A stretch of 64,000 bases of DNA from a virus (IMGVR_UViG_2935054407_000002:37578-101577); one strand, 5' to 3'. Shown: positions 1 through 64,000, counted from the first letter of the stretch. Numbers and translations: made by a program. The notes: generated from the letters alone by a model not told the origin.

Positions 1-556
1 GGTCATGACGATCGACAACCCCAGGCCCGGCGTGTCGATGCGGTAGCTGTACGGGCCGATCGTTTCCGACGTGATACCGCCAGCGATGGCCGGCGAGGTG
101 AGGGTCCGCAGCGCCATGCCGCACACCACCATGACGACGTCCGCTGGGACTTCGGCGTAGCCGTGGGAGTAGGTGACCCGGAAAGTGCCGGGGTAGCCCT
201 CGTCTTCGTCCCACCAGATCTCCGGCAGGTTGATGACGAAGTTGCCCTCGCCGATCCGGATCTTGTCGAGGCCGTCCCACCAGTAGTCGACGACTCCGAT
301 GTCCGGGGTGCCGTTGATGCCGATCGCGGTCACGGACGTGATGCCGATGACGGGTCTTTGCGGTAGGACGATCATTCCGGCCTGCGCTCGCAACGTCACG
401 GTGGACGTCGAGGTACCGAAGTCCTGGCCGGTGTAGGAACGGACCATCGTGGACGCGTCGGAGAGCAGCGCCTCCAGTCGAGCGCCTTCGTCGCACGTTA
501 GGTCTCGGCCGAGGCGTGCTGCGAGGTCAGCTTTGGTCGCTAGGGGAGCCATATCG
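1..556 (-). CDS. Head-tail connector/adaptor protein (gp6/gp15-like), partial; C-terminus runs off the left edge
   Basis: ATG at 556-554 after GAGGAGG. Translation MAPLATKADLAARLGRDLTCDEGARLEALLSDASTMVRSYTGQDF... matches the usual N-terminus of phage head-tail connectors. Lies directly after the capsid/GT genes. Confidence 0.65.
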
Positions 557-561
557 CCTCC

Positions 562-1572
562 TCAGAGCCTTGCGAGAGCGCGGAGACGGCCCCGCTGGGC
601 AGCGAGAGCCTCGATGGCGTCACACCAGCGGGTGAGGTCTTCGGCAGGGTCGAGTTCTGCTGCTCGCGCGATAGCCCGCTTGGAGGCGGCGCCGTAGGCG
701 CGAGGAGCGAGGAGACGCCGGATTTCCTTCTCCCACCCGTCGAGGTCATTGCGATCAACGAACACGCCTGCGTCGCCGAGGGACTCCTGAAGGCCCGGCG
801 TGGGGTGCGCGATGACCGGGATACCGGACACCATGCCCTCCACCCCCACCCGACCCCACGACTCGTAATCGGATGGCATGAGCAGGAGTTTCGTGCGGGC
901 ATACACCTCGTCCCGCATCCGATCGCCGGGCAAGTTCGACAGCACTTCGACGTTCGGTAGGTCGCGAATGTCCTGGTCGCCGTAACCGCCGGTCACCGCG
1001 AGGAATTCCACGTCGGGCATGCGTTCCGCGAGCCGCCAGAACGTCTCCGAGCCCTTCGGCTTGAACAAGTTGATCAATGTGACGCGGTCGCCATGCTTGG
1101 TCCGGTACTCGTCGGCCAGCACCGGCGGATGAATCACGACCGAGTTCGGGCGTGGAGTGTTTACCGAGTTCAGCCACGTCTCGAAATCGGTGCGCATCCA
1201 CTGCGAGTTGTAGACCGCGAGCGAGCACGGCCCCTTTCGGAGCCAGTTCTTCGTCTGCGGGAACGTGTTGTGCAGCACATGCACCACCGGGATGCCGCGC
1301 ATCTGGCCGATCATCGACGCACGCTGGGTGTTCTCCAGGTGTGTGATGATCGCGTCCGCCCGGTCGGTGTAATCGAACGGATCGTGCTTGCTACGGAACG
1401 GGTGAACCCGCACCCCGTCCAGCTCATACGAGCCGCCGGCCACCGGGTTGGACAGGACCACGTCCACCTCGTGGTCGCGCTCTACCAGAGCGCGCAGCAT
1501 CGTGTGGACCATCCACTCCGCCCCAGCATTGTGCGCTGGCGGGTAGGCATGAAGCATCGCCATCAGGCGCAC
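562..1572 (-). CDS. GT-B fold glycosyltransferase (GT4/GT1-like) inside the head module
   Basis: C-terminal E-x7-E-like motif (DYESWGRVGVEGMVSGIPVIA). Overall GT4 retaining-transferase pattern. Confidence 0.75.
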   Translation of the reverse strand: MRLMAMLHAYPPAHNAGAEWMVHTMLRALVERDHEVDVVLSNPVAGGSYELDGVRVHPFRSKHDPFDYTDRADAIITHLENTQRASMIGQMRGIPVVHVLHNTFPQTKNWLRKGPCSLAVYNSQWMRTDFETWLNSVNTPRPNSVVIHPPVLADEYRTKHGDRVTLINLFKPKGSETFWRLAERMPDVEFLAVTGGYGDQDIRDLPNVEVLSNLPGDRMRDEVYARTKLLLMPSDYESWGRVGVEGMVSGIPVIAHPTPGLQESLGDAGVFVDRNDLDGWEKEIRRLLAPRAYGAASKRAIARAAELDPAEDLTRWCDAIEALAAQRGRLRALARL

Positions 1573-1595
1573 AACGTCTCCCTGGGGGTTGATGC

Positions 1596-1630
1596 CATGC
1601 GGGAGCCCGGGAGTAGTCGGACTCCCGCAC
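1596..1630 (-). terminator. Stem-loop between the capsid and GT4 genes; possible attenuator or weak terminator
   Basis: gcgggag-N-ctcccgc inverted repeat with an inner cccggg. No clear T-run follows. Confidence 0.25.
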
Positions 1631-1640
1631 AGCAGAGAGG

Positions 1641-2615
1641 TTAGGAACCGGCGGTCGCGGCCTGCAGCGTGCCGAACGGGTACCGGCTCGCACTGGTGGC
1701 GTTGAGCGTGGTGATCGGGTTGCTGGTCGCGTAAGCCAGCCGCATGGTGACTCGAAGCGCCACCGAGTCCTGCTGCATCAGGTTCAGGACGACCGCGCCG
1801 TTCGCGTCGCTGATGACGCCCTGGTCGAACATCTTCCAGGTGATGTCCTGTCGCAGCCCGATCACAGCCTTCGACCAGTCGCCGGCGATCATCTCCGCTT
1901 CGCTGGCGTCCCAGGCGCCGTTGATGACCTCCGACAGCGGGTAGCCGTACAGGTTGCCCGCGCTGACAGCGTCATGCATGTTCGACTGGTAGATCGGGAC
2001 GCCGTTGTCGTCCCTCATCCCAGCCAGCCGCCACTTCAGGCCGGGCCTCGACGCGAAGCCGTTGATCGCGAAGCCGTCCATGGCGACCTTCTCGCCGAGC
2101 AGCGTGACGTCCTCGGCGAGGTCACGGCCCGTGCCGGCGACCACGGTGTTGCCGGCCGCGACGGTGGACGGGTAGATGGCCGCGGGCCACGACGCGGGCT
2201 TGTCGGTCCCGAACAGAGCGGCAGCGTCGATCTTGGCTCCGAATGCTTCCACGATTCTCGGCCTGATTTCGTCCCAGATCGGCACCTGGGCGTCGTCGAG
2301 ATACGCCTCGGGGATCGGGATGATGACCGCGAGCTCCTCGGCGACCAGCGAAACGTTCTTCCAGTCGACGCTCGACGTCTGCTTCATCCCGGTATCGCCC
2401 GAAACCCAGTAGGCCATCGGCAGCACATCGAGGACGGGCTGCCTCTGAGTTTTGGTGCTCATCCTCACCTGGCCAGCCCGCTGGAGCATGAACGACTTGG
2501 TCGGCATCTCCTGGAGGATCTGCGAGGAAACCGGAGTCGGGATCAGCGGGTCGTCGGAGCCGTCGCGGGTGGTCATGGAGTTATAGGTAGGCACGGGGAT
2601 CTCGCTTTCAGACAT
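1641..2615 (-). CDS. Major capsid protein (HK97 fold)
   Basis: 324 aa, directly after the scaffold gene. Sequence pattern typical of HK97-like actinophage capsids; C-terminus is Ser/Thr/Ala-rich. Confidence 0.8.
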   Translation of the reverse strand: MSESEIPVPTYNSMTTRDGSDDPLIPTPVSSQILQEMPTKSFMLQRAGQVRMSTKTQRQPVLDVLPMAYWVSGDTGMKQTSSVDWKNVSLVAEELAVIIPIPEAYLDDAQVPIWDEIRPRIVEAFGAKIDAAALFGTDKPASWPAAIYPSTVAAGNTVVAGTGRDLAEDVTLLGEKVAMDGFAINGFASRPGLKWRLAGMRDDNGVPIYQSNMHDAVSAGNLYGYPLSEVINGAWDASEAEMIAGDWSKAVIGLRQDITWKMFDQGVISDANGAVVLNLMQQDSVALRVTMRLAYATSNPITTLNATSASRYPFGTLQAATAGS

Positions 2616-2666
2616 GCAGCGGCGCCGGGCCCCGTGCGAGGAATCCGGTAGCTGCGGGATAAGTGG

Positions 2667-3272
2667 TTAGCGGCCGAGGAAGCGGCGGAACGCCTCGTTG
2701 ACGTCCTCGGGCGCGTAGTCAGCAGGAAGAGCGCCAGGTGTCAGCGACTCAACAGGCCGGGTCCGGACGGGGTAGGAGTGCTCCTCCTCGTCCTTCTCAG
2801 AGGCAGCCGGAGGGGGCATCGCCGCGAGGCGCCGCTCCAACTCAGCTTCCAGTTCGCGACTGAGCTCCTGAGCTGCCTCGTTGATCTCGTCCTCGTTGCT
2901 GCCGCCGAGTCGATCCAGCAGAGACGTCGGGATGTTGTACGCCGCGGCGGCCATCAACTTGGCCCGCCCGATCTCGGCAGCAACGGCCCGCTGCTCGGCA
3001 GCGGCCAGACGATCTGCGATCCTCTGCTGCTCCGACTTCTGTGACTCTTCGAACTCGGCGTACTTCCGAGCTGCCTCGGCGTTCGCCTTGGCTGTCTGCT
3101 CGTGCTTCCTCGCCATAGCGCGCCACTTCGAGACTTCCGCTTCCCAGTCCTTCGCCTTGTCAGGCTCGTCCCGAGACTCAGAGTCCGCAGGTGGCTCCAT
3201 GGACTCCGAAGGGTCCGGCTCGATGCCGGTGGGCTCTTCGGTGACCTCTGGCTCAGTCGCGGTTTCGGACAT
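2667..3272 (-). CDS. Scaffolding protein
   Basis: Acidic, coiled-coil, Ala/Glu-rich protein between the MuF-like and capsid genes. The probable start is an internal ATG preceded by GGGAGA. Confidence 0.7.
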   Translation of the reverse strand: MSETATEPEVTEEPTGIEPDPSESMEPPADSESRDEPDKAKDWEAEVSKWRAMARKHEQTAKANAEAARKYAEFEESQKSEQQRIADRLAAAEQRAVAAEIGRAKLMAAAAYNIPTSLLDRLGGSNEDEINEAAQELSRELEAELERRLAAMPPPAASEKDEEEHSYPVRTRPVESLTPGALPADYAPEDVNEAFRRFLGR

Positions 3273-3378
3273 GGATGGGTCTCCCGTGTCGGGTAAGCGC
3301 TCGCCGTGTCGGCGGGCGAAAGGGGACATGCGAAAGCGCCGGGCCTGCCATGTCGGCTGGTCCGGTCAGGGAAAAAGA

Positions 3379-4176
3379 TCAGGAGGAGGGTTGATCGCGG
3401 GGCTCTACACCTGGCGGGAGAGACGCGGCACGGCCTTCCCACCACTGCCGCCACACCTTGCGCGCCTCGTCGCCGCCGGTACCGGCGGTAACGCGCTTCC
3501 AGGTGTCGAACAACTCGTCCGCTTTGTGAAGCAGCGGGGAATCGGCATCGAAGATCGGGACGGCTTGGCAACCATCGTGATCGTGGTACTTCGCTCCGCC
3601 GTACCGGCTATCACCAGCGGTTTCGGCGGACTCATACACGGCGCCGCGGGAAATCAGCATCGCGCACCATGAGCACGGGTCGCCGTCCCCGATGCGAGCC
3701 CAGCCGAGCGCGTCCTCGTCATCGTGAGAGGTGGCTTCCATGACATCCCGGCCGCCCTCAAGCGCAAGCCTGGTCGCGGTACCAGAGATCGTGACCGCCA
3801 TCCGGTCCCGCGCCTGCGCTGGCGTCGCACCAAGTCTCAAGGACTTCCGCATCACCGCCATGCCGGCGCTGTCCAGAGCCTCGGTCAACTGCTCCTGGGT
3901 GAGGGTCCGCGGCTCGGCCATCACGACCTCACCGGAGACACCCGCTGCGGTACGGAGTTGTCGGTAGTACGGGCCTGCGAGGCTCGCAGAGCGCTCCCGG
4001 CTGGTCATGACCATGGCAGCGAGCGCCATCTGTACACCCGGCCACGACTCCTCGGGCTGCTCCAGGTTGAACAGCAACCGGAGGAGCTTCACAACGTCGC
4101 GGACGAGGCTGGACGACACCACCCGCTGCTGTGCCTGGTAACGGGCAGCGGCGCGCTGCTGCTCAAGGTCTGACAT
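3379..4176 (-). CDS. MuF-like minor head / capsid morphogenesis protein
   Basis: Lies after the portal gene. CSWC...HDHDGC motif region typical of SPP1 gp7/MuF family. Confidence 0.65.
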   Translation of the reverse strand: MSDLEQQRAAARYQAQQRVVSSSLVRDVVKLLRLLFNLEQPEESWPGVQMALAAMVMTSRERSASLAGPYYRQLRTAAGVSGEVVMAEPRTLTQEQLTEALDSAGMAVMRKSLRLGATPAQARDRMAVTISGTATRLALEGGRDVMEATSHDDEDALGWARIGDGDPCSWCAMLISRGAVYESAETAGDSRYGGAKYHDHDGCQAVPIFDADSPLLHKADELFDTWKRVTAGTGGDEARKVWRQWWEGRAASLPPGVEPRDQPSS

Positions 4177-5575
4177 TCCCACCAGCCGAGTCCGGAGGCT
4201 GCGGCGGCGCTTCGAGAGCGTCAGCTTCGGCCTTCTGCTTGTCGACGATCGCGTTCAACTGAGCTTCCGCATCAGCCTTCGCCGCAGTGGCCTTCCACCT
4301 GGTGACATCCGTCTGCGTCACACCGGGAATGCGCTCCCAGAGCTCTTGCGCGGGCACGTCGAGCATCTGCTTCAGCTTCCCAAGCGCATCTACTGTCGAC
4401 GCCAGAGCGCGGGCTTCAGTGTCGCGCCATACGACCTGCGCGGCCATGTCGGACCAGCCCCGCTTGTCGCCGGCCGCGCGAGATGCCAGACGCAAGGTCT
4501 GCTCATGCGACTCACCGAAGCCAGACTTCCGCTCGGTGATCTTCCGCTGCAGGCCGCTCTCCGCTGCAGCGAGCGCTTCCGCCGACAGGTTGCTCATCTG
4601 ACCGAGCAGATGGTGGGGCGGCGTCTGGGAGACGGTCGCGATATGCCGGATCGTCTCCTCGGCGCTCTTTAAGTAGCCGCCCAAGTCCGTCTGGCCGAAC
4701 TCACCGAACTTGGTGTCTGAGTCCTCGGCCATCCACAAGCGGCTCACCGACGCGTTGAACGGCTGCATCGGGTTGCCGTTCTCATCGAAAGGTGGCGCCA
4801 TGCCCGTGACCCAACGCTGCCTGAAAGCGGCGTACTGCTGGGCCATCATCAGGCCAAACGTCGTCGAATTCAGCTGATCTTGCATCTCGAACAGAGGCTC
4901 AATCTCGCCGCGGATGCAGTCGTCGCCGTCCAAGTCATCGCCGTTGACGTACCTCACGACAGGGCACACGCCAAGGTTGTGCGCTTCGGTCTTGACGAGC
5001 CGCAACTTCCCGCCCGGCTTGACCTCCGCCTCCAGCACGTACCGGTTGACGTCGTCATACAGACGAATCGACCTGATCTGCTCCTTCACGCCGTTGTGAA
5101 TCGCCTCTTCGATGGCGTACAGCGGCCACTCATCGTCGATCGGGTCCTCGTAGAACGCCGTCATGCGCCGCGGCGACTTCGGGAGAATCACCGGCACAGG
5201 CTTGCCTGGCATGACCACCGTGTAGCCCACCCCGTACTTCAGGGCGGCCCGATGTACCCCGTGCTGGCGGGCATCCATACGGTTGGCCTGCCAAAACTCC
5301 CACGCCGCCGCGTTCTCATCCCCGCCGGCGGCCCGATACCCATCGACGTACAGCGCCTGCGCAACCACCGTGACCACAAGGGGCAAGACATTCACCCGGG
5401 CACGCTTGATCAGCCACTTGTACTCCTGCCGGGCCCCCTTCGGCACGTACACGCTGGACGCTTCGCCCCGCATGTACGCCGAGATCTTCTTCAGCCTCGG
5501 CTGCTCCTGCTCGCGCATCTGCAGCAGCCGCCGCGAGGTGTCGATGACATCCGACTCGGAGAGGGCCACAAGCAC
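4163..5575 (-). CDS. Portal protein
   Basis: 470 aa directly after the terminase large subunit gene. GTG start with a GAGGGG ribosome-binding site. Confidence 0.8.
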   Translation of the reverse strand: MLVALSESDVIDTSRRLLQMREQEQPRLKKISAYMRGEASSVYVPKGARQEYKWLIKRARVNVLPLVVTVVAQALYVDGYRAAGGDENAAAWEFWQANRMDARQHGVHRAALKYGVGYTVVMPGKPVPVILPKSPRRMTAFYEDPIDDEWPLYAIEEAIHNGVKEQIRSIRLYDDVNRYVLEAEVKPGGKLRLVKTEAHNLGVCPVVRYVNGDDLDGDDCIRGEIEPLFEMQDQLNSTTFGLMMAQQYAAFRQRWVTGMAPPFDENGNPMQPFNASVSRLWMAEDSDTKFGEFGQTDLGGYLKSAEETIRHIATVSQTPPHHLLGQMSNLSAEALAAAESGLQRKITERKSGFGESHEQTLRLASRAAGDKRGWSDMAAQVVWRDTEARALASTVDALGKLKQMLDVPAQELWERIPGVTQTDVTRWKATAAKADAEAQLNAIVDKQKAEADALEAPPQPPDSAGGNVRP

Positions 5576-5590
5576 CCCCTCGATTGATCG

Positions 5591-7240
5591 TCAGAATCCG
5601 TAAACGCGGCCCGTGCGGGTCCTCTTCTTGCGGTTCTTGTACTTCGGGGAAGCGAGCACCAGGCGGCGGACCATGCGAGCGCCGATCACACACACAGCGG
5701 CGTCGATCTTCTTCGGTGAGTCCGGAGACTCCTTACCGATCGACACACCCCATCGGTTGGGCCGGCGCCGAACATTCCCAACGTGCCGAGCAACCCGGGC
5801 GTCACCGTCGTGCCGGAATGCGCGCTCGTTGATCTCGGTCTCAGTGAGCTCGCAGGCGAGCGTGAAGTCGTAGGTGCGTGACCTCATGTCCCACGCGATC
5901 GGCTGCGGATCCTTACCGTCCGGCACGGAATGCACGAGCAGCTTCTCGGCGTACCGGCCTGGCCACGTGACCTTCGCGAACCCTTCCCACTCCTTGACGT
6001 CAGCGAAGAACGCCAACACGTCCCACCGGTCGAACATCTGCTCAACCGCGGCGTCCACCTCAGCAACCGGCACGACCGATTCCGTGCTGTGCGAGGTGTC
6101 CGGCTCCCACACGCCGATCGTGAAGACGTACCCGTCCGACATGCGGCACCCAAGCAGCGCAGTGGCGTCCCGCGACTTGGAGCCGTCGAAAAACGCGACG
6201 ATCTCCTCGCCGTCGGCAACCAGCTCGCTCGGATCCGCGATCAACGACCACGCTTGAGGCGTCATCCACGCATCCTGGGCTGCGGTAGGCCAGTTCAAGT
6301 ACTTCCGCTTGGAGTCGTCGGGCTTGCTCCGCGGATCCCAGATGCGTTCCATGATCGGACGTGTCTTCTGCCAGAAGCAGTCCTCGTACACGAACTCCAA
6401 GGCCCGGCGGAGTGAGTCCTCGTCCGTCATGTCCGTGTCCGGTGGAGCAACCCGTGCGTCGTACAGAATCCGTGACTCGCCGCGGGTCTTGCCTTCCTCC
6501 TGCGCCACCCACGCATCCCATGACGCCTCAGCTACCGATCCGATGCCGGGAATCCAGGAGTTGCAGGTCTCCAGCATCCGGCTACCGGACTTCGTGAGGT
6601 TGTCCTCCAAGGTCGCGGCTAGATCCGGGCCGCCGTTGGAGGGCTTCCAGTGCTCGGTCTCGTCAGCTATGACGCAACTCGACTCCGCGCCTTCAGCCGC
6701 AGTCGACGAAGCCGTGATCACCTCAAGGGTGCCCTCAGGAGCCTTGTAGTAGCGGGTCTTCGCCGGGTCGAGAGCGAACTCTGTGACGATCCGAGAGCCT
6801 TTCGGCGCGAACGCCCGCACCATCCGCATGGTGTTCGCCGTCTGTGACTCCGCAGTAGCGGCGATCTGCACCAACGGCATGTCCACAGGCTTGCCACGAA
6901 CCCCGCCAGGAGACTTCGAATCGAAGTCCAGCACCCGGACCGGAGCGCAAAGCTCAGCCAGGGCCATCAGAGCGGCGAACGGTGACTTACCCGACCCCTT
7001 CGCTAGCCGACGAACCCCGTGGTGGTAGAGCCAGTTGCCGTCCTCATCCACCGCGTACCAGTGAAGGAGGAACCGCACCTGCGACTCAACGAACTTCCAC
7101 GGCAACCCCGCGCGCGGCCCGTTCGGATGCCGCAGGTATTTGCTTGACCACCGGAGCACTTCCCAGCCGAGGGTGAACTGCGGAATCTCCTCAGGCAGGG
7201 TGATAAGCCGGTCAGCCGGAGAGACGACGACGCCACTCAT
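5591..7240 (-). CDS. Terminase large subunit
   Basis: About 550 aa with an N-terminal ATPase-like region and a C-terminal nuclease-like region. Start probably at MSGVVVSP; overlaps TerS. Confidence 0.85.
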   Translation of the reverse strand: MSGVVVSPADRLITLPEEIPQFTLGWEVLRWSSKYLRHPNGPRAGLPWKFVESQVRFLLHWYAVDEDGNWLYHHGVRRLAKGSGKSPFAALMALAELCAPVRVLDFDSKSPGGVRGKPVDMPLVQIAATAESQTANTMRMVRAFAPKGSRIVTEFALDPAKTRYYKAPEGTLEVITASSTAAEGAESSCVIADETEHWKPSNGGPDLAATLEDNLTKSGSRMLETCNSWIPGIGSVAEASWDAWVAQEEGKTRGESRILYDARVAPPDTDMTDEDSLRRALEFVYEDCFWQKTRPIMERIWDPRSKPDDSKRKYLNWPTAAQDAWMTPQAWSLIADPSELVADGEEIVAFFDGSKSRDATALLGCRMSDGYVFTIGVWEPDTSHSTESVVPVAEVDAAVEQMFDRWDVLAFFADVKEWEGFAKVTWPGRYAEKLLVHSVPDGKDPQPIAWDMRSRTYDFTLACELTETEINERAFRHDGDARVARHVGNVRRRPNRWGVSIGKESPDSPKKIDAAVCVIGARMVRRLVLASPKYKNRKKRTRTGRVYGF

Positions 7241-7646
7241 CGAGAGCCTCCACAGCCGCCTCCTCATCGGCATCCGTCTGCACCGCGCGCTCCAACTCCA
7301 CCCGCACCCGGCGCCGATCCCCTTCAGTCGTCAGCAGGCTCGACATGCCGGACATCACGGCAGCGAACATCTGGGCAGAGAACCGGCTCGCTTCCAAATT
7401 TCGGGACATGGCCTCCGCCACATACCGGGCCGTGGCCCAGTCGGACGCCTCGTAGAAAACCCGCTGCCCTGACAGCCCCAACGATCGGAACCAGTTCTGC
7501 GCAATCGGATGCCATGCCTCATCTGGCTCCTCAACAGGAAGCGGACCACCATCAACCTGAACCTTCGTGACCGCTTCCTGCTCCGCCTTCGTCCGATGCC
7601 CATGGCGCTGCCCTGAGCGCTTCCCTACGGGGCCACGAGAACCCAT
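7212..7646 (-). CDS. Terminase small subunit (putative)
   Basis: About 145 aa ORF directly upstream of and overlapping TerL. GGAGGTG ribosome-binding site before the internal ATG (MGSRGPVGKR...). Confidence 0.55.
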   Translation of the reverse strand: MGSRGPVGKRSGQRHGHRTKAEQEAVTKVQVDGGPLPVEEPDEAWHPIAQNWFRSLGLSGQRVFYEASDWATARYVAEAMSRNLEASRFSAQMFAAVMSGMSSLLTTEGDRRRVRVELERAVQTDADEEAAVEALDEWRRRLSG

Positions 7647-7805
7647 GACACCTCCAACGAAGGTCACGCCGCCAAACGGCTCACAGAGGCTCACGGGCTC
7701 TAAAACTTGGGAGGGATCTCCGGCGCAATACGTAGCCGATCTGGGGCCGGGAGGGAGGAGGGGACCCCGCCCACCCCCTCCTGCTAGGTCCATTTCACCT
7801 GGGGT

Positions 7806-8873
7806 TCAGAGGGTCGCCAGGAGGCGCTTCATGGCTTCTCGGTCACTCTTGATGGAGTTGCACATGAAGTGCGCACACTGCGTGTTAGCGGGTTCGTGTG
7901 TGCCTCCCTTGGCGAGAGGCACAATGTGATCGATGACTGGAGCTTTGGGGTGAGGCACTACCTGGTCTCTGTCTGTCTTGGTGTGGCAGAGCTGGCAGGT
8001 CCAGTCGTCTCGTTCAAAGATCCGCGACCTGTAGACGTGAGCTACATACGCGTTCTTCTGTACTGCTCGGCGCCTTGCTCTCTGGTCTGCCTTGGCGCAC
8101 TTCGCTGAGCAGTAGGAGGCGGGGCCTGTGGCTTGAACGCAGAAGGATGTGCCGCAGCGGATGCAGTCTCCTTGGACGAAGACGCGTGGCTTGGGGATGT
8201 GCTGCCTCGCGGGGTGCCTGTCGGGAAGTCTGGTCCATGCCCTGCCGTGTGGCCAGTCCAGTGGGGCCGGCAGCCATGCGGTTCTGCGTCGCTCCTGCTC
8301 CTTGGCTTCTCTCCACTGTGCTGTGCAGGCCGTAGAGCACCAGCGAGTACGCGTAGAGCTGGACGTGAATGCGGCTTGACAGTGATCGCAGGAGAGGCTG
8401 TATGCGCGGGTCTTGTTCGCGCATGGCCTGGAGCAGTATTTAGCTAGGCGTTGACGGGTTCTCCAAGCGGATCCGCATCCCTCGCAGGTGCGTTCGTAGA
8501 TGACGTCGTGGCTTGGCCAGCGGCCTGTTTCTTCTTTCCGCTGTCGCTGGTACGCCATCCCGCGTTCGACGTTGAATCGCTTCTCGCAGGAGGGTTTGCC
8601 GCACTGGACCCGGCGGGGATGCGTCATCTGATCGCCACAGTACGGACAAGGTCTGGTCTCGATGACCTTCTCTGCCTGACGCTTGATCTTGGCGTCCTCG
8701 GCCCATTGCTGTGCGCGGCCGTCGGCCTTGGCCCTGCGTGCACTTGCCTTGGCCCGACATCTGCCTGAGCAGTACGTAGGTAAAGGGCCGATCTTCTTCG
8801 GCGTCAGCGGGGTGGCGCACTCTTTGCAGGTGAGCGCGCTGGGGGTAGGGTCTGTCACGTCGTCCTGGTCCAA
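7806..8873 (-). CDS. HNH endonuclease with five N-terminal zinc-ribbon repeats
   Basis: C-terminal HNH motif DHIVPLAKGGTHEPANTQCAHFMCN. N-terminus carries five copies of C-x2-C-x10-14-(Y/W)CS-x2-C. Confidence 0.85.
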   Translation of the reverse strand: MDQDDVTDPTPSALTCKECATPLTPKKIGPLPTYCSGRCRAKASARRAKADGRAQQWAEDAKIKRQAEKVIETRPCPYCGDQMTHPRRVQCGKPSCEKRFNVERGMAYQRQRKEETGRWPSHDVIYERTCEGCGSAWRTRQRLAKYCSRPCANKTRAYSLSCDHCQAAFTSSSTRTRWCSTACTAQWREAKEQERRRTAWLPAPLDWPHGRAWTRLPDRHPARQHIPKPRVFVQGDCIRCGTSFCVQATGPASYCSAKCAKADQRARRRAVQKNAYVAHVYRSRIFERDDWTCQLCHTKTDRDQVVPHPKAPVIDHIVPLAKGGTHEPANTQCAHFMCNSIKSDREAMKRLLATL

Positions 8874-9022
8874 TCAGGTCGGCCGTGCCCGAGGAGTGTT
8901 AGCGCACTCGCTCGGGCTTCTTATTGGGTTGTGTCTCGATCATCCCAGATGTGCCTGACATTCCGTGGGAATCAGCCCGTCAGGTGCCAAGAATCTGCAG
9001 GTCGCATGTAGGTGACCTAGGG

Positions 9023-9167
9023 TTATCTGGCGAGGATTCCGCTGTCGGCCAGTGCGAGGAAGCAGAGGCCGGCGGCGAGGAGCGCGATGGGCCAGGCGCG
9101 TTGTATGGCGGCCCAGATGGCGGATGCGAGGAAGGCCACGATGGCGAGCAGGAGGATGACGTTCATG
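9023..9167 (-). CDS. Small hydrophobic membrane peptide (47 aa)
   Basis: Good AGGAGA ribosome-binding site. Translation MNVILLLAIVAFLASAIWAAIQRAWPIALLAAGLCFLALADSGILAR. Not in the ORF track because it is under 60 aa. Confidence 0.45.
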
Positions 9168-9175
9168 GGTGTCTC

Positions 9176-9508
9176 CTAGATGAGACCTGGGTGTTTTTCC
9201 TGTGGACGCTGCCTGGGGATGCGTTTGGCTTGTGCTGCTTGTCCACCTTCGCGGGAGGACTTGGTGCGGTGGCAGTAGGGAGCGACGTTGTGATGGATGG
9301 CGGCCAGGTTCTCAAGCGAGTGGTCGTCGCCAACCACGATGTGGTCGACGCCGTCTGCTCCGGGGCCGCAGCAGACGTGGCAGATGCGCTGGTCTCGTTT
9401 GAGTACCTGGTTGCGGCGTTTGGGCCAGTCTGCGGGGAGGCGGTCTCGGCGATCAGATCCCTTCCATCCGCCGGCCATTAGCTCTTGATGCCCTTCTCGG
9501 CTGGCCAT
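9176..9508 (-). CDS. HNH endonuclease
   Basis: CHVCCG...DHIV...N...H signature. Confidence 0.8.
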   Translation of the reverse strand: MASREGHQELMAGGWKGSDRRDRLPADWPKRRNQVLKRDQRICHVCCGPGADGVDHIVVGDDHSLENLAAIHHNVAPYCHRTKSSREGGQAAQAKRIPRQRPQEKHPGLI

Positions 9509-9702
9509 TCGCCAGTGGCCTGCTTGTGGAGGCGAGCGCAGAGTCCTTTGACGACGCCTGGCCCTACGTGCTTGGAGAGCTCTTCTACGCAGCGGTCGTA
9601 GGAGCCGTCGGTTCCCCAGCGCAGGCGCAGAGCTCCTGGACCGGTAGTCCAGTACCGCATGAGCTTCTCGGTTCCGTTGTCTCCGGGCTTGGCGTCTGCC
9701 AT
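9478..9702 (-). CDS. Hypothetical phage protein
   Basis: 74 aa ORF with good codon bias. Confidence 0.45.
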   Translation of the reverse strand: MADAKPGDNGTEKLMRYWTTGPGALRLRWGTDGSYDRCVEELSKHVGPGVVKGLCARLHKQATGEWPAEKGIKS

Positions 9703-9724
9703 GAGGGCCTCCGATCTCGGCCTG

Positions 9725-9865
9725 TTAGGAACCCTGTTGTGGGGTCTTCTTGCGCTTCTTCGGCGAGGTCAGGAAGTTGCGTATGGCTCGGTTGGCCATA
9801 GCTGCCTGGCCTGCTTTGTCTGTGGGGATCAGGTCGGTGGAGCCCCAGGAGAATCGGTCAGCCAT
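9725..9865 (-). CDS. Small basic ORF (46 aa)
   Basis: ATG overlaps the ART gene stop (TGATG). Lys-rich C-terminus. Confidence 0.25.
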   Translation of the reverse strand: MADRFSWGSTDLIPTDKAGQAAMANRAIRNFLTSPKKRKKTPQQGS

Positions 9866-10671
9866 CAGAGCATCAGCTCCATGTGGACGTGCGGGACGCC
9901 TTTTCTGGTGGTCACGGAGACGACGCGGAACTTACTCCCTGGGGGGAGGACCATTTCGCGGTTGGATCCTGCAGCGGCTTTGGTTCCCTTGGGGAGGGTG
10001 ATTTCGGCGGTGGCTTGCCTGGTGGCTCGGCCTACGGATCCAACGTCGTTGGTGAGGCTGGTGGAGACGAAGCCCTTGTCGGAGAGTTCCTGACCTGGCT
10101 TGAGCTCGCCGAACTGGTCAGCGGAGAAGCCCCGGTAGACGGTCATGGGTTCCGTCAGCGGTGGGGCTTTCTTGATCGCCGAGTTGAGGTCTTTGCTGGC
10201 TTTGCGTGCCCGGTCGAGGTCGGCGTCGTTGAAGCTGACGTCGGCCTTGATGTCCTTGGAATTCAGTCCTCTGAGCTGGCCGTTCATCAGAGCGAACCCT
10301 GGTGACTGGTAGAACCGCATGGCCTTGTCCTGGGCAGGGCTGAGGCTGTTGCGCCAGGATCCGTAGTGGTCGTCGAGGAACTTCTTGTCCCGGGGGGCAG
10401 CCTTGGTGGTTCCTGCTGAGGGAGGGGTTTTCGCGGCGGGCTTCGCGGCGGGGGCCTTGGCGGCGCTCGGTTTGGGTGAGGCGACCGCTTGGGCGGTGCG
10501 CTTCACCGGCGGGGAGGCGGCGCCACGTCCGCTGTTCGCCTTCTTGGTGGAGGGCGTCTCAGCGGTCTTGGTTGTGGCTGGCTTGCGGCCGTGGTTCTTC
10601 TCAACGGTCGCCGCTGGTGTGAGAGGAACCCACCCATGCTTCCACTGCTGACCCGGGTAAGGGTGAGGCAT
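9865..10671 (-). CDS. ADP-ribosyltransferase (R-S-E clade toxin-like domain). N-terminal leader motif and Ala/Lys/Pro-rich linker.
   Basis: Aromatic-R (TVYRG), STS (GFVSTSL) and ARTT-loop-like GSNREMVLPPGSKFRVV motifs. N-terminus PGQQWKHGWVPLTPAA is shared with the upstream gene. Confidence 0.7.
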   Translation of the reverse strand: MPHPYPGQQWKHGWVPLTPAATVEKNHGRKPATTKTAETPSTKKANSGRGAASPPVKRTAQAVASPKPSAAKAPAAKPAAKTPPSAGTTKAAPRDKKFLDDHYGSWRNSLSPAQDKAMRFYQSPGFALMNGQLRGLNSKDIKADVSFNDADLDRARKASKDLNSAIKKAPPLTEPMTVYRGFSADQFGELKPGQELSDKGFVSTSLTNDVGSVGRATRQATAEITLPKGTKAAAGSNREMVLPPGSKFRVVSVTTRKGVPHVHMELML

Positions 10672-10813
10672 AGCGTCCCTCGCTTTCATGCACGAGTGGG
10701 CGCCATGCGAGGCGTCCGGCTGATTCGGGTTAAGGGAGGAGGTTCACTTTCGGCCAGCGGCTGCGCAGATCGCGTCGTCAGCCTTGCGGGAGTCGACTCC
10801 GCCCTTCGCGCCC

Positions 10814-12055
10814 TTAGCGGTTGAGCCGGATCTGGTGGTTCGGCTTAGGGCCGACCATGATGGCGGCAGCACGGTCTTCCGGCTTCAGGTCGCGCTCAAT
10901 CGCGGCGGGCTCGGTGTCCACCTGGCCAGCCAGCATGAGATCCAGAATGACTCGGTCCTGTTGGTCGCGAGGTAGATCGCCGAGCTGCCGGCGGACGGCA
11001 GCCATCGTGGTCCACTTGCCCGGCCTGGGGCTGGCGGCAGCCACCGCGTCCAAGACGATCTTTTTTGCCTGGGTGTCGGGGACGTTGCCCCCGGCGCTGT
11101 TGGCGCGCTGTCTCTGCTCCTCGCGCTTCGGAGCCGCCGCGGGTTTCGGCTGAACCTGCGGCTTACGGGCGGCCTCTTGGCCTGACAGGCGGATCTGGTG
11201 GGTCGGCGTGTTGCCGACCATGAGTTCGGCCTTGCGGTCCTCGGGCTTCAGATCCCCGTAGATCGCGACGGGCTCGATATCCAGTCGACCAGCGAGCATA
11301 AGGTCCAACATGGCCCGGTCCTGCTGATCACGAGGTAGATCAGCGAGCTGACGGCGGACGGCGGTTATGGTGGTCCACTTACCCGACCTAGAGTTAGCGG
11401 CCACCGCGTCCAGGACGAGCTTTTCCGCTTGAGCGTCGGAGACTTTTCCTCCGCTCGGGGCGGGCTTGGGAGGTGCGGTCTTCGCAGGAGCGGAAGCCCT
11501 GGGTGCCGCCTTGGCCGGAGGCTTGGCGTCGGCTGCGCTTTTCTGGTTGACGTCGCCCGCGTTAACGGTGACGACCTTCCCGCCGAGGTCGACCTTGACT
11601 TCGCCGTCGCCGCCCTTGCCGACGACCCGGCCGGTTTTGCCGTCGTGGTCGCCTGCCGTCACCTCGACGACGTCTCCGGTGCGGAGCATCTTGTAGTTGC
11701 CCGACAAGCCATGGACTCCGGCGGGGAAGCTGGAATCGTCGTCGGTCGCCTTACGTCCGCCTGCCTTGCTGGGCCGGCCTGCCATGGTGCGGAGCGCGTC
11801 GTCGACCTTTGATGACTTCGATGGCGCCTTCCCGGCGTTGAGGCCGGTCCACTTCGGAGGCGGCGTCCCGTCCGGGCCAGCACCCTCCTGGGCGTTCTTG
11901 CGGAGTGTCTTCGCTGCCTCAGCGGCTTCTGCTACGACGCGAGAGAGCATCGAGTTCTTGCCGGGCTTCTTGCCGTGGTTCTTCTTCACCGCAGCAGCGG
12001 GGGTGATGGGGATCCAGCCGTGACGCCATTGCTGACCAGGCTTGGTGTCTGCCAC
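10814..12055 (-). CDS. Multidomain protein with a shared N-terminal leader, a KOW/SH3-like segment, AKP-rich linkers and a tandem-duplicated ~90-aa winged-helix-like domain
   Basis: GTG start after AGGAGG. N-terminus MADTKPGQQWRHGWIPITPAAAVKKNHGKKP. Two repeats: ...KWTTITAVRRQLADLPRDQQDRAMLDLMLAGRLD... and ...KWTTMAAVRRQLGDLPRDQQDRVILDLMLAGQVD... Confidence 0.6.
   Translation of the reverse strand: MADTKPGQQWRHGWIPITPAAAVKKNHGKKPGKNSMLSRVVAEAAEAAKTLRKNAQEGAGPDGTPPPKWTGLNAGKAPSKSSKVDDALRTMAGRPSKAGGRKATDDDSSFPAGVHGLSGNYKMLRTGDVVEVTAGDHDGKTGRVVGKGGDGEVKVDLGGKVVTVNAGDVNQKSAADAKPPAKAAPRASAPAKTAPPKPAPSGGKVSDAQAEKLVLDAVAANSRSGKWTTITAVRRQLADLPRDQQDRAMLDLMLAGRLDIEPVAIYGDLKPEDRKAELMVGNTPTHQIRLSGQEAARKPQVQPKPAAAPKREEQRQRANSAGGNVPDTQAKKIVLDAVAAASPRPGKWTTMAAVRRQLGDLPRDQQDRVILDLMLAGQVDTEPAAIERDLKPEDRAAAIMVGPKPNHQIRLNR
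10817..11086 (-). repeat. Intragenic tandem repeat, copy 2 (about 270 bp, about 75% nucleotide identity to copy 1)
   Basis: Direct nucleotide/protein repeat inside CDS 10814-12055. Confidence 0.7.
11176..11446 (-). repeat. Intragenic tandem repeat, copy 1
   Basis: Direct nucleotide/protein repeat inside CDS 10814-12055. Confidence 0.7.
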
Positions 12056-12100
12056 GGCGACCTCCTAATGAGTGTGAGTGGTGGGCGCCGCTACAGGTAG

Positions 12101-12316
12101 CTATTCAGGGGCGGCTACAGCGATCGCGGAGACGCCAGACAGGAAGGTGAAGTCCACGCCAGGGAAGGACTTGCGGAGACTCGTCACCACGGCGTGAGTG
12201 TCCTCGGGGGTCGGGTCGTCGGAGAGGGTTACGAGGACCTTGTCGCCAGGGCGGAGAACGATCATGGCGGGGGTGGTCACGGTGCCGCCTTGTCCCCATA
12301 GGGCGACCAGGCGCAT
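12101..12316 (-). CDS. Hypothetical protein
   Basis: 71 aa ORF with coding-like codon usage. Confidence 0.4.
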   Translation of the reverse strand: MRLVALWGQGGTVTTPAMIVLRPGDKVLVTLSDDPTPEDTHAVVTSLRKSFPGVDFTFLSGVSAIAVAAPE

Positions 12317-12468
12317 TCCTCACAAACTGCGTAGCCGCCAATGGTGTGGATACCTTCAGCGGTAATGGCGGTGATGGTCGCGGTCTGGAGCGTGCTCTTC
12401 AGGCAGTGGGGACACCACTCATGGCGAAGATCACTAATGATGGGGATTGCCTGTTCGGACTCCGTCAT
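12277..12468 (-). CDS. Small zinc-ribbon protein
   Basis: CPHC...CEEC pair of CxxC motifs. Confidence 0.45.
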   Translation of the reverse strand: MTESEQAIPIISDLRHEWCPHCLKSTLQTATITAITAEGIHTIGGYAVCEECAWSPYGDKAAP

Positions 12469-12623
12469 CCTGTGGCGCCCTTGATGCTGGCCTGGAGCAT
12501 CTGGCCAAGCAGGAACAGCGCCTGCGGCTCGGTGAATCCCGCGTTCAGGTAAGCGAGGAACAGCTCGTGGAGCTGGGCGGCGCCTTCAGCGAGGAGAGTG
12601 ATCGGATCCTCGGGATCAGGCAT
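12465..12623 (-). CDS. Small hypothetical protein (52 aa)
   Basis: ATGA overlaps with both neighbours. MPDPEDPITLLAEGAAQLHELFLAYLNAGFTEPQALFLLGQMLQASIKGATG. Confidence 0.4.
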   Translation of the reverse strand: MPDPEDPITLLAEGAAQLHELFLAYLNAGFTEPQALFLLGQMLQASIKGATG

Positions 12624-13077
12624 CGGTGGGCGCTCCGTCCTCGCTGATCAGACCGCTCCGAACCCACCCTGTCTGCTCGTTGTACAGATCCGAAGGAGGC
12701 GGCCAGGTACGGTAGATACTCCAGTTGGTGCCACCGTCTTCGGTGAACTCAACCTCTATCCGCTGACTGTCTGCTCGCATCTCCACACTGCTGTCCGCGT
12801 ACTCATCTTCGACGCGGAGGAGACCGCCGACGACGCTGATAGTGCGCTTGGTGAGGCGAGCGGCCCGCTGAGCGTTGGCCAGGGTGACCGCTTCTCTAAT
12901 GCCGGAGCCGCCGGATGGCTCGAAGACCACCAGTTGGGGTTGCGCCACTATGACGTCTTCGGTCAGCGACGGTGCAGCCTGCTCAACGAGTTGCCGCACC
13001 TCTTGATGGGTGAACCCTGCGGCGCGGAGTTCTTCCCGGTAGGTGGCGAGACGCTGGGCGGTTGTCAGTTCGGTCAC
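12616..13077 (-). CDS. Hypothetical protein
   Basis: 153 aa ORF with good codon bias. Confidence 0.5.
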   Translation of the reverse strand: MTELTTAQRLATYREELRAAGFTHQEVRQLVEQAAPSLTEDVIVAQPQLVVFEPSGGSGIREAVTLANAQRAARLTKRTISVVGGLLRVEDEYADSSVEMRADSQRIEVEFTEDGGTNWSIYRTWPPPSDLYNEQTGWVRSGLISEDGAPTDA

Positions 13078-13082
13078 GTGCT

Positions 13083-13129
13083 CTCCTCATGGGTGGGCGA
13101 GAGCCCCGACCCATGAGGAGGTCGGGGCT
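13083..13129. promoter_or_regulatory. Nested perfect inverted repeats in a divergent intergenic region
   Basis: ctcctcatggg/cccatgaggag and gagagccccgac/gtcggggctctc. Candidate operator or bidirectional terminator. Confidence 0.4.
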
Positions 13130-13265
13130 CTCTACCTCCGGTAGCTAGCCGGAGGGTTCTTGATGGGCTGAAAAGCGAAATACCAGCCGTCACTAATCGT
13201 GTCTGGGGTGAATCGCGGTGTAGTTCCCATAACGACCGCCTCGCTGGCCCCACCTGTTTCCTACG

Positions 13266-13922
13266 GTGTGCGTCATGGCCAACAACACCGCCACAGGATG
13301 TGGAACGCTCCTCGTTGTCGCTCTCCTCGTAGGCGGCTGCATGAGCCTGTTCAACGGCGACGACGAACCCGTAGCGGCGCAACCCGCACAGCCCGTGGCA
13401 GTTCCCGACTGGGCGAACAAACCGCTCGTTGAGGCAGAGAACGAAGCGAAGGCTCTCGGGCTGGACCTGTCGTCTTCCGGACTGACCGGTAGCTTCTGCA
13501 GCGACGAAACCGACTGCTTCATCTACAAGACGGTTCCGAAAGCCGGGACCGCGGTTACGGCGGGCGCGAAGGTCGCGGTGAAGTGGTGGGACAAGGAAGA
13601 ACGCACGTTCCACCGGAAGTACCGGAAGATGCCAAACGTCGTTGGCTGGTCCGAGGAGAAGGCCAACAAGCTGCTGGAACCGATCTACTGGTCCGTCGAA
13701 GAACGCCGCAAGGAGACGACAAGAATCCCGGTGGGCGCTCACCGTGTCCTGGCGCAGTCCCCCAGAGCGGGCCGGCCGTTGAGGGTGGGACAGAAGGTGA
13801 AGCTGGTGATCGGCTTCAACTTCGGCTCAACCTCAGGTGATGGCGGTGGGGGTGGGAGCTTCAGCAGCGGTGATGGCAACGATGGCGAGGGCCGGTTCTG
13901 TGGTCGCCGCTGGTGGTGCTGA
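13266..13922 (+). CDS. Lipoprotein with two PASTA-like domains and a Gly-rich C-terminus (opposite-strand moron)
   Basis: Signal peptide with a lipobox-like LVGGC. PASTA-like segments (KPLVEAENEAKALGLDL...; MPNVVGWSEEKANKLLEP...). Only sizeable + strand gene in the late region. Confidence 0.6.
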   Translation: MCVMANNTATGCGTLLVVALLVGGCMSLFNGDDEPVAAQPAQPVAVPDWANKPLVEAENEAKALGLDLSSSGLTGSFCSDETDCFIYKTVPKAGTAVTAGAKVAVKWWDKEERTFHRKYRKMPNVVGWSEEKANKLLEPIYWSVEERRKETTRIPVGAHRVLAQSPRAGRPLRVGQKVKLVIGFNFGSTSGDGGGGGSFSSGDGNDGEGRFCGRRWWC

Positions 13923-13927
13923 CGGGA

Positions 13928-14629
13928 TTACGGGTGGGCGCTGGAGGCGAGCACGCTTGGGTTGTGCTCCGCGACGAGAGGGCGGACCGCTTCGGGGTCG
14001 CCTTCGGCTTCAACGTAGCGGCCCATGAGCGCCATGTTCGCCTGGTAGAGCAGGCTGGATGGGTCGATTTCGCTGGGGTGCCAGAGGTGGAAGATCGTGC
14101 CCTCATGCTTGGCAGTCGGGCCGAGAAGCGCATCACAGGCAACCCTCGCGGCCGTGTCCTCGGCGCCCCAACCTTGGAACCGCTCGTCCATTCCGCCAGC
14201 CTGCCACCATGCGGAAGGTTGGATTACCAGAATGCCGCCGGTGGACCAGTCGGTTTCGAGCTCGGTCGCGCACAGGTAGGCGGGAGTCCCTGCGAGGTAG
14301 GCGTCCGTTCCCTGTGGGGAGAGTCCGCGGAAGTGCGTGTAGGGCAGGTGAAGGAGTCCGTCGTGGGCGCTCTCGACCGCCGCGAGGAGCGGTTCCCGCT
14401 CGGGCAGCGTGTCTGCGTCGCACAGGACGACCACGTCAGCGCCAACGTCCTGGGCGAGGCGAACACCGTGGTTGCGTGACCCCGCGCGGGAAAACGGTGT
14501 GTGGCCTGAGTCTGCGTCGATGTGCCACGCATCCGGCAGCAGGGTTCGCAGGTGGGCGCGCACCGTTTCGTGGTGGCGCTCCCGATCCGGCTGGCCGCCA
14601 CGCCAGGGGATTACGACTGCGACGCGCAC
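13928..14629 (-). CDS. GT-A fold glycosyltransferase (GT2-like)
   Basis: VVIPWRG...CDAD (DxD) motif. Confidence 0.65.
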   Translation of the reverse strand: MRVAVVIPWRGGQPDRERHHETVRAHLRTLLPDAWHIDADSGHTPFSRAGSRNHGVRLAQDVGADVVVLCDADTLPEREPLLAAVESAHDGLLHLPYTHFRGLSPQGTDAYLAGTPAYLCATELETDWSTGGILVIQPSAWWQAGGMDERFQGWGAEDTAARVACDALLGPTAKHEGTIFHLWHPSEIDPSSLLYQANMALMGRYVEAEGDPEAVRPLVAEHNPSVLASSAHP

Positions 14630-14639
14630 ATGACCTCCC

Positions 14640-15224
14640 TCAGGTCTTGCGGAACACAGCCCATGGGCGCTCCGGCTCGATGCGCTTCAGGCCGCGCTTC
14701 TCCGCTTCGGCCTTCTGCGCGTCGGGGTGCCAGGTGGTGACGTCGATCCAGATCTGAGCCTCTTCGGGGTTGTCCGAGGTGGGCCAGTCCACGACGATGA
14801 GTCCGCCCTTGCGGACGGCCTTGACGAGCCCGTCGAGGATGGCCAAGGCCGAAGATCGCGGGTGGTGGATCAGCACCGCCAGGCACACCACGGCGTCTAC
14901 CTTGTGGCCGATCTGCTCGTACAGGTCACTGCCGTCGGAGAGGACCTGCGGCATGTCGGGGTCGTTCTCGGCGAGGTGGGCGAGCATCTTCGGCGAGGCA
15001 TCCGCGCCGGTCACGTCGAACCCGAGACGCTTCAGCGGGATCGCTACCCGGCCATCGCCACAGCCGAAGTCCACAACGCGTGAACCTGGCTTGAGGACCT
15101 CGGCGAGCTGCAGGGCGGCCTGTTCACCAGATGCCCAGTACGCCTCTTCGGAGACGCCGCGCGACGGGTGAATATGAGCGGGGCCTGCCTGGTCCCAGGC
15201 GTCGATGACCTCTTGGCCTGTCAT
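14640..15224 (-). CDS. Class I SAM-dependent methyltransferase
   Basis: Motif I VVDFGCGDGRVAIPL. ATGA overlap with the upstream dehydrogenase gene. Confidence 0.75.
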   Translation of the reverse strand: MTGQEVIDAWDQAGPAHIHPSRGVSEEAYWASGEQAALQLAEVLKPGSRVVDFGCGDGRVAIPLKRLGFDVTGADASPKMLAHLAENDPDMPQVLSDGSDLYEQIGHKVDAVVCLAVLIHHPRSSALAILDGLVKAVRKGGLIVVDWPTSDNPEEAQIWIDVTTWHPDAQKAEAEKRGLKRIEPERPWAVFRKT

Positions 15225-16471
15225 GACTTCCGTCCGATCCGAATCACCGTCACGCCCGTCTGGTCAGGCATGTAGCCATGCGGGTCCAGCACCACCGAAC
15301 CAGCAGGGAACGCGTAGTCCACGAACTGCGGGTGCTTGGTGCCGATCACGTACACGTGGGGCTTGTCGAGTGGGCGATGACGCTTCGGCTCCACGAACGG
15401 GTCGTAGAGCCCCACCTGGCGTTGCCGGTCACGCAGCTGGTGGGCGAGGAGACGCGCTGGCGAGCCCGCGGTGAGCGCGCTGCTGGGCTTGTATGCCTCA
15501 CCGAGAATGTAGATGTCGAGGCCGGTCTGATCTGCCCACCGCTCTGCGAGGTCAGCCAGCCACCCTGACTGTGCTTCTCGGGCGTAGGCCATCTGGCCGA
15601 GCAGGTCGTAGGACAGTTCCAGGCGTTGAGCGAGCCATGACATGGCGATCAGGTCGCGGGGGTGGCAGGCGCCGCCGTCTCCCATGCCGCCCCGCAGGTA
15701 CTTCGGGGAGATCACCCGCTCGGTCGCGAGGGACAGGGCGTCGATGACCTGGTCGCAGTCAGCGCCGGTCTTCTCGCAGATCTCCATGAGGGTGTTGCCG
15801 ATGACGACCTTCGCGGAGATGACTGTGTTGTACGCGACCTTGATCAGTTCAGCGGACTCGATGGACGTCTTGAACACCGGCCGGTCATGAAGTTGCCCGT
15901 ACACCTCGACCACAGGGGTCAGGTGTTCGGGCCGGTCGGCGCCCATGAGGACGAACTCCGGCTCCAAGAAGTCCGCGATCGTCGTCCCCATCGCGATGAA
16001 CAGCGGGCTGTACACGAGGGTGACGTGGGCGTTCAGCAAGCCCCGCAGGTGCTTGTTGCACGTACCCGGCAGCGCCGTGGACACCACAACGAGCGTGATC
16101 GCCTTGGCCTGCTGGGCAGCGGCCCGGCACACATCCCGAACCGCCTGGGTGAGGAACCCGTACTCGAAGTCTCGGCGATCGTAGGGGGCAGGCGCCTCGC
16201 CGCCGTAGGCAGGAGCGTGCGGCGTCTGCACCGCGACAAACACCACATCGGCGTGGGCAACGACCTCGGCCACCGTGTGAGCGAGCTTCAACGGGCCAGA
16301 GTCGATCAGGTCCGCGAATCCCTGCTCGCCCTGGTCCCCACCTTCGGAGAACATGCGCTCGACTCGGGCTCGGTCGATGTCGTAGCCGATGACGTCGTGG
16401 CCAGCGAGGTGGTGCAGCGCCATGGCGCAGGGGGCGCCCAACTTGCCGAGGCCAATCCAGCCGACGTTCAT
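15221..16471 (-). CDS. Nucleotide-sugar dehydrogenase (UDP-glucose/GDP-mannose 6-dehydrogenase family)
   Basis: N-terminal NAD-binding MNVGWIGLGKLG. Family-typical central and C-terminal domains. Confidence 0.8.
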   Translation of the reverse strand: MNVGWIGLGKLGAPCAMALHHLAGHDVIGYDIDRARVERMFSEGGDQGEQGFADLIDSGPLKLAHTVAEVVAHADVVFVAVQTPHAPAYGGEAPAPYDRRDFEYGFLTQAVRDVCRAAAQQAKAITLVVVSTALPGTCNKHLRGLLNAHVTLVYSPLFIAMGTTIADFLEPEFVLMGADRPEHLTPVVEVYGQLHDRPVFKTSIESAELIKVAYNTVISAKVVIGNTLMEICEKTGADCDQVIDALSLATERVISPKYLRGGMGDGGACHPRDLIAMSWLAQRLELSYDLLGQMAYAREAQSGWLADLAERWADQTGLDIYILGEAYKPSSALTAGSPARLLAHQLRDRQRQVGLYDPFVEPKRHRPLDKPHVYVIGTKHPQFVDYAFPAGSVVLDPHGYMPDQTGVTVIRIGRKS

Positions 16472-17124
16472 GGGGTCCTTCCGGGGGTCCAAGCTGCCCG
16501 GAGCGCCTCAACATCGCGAGCTCTGGCGGCCTTCATGGGGGGTGAGTGGTAGTCCGCGGTCCGGTACCCGGCCTGGGCATCACGCCAGGTCTCGTCGTCG
16601 TGTCCGCCGGTCAGGTCGTGACGGTCGTGGAGGACGTTCACCACGATGCGGTGGTGGGCGCCTACCGCGGCCGCGACATCCTGGGCCCAAGAGTCACAGT
16701 GCGGGGACAGGCTGAAGTGACCGAGGACGTCCACCATGCTGCGGTGGACGATCGGGAAGATGTTCAGGGCTGGCGAGTCGTTGTGTGCCGGCCACAGCAC
16801 GCCGCAAGGCGCCTCAGCGACCCGGGAGTCCCAGCCGGGAGTGAGCATCCTCGCGTCGTCGTTCCACAGCAGCAGCCACTCCCCCGACGCCATGGCGGCG
16901 AGGTGGTTCACGTACTCGTGGAGCTGATGGTAGCCGTACCTGGTGGGCGCCACCCAGCAGGTGGCCCGGGACCGCTCAGCCGCTTCAACGGTGTCAGGGT
17001 CGTCGGGGTCCGCAGCAACCAGGATCTCCAGACGGTCCGGGTTGTCGGCCATGACGCGTAGGGAGCCGATCGAGTCCGCCAGCGAGGATGGGCGTCCACG
17101 GGAGGGCAGCAACACAGAGATCAT
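16468..17124 (-). CDS. GT-A fold glycosyltransferase (GT2)
   Basis: ISVLLPSRGRP N-terminal GT2 signature. 4-nt overlaps with neighbours. Confidence 0.7.
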   Translation of the reverse strand: MISVLLPSRGRPSSLADSIGSLRVMADNPDRLEILVAADPDDPDTVEAAERSRATCWVAPTRYGYHQLHEYVNHLAAMASGEWLLLWNDDARMLTPGWDSRVAEAPCGVLWPAHNDSPALNIFPIVHRSMVDVLGHFSLSPHCDSWAQDVAAAVGAHHRIVVNVLHDRHDLTGGHDDETWRDAQAGYRTADYHSPPMKAARARDVEALRAAWTPGRTP

Positions 17125-17420
17125 GTGATGCGGATCAATCCGCTGCGGAGAAGCGGCTCCTCAGGAGGAGCGACCGGTTTCACCCAGACGACGTAGCGGC
17201 CCTCGTCGAGCTCGCTGACGCCTTCGTCGCCGCCGTAGAAGACCATCGCCCGGCCGGTTCCGGTCTCCCACTGGGCGGCGTACCAATCATCGTCTCCGGG
17301 CTCGACGTCGTACGGCATGATCGCCATGAAGACTGGCGTCAAAGCGGTGTAGTCGCCTCCAACTACCCCTGAGCGGATGAACTCTTTCGTTCCGGACGGG
17401 TAGCAAGGGATGTCGCTCAC
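17121..17420 (-). CDS. Hypothetical protein
   Basis: 99 aa ORF. ATGA overlap with the GT2 gene. Confidence 0.45.
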   Translation of the reverse strand: MSDIPCYPSGTKEFIRSGVVGGDYTALTPVFMAIMPYDVEPGDDDWYAAQWETGTGRAMVFYGGDEGVSELDEGRYVVWVKPVAPPEEPLLRSGLIRIT

Positions 17421-17434
17421 GAGCTACCCGCCCT

Positions 17435-20400
17435 TCAACGTTGAGGTGAGCCGATAGACCAGGCCCTCGATGGAGCACCGACCGCCCATGCCCTTGAGGC
17501 TGGGGACCCTGCGGACCAGAGCCTTTCGGGAGGCCCGATCGTCCACGGGATTCCACCGCCAGGAACGCCAGTGGAAACGGTGGGCGTAGGAACGCTCGCC
17601 GTGGCCGCGACCCTGGATGGTCTCGCCGTGGCCGTGATGGCTGCGGCGGGGATCGTGGTCGTGGCCTGCACCGTCGCCGGGTTTACGGTGACGATGGTCG
17701 TCGCGGTGGTGGTCGGCGTCGGGATCGCCGCCGTGGCTGTGACCACCGTGATGGCGATCGAGGCGCTGGCCGAGGTGGTGGGAGATGGGATCGCTGCAGC
17801 CGCGGTGACAGTCGTCGGCGAAGCCGTGGTGTTGCCGTCGGCGGTGACCTCGGGCAGTGGGACCGACGCAGTGACCGACACGACTGAGGGAGCCGCGGTG
17901 GCGCCTGCGGTCGTCACTGGGCTCGGGACGAGCGCAGACGCCGCCACAACGCTCGGCGAGGCGGTGCCCTCTGTGGAGACTCCCGGAGCGCCTACCGACG
18001 CTGTAGAGGCGACCACAGCCGGGCTGGCGGTGGACCCCGTGGCAGTGGTGGGCGCTCCAACCGAGGCGATCGCAGCCACCGTGTTGGGGCTGGCCGTGAT
18101 CGACGACCCCGACTGCACCGACGGCGCCGGGATGGACGTCGTCGCGACTACAACCGCCGGCGTGGCGGTCGAGGCCGAGGCGATGGTGGGCGCCGGGATA
18201 GACGAGCTCGCGGAGACCGTTGCCGGACTCGCGGTGGAGCCTGCCGAAGCAGTCGCCGTAGGCACCGTCGCCGCGGCCTGGACCGTGGCTGGTGCCGTGG
18301 TCTGGCCTGCGGATGCGGTGGGCGCTGGGACGGTCGCTGAAGCGGACACGACCGCTGGGTTGGCGGTGGTGTTGCCTGCGGCCGATACCGATGGAGTCGG
18401 AACGGACGCTGCCGCGGAGACGACGCTCGCCGTGACCGTCGAACTGGTGGTCACCGTCGGGGAGCTGATGCTCGCCGACGCCTGCACGACTGCGGGAGCC
18501 ACGGAGGCGCCCGTGGTTGTCGACGGGGCCGGGACGATCGCGTTGGCGCCCACCGTGGCCGGGGCCGCAGTGGAGCCTGCCGCAGTCGACGGCGCCGGCA
18601 CGGAAGCTGCCGCACTGACAACCGCCGGGGAAGCGACCTTCTGCGCGACAACCGACGGAGCCGGGACCGCCGAGACTGCGGAGACCGTTGCTGGTGAGGC
18701 TGTAGAGCCCCCAGACGCGACAGGAGCGGGGATGGAGGCGGATGCCTGCACCGTGGCGGGTGCGGCGGTCTTGACCGCTGTGACCGCCGGGACGGGCACC
18801 GTAGCCGAAGCTGCCACCACTGCAGGGCTGGCTGAGGCTCCAGCCGACACCGTAGGTGCTGGGACGGAGCTGGTGGCCTGAACCCTGGCCGGAGAAGCCG
18901 AGGAACCCGTCCTCGTGGAAGGAGCGGGAACCGACGCTGTAGCCGAGACGACCGCAGGCGATGCTGACGAGCCCGTCCTCGTGGATGGGGTCGGGATGGT
19001 CGCCGTGGCAGAGACCGTGGTGGGTACGGACGTCGCGTCGGCCGAAGCAGTCGGGGACGCTACCGACGACGTTGCCGGCACAACCGCCGGGGTAGCGGTC
19101 GCGTCAACCGGAGCTGAACCGCCGCTGCCGGCGACGCCGACGGTGAAGCCGACCTCGAAACCCAAGGCGATGCTGGCGGTGAAGTCCTGAGCGGCCGTCG
19201 GTGTTGACGACGTCAGTTCTTTGATCGCAACCGCGGCCGAGGTGTAGCTCTGCGACTGAGTGTCGCCCACCTCGTCATACCCGGCCGGTGGAGTCCAGGT
19301 GATGAAGTCAGCGCCGTTTTCGGCTATAGCTGCGGCGAAACGGAACTCCAAGCTCAGGGCGCCGCCGGGGGTGATGCCTGGGGAGGTGGAGATGGTGCCG
19401 GTGCCCGCGGTGGACTGGTCAACCACCGGGGTGGCATCGTCCGCGCCTTGGACAGCAGCGACGAAAATTACGCCGTCCGCGCTGGCGTTCTGGGTGAACC
19501 CGTAACTGGCCGGCTCTGAGGCGCCCGCGACTTTCCACCACAGTTTGACTTGGATTGTGGACTGGCCGGCTGTGTACTCGTCCAGGAGAAGCCAGGTGGC
19601 GCCGCCCGTTGGGGTGGGCATGTCGGCCAGGAAGCCAACGTCAGCGGCTTGCAGGGCGAGGAGAACGTCGCCTTCGGTCACGCCGGTTGGTTTGTTGACG
19701 TTTCCGCTGGCGCCCACCAGTGTGGCGGCGACGATGTCTCCGCGCAGGGTGGGCGGGGTAGAGCCGTCGTCAACCCCCGGGGTGGGGATGGTGGTGGAGG
19801 CTGCGGCCACGGGCGGGGCAGCCCTCGCCGCCGCTGAGACCGTGGGTGCGGGGATGGATGCGGCGCACGCCACCACAGCGGGGTTGGCGATGAGGCCGGT
19901 CGTTGCTGACGGCGCTGGGACGGATGCCGTAGCAGACACCACGCTGGGCGAGACGGCACTACCCGCTGAAGTATCCGGGGCGGGAACACTGGCCGTAGCT
20001 GCAACCACATCAGGAGTAGCGGTCGCATCCACAGAGGTTGACGCCGTCGGAACACAGACAACGAACCCCAGGCGGGCGTCCATCGACGCGTTAGCCACCA
20101 CCGCGACCGTGCCCGTAGAGCCGCCGGTGGTGCGGTGCCGGGTAGACGACATGCCGGAGGTGCGGGTACCCGACTGGGCTTCGCCACGCTTGGTGTGCGG
20201 AGCCGACACACCCCACGGGGTGAGGGTTGCTCCAGCGGTGGCGTCACCGAAAGCGAACCGGACCTCGCAGTCATCGGTTCCGATCGCGGTGGTGGACGGT
20301 GTGGTGACGTTCGACCCGACACCTGAGGTGTTGTTCGCCGATGCGGTGGTGGTAGCGTCCGCGCCCTGCACAGCGATGATGATGACCACGCCGTTGGAGC

Positions 20401-20653
20401 CACTGGACTTACCGAAGCTATAGCTGCCCGGCTCAGACGGGCCCGCGACCTTCAACCACAAACGGCCAAGAACGGTCGCGGACCGCTCCTGAAGCTGAGT
20501 CCACCCCGACGCGGTCAGAGAAGAGATCCCGCCAGCGTTGGAGGCGCTGGCCGCAATCAGCACATCGCCTTCGACAACGCCGGACGGCTTCGCACACGAG
20601 ATGCTGGTGCCGGTACCAGTCGCTGTGGAGTGAGACCGGTACGTCGCAGCCAC
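17435..20653 (-). CDS. Giant Ser/Thr/Ala/Pro/Val-repeat protein: two paralogous globular domains, each followed by ~17-aa PAP-containing repeats, and a Trp-repeat C-terminus
   Basis: Domain 1 (about 1-205) and domain 2 (about 300-480) share GV(V/T)EGDVL...LW(L/W)KVAG(P/A)SEP(G/A)SY(S/G)F...GV(V/I)...AVQGAD. About 35 repeats of TASVPAPS...PAVV. C-terminus RLWSAGSP/RAWAVGAP/RAWSIGSP. No signal peptide. Confidence 0.7.
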   Translation of the reverse strand: MAATYRSHSTATGTGTSISCAKPSGVVEGDVLIAASASNAGGISSLTASGWTQLQERSATVLGRLWLKVAGPSEPGSYSFGKSSGSNGVVIIIAVQGADATTTASANNTSGVGSNVTTPSTTAIGTDDCEVRFAFGDATAGATLTPWGVSAPHTKRGEAQSGTRTSGMSSTRHRTTGGSTGTVAVVANASMDARLGFVVCVPTASTSVDATATPDVVAATASVPAPDTSAGSAVSPSVVSATASVPAPSATTGLIANPAVVACAASIPAPTVSAAARAAPPVAAASTTIPTPGVDDGSTPPTLRGDIVAATLVGASGNVNKPTGVTEGDVLLALQAADVGFLADMPTPTGGATWLLLDEYTAGQSTIQVKLWWKVAGASEPASYGFTQNASADGVIFVAAVQGADDATPVVDQSTAGTGTISTSPGITPGGALSLEFRFAAAIAENGADFITWTPPAGYDEVGDTQSQSYTSAAVAIKELTSSTPTAAQDFTASIALGFEVGFTVGVAGSGGSAPVDATATPAVVPATSSVASPTASADATSVPTTVSATATIPTPSTRTGSSASPAVVSATASVPAPSTRTGSSASPARVQATSSVPAPTVSAGASASPAVVAASATVPVPAVTAVKTAAPATVQASASIPAPVASGGSTASPATVSAVSAVPAPSVVAQKVASPAVVSAAASVPAPSTAAGSTAAPATVGANAIVPAPSTTTGASVAPAVVQASASISSPTVTTSSTVTASVVSAAASVPTPSVSAAGNTTANPAVVSASATVPAPTASAGQTTAPATVQAAATVPTATASAGSTASPATVSASSSIPAPTIASASTATPAVVVATTSIPAPSVQSGSSITASPNTVAAIASVGAPTTATGSTASPAVVASTASVGAPGVSTEGTASPSVVAASALVPSPVTTAGATAAPSVVSVTASVPLPEVTADGNTTASPTTVTAAAAIPSPTTSASASIAITVVTATAAIPTPTTTATTIVTVNPATVQATTTIPAAAITATARPSRVAATASVPTPTVSTGVPGGGIPWTIGPPERLWSAGSPASRAWAVGAPSRAWSIGSPQR
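17563..19111 (-). repeat. Long tandem array of ~51-bp (17-aa) repeats inside the giant gene
   Basis: Highly repetitive GC-rich DNA. All frames are open, which explains the spurious overlapping ORFs. Confidence 0.75.
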
Positions 20654-20654
20654 T

Positions 20655-20710
20655 CCCGGCCCCCTTCAGCTCAAGGGCCGGGCAACAAAAAACCGCCCGA
20701 AGGCGGCAAG
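20655..20710 (-). terminator. Rho-independent terminator (two tandem hairpins) downstream of the 148-aa gene
   Basis: On the - strand, GCCGCC-TTCG-GGCGG is followed by TTTTTTGTT. It is preceded by a CCGGCCC...GGGCCGG hairpin. Confidence 0.65.
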
Positions 20711-20732
20711 GGCTACAGCGCGTTTATGCAGG

Positions 20733-21179
20733 TCAGGCGAGCGTTAGGGCGAATATGCCTGCGGCGTTCCAGGTGATCGCCAGGGTCCCTGCGGAGGTGG
20801 AGTAGTCGCTTCCCAGGTGGACCATGACGATCGCGTTGTTGCCCGCCAGGGCATCCGCGTAGATGAGTGCTCCTCGGGCACCGGTGATGGTGGAGGTGGT
20901 CCACGACACGTCGTTGGCGTCGAAGGTGGCGACTCCGGCCGCGCCAGTGAAGGTCGTGCCGGTGAGCGTCGCGCCACCGTTGGTGTACCCCGTGCCTGAG
21001 ACCTCGTTGGCGTTGTACGGGGCGACTCCGTACGCAGTATCGGTGGTGTAGTTGGGGGTCAATGACGAGGTGAACAGGGCCACCTTGTGCGTTTCGAGGT
21101 CGAGGTCGAGCGCTAACTGAGTGGTGTCGAGGACGTCAACGAACGTGGCGACGTACAGGCCGCTCGCAGTAATTGCCAT
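20733..21179 (-). CDS. Thr/Gly/Ala-rich beta-type hypothetical protein (possible structural or decoration protein)
   Basis: 148 aa. A strong terminator lies immediately downstream. Confidence 0.5.
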   Translation of the reverse strand: MAITASGLYVATFVDVLDTTQLALDLDLETHKVALFTSSLTPNYTTDTAYGVAPYNANEVSGTGYTNGGATLTGTTFTGAAGVATFDANDVSWTTSTITGARGALIYADALAGNNAIVMVHLGSDYSTSAGTLAITWNAAGIFALTLA

Positions 21180-21182
21180 GGA

Positions 21183-21479
21183 TCAGCCCTCCTGAGGGGT
21201 CGGGGAGCCGACATGGACGGTGTTGACGCGGACGGTCGCCGATCCGGGCTCGGACGAGCCGACGATGACGTCATCGCGGGTCTCGGAGCGGGCGCCGGCG
21301 AGCGTCTTGGACGCCTCGTGGTGGCGGGCCTTCGCCTCGGCGATGCGGTCGGCGTCACCGGAGTCGAGAGCTTCGCGGTACGCCTCCTTCGCGGTGCGGG
21401 ACTCGTCTTCGTGGCCTGCGGTGGCATCGAGCTTGTCGGCGAGCGCGCGGAGTTCCGCCGCCCTGTCGGCGCTATTCAC
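21183..21479 (-). CDS. Coiled-coil hypothetical protein
   Basis: Internal start MNSADRAAELRALADKLD... Confidence 0.4.
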   Translation of the reverse strand: MNSADRAAELRALADKLDATAGHEDESRTAKEAYREALDSGDADRIAEAKARHHEASKTLAGARSETRDDVIVGSSEPGSATVRVNTVHVGSPTPQEG

Positions 21480-21751
21480 GTGCGCTCCTCCGTGGTGGTG
21501 ATCGCGGCCCGCACGAACGGGGCGCGGATATTGACGGACTGCTGCAGTTGGCCGTGTTCGATGACGTCGTTGCCGAGCTGGTCGGTGCGGACTTTCACCC
21601 GGCGGCCGTCTTTGTCGCTGCGGTACTCGCGGGTCTGGTCGTGGGTGGCGTTCGTCCAGCCTTGAGGGCGCGTCTGCGGGCTCTTGTCGCGCAGCCACTC
21701 GGCGTAGGTGAGGCCCGTCTCCGGGGTCCAGGCGGTGGGCGTCAAGGCCAC
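21476..21751 (-). CDS. Hypothetical protein
   Basis: 91 aa ORF. Confidence 0.4.
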   Translation of the reverse strand: MALTPTAWTPETGLTYAEWLRDKSPQTRPQGWTNATHDQTREYRSDKDGRRVKVRTDQLGNDVIEHGQLQQSVNIRAPFVRAAITTTEERT

Positions 21752-21813
21752 GGGAGACCTCCTCGGGCACGCAGAAAAGGCCGCCCAGTGGACGGCCTTT
21801 CAGGGGGATCGGG

Positions 21814-22038
21814 TCAGGTCAGGGTGCGGACGGCGGAGTAGTCCTCGCCGTCAACGCGGGCGATGTCCGCGAACGGAACCCACTGCTCTCGAACCAGCGG
21901 CTCACCGCCCACTGTGACGTCCCAGAAGATCAGCGCCAGCCAGGTTCCGGTGTCAGTCTTGCGGCGGGCTCTCAGCCACGCTCTGCGGTCCCTGAACACG
22001 ACGAGAGGCGGCCTCGGCGGCAAGCTGCTCTCGTCCAC
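21814..22038 (-). CDS. Hypothetical protein
   Basis: 74 aa ORF. Confidence 0.35.
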   Translation of the reverse strand: MDESSLPPRPPLVVFRDRRAWLRARRKTDTGTWLALIFWDVTVGGEPLVREQWVPFADIARVDGEDYSAVRTLT

Positions 22039-22076
22039 GAGCAGAGGCTACGGGCGGGCACCGACAAAAGCCGAGG

Positions 22077-22313
22077 TCAGATGGTGCCCTCGTAGAACAC
22101 GTCCACAGAGCCGTCCAGGTGACGGATGACCCGGTAGCGGCGCCCCTCATGGGCGAGGACCTGTACGCGGTCGGCGCTCTCGTCTCGGGTGAACTGGAGG
22201 CCATCGTCAACGACGACGCCCAGGAAGGTGCCCGCGGCGAGTTCTTCAACGGTGGGCGCTTCGGGGTCGCTGACCCGAGGCACGAAGTAAGCGCGGACGC
22301 TGCCATCGCCCAT
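22077..22313 (-). CDS. Hypothetical protein
   Basis: 78 aa ORF. Confidence 0.4.
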   Translation of the reverse strand: MGDGSVRAYFVPRVSDPEAPTVEELAAGTFLGVVVDDGLQFTRDESADRVQVLAHEGRRYRVIRHLDGSVDVFYEGTI

Positions 22314-22627
22314 CAGCCCTCCCCCGCGAGTGCCTGGATCGCGGAAGCGATGAGCTTCTGCCCCGTCGCGTCGTCGACCTCTAGCAGGTAGCCGTTCTCG
22401 TCGTACTCGCCACTGATATAGCCCGCCTTGATGAGGGCTCCGTACAGGTTCAATGTCCAGTCGGAGCTACCGAAGGGGCGTTTGCCGCTGAACCCTTCGC
22501 GCTGTCGCCACACAGTAGCCAAGAGCGTCACCAGGTACTCCCTGATGGTCGCTGCCTCAACGTCGTTGTCGTCGGGGTCCATCGGAGTGGCGAGGATCTG
22601 ACGACCCGTAGGTGTCTCGGCGGTCAT
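22313..22627 (-). CDS. Hypothetical protein
   Basis: 104 aa ORF. Confidence 0.45.
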   Translation of the reverse strand: MTAETPTGRQILATPMDPDDNDVEAATIREYLVTLLATVWRQREGFSGKRPFGSSDWTLNLYGALIKAGYISGEYDENGYLLEVDDATGQKLIASAIQALAGEG

Positions 22628-23088
22628 GTCGTCACCGTACCGACAGCAGCCGCGTAGTCCTCGTGGTCGTTCCAGATCGCAGCGAGGATCGACAGCGTCT
22701 CGATGGGCCAGTTCTCGTCATCCCCGGCGCCGTAGTAGCCAACGTGGGCGGCGAGGAGCTTCCGCAGGGACTCGACCTTACGGAGCGTGCGGTGCGGGTC
22801 CTGACGGGCGATGTGCGCGCCGTTCGTCACGGGCGCCATTCCGTGGAAGTCGTCGCAGACCGCCACGATCGCGTCGTCGCACATGTTGAGGACACCTGCG
22901 TCGTGCTCGCTGCACCGATCAGGCTTGTCGAGTCCGCCTGTCTGCCACACGACTGCGACTCCGTGATCAGAGTCGCTGGTTCCTTGCGCCCACCGGGTGC
23001 CTTCCTCGAAGGCAGCACGGGCCGTCGCCTCATCCTCATCGAGGCGCGCGGTAATGAACTCCACGATCGAACTGCTCTGATGGGTCAT
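22624..23088 (-). CDS. Hypothetical protein
   Basis: 154 aa ORF. ATGA coupling. Confidence 0.5.
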   Translation of the reverse strand: MTHQSSSIVEFITARLDEDEATARAAFEEGTRWAQGTSDSDHGVAVVWQTGGLDKPDRCSEHDAGVLNMCDDAIVAVCDDFHGMAPVTNGAHIARQDPHRTLRKVESLRKLLAAHVGYYGAGDDENWPIETLSILAAIWNDHEDYAAAVGTVTT

Positions 23089-23118
23089 GGTCGGACTCCC
23101 CGGGGGTTGGGAAAGGGG

Positions 23119-23370
23119 TCAGAGGTCCTTCTCGAAGAAGACTTGCGCCTGGCGGAGCAGGCCGAGCGCCACGTAGTGGGGTCCACGGCCGCCAGGCAGC
23201 GCCACGAACATGCGGGTTTCGCCCTCGCGTCCGTCCTGCCCTGACACCGCAACACCGGAGACGACGTACTCGGAGACGAGTTCGTGATCCGGGGCGAGGC
23301 GGAACGCGCGGACGAAGCCCTCGATCGCGGCGCGGAGCTTGTCGTCAGCGTCCCACTGCTCAGGAGTCAT
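23119..23370 (-). CDS. Hypothetical protein
   Basis: Internal start MTPEQWDADDKLRAAIEG... Confidence 0.35.
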   Translation of the reverse strand: MTPEQWDADDKLRAAIEGFVRAFRLAPDHELVSEYVVSGVAVSGQDGREGETRMFVALPGGRGPHYVALGLLRQAQVFFEKDL

Positions 23371-23512
23371 CAGCGTCGGCCCCTCTCGCAGGGTGGTCCA
23401 GGCGGGCGGCCCAGCGAAGGCCGCCGCTCGAATGAGGTTGGCCGAAGCCGCCCGCCCGGGTAGTACTCGGCCCGACCGACTGAAGGCGTGGACCTGCCAG
23501 ACGGGCCGAAGA

Positions 23513-23686
23513 TCATGAGGTGTTGGAGTCAGCCTCAGCGTGGGCGCGCTCGTAGTGCGCCTCGCCGAGATAGACGATCGGACACCCCTTGCCGTCCTGC
23601 CGGAAGCGGACGCCTTCACCGGTCTCGAAGGTGAACGAGAAGCCCGTGAACCTCGGCGCCCCCCGCTCGTCGAGGCGGTCAGCCAT
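23513..23686 (-). CDS. Hypothetical small protein
   Basis: Internal start MADRLDERGAPRFTGF... Confidence 0.3.
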   Translation of the reverse strand: MADRLDERGAPRFTGFSFTFETGEGVRFRQDGKGCPIVYLGEAHYERAHAEADSNTS

Positions 23687-23732
23687 CTTGCGTATCCACG
23701 CTGCTAGACGGGCCGAAGTGCTCATGAGGTGA

Positions 23733-24107
23733 TCACTTCCAACCGTCTCCGGTGCGCGCCATATGCCACTGCCCGCCGTGGCGGGCAGGCTTGGCGCAGG
23801 TGAACGTCTCGCCATACCGGATGCCCTGATCGTTGCACGCTGTCTCGCCAGGTGAGGCGAACTGCATGAACCATTCGAGATGCCCCAGGTCAGTCAGGCA
23901 GCCGTCGTGGGTTTCGCAGCAGGCGCACATGTCGCACTCGCGGCAACCCCACCAGTGGCGAAGTATCTGCTCGGCCATCTCGGCCGTTAGACCGCCCATC
24001 CTGAACTCGACCAGGAATTCCACGGCTCTCACGAAAGAGAGAAGCCCGTTGGCGTGCGCTTCCTTGAGTGCTGCGGCTTGCTCGACCAGTGATGAGGCGG
24101 GCATCAC
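23733..24107 (-). CDS. Cys-rich hypothetical protein
   Basis: WWGCRECDMCACCETHDGC cluster. Confidence 0.45.
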   Translation of the reverse strand: MMPASSLVEQAAALKEAHANGLLSFVRAVEFLVEFRMGGLTAEMAEQILRHWWGCRECDMCACCETHDGCLTDLGHLEWFMQFASPGETACNDQGIRYGETFTCAKPARHGGQWHMARTGDGWK

Positions 24108-25003
24108 GGGCGGATCACCTCAGGGTCCAGCGTGCCGAACTCGCCGATCGCCTGATGGATCCGCTTCCATGCGTGGTCCACGCCCGGCGGGGTGATCCTC
24201 GCCCACGTGGTGAGTACCGTTCCGCGCGTGCGGGTCTTGACGTCCTTGGTGGCGTTCTCGCACCAGCCCGACTTGATTGCCGTGGCGGTGGCCTGCCCGT
24301 AGTCGCTTCTCCCCTTGGATCGGATGAGCATCCCGATCTGGCCGAGGAAGTCGAAGACGTGTTCCTGCTTGACCTTGATCTTGCGCGCGGTCGCCCACTG
24401 CTGAACCGTTCGGGCGAACATCTGGACCGTCATGGTCCCGTTCGCCGCAGCGTACGTCTCGGCGAGTTCGTGACCGGGCAGCAGTTCCTTGATCTTCTCG
24501 TCGCGCGCCGCGATCTGCCGCTTCTGGTCGGCAGCGATCTGCGCAAGCTGGGCGACGTGGTCAAGGTCTGTAGGGTCGAACTGCTTGGGCACCAGCCCGT
24601 AGGAGCCCGTCTTGCGGATCGCGGGCAGAACGTCGTGGGTGATCCACCGCTTGAATGCCTTCGCGCCGGGTGCTCGGCTAGCGATGGCGAGGTCGTAGAA
24701 GCCCGCCTCAGTCAGGAACCACATCACCGGATTGATGATTTTGTCCATGTTTAGGTTAGGGATGTCCGTTTCGCGGGCGTCGAGCTGGACGCGATCTCCG
24801 GCCTCCACGAGCGCGAGGGCGACGGACGGGTTCGAGTGGTCGAGCCCCCGGCATACGTCGGCGTGGCAGAAGAGCGGGTTCTCGGCGGTCCCGATGACTC
24901 GGATCTGCTGACCCGTCTCCGGGAAGGTGAAGATCTCCACCTCGGAACGGGCGCCCGACTGTGAGTCTTCCGGGTCGAACAAGCTACCGTTGTGCACTGT
25001 CAA
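24104..25003 (-). CDS. Antirepressor (Bro-N domain plus C-terminal KilA-C/ANT-like domain)
   Basis: N-terminal Bro-N pattern (FTFPETGQQIRVIGTAENPLFCHADVCRGLD...GFYDLAIASRAPGAKAFKRWITHDVLP). Confidence 0.7.
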   Translation of the reverse strand: MTVHNGSLFDPEDSQSGARSEVEIFTFPETGQQIRVIGTAENPLFCHADVCRGLDHSNPSVALALVEAGDRVQLDARETDIPNLNMDKIINPVMWFLTEAGFYDLAIASRAPGAKAFKRWITHDVLPAIRKTGSYGLVPKQFDPTDLDHVAQLAQIAADQKRQIAARDEKIKELLPGHELAETYAAANGTMTVQMFARTVQQWATARKIKVKQEHVFDFLGQIGMLIRSKGRSDYGQATATAIKSGWCENATKDVKTRTRGTVLTTWARITPPGVDHAWKRIHQAIGEFGTLDPEVIRP

Positions 25004-25215
25004 CTCTCCTACGAAGGGTTGGCCACTCCCCGGGACGGTTACCGCCGTCGCCGGGGTTCTTCATTTTGAAGAACTGTCGTTCTAATTCTCCCATATCGGA
25101 CTGTCCGCTGCGGGCCAGGAAAGCGCTTGCCGCCACTTTGGGCTAGGCAATCTGTACAGCCGACCAGCCAATCGGTTGTCTGATTGCTCAGCGAAGCCGA
25201 ATCGCTAAGCCAATC
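25004..25215. promoter_or_regulatory. Lower-GC control region upstream of the antirepressor gene, with a palindrome and direct repeats
   Basis: TTCTTCA-TTT-TGAAGAA perfect inverted repeat (about 25058-25074). AGCCAATCG direct repeats about 50 bp apart. Confidence 0.5.
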
Positions 25216-25774
25216 GCGCACCCCTCGCACCCTCGGGGATCTGGGCGAGTTCCCGCATGCGGGTCAGGGTCTCTTCGGTGCGCCCGAACGTCCGGTAGCG
25301 CCCGCAGCGGGCACAGGGGCCGTACCCCTCGTGCTCGGTGACAGGGTTCTCGCACAGACACGTCCCGTGGGCGCTGAAGATGTACGAGCAGTCCGCGTGG
25401 TAGAGGCCGCGTTCGCCCTGCCACCAGCGGGAACGGAGGCCGTCCCACGAGTGGGAGAAGTTCACGGAGTCGCCCTTGCGGGACTTGCCGCCGCACCATG
25501 CGCAGCGGGTCAGCAGGCGGCGACGCAGCTTTTGAAGCGGTGGGATCTGGATCTTCCAGTGGTGGACGTGGAACCGCCACCAGCCGTTGGCCTTGGACGT
25601 CCACTCGCCTTGAGCGCTCTGGGTACGGACGTGGTGCTTGCACACCTCGCCGGAGTCCCGGCCGCCCGGCTCGCGATGCCAGACGGTCACCAGGGAAGGC
25701 CAGTAGAGGTATCCCTCTATGCGCTTCGGCCACGGTCGGCGGATCTCGAAAGCGACAACGAGAGGATCATGCAT
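25205..25774 (-). CDS. Cys/Trp-rich hypothetical protein
   Basis: 189 aa ORF with several Cys clusters. Confidence 0.5.
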   Translation of the reverse strand: MHDPLVVAFEIRRPWPKRIEGYLYWPSLVTVWHREPGGRDSGEVCKHHVRTQSAQGEWTSKANGWWRFHVHHWKIQIPPLQKLRRRLLTRCAWCGGKSRKGDSVNFSHSWDGLRSRWWQGERGLYHADCSYIFSAHGTCLCENPVTEHEGYGPCARCGRYRTFGRTEETLTRMRELAQIPEGARGARLA

Positions 25775-25860
25775 GTCGGCACTCCGGGGGGTTCACCAGC
25801 CTGCGGGGCGGGGTGCGGAAGGGGCGGCGAGGACCCGCCAAGCGCGACGAAGAATGCCCA

Positions 25861-26175
25861 TCAGGAGGGGTGCCGAGTCTTGAGGACCGCCGTGGCCGGG
25901 CACTTCCGGCACCGGTAGTTGGTCTCGGTGATCTCGTACCCCTCGCCGGGCTTGCCCTCCCACGTAGTGCGGGCATTGACGTACGGCATCGGCTCACCGC
26001 AGTGAGAGACCGTCGCCTCGAACTCGGGGGCCGTCTCGGTCTCCATCGCTCGGCGCCGCAGGATGAACTCCAGGTTCTCGGCGAACTCGTCCGGGGCCAT
26101 GTCCGGGGGGAGGATCGTCACGAAGCCCGTCCCCTGCGGGGTCTGGCTCCCCCGGTGACGGCGGAACAACCTCAT
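25861..26175 (-). CDS. Hypothetical protein
   Basis: Start MRLFRRHRGSQTPQG... C-terminal CRKC. Confidence 0.4.
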   Translation of the reverse strand: MRLFRRHRGSQTPQGTGFVTILPPDMAPDEFAENLEFILRRRAMETETAPEFEATVSHCGEPMPYVNARTTWEGKPGEGYEITETNYRCRKCPATAVLKTRHPS

Positions 26176-26179
26176 GTGA

Positions 26180-26808
26180 TCACCCGGCCAGCTTCGGTGC
26201 GACTGGTGGAGCACACACGGCGAACCCCTGGGCGTCGGTGAACGTCAGCGTCTCGACCGTGAACCACTGCCCGTGCAGCGTCGCGTCGGGCGCGAGTCCT
26301 GCCTGTTCGGTGATGCGCTCGCGAGGCACCGTGAAGTGGTCGGCAGTGGTGTGGACCGGCGTCTTCAGCACAGCCCGGCCGCCAACCTCGTACCAGACCT
26401 GCACCTCGATGCGGTCCAACCCGGCGGTGTACTTCGCGGCCAACCCGTCGCGCATCGCCATGTACTGGGCGCGCTCGTCAGCGAACGCGTCACGGGCGGC
26501 TTGCAGGTCCCACGCCCCTACGACGATCGCCGTAGGTCGCAGAGCGGGGCCTTCCCAAGTGGATCGGAACGTGCTGGTGTTGCCGTCGAAGTCGCGGCGC
26601 TCGGTGCGCTCTTGCGGCTCCTGGTGCTCGCCCAGATGCCACCGGATGGTGTGCCACGTCTGCACCTCGACAGGGCCCTCGGTGAGTTCGAACTCGGCGA
26701 TGTGAGCAGCGAGTTCGTATGCTTCGGCGTCCTCGCGGCGAGTGAAGATCCGCAGGTTCTCGTAGTTGTACTCGCCAGGCTCATCGCTGGCAGCCAGGTA
26801 GACCTTCA
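26180..26808 (-). CDS. Hypothetical protein
   Basis: Start MKVYLAASDEPGEYNY... Confidence 0.5.
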
Positions 26809-26810
26809 TC

Positions 26811-27059
26811 TCAGGCCACCGTCCCGTCAGACGCAGCCCGCCGACGAGCAACCCACATGCCAGCAGCGACAGGCCACAAGAGCCCAGCGAGCAGACACGT
26901 GACGAGGCAGTACGCCCACCCCAAGATGGTGTGCAGGCCCCCGTCTCGGTAGCCGAAAACGATGACGTTTTTGGTCCGATATCCGTAAGCGAGGTGGGCG
27001 ATGACGGCGCCGATGAGTGAGTAGCAGAGCAGAGCGACAGCTAGCCAGGGCCAGGTCAT
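26811..27059 (-). CDS. Small membrane protein
   Basis: Two predicted transmembrane segments (MTWPWLAVALLCYSLIGAVIAHL...). Confidence 0.4.
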   Translation of the reverse strand: MTWPWLAVALLCYSLIGAVIAHLAYGYRTKNVIVFGYRDGGLHTILGWAYCLVTCLLAGLLWPVAAGMWVARRRAASDGTVA

Positions 27060-27222
27060 AAGTGTTCTCCACGGGGGGGTTTCGGGGGGATGTTGTGTGG
27101 CCCGGCCTCTCCACCCCCCGGAGGAAGACCGGGCCACGTGCGCGGCGATCGTGTGCTGGGGGGCTCACAACCGGCGTCGCGCGGCGCACCCACCCATCAG
27201 GGAAGGTGCGCGTTTTGAGGGG

Positions 27223-27260
27223 GTTGGCCGGCGCCTCGCGCGCAGCCGACCAACCCCGAG
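27223..27260. other. Strong stem-loop (13-bp stem)
   Basis: gggttggccggc...gccgaccaaccc. No T-run. Confidence 0.3.
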
Positions 27261-27337
27261 GGCTCAACACGGCACGGGAAGCACCGCGGAACCCAGCCCC
27301 ACCCGCCAGAGGGGGCGATCGGGAAATCTAAGGGAAT

Positions 27338-27607
27338 CTAGGCTGCGGCGAAGCGGAGACCCTTACGAGCCCACCGCCACTCATCGCGCTCTTCCGGGGT
27401 CGGCAGAATCCTCAACCCGAGGTTCTTCATCGCGTCGATCGTCGACAGATCCCAGAAGTCGTAGAACACGACCCTGCCGACCTGGCCGAGCTTGCGCGCC
27501 TTGTACCGTGCCGGCCAGTCCCGCAGCGTCGACCACTCGCGGCCGAGCTCCTCGGCGGCTTTCTGCAGGGCGATCGGGTCGGGCTGCTCTTCGTCTGCGT
27601 GCACGGG
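27338..27607 (-). CDS. Hypothetical protein (start uncertain)
   Basis: ORF in the track. N-terminal part overlaps RRRR-rich low-complexity sequence. Confidence 0.3.
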   Translation of the reverse strand, partial: PVHADEEQPDPIALQKAAEELGREWSTLRDWPARYKARKLGQVGRVVFYDFWDLSTIDAMKNLGLRILPTPEERDEWRWARKGLRFAAA

Positions 27608-27923
27608 ATCACCTCCCGGGCAGCAAAAAGCCCTCGACGCGGGGGGCGTTCGAGGGCTGGCAAGGTCAATCTTCGAAACGAAGTGTCGCAAACATTCGTC
27701 GTTTAGACAAATAGCGGCGCGCCGAAACCTCAGGCGGTGGGCGCGGTGACGGCGAGCCACTCCGCGACCGTCAATGTCAGAGCCTCTTTCGGCACGTCAA
27801 TCGGTAGGACGAACGGGACGACGTAGAAGCCGCCGTCAGCGCGCGGCATGACGTCAGCGACATCAGCGAGGCAGGGAGGGGAAGTGACCACGATGGACCA
27901 TTCTCCCCTCCCCTGCAGGCGGC

Positions 27924-28775
27924 TCAAGCCCTGCGTGCTTCGGTGTCGTCGAGGCGCCCGGGGACAGCGAGGCTGCGCCGGCGGGCACCAGTGCGGCGGA
28001 TCATGTCGCCGGTGGCCGTGACGAGGTCCCGGTACTCCTGCGCCGTGTAGGTGGTGCCGCACTGGCGGCATTTGGCGCCGTCGAACTCGCCGTCCCCGTT
28101 GAGGACCTCGAACAACTGCTTGTACCCGCACGGGGTCTGACAGGGGGTCGGCAGGTGCCGGGCCGGGACGTCGGTCTCCCCTACCTGGCGTCGGCATCGG
28201 TAGTGCAGTTGGAGGACTTCGAGGCCGGCGCGGGCGCCGTCGAGGTCGAGGAGGACGTCGGCGTACTCGGCGGATCGGTGGACCAGGCCCGTGGTGCCAG
28301 CCGGTAGGTCGGATGCCTCGCGGAGGGAGATGGAGCGCATCATGGGCTGCGGCTCCAGCGCGAGCAGGGCGTCTACGTGGGCGGCGAGAACCGAGCAGGC
28401 GGATCGGACGACGTCGTAGGAGACGGCCCGCTGCGATCCGAACTCCGGGACGTTCAGCCGGGCGACCGCGGCGACACGCTCCCACCACGACACCATGACC
28501 GCGACCACGTCCCGCAGCAGCTCATCCGCAGCCAACGACACGGGGATGGGCGCGGACTTCGAGATCGAGACCTTCGGGCCGGCGGATTGGCCTCGCTGCC
28601 CCAAAGTGGCGTGGACGCGGAGCCAGTAGGCGGGGAGTTCGCGGATCGCGCGCTCGATGACTCCCCTACAGGAGTCGCAATAGGCCCTTGGAGTGAGCGC
28701 TCCGAGGCGGATGGTCTTGCCGTCCACGACTTCGAGGCGGGCGTCGGAGCATCGTTCGGCGCGGGCGCATTCCTC
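27924..28775 (-). CDS. Hypothetical protein with a C-terminal zinc ribbon
   Basis: CQTPCGYK...CRQCGTTY. Confidence 0.5.
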   Translation of the reverse strand, partial: EECARAERCSDARLEVVDGKTIRLGALTPRAYCDSCRGVIERAIRELPAYWLRVHATLGQRGQSAGPKVSISKSAPIPVSLAADELLRDVVAVMVSWWERVAAVARLNVPEFGSQRAVSYDVVRSACSVLAAHVDALLALEPQPMMRSISLREASDLPAGTTGLVHRSAEYADVLLDLDGARAGLEVLQLHYRCRRQVGETDVPARHLPTPCQTPCGYKQLFEVLNGDGEFDGAKCRQCGTTYTAQEYRDLVTATGDMIRRTGARRRSLAVPGRLDDTEARRA

Positions 28776-29080
28776 CATGCCCTCGTTGGGGTCGAAGTCA
28801 TCGGGGGCTGAGTGAACCCAGTAGGTCGGCAAGGCGGGCCTCCTCAAGGTCGTACGCTGAGAGGAGACCACTGGGGATCGGGGGTCTGACGAGGCGGTGC
28901 GGGCGGCTCTCCGAGTGGGATCGGGGAGCCGCTTTCGTGTGTCAGCAGCCCGGCCGGGTCATCTATTCCAGGCGCCCGCGGAGCGTCGTCCGCAACCGGA
29001 CACTTTCCCCTGGGGGTGGCGACAGCGCGATGCTGTGCTGCTTACGGTGTGGGCGTCCAGCTACAGCGAAGGAGGCTCCC

Positions 29081-29242
29081 ATGTCGTACCCCAACCAGTT
29101 CGCGGACTACGAGCGGAAAGCCCTTGAAGCGTTGAATAAGGGCAAGGTCGCCGAAGCTCAGGTGTGGGCGACCCTTAAACACGCTGAGGTCCTCTCGGTG
29201 ATCTCGGACAGGTTGGAAAGCCTCAGCATGAGGCTGACTTAG
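29081..29242 (+). CDS. Small + strand protein (53 aa)
   Basis: GAAGGAGG ribosome-binding site, then ATG. MSYPNQFADYERKALEALNKGKVAEAQVWATLKHAEV... Confidence 0.45.
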   Translation: MSYPNQFADYERKALEALNKGKVAEAQVWATLKHAEVLSVISDRLESLSMRLT

Positions 29243-29284
29243 CTTTCAGTCCCGCACTGCTTGAGCGGGCGGGCAGGTCCTTGC

Positions 29285-29545
29285 TCAACGGCCCTCCTGA
29301 GGATCAACACGCTCGAACACAACGCGTTCCGCAGTGAGGTTGGGTCTCGCGGTGTAGCCGACGTCCAGCCAGACAGCTTGCGTGTGCCCAGGGTCGGTCC
29401 CCCACCATGCGGGATGCTCGGAAGCGCTGGCAGGCAGGGGTTCGCCGATCATGCGGGACACTTCGGCGAACGTCATTTCGATGCGGGGGCGTCCGTCGTC
29501 GTGGAGGTGGCGGGCGAGACGCTCGTACTGCTCACGCGTGACCAT
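29285..29545 (-). CDS. Hypothetical protein
   Basis: 86 aa ORF. Confidence 0.45.
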   Translation of the reverse strand: MVTREQYERLARHLHDDGRPRIEMTFAEVSRMIGEPLPASASEHPAWWGTDPGHTQAVWLDVGYTARPNLTAERVVFERVDPQEGR

Positions 29546-29600
29546 TAGGTCTCCTCGGTGGCGGCGTTGACGGTTACGGGCATGGCGCTGGCGATCTCGA

Positions 29601-30038
29601 TTACGGCTGCTCCCCTGCGTGGAAGCGATCCAGGAAGATCGAGACCAGTTCCCGCAGGCGCTGACGGCTCAACACCTTGTGTACCTCTGAGGGGCACACG
29701 TTGGTCTGCAGGTGAAGGATGTCGTCCAGCGCCCGGAGGAGCCCGTCAACGACCTTCGCCATGTCGTGCTCATCCCACGCTTTGGTGGACACCTGGACCA
29801 GCCAGTCGAGGATGTGGGCGGAGTCAACACACCGCTCCAGGTCAACTTCGTAGGTGCGGTGGTTGGCGGAGTCGAAGAGTTCCAGCAGAAGGTGGTTCGG
29901 GTCGAGGCGCCAGCCATTCCATGCTGTGTCGGCGATGACGTTGTTGTCGTAGAAGCGTCGGCGGGCGAGGAATTCCGCGTCAACGCCCTCCGTGAATTCC
30001 TTGAACCCGTAGATGCGCGTTTCGGGGGTGTCGCTCAT
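29601..30038 (-). CDS. Hypothetical protein
   Basis: 145 aa ORF with good codon bias. Confidence 0.5.
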   Translation of the reverse strand: MSDTPETRIYGFKEFTEGVDAEFLARRRFYDNNVIADTAWNGWRLDPNHLLLELFDSANHRTYEVDLERCVDSAHILDWLVQVSTKAWDEHDMAKVVDGLLRALDDILHLQTNVCPSEVHKVLSRQRLRELVSIFLDRFHAGEQP

Positions 30039-30250
30039 CGGTTCTCCTCGGGGGTCGCGATGGTTCCGGGTAGGGCTCCGATGATCTCGAAGCCAAGAAG
30101 GCGCCCACCCTCGCTCAGGTCGACGTTGAGGATGGCGAGCACTTCGACTGTCTCAGCGACGGCGGTGGGCGGTGTGGAGGTGAGAGCCACGTACGACCTG
30201 CCAGCGGCGGGGATGGAGGTGAAGGTCGCGGGGACCTCGGCCGAACTCAA
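30035..30250 (-). CDS. Hypothetical protein
   Basis: 71 aa ORF. ATGA coupling. Confidence 0.4.
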   Translation of the reverse strand: MSSAEVPATFTSIPAAGRSYVALTSTPPTAVAETVEVLAILNVDLSEGGRLLGFEIIGALPGTIATPEENR

Positions 30251-30806
30251 CGGCGGTTCCTCCTGCGGCTGTACAGCGCCTCTTGGGCGTCGGTGTTCGG
30301 CAGCCTACGAGCGGGGCCGATGGAGCGTCGTGCGCCCTCCGAAAGGCTCACGGCGAGGACGTCATCCGGCGGCGGAAGCACCGGCGCGTACAGGATCGGC
30401 GGAGCAGGCGGGTCACCGGGAGCGACGCCATCCGGCTCGGGTAGCCCAGCAACAGAAACCGTCTTCGCCAGCAGTTTCGGGTAGTCGAGGAGGTACGCCT
30501 GCTCGATCCTCGCCCGCATCTCGGTCTGAAAGTCCGGCTCCGAAGGTGCGGGGAGGCGTGACCCGGAATCCACGAGGAGGGCTTCCATGCTCGCCGCCCA
30601 ACCAAGCTGCAAGCTGCCGAGAGTTCGACTGAAGGCCCGACTGAGTTGCTCGAAGCACTCGATGAGCGGCGTCATGTCGAGCCTGAACTCGATCCGCAGT
30701 TCGGGCTCGGGTTCGTCTGGCGCCCACCTCATGGCGTCGTCGCTGACGTAGTAGTCGTCGAGGCAGGCGTCGATCGCGGCGAGGACGCCGTCGGGGTTGC
30801 TCACAT
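30247..30806 (-). CDS. Hypothetical protein
   Basis: Start MSNPDGVLAAIDACLDDYY... Confidence 0.45.
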
Positions 30807-31322
30807 CGCCTCCAGGGCGGCTTCTACGGTCGGGCAAGCACTGAGGTAGGAGCACTTGCCGCACAGCTCTACACAGCGGCACAGCTCCGTTTTAGCGTGG
30901 TTCGCGGCGTGCTGGAGGATCCCCCGAGCCGCACACCACAGATCATCCGCCATCATCGGTTGCCCGCAGAGGGTGACGCCGATGTAGGAGCCCGGCCCCG
31001 CCTCCCGAACGGCTCCGGACGTGTACCGTCCTCGGCGGGTCGTGGGCGGCTCCAGGTGCGGCGGCACAGCGGGGTCGCGGACGTGCAGCGTCCCGAACGC
31101 TGGCCCGTCGTCGGGGGCGAGGTGGTTCGTCGGCCCCATCCACAAGGTGCCCGCCGGCGGGTGCGCGGACCGTCGCAGCCAGTTGGTCATGGTCTGGGCT
31201 CGGGCCGCCGACACCTGCTCGTCGGCCTCCCGGCGGAGACGGTCCACCTCCACGCGCAGGAACAGCGCCTCGCGGCGAAGCGTCTCCTCGGACGCCTTGT
31301 CGAGCTGGGCGACGGTCAGCAT
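30801..31322 (-). CDS. Hypothetical protein with a C-terminal Cys cluster
   Basis: CRCVELCGKCSYLSACP. Confidence 0.5.
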   Translation of the reverse strand: MLTVAQLDKASEETLRREALFLRVEVDRLRREADEQVSAARAQTMTNWLRRSAHPPAGTLWMGPTNHLAPDDGPAFGTLHVRDPAVPPHLEPPTTRRGRYTSGAVREAGPGSYIGVTLCGQPMMADDLWCAARGILQHAANHAKTELCRCVELCGKCSYLSACPTVEAALEAM

Positions 31323-32128
31323 CGAATCTCCTCGGCGCTAACGCGGTTCAGGCTCGGCAGAGGCGGGATGATCTCGGCCAGCCATCCGTCAGGGGCCGCG
31401 GTGAAGTGCGGCGCCGCCTCCGAGACCCACCGGGAGCGGACAGCCCTGGTGGTTGTCTCCTCCTGGGTGCGCTTGTCCACGTACGTGATGTCCTCCTCCG
31501 CCGTGTGGCGGACACACACCCTGCCGCGCTTCACACCGGCCGGGTAGTCGTTCCAGTTGATGCCGTGCTCGGTCCACAGCATGTCCTGCATCTTCCCGGC
31601 GGAGACGCCGTTGAGCTGCTTGTGGGAGAACTTCGCCTGCGCCGCCATCGTGACGCTGTTGCGGACGCAGTCGCGTTGCCGCCACAGGAAGTAGTTCGCG
31701 ACTTCGACGGGGTCGGGGATGGTGAAGACGCGGGCGTCGAACGTGGCGTGGGCGTCGTCGTAGCTGATGCCGTAGACGCGATTGAACGCAACGGTGGCGG
31801 TGGACGCGGCGATCGAGGCGATCTTCTGCACGACCCCGCCGAACCACGGCTGCGTGCCGTGGGCGTCGAAGTCCGTCAGCAGGATCGAGCACTCATCCGA
31901 CTGGGTGAACGCAAACACGCTGCCGGACATCTCCGCGCACAGGGCTTCGGCGACGGCGTCCATGGCGGCGACCACGGCGAAGTCGTACGGCTTGTCCGCG
32001 TGCCTCAGGAGGCTGTGAAAGGCCCTGCCATCGACCCGGGCGACGGTGAACGTGCGGCGCGGCAGAACCATGCGGGTCGGCTGCTCATACGCCTTGATGC
32101 GGTCTCCGAGAGCCGTCTTGTCGGTCAT
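31316..32128 (-). CDS. Thg1-like protein (tRNA-His guanylyltransferase / 3'-5' polymerase family)
   Basis: Thg1 motifs TVARVDGRAFHSL (cf. VVRLDGRNFH), FTQSDECSILL (cf. GQSDEYSFVF), YFLWRQRDCVRNS (cf. YLSWRQADCHINN). Confidence 0.7.
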   Translation of the reverse strand: MTDKTALGDRIKAYEQPTRMVLPRRTFTVARVDGRAFHSLLRHADKPYDFAVVAAMDAVAEALCAEMSGSVFAFTQSDECSILLTDFDAHGTQPWFGGVVQKIASIAASTATVAFNRVYGISYDDAHATFDARVFTIPDPVEVANYFLWRQRDCVRNSVTMAAQAKFSHKQLNGVSAGKMQDMLWTEHGINWNDYPAGVKRGRVCVRHTAEEDITYVDKRTQEETTTRAVRSRWVSEAAPHFTAAPDGWLAEIIPPLPSLNRVSAEEIRC

Positions 32129-32207
32129 GTGATCTCTTCCAGGGGTGGGGGAGATGGGTTCAGTTTGCCTGTGCCGGCCCGTAGGAGGCGGGCCGACAAC
32201 GGCAGAG

Positions 32208-32507
32208 TTAGGGCGCCTCGTGGTTGCACGTGACGACGGGAACGTTCCCTGTGGCATCCAAGACGGCCCACGCCTCGTTGAGGGTGTCGAACTGGCCGAG
32301 CGGTTCGATGTCCAGGCCGAGACGGCGGTGCGCGGAGACGTCCTTGGTGTTCGGGTGCGTTTCGCGGTGCTCCGCCATCCACTCGTGCAGGTGGTGCTCG
32401 ACGATAGCCGGGCGGGGGCTCTCGCCGTCGGGGTGAGTTGCAACGCGGTACACGTGGGCGTGGTAGCCGTCTGACTCGCAGACACAGCGGGCAGAGGGGT
32501 CGTCCAT
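32208..32507 (-). CDS. His-rich hypothetical protein
   Basis: Start MDDPSARCVCESDGYHAHVY... Confidence 0.4.
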   Translation of the reverse strand: MDDPSARCVCESDGYHAHVYRVATHPDGESPRPAIVEHHLHEWMAEHRETHPNTKDVSAHRRLGLDIEPLGQFDTLNEAWAVLDATGNVPVVTCNHEAP

Positions 32508-32511
32508 CGGC

Positions 32512-32769
32512 TCAGCCCTTCTCGGTGTTGGTGGGGAACACGGCCCCCAGCTCGGCGACGAACGTGGCGAGGACCTCATCTGCCTGAACGTGAAGCCTCT
32601 CCGAACTGGTGGCCCTCCAGGAGCGGACCCCGGCGACGGGCAGGTTCGTGCGGAGACGGTAGGACGGCTTCCCCGTCGTTGAGTTGTCCTCGATGGTGAA
32701 CAGCGTGTGGGAGCCAACCTGCCCGTTCTCACTGCCGTAGTTGGTTGTGTTCCAGACGATGCGGGACAT
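32512..32769 (-). CDS. Hypothetical protein
   Basis: 85 aa ORF. Confidence 0.4.
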   Translation of the reverse strand: MSRIVWNTTNYGSENGQVGSHTLFTIEDNSTTGKPSYRLRTNLPVAGVRSWRATSSERLHVQADEVLATFVAELGAVFPTNTEKG

Positions 32770-32920
32770 ACTCAGCTCTCCTCGGGGTCAGGGGCGGGTG
32801 CGGAGGGCGGCGACGAGCGCCAAGACGATGACGCCGGCGCAGAACGCGCGGGCGAACTGGCGAGGCGAGCAGGGGATCAGGTACACGGCGGGCTCCGATC
32901 GGGTCAGGTGGGGTTGAGCG

Positions 32921-33328
32921 TCACTTGATGAACGGCCTAGCCCATGCGCTCACCTGGTCACGGAATACCAGCACAAGCACCAGCACCACGAACGGGACCG
33001 CCAGGATCCGGGCCACGCCGCCCCAGGTGCGGGCTTGCGCGTTGAACCACTTCTCAAAGGCGGGAAACAGGCGGACGGTGGGCGCCTCGTCGATCCGCTC
33101 CGCCCAGTCCGGGGTGTCGGCGTACCAGCGGGCGCGTGCCGCCCATCGGCGGGCACCGAGCCGGGCGACGGCAGCACCGGCCAGCGCTGCCGTTGCCGCT
33201 GCAAGTAGGCGCGGTTCGTGTGTCGTGAACCACGTGATCAGTAATGTGATCGCCGCGCTGATCTGGATGTACACCGCGCCCTTCCGGAAGCGCGACATGC
33301 GGTCGGCTTCTCGCTCCAACCTGTGCAT
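32921..33328 (-). CDS. Membrane protein
   Basis: Two or three hydrophobic helices. Confidence 0.5.
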   Translation of the reverse strand: MHRLEREADRMSRFRKGAVYIQISAAITLLITWFTTHEPRLLAAATAALAGAAVARLGARRWAARARWYADTPDWAERIDEAPTVRLFPAFEKWFNAQARTWGGVARILAVPFVVLVLVLVFRDQVSAWARPFIK

Positions 33329-33360
33329 CAGGAGGTGCTCCTTTCCGGGGAGGGCTGGGG

Positions 33361-33615
33361 CTAGTTGTTGCGGCGGAGGAACGCCTGCCGCCGCTCGTAG
33401 CGCAGGTACTCATGAGCGGTCTCGACGAAGTCCGTGATCTCCTCGTCGGAGAGGTCCGGGTCGTCCAGGCTGGCCATCAGCTCGGGGTCGTTGCTGCCGC
33501 AGGTGAGGCACTGACGGATGTGGGCGATCGTCTTCGCGCGCTGCTCGGCGGTGGTGAGGGGGGTGGGCTCCTCGTCGATCTCGGCGGGGACGGGGCGGGC
33601 GGTGGTGGCGTTCAA
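33361..33615 (-). CDS. Hypothetical protein
   Basis: Start MNATTARPVPAEIDEEP... Contains CLTCGS. Confidence 0.4.
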   Translation of the reverse strand: MNATTARPVPAEIDEEPTPLTTAEQRAKTIAHIRQCLTCGSNDPELMASLDDPDLSDEEITDFVETAHEYLRYERRQAFLRRNN

Positions 33616-33653
33616 GGCGGGTCTCCGATCGGTCAGACGGGCGGGCTGGTCTG

Positions 33654-33850
33654 TCAGTTGTCCGGGGTCACGACCTCGTACAGGCCCCAGCCGCCGCTGT
33701 CCCACTGGTGGACGATGACCTTCGCCGTTCCGGCCGCGATCTGCTCACGCACGTACACGTAAGCCTTGTTCTCGCTGCGGAAGCTCTTGTGCTCTCCCTC
33801 GGTCACCTGGTCGAGGTACACGCGCCACTTGCTGCTCGGCGGGTTCGTCA
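33654..33850 (-). CDS. Hypothetical small protein
   Basis: Start MTNPPSSKWRVYLDQV... Confidence 0.4.
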
Positions 33851-33948
33851 TCACGTTTCTCCGGTTCGTTCGCGGGGGTGGGGTGGTCGGTCTGGTCGGG
33901 TGGTCTGTCCGCTGCTCCGGGCCCTGGAGCAGCAGGCGGGCCAACCGA

Positions 33949-34371
33949 TCAGGCGGCGGAGTTCGGCAGGGCGGCGAGGGTGGCGAAGAAGCCGGACGGG
34001 CGAGTCTCGGCGTAGATCGTTGCGAAGCGGGAGGTCTGCGCGGTCTCGATGGCGGCGGCGATGGAGTTCTGCACCGTCTGAGCTGCGGTCTGCGCGTTGG
34101 CCAGGTTGCGGGCGGTGATGCTGAGCAGGGCGGCGGAGCGGTCAGTTTCGTAGACGACGGTGCCCCAGTCGTCGTCTTCCATCTCCATGTCGGAGATGAC
34201 GTTGAGGGCGGCGCCCTGGTTGCGCTGCGCGGTGGCGAAGTGGCCGAGGAGAGCAGCGATGTCGCCGTCCCAGGTGGCGTCCTCGTTGCCTTTGGTGATG
34301 GCGTCGGACAGGAGGGCGGAGAGGCGGGCGATCTCGGCGACGATCTCCGTGGGGGTAAAGGTGGCTGTCAC
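33949..34371 (-). CDS. Hypothetical protein
   Basis: 140 aa ORF. Confidence 0.5.
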   Translation of the reverse strand: MTATFTPTEIVAEIARLSALLSDAITKGNEDATWDGDIAALLGHFATAQRNQGAALNVISDMEMEDDDWGTVVYETDRSAALLSITARNLANAQTAAQTVQNSIAAAIETAQTSRFATIYAETRPSGFFATLAALPNSAA

Positions 34372-34450
34372 GTCGTTCTCCCTGTTCGTGCGGGGGCGGG
34401 TCGGCCAGGCGGAGTGGAGGGGACTCCTCGTGGAAGCCCCCTCCGCCCCG

Positions 34451-35093
34451 TCAGAGCGAGGCGTGGTTAGCGATCAGCCATCCGTCGCAGATGCCGCCGA
34501 TCGTGGTCTCCTCACACTCCTTGGCGATGCGGGCGACCAGGCGGCACAACTGGTACGGGGTGTAGGCGGCGATCCGGTTTTCGGATGCGGCGTTCATGCG
34601 GCCGGAGACCATGCACTTGCGCAGGGCGTAGGCAACGGTGTGGATCCGGGCGGTGAGGTTGGACTTGTCGCTGCGGGCCAGGGCTGCGAGGACGTGGTCG
34701 TAGCGGCGGCCTTCGCTGATGGCGATGCCGTACTCGTCGGTGAGGGAGAACTTACGGGTGCGAGTGCCAACCTTGATGGCCTTGGCGATCTCGCGGGCGG
34801 TCATGTTCTCGCTGGTCTTGATCGCGGCGGTCATGTCGCTGAGGAGCGCGAGAGCCTGGTCGAAGGTTAAGGTGCGGGATTCTTCGTAGGCCAGCCCCTT
34901 CTCTGCCTCGACGAGCATCCGCAGGATCTGCGTTGGGATGTTCGCCTTCGCGATGTCCCGCCGGCGGTTGTAGGCGCCCTCGCCGCGGAGCCTGACGTCC
35001 CAGCAGTCGCCGCTCTGCTTCTTGATTTCGATCTCGTAGCCGTACTTCTCGGCGATGTCGCTGGCCTGGGGCTGAAGGTCTGCGGTGGCGGTC
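34451..35093 (-). CDS. Hypothetical protein
   Basis: Start MTATADLQPQASDIAEKYGYEIEIKK... Confidence 0.5.
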
Positions 35094-35170
35094 ATGTCGT
35101 TCTCCTCGGCTCGTTGCTGTTGACACAACTGTACCGACTCTCGGTACGGCTGTCCATAGTGTCGGGACAC

Positions 35171-35686
35171 TCACTGTCGGGACGTACCGTCTTCGCCTAC
35201 ACTCATCCCATGGACCACCCCACCGAGCGCCGCCCTGTCGCCGTCAGCGACGTCGCCACCCTCCTCGGCGTCAGCGTCCACACCGTCAACCAGTGGCGAA
35301 AACGAGCCGCTTCCGCCACGAGGGTCGAGCCCTTCCCTCCCCCCGTCGGCAAGGTCGCCGGAGTCGACTACTGGTGGAACGACCAGATCAGCGAGTGGGC
35401 CCGACGGACCGGACGAATCAAGGACGAGCCCGCCAGCGAGTAGGTCTCCCTGCCCCTCGACGGACCCGCCGGCCCGCGCGGGAATCCACAGGCGAGCCGG
35501 CGTGATGATGCCGAGGATCTCCGCGCAGTCGTCGCCGAAGCCGAGCTCACGCGACTCGCGGCGGGTCAACGGTTGGTGGCACCTGCCGCACAGAACCTCA
35601 CGCCGTGCGACAGGAGACTCCTCGGCGGGGAACAGGCTCACCGGGGCTCCGGTAGGGCAGAGCGGAGACGAGCCGGGAGATGGCAC
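35171..35686 (-). CDS. Zinc-ribbon protein (LCGRCH...GFGDDCAEILG motif) whose C-terminal part is antisense to the HTH gene
   Basis: N-terminal 80 aa carry a phage-typical C-x2-C...G-x-G-x-x-C motif. There is no in-frame stop until 35171. Confidence 0.4.
   Translation of the reverse strand: MPSPGSSPLCPTGAPVSLFPAEESPVARREVLCGRCHQPLTRRESRELGFGDDCAEILGIITPARLWIPARAGGSVEGQGDLLAGGLVLDSSGPSGPLADLVVPPVVDSGDLADGGREGLDPRGGSGSFSPLVDGVDADAEEGGDVADGDRAALGGVVHGMSVGEDGTSRQ
35209..35443 (+). CDS. HTH DNA-binding protein (excisionase/MerR-like HTH_17)
   Basis: VSDVATLLGVSVHTVNQWRKR...PPVGKVAGVDYWWNDQISEWA. Confidence 0.55.
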
Positions 35687-35919
35687 TCCTCCCGCCAGCA
35701 GGCAGCGTCCGTACAGATGTCATCCGCTGCGGCCAGAGTGGTGATGGCTGCGACGAGATCCGACACGTCCACGATGGCCTTGCCGTGCTCGGTGAGCTCG
35801 GTCAGCACCGCCTCCGTGATGGCGCTCCGGCCGCTGAGCGGAATCCAGTGGCCGGACGCTGACAGGGCCCGGGAGGCGGCGTTGTGGACGATCGCGCGGG
35901 TGCGCTGCTCAGGCGTCAC
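35638..35919 (-). CDS. Hypothetical protein
   Basis: 93 aa ORF. Confidence 0.4.
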   Translation of the reverse strand: MTPEQRTRAIVHNAASRALSASGHWIPLSGRSAITEAVLTELTEHGKAIVDVSDLVAAITTLAAADDICTDAACWREECHLPARLRSALPEPR

Positions 35920-36178
35920 GGCCGGCCTCCTGCTGGGCGATCTGCTCGGTCATCGCGGCGAGCGCCGCTTCGGCTTTCTCTGCGCGCTCCCGCCAGTGCT
36001 TCGCGTACTCCCTCCAAGCGTCCACAGTCTTCTCCGCGTAGCCGCGCCGGAGTTCGTTCGCCCCTCCCGGAGCGAAAACGCACGAGGCGGGATCGGCGCC
36101 GTGGCAGTGGTCGCAAGAGTGCGGGCGGAGGTCGTCGGGGAGGGTGGGCTCAGGCATCGGGCGCCTCCAGCCCAGCAA
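35909..36178 (-). CDS. Hypothetical protein
   Basis: 89 aa ORF containing CDHCH. Confidence 0.4.
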   Translation of the reverse strand: MLGWRRPMPEPTLPDDLRPHSCDHCHGADPASCVFAPGGANELRRGYAEKTVDAWREYAKHWRERAEKAEAALAAMTEQIAQQEAGRDA

Positions 36179-36491
36179 CCCGCTCGGCGATCGCCTGCAG
36201 CTTCGCCTCGAACACCGTCCGCGGGTCGTCCGTCACGGAGGCGAGGGCGACCATCGCGGTCACGATGACGTCCACCAGCTCGTCCGTGAGGTCAGCGCTG
36301 GCGTGGGTGGCGCCTTTGCGGGGGTTCTGGCCGAGCATGCCGATGCGCGCCTGAGTGGCTTCACCGACCTCTTCGGCGATCTTCAGGATGCGTAGCGTCA
36401 CCTCGTGGTCGTCACGGCCGTTGCTGCGGTCCAGCCACGACACCAGGCCGGCGATCGTCGACCACATCGAGTCGGCGGGGAGCTCAGGCAT
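36150..36491 (-). CDS. mazG: MazG-like nucleotide pyrophosphohydrolase
   Basis: Small all-alpha protein. EEVGEATQA...TDELVDVIVTAM pattern typical of phage MazG. Confidence 0.6.
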   Translation of the reverse strand: MPELPADSMWSTIAGLVSWLDRSNGRDDHEVTLRILKIAEEVGEATQARIGMLGQNPRKGATHASADLTDELVDVIVTAMVALASVTDDPRTVFEAKLQAIAERVAGLEAPDA

Positions 36492-36825
36492 CGGCCATCT
36501 CCTCGTTGGCGACGGCCAGGAGTACGTCTGCGTGGCACGGGTCTTCGGGCTTGCACCAGCAGCACAGGTCTCGGCCCGCCAACTCGGCGCGGATCATGTC
36601 GCGCAGGTCCGGGCGGGCGGCGAGGTAGCGGCGGAAGAGGTCCACGGCCTGCTCGTGGTTGCGGACGACGCCCATGATGAGTTCGTCGTTCTCGGCAAAG
36701 CGGAACACCTCGCCGATCTTGAACGGGTTGCCCCACCGGGACGGGCGGGACACGACGACCGCCCCCTCAGGTTTCCGCCAGTCCTTCGTTCGGCGGAGTT
36801 GGACACGCTTCGGCTCAGCGGGCAT
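36484..36825 (-). CDS. DUF4326 family protein
   Basis: RPSRWGNPF motif near the N-terminus. Confidence 0.6.
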   Translation of the reverse strand: MPAEPKRVQLRRTKDWRKPEGAVVVSRPSRWGNPFKIGEVFRFAENDELIMGVVRNHEQAVDLFRRYLAARPDLRDMIRAELAGRDLCCWCKPEDPCHADVLLAVANEEMADA

Positions 36826-36948
36826 CGGGCTTCTCCTCTTCGGGTGGTGCGGAGGCGGCTGCCAGGACGTCAGGCGGCGGGTCTACGGGTTCGAAGCGGG
36901 GCGTGGTGTCCGGGGCCCGCCAGCGGGTCAGGCGCTCCCAGAGGCGCC

Positions 36949-37386
36949 TCACAGCGCCTCCCCGTCCTGCTTGGAGGCGAGGGCGAACAGGTCAATCTCG
37001 TCTGAGCGGACCATGTCGAGGACGGCGTCGACGGCGATGGATGCGGCGCGGGTCACGTCTACTTCGGTGTCGCCCTGCGTGTGTGCCTTGAGGCGGGAGG
37101 CGATGCGCTCGTACATCAGGTCCTCCGGGCCGAGGTCCTCGCCTGTGCGGCGTAGCCACTCCGGGGACATGCGGGGCGCAGGCGCGGACATGGGCTTCTC
37201 CGGGAGCTCGCCTGGTTTGCCGTGGGTGATGAGGATCAACGCCCAGTGCTTGAAGCCGACGACGGGCCACCAGTAGGAGCGGCGTTCCATCTCGGGTTGG
37301 GCGAGGAGCGCGGCGAACTTGGCCAGCTCGCCGATCGGGCTACGGCTCATGCGGGTTCTTGTCCTTTCGGTGCCCCGCCCAGACAC
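36949..37386 (-). CDS. Hypothetical protein
   Basis: 145 aa ORF. Probable internal start MSRSPIGE. Confidence 0.45.
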   Translation of the reverse strand: MSGRGTERTRTRMSRSPIGELAKFAALLAQPEMERRSYWWPVVGFKHWALILITHGKPGELPEKPMSAPAPRMSPEWLRRTGEDLGPEDLMYERIASRLKAHTQGDTEVDVTRAASIAVDAVLDMVRSDEIDLFALASKQDGEAL

Positions 37387-37404
37387 GAAGGGGCGGGAGG
37401 TGGG

Positions 37405-37680
37405 TCAGAGTGCGCGGTGAGGTCGAGCAGCGCGAGCAGCAGCCGTGATCGACTCCGCATCGTCAGCGGACAGGTACACCTCGACGACCGAGGCGTCTCG
37501 GATGCTGGCCAGCGCCACGAGGGTGGTGTCATCGGCGTGACTGTTGGCGTTCTCAGCTGCGGTGATGAAGCGGCGGGAGTCTTGCCACCGGATGGTGACG
37601 GTGGTGACGGCGCCGGTTCGGAAGTCGATGATCGTGAGCTTGTCGAGGTCGTTCAGATCGAGTGCGGCGGTCACGTCGAG
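37405..37680 (-). CDS. Hypothetical protein
   Basis: Start MDVTAALDLNDLDKL... Confidence 0.4.
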   Translation of the reverse strand, partial: LDVTAALDLNDLDKLTIIDFRTGAVTTVTIRWQDSRRFITAAENANSHADDTTLVALASIRDASVVEVYLSADDAESITAAARAARPHRAL

Positions 37681-37744
37681 CCCCTTTCGATGATCTTGTC
37701 GCGGGGGTGGTGCTTGTCCGGCAAGACACCGGACAGGGCGGGGG

Positions 37745-38104
37745 TCAGCGGGTGGTGGCGCGGATGCGCTCAGGCTCGACACGCTCGGTGTCGTCCACCG
37801 CGCCCAGGCCGTTGAGGATGTCCACGAGTTCAGCGAGCGTGGTCGGCTTCACCTCGCCGATCGTCTTGAAGAACCCTGGGAGCTGCTCGAACGCGGCGAA
37901 CGCGTCGTCGAAAATGTCGAGGCGGATCGAGGGCGTCCGCTGGCCAAGCTCGATCTCTTTGGCTACGAACTCCCAGGCGCAGCCTCCGCCTCGGGAACTG
38001 GCCACGATGCTCAGTTGCGGCACGTCGACCGTTCCGGGGACCTTCGCGTACCAGGCTTCGTGGGCGATGACGTAGGTCAGGTAGCAGTCGTCGGGCAGGT
38101 TCAT
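37745..38104 (-). CDS. Hypothetical protein
   Basis: Start MNLPDDCYLTYVIAHEAW... Confidence 0.45.
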   Translation of the reverse strand: MNLPDDCYLTYVIAHEAWYAKVPGTVDVPQLSIVASSRGGGCAWEFVAKEIELGQRTPSIRLDIFDDAFAAFEQLPGFFKTIGEVKPTTLAELVDILNGLGAVDDTERVEPERIRATTR

Positions 38105-38263
38105 CGGGGTCCTTTCATGGCTGTTGATCAAACTGGAGTGCGATTTACGGCTGAAAGTGGATCTAGGGTTCGGGATCACGAGCCGATTACGGCCCTGTAG
38201 GCGATCTAGAGGCGTTGAGTTGTGGAGCCCCAAGTCGGAGTCGCGTGGGCCGTGCGGGCGGCT

Positions 38264-38509
38264 CTACGGCGTTGCTAGGGGCCCTCTCGGAGCCACTGAG
38301 GCAGACGGGGCGGGAGCGTCGTCGGGCTTCTTCTCGGGCTCGCCGGTTCCCGCGCACCGCTCGCCGGAGCTGAACCCCGACGAAGTGATCCCGTCGTGCC
38401 GGAACAAGCGGCCCGCCTTGGTGAGCGCGTAAGGCCCCACCCCGCAGACAGGGCAGCGCCCGTATCGGCGGATCACGCGAACCCCAGCCCGCGGAACGTC
38501 AACACCCAC
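38264..38509 (-). CDS. Small zinc-ribbon protein
   Basis: CPVCG...CAG. Confidence 0.4.
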   Translation of the reverse strand: MGVDVPRAGVRVIRRYGRCPVCGVGPYALTKAGRLFRHDGITSSGFSSGERCAGTGEPEKKPDDAPAPSASVAPRGPLATP

Positions 38510-38991
38510 CGGGCATCTCCCTGCCGCTGATACAGAACCTCGGACATGGCGGACTCGAACCGGATCCGCCAGTCGCCCGGCAGCTCCCGGGCACGCAACT
38601 CGAAGTGAGCGAGCCGCTTCTTCTCGCTGTCTCCCGACCAGACCCGCTCACCGTCTCGGGTGACCGTGACCGCTCCGCAGCCGACGGCGCAGACGCGCGT
38701 CAGTGGAAGCACCGCAGGTTTGGGCGGGCAGCTCAAGCAGCCGCCCGGCACCGGGGTCGTGGAGAACGGGGGCAGGTCGCTTCCGGGGCCTTCATGTCCG
38801 CAGTACATCCACCGGGACCCGCGGGCGAACCTGCTCGCCAGCATCCGGGTGCGCTTCCCCTGCCGGCTGACGGCGTACACGTACGGGTAAGCCAGCTCAG
38901 TCACGGCGAGGTAGCGGTGCTCACCCCAGCGGGTGTCGTTGTAGGCCCACGTCTGCCCGACCTCGACAGCGATCCGATCTGGGCGGGTCAC
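38473..38991 (-). CDS. Hypothetical protein
   Basis: 172 aa ORF. Confidence 0.5.
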   Translation of the reverse strand: MTRPDRIAVEVGQTWAYNDTRWGEHRYLAVTELAYPYVYAVSRQGKRTRMLASRFARGSRWMYCGHEGPGSDLPPFSTTPVPGGCLSCPPKPAVLPLTRVCAVGCGAVTVTRDGERVWSGDSEKKRLAHFELRARELPGDWRIRFESAMSEVLYQRQGDARWVLTFRGLGFA

Positions 38992-39174
38992 GCGATCTTC
39001 CTCTCGTCGGCCAGAACGGCAGCCCTGATGGTGGGGTCAGTGCTCATCCAGTTCGCGAGGTTGGCGATCAGCGCTTCGATGTCGCGCTCCTCGACGGCCT
39101 GGAGGTAGCCGTGCCTCAGGGCGCGGGCGGCGCGGACAGCGCCGGCGAAGTTGGTCATGAGGGGTCCTCTCGGG

Positions 39175-40557
39175 TCAGACGGCGCGGAGATGTCCGCCGG
39201 GGGCGGGCGGGTTCTGGCCTGGCGTGTTGGGTGCCATGTCGACGAAGCGGCTGTAGTGGAGCTGGCTTGCGACGGTGATCGTGGCGCGGGGCCCGTTGCG
39301 GTTCTTGGCGACGATCAGGTCGGCCTCGCCGGCCCGCGCACAGGTGGGTTCGTAGTAGTCGTCGCGGTGAAGGAGGATCACGATGTCGCTGTCCTGCTCA
39401 ATGGCGCCGCTTTCGCGCAGGTCAGAGGCGACGGGTCTCTTGTCGGCGCGCTTCTCGGACTCGCGGCTGAGCTGAGACAGCAGCATGATCGGCACCCGGA
39501 ACTCCATCGCGAGGAGCTTCATCCCGCGGGTGAGAGCGGCGATCTCCTGCTCTCGGCTGGCGGCCTTCGGTGCTGTCAACAGCTGCAGGTAGTCGACGAC
39601 GACCATGCCGATCGGGCCGGTTCGCAGGAGCGTTCGCAGGACCGAGCGGATTCGCTCCAGGGAGCATCCCGGCTGGTCGTCGATCGAAAGCGGGGCGCCG
39701 GACACGCGGGCCGCGGTTTGTGAGAGCCGCGCAAGCTGTTCGCCGGTGACGTCGTAGTCACGGATCGCCTTCAGCGACACCTTCGCCTCGGCCGAGGAGA
39801 TCCGCTGCAGCACCTCGCGGCGAGACATCTCCAGGGTGAACATCACGACGCGCTGGTTGTCCCGCAGAGCCGCAGAGCGGACCACGTCAACGGCGAACGT
39901 TGACTTACCCACCGAAGGGCGAGCGCCCACCACGATGAGCTGACCCGCCTGAAATGACGTGACGAGCGACGCCAAGTCAACGTACGGCGGGACGATCCCC
40001 TCTGCCTTCGGCGGCGGGTTCTCCAGGTCGTTCAGCAGGTCGATCATGTCTTGGGAGACGTCCTGCGGCTGATCGCCGAGTCGGTGGGCGGCGGCGTCGT
40101 CGACTAGCTTGCGGATCATGTCGACGTCGGCTTCCGGATCCCAGCCCGCGTTCTCCGTCATCTGGAGACTGCGGCGAAGCGCCGTGTTGATCCGGCGGCG
40201 GAGTCCATCGTTGGCGACCCGCCGGGCGTGGTACGACAGCGAGCCGGCCGCGGCGGCGTGCTCCATCAGCGTCGCCAGGTACGGGCCTCCGCCGACGCGA
40301 TCGGTATCGCCGCGGGCATGCAGTTCGCCGAACACGGAGGCGGGGTCGATGGGCTTGCCCGCGTGCAGCAGCGACAGTGCCGCGGCGAACACCGCGCCAG
40401 CGGCGGAGAAGAAGTCGTCGACGGCCAGCAGGTCAGCGGCTTCGCCCATCGCTTCCTTCGACTGGATCACCGCGCCGGCCACCGCGACCTCTGCGGCGAT
40501 GACCGCGTCGCTGGGGGCCCAGCCGTCGAAGCTGCTCAGGTCGATTTCTGCGGTCAC
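39175..40557 (-). CDS. dnaB: Replicative DNA helicase DnaB
   Basis: Walker A GARPSVGKST, Walker B VVVDYLQL. N-terminal DnaB domain. Confidence 0.85.
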   Translation of the reverse strand: MTAEIDLSSFDGWAPSDAVIAAEVAVAGAVIQSKEAMGEAADLLAVDDFFSAAGAVFAAALSLLHAGKPIDPASVFGELHARGDTDRVGGGPYLATLMEHAAAAGSLSYHARRVANDGLRRRINTALRRSLQMTENAGWDPEADVDMIRKLVDDAAAHRLGDQPQDVSQDMIDLLNDLENPPPKAEGIVPPYVDLASLVTSFQAGQLIVVGARPSVGKSTFAVDVVRSAALRDNQRVVMFTLEMSRREVLQRISSAEAKVSLKAIRDYDVTGEQLARLSQTAARVSGAPLSIDDQPGCSLERIRSVLRTLLRTGPIGMVVVDYLQLLTAPKAASREQEIAALTRGMKLLAMEFRVPIMLLSQLSRESEKRADKRPVASDLRESGAIEQDSDIVILLHRDDYYEPTCARAGEADLIVAKNRNGPRATITVASQLHYSRFVDMAPNTPGQNPPAPGGHLRAV

Positions 40558-41156
40558 TTCGACCTCCGCCGGTCCGCGCCGATCATCTTCACTACGTGGG
40601 CGCCGTCCTGGATGCGGGAAGAGACCCGCTCGCCGAGGAGGTCGCGCAGTTTCGGGTTGTTGGAGGCGACCAGCGTGGGCCTCTGGAAAGCCCAGCGGGT
40701 GTCGAGCAGCCCCATGAGGTGGTCGGCGTCCCAGTCGGAGACGCGAATGGATCCGAGATCATCGAGCGCGAGGATGTCGACCGTCGCCAGGTCGTTGAAC
40801 GCGACATCGTTCACGGGCGGGGTGAGGAGCTGCTTCAGGTCGTATCCGGTCTTGATCTCCATGCCGCCGCGAAACCCGGCCTTGATGAGGGTTTCTTTGA
40901 TCTTCCACAGGGACCAGGACTTGCCGACGCCGACGTTGCCGATCAGCAGCATCCCGGCCGCATCGTGGGCGAGGAACCTGCGGACCCACGTCGTGATCTC
41001 CGGCAGCAGCTCACCATCGGCGGCGAACACCGCCGGGCGCTCGGCGTAGAAGTGCTTCAGCCGGAACTGAACCTGCTCTTCCAGCCAGGACGCGCTGGCC
41101 TCAGCGCGAGCGGCCTCGTAGTCGTAGTCGTCCGGGTCGGACTCGTTGAGGTTCAT
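40554..41156 (-). CDS. DnaC/IstB-like helicase loader ATPase
   Basis: Walker A LLIGNVGVGKSW, Walker B ILALDDLG. ATGA overlap with dnaB. Confidence 0.75.
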   Translation of the reverse strand: MNLNESDPDDYDYEAARAEASASWLEEQVQFRLKHFYAERPAVFAADGELLPEITTWVRRFLAHDAAGMLLIGNVGVGKSWSLWKIKETLIKAGFRGGMEIKTGYDLKQLLTPPVNDVAFNDLATVDILALDDLGSIRVSDWDADHLMGLLDTRWAFQRPTLVASNNPKLRDLLGERVSSRIQDGAHVVKMIGADRRRSK

Positions 41157-42217
41157 ACCTCGATCTCCATGTCAGCGAGTTCTTCAGCAGTTGGGGTGTG
41201 AGAGCGGGCACCGGAGTTCGCGGCGAAGCGGGAGTCTCTAGAGTCCTTGGGCTTCTTGGCCGCGGCGTCGCGCTGAAGCTGCGTGGCGAGGTCCTGCCAT
41301 CCGCCAGCGCCCATGTTGCGGGCTGCGATGAGGAGCGCTTCGTGATCGGTGTTCTTGTCGCCGAGGAGCGCACGGGCTTGCTTGCCCACCCGATTGCGGA
41401 GCGTCTCGGCAGGAGCGGGCTGCCCGGCTGCCTTCGCGCCTTCCATGTAGGCGGCGATGACGGTCCCGGCATTGATCGGCTTGGCCGAATCGCGGCGCGG
41501 CGGAGCCGTGCTGCCCGAAGGGAAAGATCCTAGATCCAAGGTCCTAGGTCCTAGATCCAGAGTCGAGGGCTCGCGAGGGTCTCGCGAATCCTCGCGGGAG
41601 TCTCGCGAGGATTTACCTTTTTGCTGGTCAGGCTGAGTCTCGAATTTCTCGGGAGCCTTCGCCGAGCCCTCGGGAGTGTTCGTGGAGGGCTCGCGAGGGC
41701 TCCCGGAGGTCAGATCCTCACCATGTCCGCTTTGATGCGATTCAGCCGGAATCGAGGGCTCGCGAGAGTCTCGCGAGGGTTCGCTGAGGTTTCGAGGGGG
41801 AGACGCGGAAGGGGGGCACTCCTCGCTTCCGTGGATCGAGCACTCGTCCTTCTCTCGCCAATGGTCGGCGAGGGGACACCGAGGGAGTCGCGACTTGCCG
41901 GCCTTGTCGACCTTCTGGTGGTCGTCCCACGTCACGAAGTGGAGGTAGCGCTTACCGTCGCAGCCGACATACCGGCAGATGGCGCCCACCTGCTGCAGCT
42001 CGGCCAACTCGTTGTCCAAGTCGGCGGCTGTGTGGAGCTTCTGCTCTGACCGGACCGCCCACAGTGCGCCGTTGATGACGGCGGGCTTGTCGGGGTGGCG
42101 ACCTCGGTCGTCAGCCTGAGTGGTCAGGCCGTAAAACGTGCGCTCAGCTTCGAGCGACACTTCCGCAAGTGTTTCCGACTGGAACGCTTCCGGCTTGAGA
42201 CTGCGAATCCGCGCCAC
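41153..42217 (-). CDS. Putative replication initiator with an internal repeat-encoded low-complexity region (lambda O-like role)
   Basis: Sits upstream of and coupled to the loader and helicase genes. The central part encodes SRDSREPS-type repeats from iteron-like DNA. Confidence 0.5.
   Translation of the reverse strand: MARIRSLKPEAFQSETLAEVSLEAERTFYGLTTQADDRGRHPDKPAVINGALWAVRSEQKLHTAADLDNELAELQQVGAICRYVGCDGKRYLHFVTWDDHQKVDKAGKSRLPRCPLADHWREKDECSIHGSEECPPSASPPRNLSEPSRDSREPSIPAESHQSGHGEDLTSGSPREPSTNTPEGSAKAPEKFETQPDQQKGKSSRDSREDSRDPREPSTLDLGPRTLDLGSFPSGSTAPPRRDSAKPINAGTVIAAYMEGAKAAGQPAPAETLRNRVGKQARALLGDKNTDHEALLIAARNMGAGGWQDLATQLQRDAAAKKPKDSRDSRFAANSGARSHTPTAEELADMEIEV
41515..41800. repeat. 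Iteron-like repeats inside the initiator gene; candidate phage origin of replication
   Basis: Multiple (G)CTCGCGAG(G/A)G / TCTCGCGAG copies and tcctagatcca/ggtcctaggtcctagatcc repeats. Confidence 0.5.
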
Positions 42218-42366
42218 TGGTGGCGTCTCCCTTAGTGCTGGTGAGGGTCTTACCGGGCAAGCGAAAGCTGGCCCCGTCTTCGTGTTGACGTGCTGCTAAA
42301 ACCGGCGCGCATTGGCGTACCTCGTCAGTTGCTTGAGGGGCTTGCCGTCTCCGACCCGGACCACGT

Positions 42367-42847
42367 TCATCCGGTGGGGGCCGTACGACCGATAGAGCTG
42401 CCACCAGGTCCGGGGGTGCCATGGGTGGCCGTGTATGACTCGCTCCCACCCCGCTTGGTGCGCATCCGCTGGGGTTGGCGCCCGCCGAAGTCAACAACCG
42501 ATCCGATGGGCGGCTCGTCAGGCAGGTCAACGCCAACGCCGTAAGTGGTGAGCATCCCGATGAACCACGAGTTCTCCAGGTAGGCGGCGAATGCCGCGTC
42601 TCTCGGGACTTCGAGGTCCTTGCCGAGGATGGTGTTGCAGGTATTGCAGAGCAGGCCCCTCACGGCCCAATTGCCTCGGCCTGCGTCGTGGTCGATGAAC
42701 AGCATCCGCTTGGAGTTCTGCCAGCCCGGCAAGCGGCAGACCTGGCAGGAGTTATCCGCTTCATCGAGGAGGCGATCGAATTGCTCGCACGTCATCCGGT
42801 AGTGCTTGTGCCGGCAGGTCTCGTGGGCGGGGAAATCGCGGTTCATC
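42367..42847 (-). CDS. Recombination endonuclease VII family (Holliday junction resolvase)
   Basis: CQVCRLPGW...LFIDHDAGRGNWAVRGLLCNTCNTILG is the classic EndoVII signature. Confidence 0.75.
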
Positions 42848-42910
42848 TGGCCTCTTAGCGTTTCGGGGGGTGCCAAATAACACCGGTGGCCAAGGTTCCC
42901 CTTGATCCGG

Positions 42911-42981
42911 GTGTACGTACACCTTACACTTTGGTGTACGTACACCGCCAGGAGGTCACTTTGAAATCCGTACGTACACCC
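42911..42981. promoter_or_regulatory. Operator cluster: three copies of the palindrome GTGTACGTACAC
   Basis: Perfect 12-bp palindromes at 42911-42922 and 42935-42946. A third, partial copy overlaps the TTG start of the RHH gene. Confidence 0.6.
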
Positions 42982-43227
42982 CGCACACTGGGGAGCGTGC
43001 CCAACAAGCCCCGCACCCAGCACCGGTCGGTTCGCGTCGATGACGCCGACTGGGGAGACCTCGACGCGGTCGCGGAGATGAGCGGCACCGACCGAGCGAA
43101 GATCATCAACGCGTACATCCAGTACCACCTGCACCGGGCAGGAGCGAGCCTCCCCGAACGACCGACACGCGAGCAGGTGGCTAAGGCCATCGCGCACCGC
43201 GTGCTCGGCTCTCCTGCTTCTGACTGA
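42961..43227 (+). CDS. Ribbon-helix-helix (CopG/Arc-like) DNA-binding protein
   Basis: AGGAGG, six bases, then a TTG start. RSVRVDDADWGDLDAVAEMSGTDRAKIINAYIQ fits the RHH beta-alpha-alpha pattern. Confidence 0.55.
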   Translation: MKSVRTPRTLGSVPNKPRTQHRSVRVDDADWGDLDAVAEMSGTDRAKIINAYIQYHLHRAGASLPERPTREQVAKAIAHRVLGSPASD

Positions 43228-43253
43228 CCCGCTCACCCCTCCACCCCAGGCGA

Positions 43254-43622
43254 TCATGAGGTCACTTCCACGACTTCGATCCCCGCGGCCTTCGCTCTCC
43301 GCATGCAATCCCTGGTCCCGGTAGCGGCCCCAGCGGGGAACGCGAGACATAGGTGGGCGCCGAGGGTGACCATGTGCTGGTTGCGGATGTGGCCAGCGGC
43401 GCGGCCGTGGGTGTCCCAGTCGGCGGGGTGCCGCTCCACCTCGATGTGGTTGCGGCGGGCCCACGCGTCAGCGAACCGGTCAGCTCCGCGGGCGTGCCCG
43501 TGGACCACGAGCATCATTCCGTCGAGCTGCGTGACGTCATGCCACGCCGCGGTGAGCGCGGCTTCGAGCGCTTCGACGTTGGTCCAACGGCGGCTGCCGG
43601 TCACGAGAATCCGGTAGATCAC
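43254..43622 (-). CDS. SLOG/DUF2493-like Rossmann protein
   Basis: ILVTGSRRW...VVHGHARGADRFADAW pattern. Confidence 0.45.
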   Translation of the reverse strand: MIYRILVTGSRRWTNVEALEAALTAAWHDVTQLDGMMLVVHGHARGADRFADAWARRNHIEVERHPADWDTHGRAAGHIRNQHMVTLGAHLCLAFPAGAATGTRDCMRRAKAAGIEVVEVTS

Positions 43623-43698
43623 GTGCGTTCACCTCCTCGTTCGGGTGGGTGGGGTGGGCGGTGAAGCCCACCCCAGAGGGACGTCAGGGCAGGTCGAG

Positions 43699-44616
43699 CT
43701 ACTTAGGGGTGGGGAACTTCTCGTTCTCGGCGAACTTCAGCAGCGTGATCTCGCGGCCCTCGCGGTAGGCGTTCCACGACTTGATGGTCAGCGCGGTGGG
43801 GTGGATCTCAGGGACGCGGCCAGGCTGGGAGTTCAGGTCCACTAGCCGGTTGCGTAACGTCAGGATCGGGTTGCCCTTAGCGAGCATCGCGCCGTCACTG
43901 AGCCGGTCGAAGAACTCCGCGCACTGGGCCTCGCACTGTCCTTCGTCGAGGCGGGAGAACAGCCACCAGCACAATCCGATCGTGGACGGCGCCAGCAGCT
44001 TCGCGCGGCGGTGGTGGCTGGCGGCCTGGGATGCTTCCCGCAACTCCGGGTGCTGGTCGAGGAATTCCAGCGACTCCAGGGCGCTCGGCTGGTACCTCGC
44101 CGTTCCGCTTCGGAGTCCTCGCTCCCACAGCAGCGCTCGCCGAACAACCGCTGCCAGCGTGCCGGGGTCGGACTCGCCGCGGAACCCGAACCTGTCGCGC
44201 ATGGTGCGCTTGGCGCCGTCGTCGACCGTGTCCCGGGCGGTGTCGGGCAGGTTGGACACCACGAGCATCCACCCGGACGTTCCGGACGCCACACGGGCCT
44301 CCAGGCGGTGCTGGCCGTCCATGAGGTCCCCGGAGGCCGACACCCGGATGGCGTCGCCGTTCTCACTGAACCGGCCGGCGGCCATGTCGCGGGCGATCTT
44401 GTCGCGGGCGTCCAAGCGCATCGGCCGGTTGTTGTTGTTCCGGTACAGCCACCTCTCCGCGATGGCCGGCGTCACCCACACCAGCTCGTACATGACGCCG
44501 TCTGGGGAGGTGAACGAGCGAGGGTTGTGCTTGCCCGCCACGACCGAGGCGGGAAGGACAGAGCCGTTCGGGGTCGGCTCGTCTGGGGAGATGAACGCTA
44601 CGGTTGTCGCTGACAT
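43699..44616 (-). CDS. ParB-like nuclease / DGQHR-domain protein
   Basis: MDGQHRLEA motif. Confidence 0.65.
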   Translation of the reverse strand: MSATTVAFISPDEPTPNGSVLPASVVAGKHNPRSFTSPDGVMYELVWVTPAIAERWLYRNNNNRPMRLDARDKIARDMAAGRFSENGDAIRVSASGDLMDGQHRLEARVASGTSGWMLVVSNLPDTARDTVDDGAKRTMRDRFGFRGESDPGTLAAVVRRALLWERGLRSGTARYQPSALESLEFLDQHPELREASQAASHHRRAKLLAPSTIGLCWWLFSRLDEGQCEAQCAEFFDRLSDGAMLAKGNPILTLRNRLVDLNSQPGRVPEIHPTALTIKSWNAYREGREITLLKFAENEKFPTPK

Positions 44617-44673
44617 CAGGTTCTCCTAGGTCTGGTGGGGTAAGGGGGCCGCCCGCGCACCGGGCGGCCCTTT

Positions 44674-44943
44674 TCATGCAGGGCTCTGACTGGTGGCATC
44701 TCGCGGTTCGAGGCGCTGGCGGGCTTGCCGGTCCCAGCGGCGGATCCGGTCGCGTTCAGGCTTCGACATGCCGGCCTGGATGCCGATGGTCGGCTGGCGA
44801 AGCGCGTCGAACGTGCAGGGAATAAGCGACTCACACGCTCGACAGAGGTTCACCAGGGCGGGCGGCGGGCGGCCTTTGGTACTGAAGAACCGGTCAGGGT
44901 CACCGGTGCGGCAAGCGCCTCGCTGGCGCCAGTCCACGCTCAT
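44674..44943 (-). CDS. WhiB-family transcription factor
   Basis: ACRTGDPDRFF...LCRACESLIPC four-Cys pattern. Confidence 0.7.
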   Translation of the reverse strand: MSVDWRQRGACRTGDPDRFFSTKGRPPPALVNLCRACESLIPCTFDALRQPTIGIQAGMSKPERDRIRRWDRQARQRLEPRDATSQSPA

Positions 44944-45710
44944 GCCGTCACCCGCTGCTTCTGCCGGCGGACCTTGTACCGCTCGTACTCCGCGGACGCC
45001 GCGACGATCAGCGGAGAACGGTCCCCCTCCTCGCGGTGGGCCCGCTGGCAGCGACCCAACTCCAACGGGGTCATCCGCTGCACCCGGCGACGGATCTCGT
45101 CCTTGAGCTCAGCGTCGGTGAGGTCAAGCAGTTCGTCGTCCCAGTCCTGCGGACGAGGCCAGCGGTTACGTGTGGCCATCGCATGAGCGTGGGAAGCGGA
45201 GATGCGCTCCCCCGTGGACGCGGTCGGCGCCGGTTGATTCCACAACTCGTCGTACAGATCACGAACCAGGCGAGCTGTCACCGCGAGGATCCGCTGCCGA
45301 CCGAGAACACGAATGAACTCGTTCTCAGGCTTGCCGCAGCGCAATGCCAGCGCCCGAGCAGACCAGCCCAAAGCGATCAACGCCTGCAGTCGCCGCTTCG
45401 TACCGGCCGCGTCCACCGCGACCATGTCCGGCATCTGCTCCAGCGTCGGCCAGAACTCCAGCAGCTTGCTCGCGTTCGCCGCGGACATCATGACCGCGGG
45501 CGCCTTCCCTGCTGCCGGTTCCCCGTACATCAGGTACATAAGGGACCTGAGAGTGACGCCCGCTAGATCAGCGATGACCGCCAAGCTCAGTCCGTACTCG
45601 CGAAGCTCGCGGACGTGGGCACGCGCTGGCTCCGCCTCGACGTGAGGCTTCCACAGGCCCCGCTCGCGCATCAGAGCGCGGTGTTTCATGTAAGCGCGCC
45701 GGCTCGTCAT
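44940..45710 (-). CDS. HTH-containing hypothetical protein
   Basis: 256 aa. LREYGLSLAVIADLAGVTLRSL HTH-like segment. Confidence 0.5.
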   Translation of the reverse strand: MTSRRAYMKHRALMRERGLWKPHVEAEPARAHVRELREYGLSLAVIADLAGVTLRSLMYLMYGEPAAGKAPAVMMSAANASKLLEFWPTLEQMPDMVAVDAAGTKRRLQALIALGWSARALALRCGKPENEFIRVLGRQRILAVTARLVRDLYDELWNQPAPTASTGERISASHAHAMATRNRWPRPQDWDDELLDLTDAELKDEIRRRVQRMTPLELGRCQRAHREEGDRSPLIVAASAEYERYKVRRQKQRVTA

Positions 45711-46486
45711 GACGCCTCCGCTAGCCGGGCTTGAGCGCGTTCCCGCGCCACCCTCAGCGACGTGTACGGCACCCCCATGGCGCGGGCAGCGGCTTTCACC
45801 GTCTGTCCCCTCGCCACGATGCGGTCGGAGCGGCGCAGCAGATCCAAGTCCCGGGCCTGAGCGGCGGGATCCTGCTCCTTCGTCACTTCAGTGCGGGAAC
45901 CCTGCTTACGCGACCGCCGACGCCGCTCACTGGCGCGCTCGTCCGGAGTCATGCCACCCCAAGTGCCGTACCGCTCCGGCTGCTCAAGGGCGTAATCGAG
46001 GCATTCGGAGCGCACCGGGCACCAGCCGCACAGCCGCTTCGCATACCGCTCGCGATCATCACGATCCGGCGGCCGTTCCCCCTCCCCAGGGAAGAACAAC
46101 ATCAGGTCCTCGTCGCGGCACGCAGCCCGACTCATCCACTCAACGTCCAGCACCCGCTGAACCGGCTTCGGCGCAGGCTCAGCAACCACCTCTGCGGGCG
46201 GCTCCGACGCGTCAGGGATCAGCCCGAACCACTCCAGCCACTCCCGCGCCTCAGCAACATCACGGGCATGCTCAGGCTTCGTACAGCGGCGCCGCGGCGT
46301 CCGGGTGCACCCGTGAGAGGCAGCGAAGTAGTCCGCCACCCACAACGCCGCCCGCCGGCGCTCTTCATCACTCGCGATCGGAGCGGCCACGTACACCGTC
46401 AGCAGGGCATCATCAGCGAACCTGGGAGTGGCCGGCTTCGAGTCGAAGGTGCGGTCTGCTTGCTCGATCCTCCACGCGGTCGCCAT
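45707..46486 (-). CDS. WhiB-like domain fused to a C-terminal HTH
   Basis: CRDEDLMLFFP...CGWCPVRSECLDYALEQPERYGTWGGMTPDER. C-terminal GQTVKAAARAMGVPYTSLRVARER. Confidence 0.65.
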   Translation of the reverse strand: MATAWRIEQADRTFDSKPATPRFADDALLTVYVAAPIASDEERRRAALWVADYFAASHGCTRTPRRRCTKPEHARDVAEAREWLEWFGLIPDASEPPAEVVAEPAPKPVQRVLDVEWMSRAACRDEDLMLFFPGEGERPPDRDDRERYAKRLCGWCPVRSECLDYALEQPERYGTWGGMTPDERASERRRRSRKQGSRTEVTKEQDPAAQARDLDLLRRSDRIVARGQTVKAAARAMGVPYTSLRVARERAQARLAEAS

Positions 46487-46680
46487 CAGGTTGCCTCCGT
46501 TCGGTGCTGTTCGGCAGTGTTCAAAACCGTCCACTCGTGTCCAGCGGTCTCCAGTGCTGTCCGGGTGAGAGCGGCCATCGCGGCGACCCGGGCCCGCGCC
46601 GCCGCCGCCGCGGTCTCGTCCGCGGCGGCACGTTCCAGGCACGGCAAGTGCGCAGCCAGGCGAGCAAGCGTGGCCTCAGG
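46486..46680 (-). CDS. Small hypothetical protein
   Basis: Start MPEATLARLAAHLPCLER... Confidence 0.3.
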   Translation of the reverse strand, partial: PEATLARLAAHLPCLERAAADETAAAAARARVAAMAALTRTALETAGHEWTVLNTAEQHRTEAT

Positions 46681-46761
46681 CATCCGTGACCTCCTCCGTG
46701 TGTGGTCCGGTACAGGGGTGGCCCTCCCACTCGGCAAGGGCGCAGCAGTAAGGGCGAGGCA

Positions 46762-47832
46762 TCACGCCGGCACCGGCTCTCCGCTACGGCACCCGTGAGG
46801 CGAGCAGCTCCCTGGCGCACCCAGCTCAAGCCGCTCCTCGCTGATCGCGTCGAAAATCGTGTCCTGTCGAGACAGCCACTCAGCGGCCGTGACCCGGTCG
46901 ATTGGCGCCTTGTCCAGGGGGAGACGAGAAGCGTGCAGGTATTCCTCGATGCCGTCTGGCCTGGCCTGTGCGCGGAGTGCGTAGTCGAAGGCGACCGCGT
47001 CGGCGAATTCCGCGGGATGGTTGTCGCGCATGTCGCGCCACTGGGCGTTGCCATGAAAAGGACACCCGATGCACGCGGATTTCGGAACGTTCCGGTATCC
47101 GTGGGCGCGCAGATACCGCTTACAGTCCTCGACGGTCCAACCCTTGCGCCCGTCCGCGGCATCAGTCATATCGAGCAGCGGATGAACAGACCGCAGATAC
47201 TTCACGCCGGAGTCTCTGGCCCGGTCGATCTCGTCTCTGCTGATTCCAATCCACTGCTCAGCGAACACGCCGCGAGGAACTTGAGTGGGGTGCGGGTAGC
47301 CGAGCAGTTCCCGAGCTTTGACTTTGATGACGCGCAGCTTGTACTCGTTGGTGCACTGCCGGCGGCCCATGCCGCGTGAGCGGACGATGCGGGGCTCTCC
47401 CCAGCGCACAACGAGGACACCGGTGTTTGAGCACGTGGAACAGTTGGCCGGCGCGAGAGGTGTTCCGTCGGCCTCCACGGTGTCGGCGTCGAGGTCAGCC
47501 CAGCCGCAGGTGCAGGGCGCAGTTTCGATCGGGTCACGAACTTCGACCGGCGGTCCGAGCGTGAACGTCGGCATCGACACGAAACGATGCGCCGGGTCTA
47601 AAGCGTCATCGCGAATGTTGCCCGCCGAGACCTGGTACAGGGGAATCCCGGCGGGGGCGAGAATCTCACGCTCAAGCCGATTCAAGTGGGCATAGACCGA
47701 CCTCGGCTCCCAGCCGGTGTCAGCGAAAATCGCCGCATCCGGCTTCGGCAGTAAGCCTTCCTTGACGGCAAGCGCTATTGCCGAAGTCTGCCGACCGGCA
47801 CCCATGCTGATGTAGACCAAAGTGGGCTTCAT
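46762..47832 (-). CDS. Phosphoadenosine-phosphosulfate reductase family protein (IbrA/DndC-like PP-loop ATPase)
   Basis: PP-loop-like SMGAGRQTS. C-terminal CIGCPFHG. Confidence 0.65.
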   Translation of the reverse strand: MKPTLVYISMGAGRQTSAIALAVKEGLLPKPDAAIFADTGWEPRSVYAHLNRLEREILAPAGIPLYQVSAGNIRDDALDPAHRFVSMPTFTLGPPVEVRDPIETAPCTCGWADLDADTVEADGTPLAPANCSTCSNTGVLVVRWGEPRIVRSRGMGRRQCTNEYKLRVIKVKARELLGYPHPTQVPRGVFAEQWIGISRDEIDRARDSGVKYLRSVHPLLDMTDAADGRKGWTVEDCKRYLRAHGYRNVPKSACIGCPFHGNAQWRDMRDNHPAEFADAVAFDYALRAQARPDGIEEYLHASRLPLDKAPIDRVTAAEWLSRQDTIFDAISEERLELGAPGSCSPHGCRSGEPVPA

Positions 47833-48011
47833 TCGCTCTCCTTGCGTGGGTTGTGGTTGGCGAGACGGTCGGCTTCTTCGTGGAGCGCGGCAGTCAGCCG
47901 GAAGCCGAGAACCGGGTCGTCCGGCATGTCGAGGGTGAAGCGGCGGTGCTGGTGGGCGACGACGGCCGCACCCGCCAGCACCACCGCGGCAAAGGGGAGG
48001 AGGCCGCTCAC
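47829..48011 (-). CDS. Small hypothetical protein
   Basis: 60 aa ORF. ATGA coupling. Confidence 0.3.
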   Translation of the reverse strand: MSGLLPFAAVVLAGAAVVAHQHRRFTLDMPDDPVLGFRLTAALHEEADRLANHNPRKESE

Positions 48012-48232
48012 CGGCGTCTCCGCTTGGAGCCCTTGATGACCGCGCTCAGCGGGTGGTCAAGGTCGGGATTGGACATCACTCGAAGCGCGGGCTGAAGCGT
48101 TTCGGTCTGGCGCTTGCGTCGCCAGTCGAGGCGGAAGTCGTCGGCCGCCATCCACGCGATGAACGCCACGACGATGAAACCGATGAACGCCAACGCCGCA
48201 CCGGGAATCAGCAGCCACAGGGGAACGTTCAT
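48008..48232 (-). CDS. Small membrane protein
   Basis: MNVPLWLLIPGAALAFIGFIVVAFIAWM... Confidence 0.4.
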   Translation of the reverse strand: MNVPLWLLIPGAALAFIGFIVVAFIAWMAADDFRLDWRRKRQTETLQPALRVMSNPDLDHPLSAVIKGSKRRRR

Positions 48233-48420
48233 CGACGCCCCCGCCGCACCTGGATGAGATGCCATGCGCCGGCCGCAGCCGCAAGCACGAGGCTCACGGC
48301 GGCGGCGTACAGGAACGGCGAGAAGTCCAACGTGGCGGGCTGCTTCAGGATCAGCGTCAGCACGCCGAGGCCCGCTGTGATGCCAGCGGCCAAACCGATC
48401 ACGTACGGGCGGAGCCTCAC
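48229..48420 (-). CDS. Small membrane protein
   Basis: MRLRPYVIGLAAGITAGLGVLTLIL... Confidence 0.4.
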   Translation of the reverse strand: MRLRPYVIGLAAGITAGLGVLTLILKQPATLDFSPFLYAAAVSLVLAAAAGAWHLIQVRRGRR

Positions 48421-48720
48421 GCCTCCCCCTCCCCTGTGGTGGAGGGGTGGGCAGCGGCCTGGACGTCCCCATCGGGCGTCCGGAGGTAGTTGACGACCTC
48501 GTCCAGCACCTCCGGAGAGATGTCCCTGCGCGCTTCCTCGGGGAAGGCTGCTGCGAGGACGTCGGCGGGCACCAGGTCCTCGTAGTAGTCGGGCATCTGG
48601 TCCTCACCCACCTTGCGAACCAGGGTCACGAGGGAGGCGTACAGACGCTCTCGCTCGGCTTGAAGGAACGTCACCGACGACAGGAGCTGCCGGGCGGTCA
48701 TGTCCTCCGCGGCCATGTTG
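48417..48720 (-). CDS. Hypothetical protein
   Basis: Start MAAEDMTARQLLSSV... Confidence 0.4.
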
Positions 48721-48795
48721 AGCGCGATCCGCTCCCCCACCGGCGGGCCGTACTCGGCGCGGAACAAGGCATCGAGAGCGTCGATACCGGAGCGC

Positions 48796-49200
48796 TCAGC
48801 CACGGCTCTCCGCCTCTCCGGTGTCGGACTGGGCAGCAGCGGCAGCGCGGAGTTCGACAGCCACCACGGCGACATCAGCGACACGGTCATTCCAGGCGCC
48901 GACGATCGCCAGCGCTGACTCGTAGTCGGGAATCCACCCCAAGTGGGCAGCCAAAAGGTCAGAGGCTTCCGCAGCAGCCGCTTCCGCCGGGGAGCCCTCG
49001 TCGTCCCAGTCGTCCCACCCGTCCGGCTTGAGTCCGGCAGCAACGGCGATCGCTCCCATCGCGCACACCTTGCAGTCGCGCGGGTCCTGCTCTTCGGCGT
49101 ACTCGTAGAACTCCTTCAGGGCGAGCCCGTTGCGTTCGATGACGTCGGCCGCCCGGTTGAGGATCGCGGCCGGGGACAGGTCCAAGTGCTCTGCGGTCAT
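48796..49200 (-). CDS. Hypothetical protein
   Basis: 134 aa ORF. Confidence 0.5.
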   Translation of the reverse strand: MTAEHLDLSPAAILNRAADVIERNGLALKEFYEYAEEQDPRDCKVCAMGAIAVAAGLKPDGWDDWDDEGSPAEAAAAEASDLLAAHLGWIPDYESALAIVGAWNDRVADVAVVAVELRAAAAAQSDTGEAESRG

Positions 49201-49440
49201 CGGCTCTCCGCCTCTCCAGAGGAGACAGACAGAGCAGCGGGCGGGGTGAGCTTTCCGGACTCCAGGAGCTGCGCAGCGCGGCCCATGGACGCGGCGAAGC
49301 GGACTCCCCCGAACCCCTCGTCCTTGCCAGCAGACACCTGGCTAACAGATGCGGACATGAGCTCCTCCGAGTAGGTGCGGAGCTCAGCTACGCAGCGGGC
49401 GCGCTCGTCGGCGCGGATCTGCTCGGGTGTCTCGGTGCTC
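49197..49440 (-). CDS. Hypothetical protein
   Basis: Start MSTETPEQIRADERARC... Confidence 0.4.
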
Positions 49441-49605
49441 ATGCTGTGGGCTCCTGCGGGTACGGGTAGGCGGGAGAGGTCGAAGCGGGGTCCGTGACCG
49501 GCGGCGGTGAGATGGGATGCATCACCGGGGCAGGGCGGGGACGGCGGCGACCGCGACGCCCCTTGTGCGGGGCGACCATGCGGCACACCAGCTCTAAAGC
49601 GCTCA

Positions 49606-50110
49606 TCAGCGACGACCACCCTCCGCGCTGTTGAACTCGTCGTGAGCGGCCTTGAAATTCGCGATCAGCGCTTCCGGGTCCGCCGACAGCTCCCCCGGTG
49701 CTGCGGGCTTCGCCATCGGGGAGTCCGCCCGGTCCGGGTTGCACAGGTGACCGCCGTCCTTCAGTTCGCGGCCGGCGTGAACCCAGCCGATGTCGCCGTA
49801 CACGATGAGAGCCCCACAGGCGCCGCACTTGGCGGGGGCGATAGGCGGGACGGGCTTCGAGTTCGTCTCGACGTCACGGACCGCCTGACGGATACCAGCG
49901 GCGTGCTCCTGCCACGCGGCGATCTCGCCCTGCAGCTTCGCGATGGCCGCCTCACGCTCAGCGATGGCGATGTCGGCCTTGTTCAGCTCGGGTTCGGCTG
50001 CCGCCCTGAACATGGCGACGATGGCGGGGCTGTAGACGATGCGCTCGGGCGCTTCGGCAACGAGGGTCTGGACGGGGGTCTGGGGCTTACCCATGTTGGT
50101 GATCTCCATG
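49606..50110 (-). CDS. Hypothetical protein with a zinc ribbon
   Basis: Start MEITNMGKPQ... CGACGALIVYGDIGWVH...C. Confidence 0.45.
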
Positions 50111-50179
50111 GTTCGGGGTGGTTGGATTGGTGAGCGGTCCCGGATCTCCTCGGCTGAATCGAGGAGATCCGGGCCGCTT

Positions 50180-50449
50180 CTACGCAGAGGTGAGGACGTT
50201 CGCCGGGGCAAGCGGATCGGTCTCCGGTCTCAGGCCGTGCTCACGCATCACGTCGTAGGCGGTATCGACCATCGCCTCAGGGACCGCCTGCTTGATCTCG
50301 GCGAGGACCTCAGGGTGATCGGCGGGGTCGTAGCCCGCGCTCACGAGGAAGCCGGCCGCCTCGAACCGGAAGTGGCCGCCCAGCGTGCCGCAGGCAACGC
50401 CGCAGTGTCCGCGCTCGGCCAGAATCCACTTGGGGCCGCGGGGGCTCAC
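50180..50449 (-). CDS. Hypothetical protein
   Basis: 89 aa ORF. Confidence 0.4.
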   Translation of the reverse strand: MSPRGPKWILAERGHCGVACGTLGGHFRFEAAGFLVSAGYDPADHPEVLAEIKQAVPEAMVDTAYDVMREHGLRPETDPLAPANVLTSA

Positions 50450-50928
50450 TCGGCACCGCCAACCGGAGTGACGAGAGTGCCGTTAGACAGGTGGCGAACC
50501 TCCACCAAGCCGGGCATGTGAGGGTCCTCGAACATGACCCTGCGGTGGCCATCGAAGTGCTCACTGACGCTGATACCAGTGATGCGGACCTCCTGCCCGC
50601 CATTCAGCTCGGGGTGGCAGATCAGCGCGTTGACCGACATCTGGTCGACGCGGACGCCAGCGGGTTCGGGCTCTACCTGACCCGGCTCCGACGATGGCTC
50701 GGGCTCAGGTGCTCCGCCAGCGACCTCCTGCCACGCGATCAGGTCTTGGTCCGGCGGGGCGTCGCGGAACATGGCGGGGCTGCACACGGCGGTCGCAGCA
50801 GCCAGGGCGAGGGTCGCATGCACCTGAGCGGCGCCGAGGAAGTAGAGCCCCACGCTGGCGCCTTGGGGAGCGTCCTCAGCTTCTGTGAGCAGCCGCTCGG
50901 CCTCGCGGTAATGATCAGGACCGTTCAT
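50446..50928 (-). CDS. Hypothetical protein
   Basis: 160 aa ORF. Confidence 0.5.
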   Translation of the reverse strand: MNGPDHYREAERLLTEAEDAPQGASVGLYFLGAAQVHATLALAAATAVCSPAMFRDAPPDQDLIAWQEVAGGAPEPEPSSEPGQVEPEPAGVRVDQMSVNALICHPELNGGQEVRITGISVSEHFDGHRRVMFEDPHMPGLVEVRHLSNGTLVTPVGGAE

Positions 50929-50960
50929 GGGTGGTCTCCGTTCAGGTGGTCAGGGGGTGG

Positions 50961-51305
50961 TCAGGAAGCCATCTCGGACTGCTGGGTGGTCATGGCGCGC
51001 TCGTACCGCCATGCGGTCGTCGAAGAGATGCCGAGCCGCTTGGCGGCGTTCTCGGCGCTCTCACCACACGAGCGGAGGAACGCGTACTCCTCGGCCCGCT
51101 CGGCAGCGAGGCGGCTGTACGCCTCCCTGGCACGGTCAGCTCCCGCCCGGTATGCCGGAAGCGACTTCGCCTTATCGAGAGGGAAAGCGTCGAGGCGCCC
51201 GTTGTAGCGGTGACGCAGGTAACAGGCCCGGCGTAGACGGCGCGGCCATGCAGGACCCTCGACGCCGCAGCAGACACACACGATGCGCCGGCCGGAGTCG
51301 CTCAC
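50961..51305 (-). CDS. HTH DNA-binding protein with an N-terminal Cys cluster
   Basis: CVCCG. AENAAKRLGISSTTAWRYE. Confidence 0.5.
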   Translation of the reverse strand: MSDSGRRIVCVCCGVEGPAWPRRLRRACYLRHRYNGRLDAFPLDKAKSLPAYRAGADRAREAYSRLAAERAEEYAFLRSCGESAENAAKRLGISSTTAWRYERAMTTQQSEMAS

Positions 51306-51814
51306 TTCTCCTCCCCGGTGGGAGGAGAAGCCGAGGAGGAGGAGGAGGCGGACTTCGCGATGAGGTCAGCGGCGATCTCGTTGACCTTCTCCGGGGCGAC
51401 GCCGTACTCGTCGCGCAGCCACTCCCAGATCTCGCCGCCAAGACCGGACCCGGCGTCCCAGTCCTCCCACAGAGTTCGAGCGACCTCGTCCGCCTGATGC
51501 GAACCGGCGCGCTCCTCCAACTCCCGCAGCAGGAACGTGATGCCGTAGTAGGAGACGACGGTTTTCATCGACTCCATCGCCTCGTCACGGACGTGGTGAT
51601 CCATGGCGACGCGGAAGTGAAGCTGCGTGAACGCCGCGAAGTGCTTCGCCATCGCCTCCGCAGTGACGTCGTTCACGGATGTCGGGTACGGGGCGATGTC
51701 GTCCAGGGACAGCGGCTTGCCGGCCTGCTTGACTTCAGGGCACGTCTTCAGGTGGCCGAGGAACACCAGATTGCCGTCTTCCGGGCACGTGCATCGCGCG
51801 GTCTTGTGGGCCAT
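51302..51814 (-). CDS. Hypothetical protein
   Basis: Start MAHKTARCTCPEDG... Confidence 0.45.
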   Translation of the reverse strand: MAHKTARCTCPEDGNLVFLGHLKTCPEVKQAGKPLSLDDIAPYPTSVNDVTAEAMAKHFAAFTQLHFRVAMDHHVRDEAMESMKTVVSYYGITFLLRELEERAGSHQADEVARTLWEDWDAGSGLGGEIWEWLRDEYGVAPEKVNEIAADLIAKSASSSSSASPPTGEEK

Positions 51815-51827
51815 CGGGGGTCTCCAT

Positions 51828-52568
51828 TCAGGAGGAAGGGGGAAGCGGGGGCAGGAAGTCACCGCGAGGACCCCGACGGGCCTTCTGGCGCGCTTCCTCC
51901 TCAGTGAGGTCGGTGTGGAACATGTCGGCCGCCGTCGCCGGCGTGCCATCAGCGCGGTACGCGGGCAGGTCCTTGATGTCGTCGCCGAAGAACTTCTTCA
52001 TCCCGTGAGCGAAGAGGTCGCTCATGTTGGTCATGAACTCCTTTGACCACGGGCTGTCGGCGATGAAGGCCAGCAGCCGGTCATGGCTGATGAGCCAGTC
52101 GCCATAGAAGTCCCACTTCTTGCCGTTGGCGTCGGGCTCGGCGCCGGGGTAGTCGTCGGCGTGGTGGACGACGAACGACAGGTTCAGGTCGCAGTAGCCG
52201 CGAAGGCACTCCCAGCCCAGACGCCCGTCGCCGCGCTCCTCGTCCAGTCCCCGCTGGTCCTGGAGAGCGTGAAGCTGCTGCTTGTCAGCCCAGTCGCACG
52301 CCTCCCACACCGGAACGCCAAGCGCCTCGGCAACCTCGCTCAGGAGGAGGTAGCGGTCCTCGGTGCCTTCGAAGTGGACGGGCGCCGCCCCGAAACCGGC
52401 GAGGTCGATCATGTGGCCCGGCAGGGCGAGCGCGATCGGGGTGGTCTTGGAGAACTTCTCCAGCGCTTCCACAGCCTTAGCGATCTGCTCTTCGGGGCCG
52501 TAGTCGAGGAGGTGGTCGTCGTTGCGGGCGACGATGTCCGCCGCAAACTTCTCGAATACCGCCCTCAT
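51828..52568 (-). CDS. Hypothetical protein
   Basis: Start MRAVFEKFAADIVARN... ATGA overlap with the DinD-like gene. Confidence 0.5.
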   Translation of the reverse strand: MRAVFEKFAADIVARNDDHLLDYGPEEQIAKAVEALEKFSKTTPIALALPGHMIDLAGFGAAPVHFEGTEDRYLLLSEVAEALGVPVWEACDWADKQQLHALQDQRGLDEERGDGRLGWECLRGYCDLNLSFVVHHADDYPGAEPDANGKKWDFYGDWLISHDRLLAFIADSPWSKEFMTNMSDLFAHGMKKFFGDDIKDLPAYRADGTPATAADMFHTDLTEEEARQKARRGPRGDFLPPLPPSS

Positions 52569-53305
52569 GAGGCACCGCCTTCGATCGCGAACAGGTCGCC
52601 CTGTCGCGGGCTCCGGTCGAGCGACTGCCGAGCATCGGGAACGAAGACCTGGATCTTCCGCTTGGCCTCCCGGTAGTGGAACCACAGCGCCGGAACGCAA
52701 TGCCGGAACACCAGGTAGGCGGTGCCGGTCCACCAGAAGCAGTCAGCGAAGTCGGCCTTCGGCTCGAACTGCTGGTTCAGGACTCCGGCAGCCATGAGGG
52801 TGCGGCGCAGGTCCACCACGCCGACCCGGACCCGGTACTCCTGGCGGATGACCGTGCAGGTCTCCTTCCAGGTGTAGGCGTCTGGCTTGAACGGGTCGTC
52901 CTGAACTACGGGGGGCGGGGTGGCGCGTTCGGCTGCGCGGATCTCGGCCTCGCGGGTCTTGACCGCGAAGTAGGTCTGCGCTTCGGCGACGGCGGCCTTG
53001 CGCGGGTCGCAGTTCATCGCGACGAGGTAGGCGCCGTAGCGGGTCAGGTGGAAGTCGTCTACCTCGCGGCGGTGGCCTCGGCTGTTCTTAGTGATCTTGC
53101 GGGCGTCCGCAAAGTGATCTTGAACGTTCGCTCCGCTGTTCTCCGCAGCAGCCATGGCCCGGCCGATCGCGTCTTCGAACTGACGCCACTGCTCGTAGTC
53201 GAGCTTCGGCGACATCTCACGAGCAGACCAGTACTCGCCTCGCTCACCCACGTGCTTGATCGCGTCGAACGGCGAAGCGCCCCCCGAGGGCTGAATCTCG
53301 TTCAC
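52565..53305 (-). CDS. dinD: DinD-like DNA-damage-inducible protein (Bro-N-related)
   Basis: N-terminus MNEIQP...SPFDAIKHVGERGEYWSAREMSPKLDYEQWRQFEDAIGRA closely follows the E. coli DinD N-terminal pattern. Confidence 0.65.
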   Translation of the reverse strand: MNEIQPSGGASPFDAIKHVGERGEYWSAREMSPKLDYEQWRQFEDAIGRAMAAAENSGANVQDHFADARKITKNSRGHRREVDDFHLTRYGAYLVAMNCDPRKAAVAEAQTYFAVKTREAEIRAAERATPPPVVQDDPFKPDAYTWKETCTVIRQEYRVRVGVVDLRRTLMAAGVLNQQFEPKADFADCFWWTGTAYLVFRHCVPALWFHYREAKRKIQVFVPDARQSLDRSPRQGDLFAIEGGAS

Positions 53306-53514
53306 GCCGCCGACTCCTCGGCCACACCGATGCGGTTGCGCTTCAGGTAGGCGTTGATGGACTCCTCGGAGACCTTCACGTGCGAGTTGCGGGCGGTGCC
53401 CTTGATGGCTTCCAGTTCGCCTTCGCGGATCAGCTTGGCCAGCGTGGCGCGGCCGATGTCCAACCGTCCGCAGGCTTGCGCTGTGGACAGATACACGTCA
53501 CCAACTCCATTCAC
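53302..53514 (-). CDS. Excisionase/MerR-like HTH protein
   Basis: YLSTAQACGRLDIGRATLAKLIREGELEA. Confidence 0.55.
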   Translation of the reverse strand: MNGVGDVYLSTAQACGRLDIGRATLAKLIREGELEAIKGTARNSHVKVSEESINAYLKRNRIGVAEESAA

Positions 53515-53607
53515 TCTTGGCGTCTTTGAGCAAGTCTATGCAACTCTTGGCGCACTATGGAAGGGGAAACGCTCCACAAACTCTGAGCAGGTCTGTACAC
53601 ATGAGGG
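53515..53607. promoter_or_regulatory. Divergent promoter region with direct repeats ACTCTTGGCG x2
   Basis: Lies between the divergent HTH genes. Confidence 0.4.
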
Positions 53608-53952
53608 GTGAGTGATCAGCCCCCCGCCGCGCCCTTCCACGCCCTCGTCGTCAGCACCCTGAAACGACAGGGCAAGAACATGACGTGGCTTGGCCAGCGC
53701 AGCGGGGTCTCCCGTAACACCATCGGCAACTGGGCGAAGCAACCCCGCCCCCCACAGCCGGGGACCGTCCTGCAAGTTGCCGACGCGCTGGGCATTGAGC
53801 ACGACCGAGCACTCCAGCTCTCCGGGCTGACCGACGCCCCTCCGCCTCCTCTGGGCGAGGACTTGGCAGACCTGTCCACGGTCCCTACCGATGCGCTCGT
53901 GGATCAGCTCCGCCTCATCGGCGACGAGCTGCGCCGGCGTATCCCTGACTGA
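53608..53952 (+). CDS. XRE-family HTH regulator
   Basis: LKRQGKNMTWLGQRSGVSRNTIGNWAKQ. Confidence 0.6.
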   Translation: MSDQPPAAPFHALVVSTLKRQGKNMTWLGQRSGVSRNTIGNWAKQPRPPQPGTVLQVADALGIEHDRALQLSGLTDAPPPPLGEDLADLSTVPTDALVDQLRLIGDELRRRIPD

Positions 53953-54202
53953 CACGTCCCCTCCTCTCCTCGCGTGTGGTGGTTGGTTGGGTCTGCTGGC
54001 TCCCGTTCAGCAGAGAGACCCGGAAGGTCCCGTACGTCCCGCCCTCTCAAAGAGGGCGGGACCGACGGGTTAGGGGTGCGGCTGTGCTTGAGCGGGGTCG
54101 GGGCGATCGACGGCGAACAGGCCGTCGTCCTCATCGGGATCGACTCGCGGGTCCTCGGCGGGCTCTTCGGGCTTCAGGCACACGGGCAGATCAGCCACCG
54201 CG

Positions 54203-54343
54203 ATCAACCGCCCGTCACGTGGTTGACGAGCGCGATAACGGCCCAGATCACGACGCCGATCAACGCCAGCGACACCAGGGAAGAAGCGACGCAGACAGCG
54301 ATGAAGCAGCCAGCGCCCAGCTCTTCGGGCCCGCGCCTGGCCA
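54203..54343 (-). CDS. Small membrane peptide (46 aa)
   Basis: TGATG coupling to the lipoprotein gene. MARRGPEELGAGCFIAVCVASSLVSLALIGVVIWAVIALVNHVTGG. Confidence 0.4.
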
Positions 54344-55177
54344 TCAGTTGCCTGCCTTCGGCGGGACCGCGACGGAGTTGCCCTGCGGCAGAACGAACTG
54401 GACCCGGCCGTCACGGATCGCCTGCAGTTGGATGTAGCCCTGCCAGCCGAGGACGTCGACGAGTTCCTTGATGGACTGGATTTCGGTGCGGATCTGCTCG
54501 TTCTTGTTCTTCTGGGCGACGTTGCGCTCGATCGCCTCCTGAGCTGAGGCCAGCGCGTCACGCACGCCCTGAGGCGGCTGAGGCTGCTGCAGCGTTACGG
54601 AGAACCCGGTGAAGTAGCCTTCGCCGCCCTGCTCCTTCACGAACTGCGGGATCAGCTGACGGACCCGCTCTTCCCACGCCTGCTTGTCGACGCCCGTGTA
54701 CAGGCGCTTCCACTCGAACTCCTTCGACGCGGCGTCCAAGGCGCGGTCAAGGGGCTGGCGGACGTAGACGCCGAGGAGCTTCAACCAGCCGGCGTCCTCA
54801 TACGCCCGGAACTTCAGGCCGAGCTGCTCGTGGAAGCGCTGCAGCGTCTTGCAGTCCACCGTCAGCGTGAACGTCGCCACCCCCGGCACGGTGAGTTCGA
54901 TGTTGTCCTTGCTGACCACGGTCAACGGAGTCGTCTCCGCGTCCTTGGCGGTGGAGAACTCGTAGCTGCGCTGACCGGCCGGGTAGACGTAGCCGGTATC
55001 GAACGGCCCGGACACGTCCCTGACGCCGGGGTTGATGCACCCCTGGAACTTCGTGTTGGAGAACGGTCCGGCGTCGTAGGAGATGCCGACCTGGTCCGGC
55101 TCCGGCGTCGTGACTGAACAGCCCGTCAGGACGACCAGCGCGAGGCCAGCGGCGGGGATCAGGAGCTTGCGGTTCAA
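54344..55177 (-). CDS. Lipoprotein; full-length paralog of the host gene disrupted at the attachment site
   Basis: Signal peptide with lipobox LTGC. Aligns with host remnant 63671-64000 (CINP..., YP.GQR, PL(S/T)VVSK). Confidence 0.7.
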   Translation of the reverse strand: MNRKLLIPAAGLALVVLTGCSVTTPEPDQVGISYDAGPFSNTKFQGCINPGVRDVSGPFDTGYVYPAGQRSYEFSTAKDAETTPLTVVSKDNIELTVPGVATFTLTVDCKTLQRFHEQLGLKFRAYEDAGWLKLLGVYVRQPLDRALDAASKEFEWKRLYTGVDKQAWEERVRQLIPQFVKEQGGEGYFTGFSVTLQQPQPPQGVRDALASAQEAIERNVAQKNKNEQIRTEIQSIKELVDVLGWQGYIQLQAIRDGRVQFVLPQGNSVAVPPKAGN

Positions 55178-55437
55178 CGAACAGCCCTCTTTCGGGGGGT
55201 AGGCGGGTTGAGGTGGTTACGGATCTCGTCGGCCAGGACGTCGGCGTACTTCTCGACGTCGCGGGCGTCGATCGCCGCCTTGTGGAGGTGGTCGAGGAAC
55301 TCCTCGTGACGGCGGCGTTCACGCCGGTCCTCGCGGGCCCGGCGGGAGCGGGTCAGGATCGCGACGACCAGCACCACGGCCAGGGCGATCACCGCCACGG
55401 CTCCGAGGATGATCAGGGCTCTCATCAGTTCCTTCAC
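55174..55437 (-). CDS. Membrane-anchored small protein
   Basis: N-terminal transmembrane helix followed by a charged region. Confidence 0.5.
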   Translation of the reverse strand: MKELMRALIILGAVAVIALAVVLVVAILTRSRRAREDRRERRRHEEFLDHLHKAAIDARDVEKYADVLADEIRNHLNPPTPRKRAVR

Positions 55438-55503
55438 GTCGGGGGTCGGTCGGGGTGTCGGCTCTGAGCACCCCCGAAGGAGCCCAGAGCCGACACCGGG
55501 GTC

Positions 55504-55575
55504 AGAGGATGAGCAGCAGCACCATGAGCGCGATCAGCACCCACGTGAGGACCAAGGCCGGGTTGTCGTTCATGC
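55504..55575 (-). CDS. Tiny hydrophobic peptide (23 aa)
   Basis: MNDNPALVLTWVLIALMVLLLIL. Confidence 0.3.
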
Positions 55576-55709
55576 GGGGACCTCCAGGTCTGAAGGAGAC
55601 CCGCCGCACTTGAGGTCCGCGGCCTGTAGAGCAAGGCAGTGCTCGCAGCAGCCACACGGGGCGCCGGCCGCAGTCGGGCACTCGACGGCCTCGACGCCGG
55701 GAAGCTCGT

Positions 55710-56210
55710 TCACGGCGCCTCGATCCGCTGCCACTCGCCCGCCGAAGTCGGCAAGCACCAACCCAGCCACGCCACCAGCACCGGCACCAGCGCCGGGTCA
55801 GCGATCGAGTTACGGCCGATGATCCAGCCGTGCTTCTCGGCGTCCAGCTCCCACGGCCGCTCGGTCAGCAGGCCATGACACCCGCTTGTCCCGTCGCCGC
55901 ACGCAACGACGAGGTTCGTGACGTCGTTGATCCGCGGGTCCGACGACCCGCCCATGCCGCGGTTGCGGCGGTGGTGGATAGACCGGACCCGGTCGGTGAC
56001 GATGACCCCGCACACAACACAGGTCTCCTGGTCACGAAGCATCACGGCCTTGCGGACCGCAGCCGACGGCCCGGTGCCCGCCGGCCGCTTTGGCTTCTTC
56101 GCCGCGGCTCGCTTGAGACCGCTCCCGCCCGCCTGCAGCCCCTTACCGCGGTTCATGAGCGTCTTCGCCGTCAGCGGCGTCTTCCGCTGCAGCGGCTTGC
56201 CGGCCTTCAC
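55710..56210 (-). CDS. HNH endonuclease
   Basis: GTG start overlaps the upstream stop. CVVCG...HHRRNRGMGGS...NLVVACGDGTSGCHG. Confidence 0.7.
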   Translation of the reverse strand: MKAGKPLQRKTPLTAKTLMNRGKGLQAGGSGLKRAAAKKPKRPAGTGPSAAVRKAVMLRDQETCVVCGVIVTDRVRSIHHRRNRGMGGSSDPRINDVTNLVVACGDGTSGCHGLLTERPWELDAEKHGWIIGRNSIADPALVPVLVAWLGWCLPTSAGEWQRIEAP

Positions 56211-56572
56211 AGCTGGCCTCCGGCGAGCTGCATCTCCGCGCGGGCGGTGGACTGGATTGTGCGACCAACGTCGATGCGGGCGTGGAGAGCCCGCAGGTGC
56301 TCCTTCTGGAGCCGAACCGCTGCGGCGGCCTTGCCGTGGATGCGCCATAGGTGATCGGTCTGAGTGATCGCGATCTGCTTGCGGTCTTCGATCGACCCCT
56401 CAGCGGCGCGAAACGCTCCGGCGAACGCCACCTTGAAGTCGCCCTCAGCCTCGACCGCGATGAACTCCAGGTCGGCCATCTTCGTGACGGCGTCATCAAG
56501 GTCGCGGGAGAGCTGGCCAAGCTGCTTGATGATCGTGAGCATCTCCGTCACGCCGAACCGCCCTTGACCCAC
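56207..56572 (-). CDS. Hypothetical protein
   Basis: 121 aa ORF coupled to its neighbours. Confidence 0.45.
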   Translation of the reverse strand: MGQGRFGVTEMLTIIKQLGQLSRDLDDAVTKMADLEFIAVEAEGDFKVAFAGAFRAAEGSIEDRKQIAITQTDHLWRIHGKAAAAVRLQKEHLRALHARIDVGRTIQSTARAEMQLAGGQL

Positions 56573-57495
56573 GGGTCCTCAGGCAGAGGGCCGCGCTCGG
56601 CGATTTGCGGGTTGGAAGTGACGTCCTTGACGAGCTTGTTGTGGGCGCTCTTCTCCGAACCGGTCATCGTGCCGACCTCGGCGAGCTGCTCGTCGGTCAC
56701 CTGACGGCGGGCGATCGTGCCGTCCTGGTTCCGCGGCAGCCCATCCGCCGGCCCGTTCAGGATCTTCTGTCGCTCCTGCACCAACGTCATGAGCCGGTTC
56801 GCGGTCTCGCTGTTGATGCGCCGGGTCTGCATCGCCTCGGTCACGTCCCGGCGGAAGCCGGCCACGGTGTCAAGGCTGCTCTCGGCCAGGCGCTTCTCGA
56901 ATACGTCGACCCAGTCGGTGTCCACGACGATCTGCGCCTGCGCCGCCTGATGCTTCGGCGCCGCACGCTGCCCAGGATCAGCAACCGGGTTCTCCGCCGC
57001 AGGGTTGTCCCGGTCGCCCTTCTGCCACTGCGCCAGCGCCACACCGAACCGCTGGGCGGCGTTCCTCAGAGCGTCACCGATGAGGACCTTGACCGCGTCG
57101 TGTTGGTTCGAGGGCACCGAGCCGTAGCCGGGCCGGGTGACGCCGCACACGGTGAGGCGGATCCACATGCCGACCGGGTTGCCGTACTTGTCGGTGTCCA
57201 GTGCCGGCAGGCCGGTCTCGTCCAGCGCGAACGGCTCCCACGACCAGTACGGATCTACCTTCAGCAGCCGCGCGGTCACGTCTGCGTGGCCGACGTAGTC
57301 GATGTGGATGTGCTTGGTGGAGACGTACGCCTTGCAGATCTCGCACTTCTGCTTGACGTGCCCTGCCTTGGTGCAGTTCTTGTTCTTGTCGGAGCAGTCG
57401 GAACACGTGACCCTCGGCAGTAGGCCGATCTGGTCCGCGTTGAACGGCTCCATCAGCTTGAGCAGGGATTCCCGCTCAAGGTCGGTCGTGGTCAC
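56548..57495 (-). CDS. Rad52/Sak-like single-strand annealing protein (putative)
   Basis: N-terminal Cys pairs and YVGHADVTARLLKVDPYWSWE...GNPVGMWIRLTVCGVTRPGYG resemble phage Rad52-family recombinases. Confidence 0.5.
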   Translation of the reverse strand: MTTTDLERESLLKLMEPFNADQIGLLPRVTCSDCSDKNKNCTKAGHVKQKCEICKAYVSTKHIHIDYVGHADVTARLLKVDPYWSWEPFALDETGLPALDTDKYGNPVGMWIRLTVCGVTRPGYGSVPSNQHDAVKVLIGDALRNAAQRFGVALAQWQKGDRDNPAAENPVADPGQRAAPKHQAAQAQIVVDTDWVDVFEKRLAESSLDTVAGFRRDVTEAMQTRRINSETANRLMTLVQERQKILNGPADGLPRNQDGTIARRQVTDEQLAEVGTMTGSEKSAHNKLVKDVTSNPQIAERGPLPEDPWVKGGSA

Positions 57496-57652
57496 TGCTC
57501 GTCGTCTCCTCGGTCATCGTCGTGGCGGTCGTCGGCCCACTCCAGGAGCCGCTCGTAGCGCTCCACGGGGTCCGTGATCGGGTCAGGTGCCGCGAGTATC
57601 CGCAGCTCACCGCAGTCGAGGTAGGCGCTGACCGCGTCCTGATAGCGGGTCA
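57492..57652 (-). CDS. Small acidic protein (53 aa)
   Basis: GTGA overlaps at both ends. Confidence 0.3.
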
Positions 57653-57880
57653 CGGCTCCCCCTCGCCGGCGTCGTGCTCGGCCAGGACGTCACCCTTGGG
57701 GGTGGCCAGCTCCGAGGACGCGAGGCGCTTGAGCAGCTCGCACTGGCCGCACATCTCGTAGTGGTCGTGAGCCCGAACAGCGCTCCACCGGGCCCGCCGA
57801 CCGCACAGAGAGCGGCCTTCCCGGGTGGGGTCCTTGATGTGGCGGGACGCGCCGGCTTCGGTGACGCACCGGTCACTCAT
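57650..57880 (-). CDS. Small Cys-containing protein (76 aa)
   Basis: MSDRCVTEAG...LCGRRARW...MCGQCELL. ATGA coupling. Confidence 0.4.
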   Translation of the reverse strand: MSDRCVTEAGASRHIKDPTREGRSLCGRRARWSAVRAHDHYEMCGQCELLKRLASSELATPKGDVLAEHDAGEGEP

Positions 57881-58293
57881 GCGGCCTCCTGGTGGAGGCG
57901 GCGAACGAGGCGGTTGTGACCCACCAGGACGTCCATGGCGTGAGCTCGAACCGCGACGTCCTGCCAACGGATGTACAGGCCGTCCCGCCCGACTGGGGTG
58001 GCGTGCAGTACCCGCACTGGGCGGCCGTCGTTCCACGCCCTGCAGGCAACGATGTCCCGGCAATGGAGGTAGCGGGCGAAGGTCGTCTCGCGAAGGAACG
58101 CCTGCACGTCATCGGCGAGGAAGAGGTAACGTCCCGCGCCGGTCACAGCAGAAGCGGTGATCAGGCCGAGCTTCTGCCAGCCCGTCACCCGCCGCGTCTG
58201 AACGCCCAGCAGGGCAGCGACGTCGCTGGACGGCAGGTGCGCCGCTCCCTGCGGCCAGGTGACCGTGTTAGGAAGAACGGTGAGGATGCTCAT
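57877..58293 (-). CDS. HTH protein (MerR/excisionase-like)
   Basis: SSDVAALLGVQTRRVTGWQKLGLI. Confidence 0.5.
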   Translation of the reverse strand: MSILTVLPNTVTWPQGAAHLPSSDVAALLGVQTRRVTGWQKLGLITASAVTGAGRYLFLADDVQAFLRETTFARYLHCRDIVACRAWNDGRPVRVLHATPVGRDGLYIRWQDVAVRAHAMDVLVGHNRLVRRLHQEAA

Positions 58294-58592
58294 TTGCCCT
58301 CACCGCCGACGTAGCGGGCGTACACCCGGCACTCACCGTCCACCGTGCGAGCGACCGCTTTGAACTGGCCAAGGGGGTAGAGCGCCTTGATGCGCCCCGT
58401 CTTGATCCGGTGCGCGGTCTGGGCTGCGACAGCTCGGTCCTGCTCGACCTGGACGATCGCCCACTTGTCCGGGTTCGCGCGCAGCTTTCCAGCGATCGTG
58501 GGCCAGTCCAGTGCGGGCGGGCGCGGTCCCGTACGGCGAAGCGCGGGCGGGTCCTCCCAGCGGAGCTCTGGGGCAGCGGTAAGGACGCTCAT
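58290..58592 (-). CDS. Hypothetical protein
   Basis: 100 aa ORF. Confidence 0.45.
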   Translation of the reverse strand: MSVLTAAPELRWEDPPALRRTGPRPPALDWPTIAGKLRANPDKWAIVQVEQDRAVAAQTAHRIKTGRIKALYPLGQFKAVARTVDGECRVYARYVGGEGK

Positions 58593-58985
58593 GCGCTCTC
58601 ACCGCCCTGCGGGGAGACGTCGGCCAGGTTCCGGACGGCCTGAGCCGCGCTCTCGGCGTCCCGGCCGACCACTAGGGCAACCAGCCCGCCGTCTCGCTCC
58701 AAACGAGCCACCGTCAACCCGGTCGCCGTTAGTGCTCTCTCGCACGGGGCGAGACGCTGGGCGTTCATGTGCCGCCAGCCGCCCGCGCCGCGCAGGATTC
58801 CGTTCCGGACGTCCTTCACGAGCACGTGGACCGTTTCGGCCGTCTCTCCGTAAGGGTGGTAGACGTCGAACCCGTCGCCTGTGCGGTGGTAGGACTCCAG
58901 ACCAGCGTCGAGAAGGGTGTCCCACACAGTGGTGCCCAGGTCGGCGATAGCGTCGACGACCTCGCTCGGCATCATCACCTCAGAC
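58589..58985 (-). CDS. Hypothetical protein
   Basis: Start MSEVMMPSEVVDAIADLG... Confidence 0.45.
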
Positions 58986-59399
58986 ATGGGCCACCTCGAT
59001 CTGCTCAGGAAGGGAGAGGGCGCCCTCGACGCGGACGCTTGTAGCGGTCCACCGGGACTCGCGGTAGTAGGTGATCGCCTCGTACTGCACGTAGACGACG
59101 GAGGCCGAGCGCAGTGCTTTCGCGGCCTCGTGCCAAGCGGCCCGGTCAAGGCGGTGACGCCCGTTCCGGATTCCAGTCAGGGACCCGATCCAGCCGACGT
59201 TCCAACCCCACCCGATCGCGGAGTTGTCGCCCGGGACGACCACGTACCAGGAGACGTCAGGCAGCTCAGGCGCGTACTCCTGCGTCCCGCTCGGGTGATG
59301 CACGCGGGCCAGCGACCCTTTCGGGAGGTGGATCACAGCCACCTCAACCGCGCTGGGGCGGGCCTCGATGATCGTTCCGGCTACAGCCAGGGTCCTCAT
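58980..59399 (-). CDS. Hypothetical protein
   Basis: Start MRTLAVAGTIIEARP... ATGA coupling. Confidence 0.45.
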   Translation of the reverse strand: MRTLAVAGTIIEARPSAVEVAVIHLPKGSLARVHHPSGTQEYAPELPDVSWYVVVPGDNSAIGWGWNVGWIGSLTGIRNGRHRLDRAAWHEAAKALRSASVVYVQYEAITYYRESRWTATSVRVEGALSLPEQIEVAHV

Positions 59400-59689
59400 G
59401 CGATCACCTCGGCAGCGGCTCGCAGGTAGGCGGCGGCCTCGTCTCGTCCGCAGCGGGGCGTCCACCGCAGCAACCAGCCGGTGTCGACGCCCTCGGCGCG
59501 CAGGTAGGTGACGAGGAGGTCCCAGGCGGCCTGCGCCACATCAGAGGCTGGCGCTACCTCACGCAGCGCCACACACAGGTCCACCTGCCCCACACGGGTG
59601 TGAGGGAGGGCCGCGATCCGGTCCGCGACGGCGACCAGCACGACGCCAGCGGGGGTCAGAGTGGGCCGTTCGACGGCGGGGGCGGTCAC
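59396..59689 (-). CDS. Hypothetical protein
   Basis: 97 aa ORF. Confidence 0.45.
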   Translation of the reverse strand: MTAPAVERPTLTPAGVVLVAVADRIAALPHTRVGQVDLCVALREVAPASDVAQAAWDLLVTYLRAEGVDTGWLLRWTPRCGRDEAAAYLRAAAEVIA

Positions 59690-59967
59690 AGAGCACCCGC
59701 CACGGTCGCGCCATACGCGGCCAGCCGCTCCACACCCAGCCGGTCCGCGACCGCCTTGATCACGTCATGCAGATGCAGATCCGTCTCCCGGAACGCCTCC
59801 GGCTCCTCACCATCGAACCCGTACGCCGACACCATGTACCGACCCGACGGGCTCGTCTTCGGAGACTGAATCGTCACGGTGAACCCGTGATGATGCAGCG
59901 CTTCCAGGTAGTAGCGGGTCGACCTGTCACTGACAACGGCCGGCGCTTCCTGGGCGATACTGGTCAT
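59686..59967 (-). CDS. Hypothetical protein
   Basis: 93 aa ORF. Confidence 0.45.
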   Translation of the reverse strand: MTSIAQEAPAVVSDRSTRYYLEALHHHGFTVTIQSPKTSPSGRYMVSAYGFDGEEPEAFRETDLHLHDVIKAVADRLGVERLAAYGATVAGAL

Positions 59968-60058
59968 GAGTTCCTGCTCCTCTAGTTGATCTCTGTGTGA
60001 TCTCTGAGCGGGGATTCAGCGGGTCCCGGTCGGTCGCACGGCCGGGCCCGCACAAGGT

Positions 60059-60208
60059 CAGGCGACGAGGACGTACTCAGTTGGCTCGTCAGCAAGGTCC
60101 GCCGCAGCGCACAGCGAGAGCTGTCGCATGAAGCCGGCGGAGGCGTAGGACTCGGCATCCAGCAGATGCCGGCCCGGGACCAGGACGACGGGTTCGTTCG
60201 ACTGGCTC
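60059..60208 (-). CDS. Small hypothetical protein (49 aa)
   Basis: GTG overlaps the stop of the upstream gene. Confidence 0.25.
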
Positions 60209-60410
60209 ACGCCGCGTTCTCCTCAGCGGCTCGGTGGTCTGCGGCCTGCTGTTCAACGACCCGTCGCATCGCAGGCGAGAGGATGCGAGCCATGAACGCG
60301 AGAGCCTCCGGGCTCGGGTCGGGCCACTTCGCGACGATCGCTTGTATGTGCGGCTCCTGGGATTTGGCGAGGAGCATCGCGGCGCGTGTGGGGTAGTCGT
60401 CGGCGGCCAT
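60207..60410 (-). CDS. Hypothetical protein
   Basis: 67 aa ORF. Confidence 0.4.
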   Translation of the reverse strand: MAADDYPTRAAMLLAKSQEPHIQAIVAKWPDPSPEALAFMARILSPAMRRVVEQQAADHRAAEENAA

Positions 60411-60679
60411 CAGGGGGCGGTCCGCTCGGTGTCGGGTACGACCTCGAAGAGGTCCTCGAACTTGAGGCCCGGCAGGTGCCAGATGGCGGCAGCGACGAAC
60501 TTGGGGCCAGGCTCGACCTCGTTGTTCCTGGCGCGACTGATGATGGAGGTGCTGAGGCCGAGGAGTTCAGCGCAGGCCGCGTCGCTTGAAAGACCGCGGG
60601 CGCGGGTGTGACGCACCCATTCGGTCGTCCTCAACCGCAGTCGCAGGGGGGGCCGTTGTGCCCATTCTGTTGTGCGCAT
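60410..60679 (-). CDS. Cro-like XRE HTH regulator (first gene of the early leftward operon)
   Basis: GLSSDAACAELLGLSTSIISRARNNEVEPGPKFVAAAIW. The start abuts the operator cluster. Confidence 0.6.
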   Translation of the reverse strand: MRTTEWAQRPPLRLRLRTTEWVRHTRARGLSSDAACAELLGLSTSIISRARNNEVEPGPKFVAAAIWHLPGLKFEDLFEVVPDTERTAP

Positions 60680-60680
60680 A

Positions 60681-60877
60681 CATGCACAGTAGACCTTGTG
60701 TGTGCATGCGTGCAACCAAATGACGAGGAAGTTTAAGCAGCTAGGGCCGCCCGGGGCGAAAATTGGACCGCGCCAGACCTCATCTGACGCACGCATGCAC
60801 AGTAAGAATTTCAGTCAACGCCTGCCCACCTGCATGGATGTCTGATCCATCGAGTGCTACTGTGCATGCGTGCGCAC
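60681..60877. promoter_or_regulatory. Immunity-switch operators between the divergent cro-like and cI-like genes
   Basis: Copies of (T)GTGCATGCGTGC / GCATGCACAGTA at 60681-60714, 60787-60804 and 60858-60877, the last inverted. Confidence 0.6.
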
Positions 60878-61379
60878 ACCAAAGTGGGATCGGGAGCGCT
60901 TCGGTGAACTTCTCAAAGAGATCGGCGACCGTGCACACCTAGATCAAGGTGGCCTCGCTGAACTCGCAGGCCGAAGCCGCTCACAGATCAACCGATGGAC
61001 TCGGTCAGAAAACCAGCCGGCCTACGATGCGGTCGCTCGCTTAGCGACTGCGATCACTGGTCGATATCCGCATCTCGCAGACCTCGCCCGCGAGTTCATG
61101 ATCGCCGCTGGGTACCAAGACGGCCCGCCGGCCCAGGATGCGACGACCTCTTCCGGCAACGCAGCTTCCGACCTAGTGGCTCAACTACGAGCTCAAGCTG
61201 CAGCGCAAGGCAAAACTCTCCGGGAAGTTCTAGAGGATGGCGGCGCCCACCCCGACGAACTAGATCCTGAGGCTCAGGCGCGGCTAGATCGACTCAACGA
61301 GATCTTCCAGATGGGCATGCAAGAAATCGTGGAAGCAACTCGGCGAGGACGGATGACCGGGGAAGCAGAGGCGTCGTGA
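60870..61379 (+). CDS. cI-like repressor candidate (XRE HTH N-terminus plus C-terminal domain)
   Basis: GELLKEIGDRAHLDQGGLAELAGRSRSQINRWTRSENQP. Divergent from the cro-like gene. Start may be a downstream ATG. Confidence 0.6.
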   Translation: MRTPKWDRERFGELLKEIGDRAHLDQGGLAELAGRSRSQINRWTRSENQPAYDAVARLATAITGRYPHLADLAREFMIAAGYQDGPPAQDATTSSGNAASDLVAQLRAQAAAQGKTLREVLEDGGAHPDELDPEAQARLDRLNEIFQMGMQEIVEATRRGRMTGEAEAS

Positions 61380-61412
61380 ACCCCCCGATACTCACGACGT
61401 CCCCGCCTTCTC

Positions 61413-61880
61413 TTACCTGACGACCCGGATGGGTTGCGTGCTGTTCCCGTCCCGTGCCGCGTTCAGGTATCCCTGAACCACGGCCAGCCCCGCCCCTACG
61501 GCAGCTCGTTCAGCGACTCGTTCGGCGTTCACAACCTTGTCTCCGAGTGCGCTGACGTGTGCTTCTGTTGCCTGCTTGATCGTCTCGCGGTGCTGTAGGC
61601 CGTTAGCTTCGACTACCGCCGCATGCCGCTTGATCGCCTCCTCGATGCGGGCGGCGTAACGATCGATGACGGCGGACAGCCATGTTTTGAGATTGCAGCT
61701 CACGTCGTAGAGGGCCAGGACTAGGGCTGCGCCCACCAGTCCGATGGTCAGCTTCGTCGGAGCGATGTTTACGGCTATCTCAATCGCAGCGATGACGTAC
61801 GCCGTACGGGCAAGGTACGTCAGGGTCCGGTGCTGAGAATCCATGCGCAGGTGAACCATGATCCTGCCTTTCGACCACAC
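61413..61880 (-). CDS. Membrane protein
   Basis: Several hydrophobic helices. Confidence 0.5.
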   Translation of the reverse strand: MWSKGRIMVHLRMDSQHRTLTYLARTAYVIAAIEIAVNIAPTKLTIGLVGAALVLALYDVSCNLKTWLSAVIDRYAARIEEAIKRHAAVVEANGLQHRETIKQATEAHVSALGDKVVNAERVAERAAVGAGLAVVQGYLNAARDGNSTQPIRVVR

Positions 61881-62149
61881 ACGCAGATGCGGCCTACGCG
61901 AGCTTGCTGTCTCCCACGGCGAGCGCGATAAGACGTCACTCTAGGACGGGGGCAGGGGTTAAGGGAACACCAAAATGCGTGCGTATTTTCGACTTGTAAA
62001 AACGTTTACGGCTCTTCTGGTCGATGGTCACCCACGGTGATTGAAATATCAATGACTCGTACCGTAATGGGCCAAACGCGTAGTTCGCGGAACGCTCTAA
62101 GGTAAGCCTGTTATCACCCTTGAGACAGCCTGGTCACCAGGTCAATCTC

Positions 62150-63643
62150 TCAAGCATGGGAGCGAACCACCACGTCAACTGACTCCTCGTCCGGAATATT
62201 CTTCCGCCCCGGCCCGACCGGCATGATCGCGATCTTCTCAAACAGCCACACCAGCAACTCCCGTTTCTGAGGCAACTCCAGTGCATCCCACGCAGCAGGA
62301 ACAGCTTCCGGGCTGACCATAACGAGACTCGCAACATGCGCAGGGAAATGAATTCTTTTCATTTTCTGCTCAGCCGCTTCGATCTCCGCCGTCAAAACAC
62401 CCTCTACGCGAGCCAAGCCCGTAGCCGACAACTTCCCCTGAGCGGCCTGCACATAGAACTCCTCCAGCCGCGCACGCTTCTCCTCCACCTCCGCAAGCAC
62501 ACCCCCCACCTCATCACCCACGTCGCCCGTCACCGCTAGAGCCGCCAAGGTCGGCCTCGACATCAAAAGCGCTACAGCCAGCGACTCCACATACGTATCC
62601 ACCCGCTCCTTGTGCCGGCCCACATGGAACGACTTCTCCTTGACGGGGTACTTCCGCACGCACGAGTAGTAGTTGATGCCCCGCCTAAGCCGCGGCCGGC
62701 ACGGAGACCCGCAGACCCCACAGACCGCGATACCGCTGAGAAGGTGCCGGATCGCAGACGGGCGGGCTCCACCACGGGCCGGATCGGTGAGTTTCGCCAC
62801 GATCAGGTAGTAGGTGTGGTCGTCGAGGATGCGCGGGAACCACTGCTCAGTACTTTTGATTTTCACGCCGAGATGAACCCGGTACCCCACGTAGGAGGGG
62901 TTGATCACCAGCCGTTTGATCGGGGTCGACGTCCACTTCGCGCCGCGTGGTGACGGGGTCCCGCGGTCGTTGAGGATCCGCGCGATCGTGTTCAGCGGGG
63001 TCCCCTGCTTGATCATGTCCGCGATGTCGCGAATCACCGCAGCCTCGTCCTGGTCGATGTCCTGCCCGACCAGATCCCCAGTGTCCGGGTCATACCGCCG
63101 GCGGTAGCCGTACAGGCGGCGGCCGTGCGGAGCCCCTGCCGCAGCACGGGATCTCGTGGTGCGGCGAAGCCGTCCGCTGAGGCGCTCGGACTCGAACGCC
63201 GAATCAACGCCGTCATCAGCCAGGACCTTCCAGTCGCGGGCCCGCTGCATGTTGTACGTCCGGTCATGCGATGTCACATGAATCAGGACGCCCTGCTCAC
63301 GGCACGTCTGCAGCAGGCTCATCCACTCGACGGGCTTGCGGTCGCCGCGGGAGCTCTCCCACAGGACGAGGACGTCGAAGGTGCCGGCTTCGAGCTGGGC
63401 GAGGAGGCGGTCCCATTCGGGGCGGCCCTTGCGGGCGAAGCGTGAGGCGGAACGGTCCAGTTCTGCGAAGACCTCTTTGATGTGCCAGCCGTTCTCGCGG
63501 CAGGCGTCGGTGTTCGCGGTGTTCTGCTCTGGAACGGATCTTGTTTCAGCTGATCTCTGACCAGCCTTGATCTTGCTGACGCGGCCGTAGATCGCGGCCT
63601 GTAGGGCGTCGTCCGGGGCGGGGCGGCGAGAGGCGGGGGGCAT
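62150..63643 (-). CDS. Large serine recombinase (integrase)
   Basis: Resolvase-type N-terminus with AAIYGRVS (catalytic Ser). Recombinase domain and Cys-rich zinc ribbon (CGVCGSPC...YYSC). Confidence 0.85.
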   Translation of the reverse strand: MPPASRRPAPDDALQAAIYGRVSKIKAGQRSAETRSVPEQNTANTDACRENGWHIKEVFAELDRSASRFARKGRPEWDRLLAQLEAGTFDVLVLWESSRGDRKPVEWMSLLQTCREQGVLIHVTSHDRTYNMQRARDWKVLADDGVDSAFESERLSGRLRRTTRSRAAAGAPHGRRLYGYRRRYDPDTGDLVGQDIDQDEAAVIRDIADMIKQGTPLNTIARILNDRGTPSPRGAKWTSTPIKRLVINPSYVGYRVHLGVKIKSTEQWFPRILDDHTYYLIVAKLTDPARGGARPSAIRHLLSGIAVCGVCGSPCRPRLRRGINYYSCVRKYPVKEKSFHVGRHKERVDTYVESLAVALLMSRPTLAALAVTGDVGDEVGGVLAEVEEKRARLEEFYVQAAQGKLSATGLARVEGVLTAEIEAAEQKMKRIHFPAHVASLVMVSPEAVPAAWDALELPQKRELLVWLFEKIAIMPVGPGRKNIPDEESVDVVVRSHA

Positions 63644-63700
63644 GCACTCACGGTAGAACGAAAGCAGTGCCTAAGCGACTGTTTCCTTGGAGACCACGGA
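63644..63700. other. Prophage/host junction (attR-type site of the serine integrase)
   Basis: Homology between the host lipoprotein gene and the phage paralog breaks at ...GTGGTC(TCC/AGC)AAGGA. The host ORF ends ...VVSKETVA* at 63671. Confidence 0.45.
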
Positions 63701-64000
63701 CAGCGGCTTGGACTCGGCGTCGTCGGCCCCGGAGAAGTCGAAGGTCCGCTGGCCGAACGGGTAGGAGAAGCCCCGGTCGCCGGGGCCGAGCAGCGTGGCG
63801 CCGCTGGAGGGGTTGATGCACTTCTCGAACTTGATGGCCTCGAACGTGCCGCCGGCGTAGTGCAGGACGACCTCGTCGGGCTGGGTGCTCACCCGGGAGC
63901 ACGAGCTGAGGAGGAACGCGGAGATCACCAGCAGGACGACCACGAGGATCGACCCCTTCAGCAGCGGCCTCCGGTTGCCCGCGGCCTTCTGAGCACTCAT
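63671..64000 (-). pseudogene. Host lipoprotein gene truncated at its 3' end by prophage insertion
   Basis: N-terminal signal peptide and lipobox (LLSSC). 109 aa instead of about 277. Ends where the phage paralog continues. Confidence 0.55.

What the first reader, a model, noticed from the sequence alone, without database searches (positions are those of the whole stretch)
54344..64000. Prophage carries a full-length paralog of the lipoprotein gene its serine integrase disrupted
The host gene at the window edge (63671-64000) is cut to 109 aa: signal peptide, lipobox, then ...PLSVVSKETVA*. Phage gene 54344-55177 encodes a 277-aa lipoprotein that aligns through CINP, YP.GQR and PL(S/T)VVSK and then continues for about 170 aa. 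Nucleotide homology between the two stops exactly at the junction next to the integrase N-terminus. Either the phage supplies a substitute for the function it destroys, or this phage integrates into the homologous gene of a resident related prophage (a prophage-in-prophage target). Both options bear on attB specificity.
Basis: seen in the sequence. Interest (0 to 1): 0.7.

Follow-up and report, generated by a model that had tools for sequence, protein, structure and literature searches.

The report
Prophage splits host SPFH lipoprotein gene
A roughly 100-kb prophage in a Streptosporangium genome was inserted by its serine integrase into a conserved membrane-scaffold (SPFH) lipoprotein gene, and the phage also carries a distant relative of that gene; this relative is a common phage accessory gene, not a purpose-built replacement, so the case is a new but ordinary integration site.

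Summary
The 109-aa ORF at the window edge is the 5' part of a 309-aa SPFH/Band-7 lipoprotein gene. This gene is intact and syntenic in 40 Streptosporangiaceae species. Its 3' part (207 aa) lies about 100.6 kb away on the same contig, and the two parts rejoin in frame. The junctions share AAGGA. The rebuilt attP is a symmetric serine-integrase site, TGCCTAA-N12-AA-N12-TTAGGCA. Host genes lie to the right of the window, so the prophage-in-prophage option is refuted.

Related elements occupy the same site in S. album (integrase 55% identical) and in one Logan assembly contig.

The phage's 277-aa protein is a true paralog of the host protein (52% aa identity). It belongs to a separate phage/prophage clade (bootstrap 96%). 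It always follows a small membrane protein gene in the early region.

The same cassette occurs in prophages that integrate elsewhere, with the host gene left intact, and in Rhodococcus, Corynebacterium and Mycobacterium phages. No copy was found in the S. album prophage. One strain has naturally deleted part of the host gene.

The idea of a dedicated substitute is therefore weakened, though not excluded. This is a new integrase/attB pair of a known kind.

The parts
63689..64000 (-). Host-derived 5' part of the SPFH/Band-7 lipoprotein gene (codons 1-104, with the Lys-105 codon running into the core). The annotated ORF is 63671-64000 (109 aa, ACIBCT_20660).
   Evidence: 97% aa identity to residues 1-108 of the intact 309-aa S. 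longisporum gene. Identical to P0001.
63684..63688 (-). Common core AAGGA (TCCTT on the + strand), shared by attB, attP and both junctions. The likely crossover dinucleotide AA is at 63687-63688.
   Evidence: Comparison of the window junction, the distal junction L045:~10003 and the empty site L005:10313-10317. The shared bases at the S. album junctions leave AA, TC or GA as candidate crossover dinucleotides, and attP symmetry centres on AA.
63644..63683 (-). Phage-derived attP arm next to the integrase gene. It reads GGAAACAGTCGC then TTAGGCA (TGCCTAA on the + strand at 63668-63674). It supplies codons E-T-V-A-stop to the truncated host ORF.
   Evidence: It mirrors TGCCTAA-CGAGCAATGTCG at the distal junction (L045).
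62150..63643 (-). Large serine recombinase (497 aa), the integrase of the element.
   Evidence: Pfam Resolvase, Recombinase and Zn_ribbon_recom. 55% identical to the integrase at the same site in S. album. At most 35% identical to integrases of sequenced phages.
60870..61379 (+). HTH_31 regulator on the opposite strand to the early genes; a repressor-like candidate immunity gene.
   Evidence: the gene layout.
55174..55437 (-). Small single-pass membrane protein (87 aa), the first gene of the conserved cassette.
   Evidence: Homologues sit directly upstream of the SPFH paralog in L049, L050, L051, L052 and L054. A membrane protein occupies the same position in phage PSonyx.
54344..55177 (-). 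Phage SPFH/Band-7 lipoprotein (277 aa), a paralog of the split host gene.
   Evidence: Pfam Band_7. PHROG 200 'lipoprotein', E 2.7e-23. 51.6% aa and 65.9% nt identity to the rejoined host gene. Member of a separate clade, bootstrap 192/200.
54889..54924 (-). attB-like stretch inside the phage paralog (codons for VVSKDNIEL): TGACCGTGGTCAGC-AA-GGACAACATCGAACTCACCG. It is 28/36 identical to the host attB.
   Evidence: Identity here (0.71-0.81 per 42 nt) is not the gene's maximum, which is 0.90 elsewhere.
54204..54344 (-). 46-aa hydrophobic ORF that overlaps the stop of the SPFH gene; the last gene of the cassette.
   Evidence: it is also a called gene.
55454..55497 (-). Strong hairpin just upstream of the cassette.
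   Evidence: -38.2 kcal/mol, z -4.1.
54029..54069 (-). Strong hairpin just downstream of the cassette, between it and the convergent HTH gene 53608-53952 (+).
   Evidence: -36.4 kcal/mol, z -4.9.
1..63683 (-). Prophage DNA filling the rest of the window: early genes, replication genes and many accessory genes, then terminase 5591-7273, portal 4163-5575 and capsid 1641-2615. The element continues for about 37 kb beyond the window's left edge.
   Evidence: PHROG and Pfam hits. The distal junction is 100.6 kb from this one.

Best explanation
Shown by sequence: a roughly 100.6-kb integrated element lies in Streptosporangium sp. NPDC050855. It carries siphovirus-type head and tail genes and many accessory genes. 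Its large serine recombinase inserted it into the Lys-105 codon (VVS-K-DNVEM) of a monocistronic, chromosomally conserved 309-aa SPFH/Band-7 lipoprotein gene. Recombination occurred between attB (GTGGTCTCC-AA-GGACAACGTCGAG) and a symmetric attP (TGCCTAA-N12-AA-N12-TTAGGCA). That attP lies between a GntR gene and the integrase gene in the circular form of the element. The result is a 109-aa N-terminal ORF at the window edge and a 207-aa C-terminal ORF 100 kb away. Precise excision would restore the gene. Inferred: the phage's 277-aa SPFH lipoprotein is not a copy of the target and is not mechanistically tied to this integration site. It is the second gene of an old actinophage early-region cassette (small membrane protein plus SPFH lipoprotein), bracketed here by two strong hairpins. 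Related phages carry this cassette whatever integrase and attB they use. I think the most likely account is that a phage lineage which already owned this cassette acquired an integrase module whose target happens to be the host member of the same protein family. Any functional overlap between the two proteins would then be incidental. The similarity 'stops at the junction' simply because the host gene is cut there.
For: Empty site and target. 40 species genomes carry the uninterrupted gene, aligned end to end with the phage protein at 44-52% identity. Both host flanks are collinear with S. longisporum at 96-97% nt identity and meet at AAGGA. The distal fragment P0124 is on the same contig. The rejoined ORF is 930 nt and in frame. 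The attP dyad was rebuilt. Other lysogens. The same site is occupied in S. album by an element whose integrase is 55% identical and whose GntR gene and attP half-site are conserved. It is also occupied on a contig assembled from run SRR29331117. Independence of the paralog from this attB. The paralog clade is separate from the host clade, with bootstrap 192/200 against 197/200. The cassette lies 8 kb from a tyrosine integrase in an S. jomthongense prophage, and that strain's host gene is intact. The cassette is in a Nonomuraea sp. NPDC050556 prophage, again with the host gene intact. It is in four IMG/VR viral contigs, always behind the small membrane protein gene. Homologues occur in Rhodococcus phage E3 gp172, Corynebacterium phage PSonyx gp94 and 115 mycobacteriophage records. 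No IMG/VR contig has a related integrase.
Against: It is not very likely a priori that a phage's target gene belongs to a family the phage itself encodes at 52% identity. A functional link therefore cannot be dismissed. Both proteins are lipoproteins with the same domain. The hairpins around the cassette would allow moron-like expression that is independent of the early operon. The apparent absence of a paralog in the S. album prophage rests on database searches and on 20 kb of sequence. About 51 kb of that prophage were not read. About 18.5 kb of the present element (between L003 and L045) were also not read. No expression or phenotype data exist.
Confidence: 0.68

Rival explanations
1. Functional compensation. 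The phage-borne SPFH lipoprotein is expressed from the prophage and takes over the role of the host SPFH lipoprotein that integration destroys. This attB would then be tolerable only for phages that carry the cassette.
For: The two proteins share a domain family and a lipoprotein architecture, with 51.6% identity over the full length. The cassette is bracketed by strong hairpins and so could be its own transcription unit. A match between the target family and a phage gene family is unlikely by chance.
Against: The cassette is present in prophages that leave the host gene intact and use other integrases. It is also present in phages of other genera. No phage-type copy from S. album was found among 126 database relatives or among the members of the 10 clusters checked. 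Strain NPDC002607 has a natural deletion of about 515 bp covering the 5' part of the host gene, which suggests the gene is dispensable. The phage protein lacks two host-specific insertions (309 aa against 277 aa). The gene lies in the same orientation as the early lytic genes, and no promoter-like site was detected.
Confidence: 0.2
2. Prophage-in-prophage. The split gene belongs to an older resident prophage, and the phage targets the paralog carried by related phages.
For: Phage-type paralogs do contain an attB-like stretch, 28/36 identical in this phage.
Against: Both flanks of the split gene are ordinary chromosomal genes, collinear with 40 prophage-free genomes. The split gene falls inside the host clade. 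The two truncated phage-type copies that were examined are not att events: one was cut by an IS3-family insertion and the other (P0091/L049) still aligns from residue 21 with no integrase nearby.
Confidence: 0.01
3. Pseudo-attB or decoy. The attB-like sequence inside the phage paralog is used by the integrase, either as a secondary site for super-infecting relatives or as a site the phage must keep diverged to avoid cutting its own genome in two.
For: The stretch is 28/36 identical to attB, with an identical AA-GGACAAC core half. It is in direct orientation with respect to attP, 8.7 kb away.
Against: Identity in this stretch is only about one standard deviation above the gene average and is not the maximum. 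The similarity is explained by conservation of the VVSKDN(V/I/L)E motif across the whole family. The Ser codon difference (AGC against TCC) also occurs among functional host genes. No rearrangement or insertion at such a site was seen.
Confidence: 0.05
4. Regulatory switch ('active lysogeny'). The element excises at a defined stage, such as sporangium development, to restore the SPFH gene, as SP-beta does for spsM or skin does for sigK.
For: Excision would restore a perfect 309-aa ORF. Serine integrases with a recombination directionality factor act in this way in known cases (general knowledge).
Against: There is no evidence for regulated excision. The element carries a complete set of phage morphogenesis genes, so it looks like a normal inducible prophage. 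The gene is naturally deleted in one strain.
Confidence: 0.04

Closest known systems
Intragenic attB sites of actinophage large serine integrases (phiC31 in SCO3798, phiBT1 in SCO4848, TG1, SV1, phiJoe/phiOZJ/phiWTR and Samy in radical-SAM genes, Bxb1 in groEL1)
   Same: All have a large serine recombinase next to attP, a roughly 40-50-bp imperfectly symmetric attP, and a short common core. Each integrates inside a conserved protein-coding gene and inactivates it, usually with no obvious cost (PMC12924846; the remainder is general knowledge).
   Different: The integrase is at most 35% identical to any integrase in the phage collection. The target is a new gene, an SPFH lipoprotein of Streptosporangiaceae. 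The phage also encodes a member of the target's own protein family, which I do not know to have been described for those systems.
Actinophage 'band-7-like membrane protein' or lipoprotein family (PHROG 200; Rhodococcus phage E3 gp172, Corynebacterium phage PSonyx gp94, cluster L mycobacteriophages such as LeBron gp49)
   Same: The phage protein shows 40% identity over 93-99% of its length to E3 gp172 and PSonyx gp94. It has the same early-region position, downstream of recombination genes, with a small membrane protein gene directly upstream in PSonyx.
   Different: The function of the family is unknown. LeBron gp49 is listed as 'no known function', with mild toxicity on overexpression (PMC13148394). 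None of those phages is reported to integrate into a host SPFH gene.
Phages that rebuild the gene they integrate into (for example phage 21 and e14 at icd, and tRNA-targeting integrases)
   Same: In both cases the phage carries sequence homologous to its target gene (general knowledge).
   Different: In those phages the homologous piece lies at attP and directly replaces the displaced gene end, so the gene stays intact. Here the paralog is a complete, separately located gene 8.7 kb from attP, and the host gene is truly split.
Bacterial SPFH proteins (HflK/HflC, QmcA, YqiK, stomatin/NfeD pairs, flotillins)
   Same: It has a Band_7 domain and a membrane anchor, and it is paired with a small membrane protein gene.
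   Different: It is anchored by a lipobox rather than a transmembrane helix. The partner protein gave no NfeD hit. There is no sequence-detectable relative in the PDB.

Membership tests
Large serine recombinase (phage serine integrase) integration system | Integrase with an N-terminal resolvase catalytic domain, a recombinase domain and a zinc-ribbon domain | tested here: met
   Pfam PF00239 (E 2.9e-18), PF07508 (E 2.8e-13) and PF13408 (E 1.5e-5) on the 497-aa protein.
Large serine recombinase (phage serine integrase) integration system | The element is bounded by two junctions that recombine back to an uninterrupted attB and an attP, sharing only a short core | tested here: met
   The junctions share AAGGA. 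The empty site in S. longisporum equals the two flanks joined, and the rejoined ORF is in frame.
Large serine recombinase (phage serine integrase) integration system | attP is an imperfect inverted repeat centred on the crossover dinucleotide and lies adjacent to int | tested here: met
   TGCCTAA-N12-AA-N12-TTAGGCA, ending 24 bp from the int start codon. The half-site is conserved in three elements.
Large serine recombinase (phage serine integrase) integration system | Catalytic activity on the predicted attP x attB pair, and the identity of the crossover dinucleotide | not testable with these tools
   This needs a recombination assay. From sequence alone, AA is favoured by symmetry, but TC (2-3 bp to the left) or GA (2-3 bp to the right) cannot be excluded.
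SPFH / Band 7 family | Band_7 domain above the Pfam gathering score | tested here: met
   Phage protein 50 bits and host orthologue 29 bits, against a cut-off of 23.6.
Bacterial lipoprotein | Signal peptide followed by a lipobox Cys | tested here: met
   Read from the sequence: phage ...LVVLTGC-S and host ...LLSSC-S. The Cys is invariant in 13 phage-type sequences. No dedicated predictor was run.
Gene-restoring ('compensating') integration | The phage sequence restores an intact copy of the target gene, or its function | tested here: not met
   The target ORF is split into 109-aa and 207-aa pieces and is not rebuilt. Functional replacement by the paralog could not be tested, and comparative data argue against an obligate link.
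Anti-phage defence systems (PADLOC) | Match to a known defence protein model | tested here: not met
   No PADLOC hit for the phage or the host SPFH protein.

The most novel reading that the evidence does not exclude
On lysogeny the phage deliberately swaps the host's SPFH membrane-scaffold lipoprotein for its own version. Integration knocks out the host gene, and the hairpin-bracketed phage cassette (small membrane protein plus SPFH lipoprotein) is expressed in its place. The swap would either keep the cell viable or change envelope properties, for instance to exclude super-infecting phages. The choice of attB and the carriage of the paralog would then be co-selected.
Probability: 0.12. Interest if true: 0.6.

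Novelty: new member of a known kind. Interest (0 to 1): 0.3.

Why it matters
This defines a previously undescribed serine integrase, attP and attB set. The 40-bp target is conserved across Streptosporangium, Planobispora, Planomonospora, Nonomuraea and related genera. In 35 of 40 species the central AA is kept. These rare actinomycetes are rich in natural products and have few genetic tools, so the pair is a plausible starting point for an integrating vector. Biologically, it is a clean example of a prophage splitting a conserved, non-essential envelope gene. The paralog coincidence offers a cheap test of whether phages compensate for the genes they disrupt, but present evidence points to coincidence.

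Tried and rejected
1. I looked for the missing 3' part of the host gene inside the window by tblastn and found none. It lies beyond the left edge.
2. No sequenced phage resembles the region at the DNA level.
3. The 278-aa gene in the S. album prophage is not an SPFH protein.
4. A scan of IMG/VR for relatives of the integrase found none.
5. The two shortened phage-type copies I examined turned out not to be att events. P0197 (98 aa) was cut by an IS3-family transposase insertion. P0091 (183 aa) is a start or frame problem: the coding sequence continues upstream, and there is no integrase nearby.
6. I considered that the AGC Ser codon next to the core distinguishes the phage copy from attB. I rejected this because several host orthologues also use AGC.
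7. I considered that the attB-like stretch is unusually conserved at the DNA level. I rejected this too.
9. The sigma-70 promoter and T-tract terminator scans around the cassette found nothing. Only hairpins without T-tracts were seen.
10. No PADLOC match and no PDB sequence match for the SPFH protein.
Full report
**What is at the coordinates**

The last ORF of the window, 63671-64000 on the minus strand, encodes 109 aa. It has a signal peptide, a lipobox (LLSSC) and the C-terminal sequence ...PLSVVSKETVA*. A 497-aa large serine recombinase gene (62150-63643, minus strand) starts 27 bp downstream. It carries the Resolvase, Recombinase and Zn_ribbon_recom domains.

The gene at 54344-55177 (minus strand) encodes a 277-aa lipoprotein (LVVLTGC) with a Band_7/SPFH domain (E 4.7e-13). 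It matches PHROG 200, 'lipoprotein'. The two proteins align at 41% identity over 100 residues (E 1e-23), up to VVSK. The DNA alignment loses register directly after CAAGGA.

**Where the window comes from, and what lies to the right**

An exact look-up of the integrase places the window, reversed, on contig JBITFY010000010.1 (315 kb) of Streptosporangium sp. NPDC050855. To the right of the window lie ordinary chromosomal genes: an ECF sigma factor, a response regulator and histidine kinase pair, and CheB/CheR. No second prophage follows.

**The intact gene and the empty site**

A scan of one genome per species found 40 Streptosporangiaceae genomes with a relative of the 109-aa fragment. The genera are Streptosporangium, Planobispora, Planomonospora, Spongiactinospora, Thermocatellispora, Nonomuraea and Thermoactinospora.
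- In all 40 the reading frame runs on to a stop about 930 nt from the start of the match, consistent with a protein of 296-309 aa where the match begins at the start codon. It aligns with the phage protein over its whole length at 44-52% identity.
- In S. longisporum the first 108 residues are 97% identical to the fragment.
- Both flanks of the split gene are collinear with that genome at 96-97% nucleotide identity, and they abut at one point.

**The other half of the gene**

A search with the C-terminal two-thirds of the S. longisporum protein, followed by a cluster look-up, found P0124. This is a 207-aa protein of strain NPDC050855 (locus tag ACIBCT_21460; the N-terminal fragment is ACIBCT_20660). 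It lies on the same contig and the same strand, about 100.6 kb from the N-terminal fragment. It is followed by host genes for IclR, glycolate-oxidase-like proteins, malate synthase and HflX. Joining the two fragments at the shared core gives a 930-nt, 309-codon ORF.

**The att sites**

The three sequences read as follows:
- attB (S. longisporum): GTGGTCTCC-AAGGA-CAACGTCGAG
- window junction: GTGGTCTCC-AAGGA-AACAGTCGCTTAGGCAC
- distal junction: GCCTAACGAGCAATGTCG-AAGGA-CAACGTCGAG

The rebuilt attP is TGCCTAA-CGAGCAATGTCG-AA-GGAAACAGTCGC-TTAGGCA. This is a 7-bp inverted repeat placed symmetrically 12 bp on either side of AA.

In window coordinates the core is 63684-63688 and the AA is 63687-63688. 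Symmetry makes AA the likely crossover dinucleotide. From sequence alone, TC or GA two to three bases away cannot be excluded.

The site lies in the codons for VVSKDNVEM, the most conserved stretch of the N-terminal half. Of the 40 orthologues, 35 keep AA at this position, four have CG and one has AG.

The gene is flanked by genes on the opposite strand, so polar effects are unlikely.

**Other occupied sites**

- In S. album the orthologue is likewise cut to 108 aa and is followed by a serine integrase 55% identical to this one. Its 206-aa C-terminal remnant lies 71 kb away. The shared bases at those junctions leave AA, TC or GA as candidate crossover dinucleotides.
- A contig assembled from sequencing run SRR29331117 shows a third occupied site.
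- In all three elements a GntR-family gene and the half-site CCTAAC(G/A)A(G/T)CAATGTC(G/T)AA precede the remnant. The GntR gene and this arm therefore belong to the integrating element.

**The element**

Inside the window all large genes are phage-like and form one set:
- an immunity-type HTH regulator;
- a single-strand annealing protein, a replication initiator and a DnaB-type helicase;
- WhiB-like regulators, anti-repressors and HNH nucleases;
- terminase, portal and an HK97-type capsid protein.

Tail genes, including a 1341-aa tape measure protein, follow beyond the left edge. About 18.5 kb between that stretch and the distal 10 kb could not be read.

**Is the phage copy a substitute for the target?**

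Five observations bear on this.

1. Phylogeny. The phage copy groups with other 273-302-aa proteins from prophages and viral contigs, in a clade separate from the host orthologues. In a neighbour-joining tree with 200 bootstrap replicates, the phage-type clade has support 192 and the host clade 197. It is an old paralog, 51.6% identical in protein and 65.9% in DNA. It is not a captured copy of the target.

2. Context. In five of the six loci examined it follows a homologue of the 87-aa membrane protein encoded at 55174-55437. In Corynebacterium phage PSonyx a small membrane protein gene also precedes the band-7-like gene, downstream of RecT and SSB genes. It is therefore a conserved early-region cassette. 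In the window the cassette is bracketed by two strong hairpins.

3. Independence from this attB.
   - In S. jomthongense the cassette lies 8 kb from a tyrosine integrase that abuts host genes, and the host SPFH gene of that strain is intact.
   - Nonomuraea sp. NPDC050556 has the cassette in a prophage, again with an intact host gene.
   - Homologues occur in Rhodococcus phage E3, Corynebacterium phage PSonyx and 115 mycobacteriophage records.
   - LeBron gp49, a member of the family, has no known function (PMC13148394).

4. The converse case. No phage-type copy from S. album appeared among 126 database relatives or in the ten multi-member clusters inspected. None lies in the 20 kb of that prophage that were read. 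This is suggestive only, because 51 kb were not seen.

5. Dispensability. Strain NPDC002607 has no insertion but has lost about 515 bp covering the 5' part of the host gene.

**The attB-like stretch in the paralog**

Because VVSKDN is conserved in both clades, the phage gene contains a 36-bp stretch that is 28/36 identical to attB. Its identity is about one standard deviation above the gene average and is not the maximum. The Ser-codon difference also occurs among host genes. The two truncated phage-type copies that were examined were not cut at this site. I see no evidence that this stretch is used.

**Conclusion**

The structural reading is secure: serine-integrase integration into a conserved host SPFH lipoprotein gene, with defined attB, attP and junctions. 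The prophage-in-prophage option is refuted.

The substitute idea remains possible, at about 0.2, but comparative data favour coincidence. A phage lineage that already owned the SPFH cassette appears to have acquired an integrase module whose target is the host member of the same family.

In kind this is the familiar actinophage pattern of intragenic serine-integrase attB sites (PMC12924846). What is new is the integrase (at most 35% identical to known phage integrases) and the target.

Noticed in passing
L045:9990-10010; L046:9990-10010; L056:1945-1960: In all three lysogens the phage attP arm supplies an in-frame ATG-TCN directly before the crossover. The 3' two-thirds of the host gene therefore survives as an annotated ORF (MSKDN..., 206-207 aa) without a signal peptide, downstream of a co-oriented GntR gene. 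This may be incidental to half-site similarity (attB GTC-TCC-AA against attP ATG-TCG-AA).
   Followed up: partly
L045:1-9700 and L046:1-9750 (distal 10 kb of the elements, outside the window): The end of the insertion opposite the integrase is transcribed against the phage genes and is not typical phage DNA. In NPDC050855 it holds a DUF2637 protein, a PemK/MazF toxin with a SocA_Panacea partner, an HTH_31/DUF5753 plus DUF397 pair, and GntR. In S. album it looks like a complete actinomycete integrative conjugative element (tyrosine integrase, FtsK-like translocase, TraA-like protein, GntR/UTRA regulator). This suggests a composite or nested element. No tRNA gene was found.
   Followed up: partly
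L055:9878-10495: Streptosporangium sp. NPDC002607 has a natural deletion of about 515 bp that removes the promoter-proximal 145 codons of the same SPFH gene, with no mobile element present.
   Followed up: yes
window 562-1572, and L003:11044-13670: Two GT4-family glycosyltransferase genes lie directly after the major capsid gene. A UDP-glucose dehydrogenase-like gene is at 15221-16492. Together these may form a virion glycosylation module.
   Followed up: no
window 31316-32485: A 389-aa protein matches tRNA-His guanylyltransferase (Thg1-like; PHROG 4717, E 2.8e-74). The window and the flanking loci contain no tRNA genes.
   Followed up: no
window 9865-10689 and 46762-47832: An ADP-ribosyltransferase exoenzyme-toxin-like gene lies next to the packaging genes, and a PAPS-reductase-like gene lies in the replication region.
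   Followed up: no
window 17435-20653: A 1072-aa ORF in the accessory region has only a weak match to a PHROG of unknown function. Local GC content rises to 0.72 here.
   Followed up: no
P0162: A phage-type 277-aa SPFH protein is annotated on a 123-kb plasmid of Streptosporangium sandarakinum. This could be a phage-plasmid or a plasmid-borne prophage.
   Followed up: no
L060:5099-6851: In a metagenomic contig a phage-type SPFH gene is cut to its last 98 codons by an IS3-family transposase, next to a small resolvase gene. It looks like a decaying prophage remnant.
   Followed up: yes
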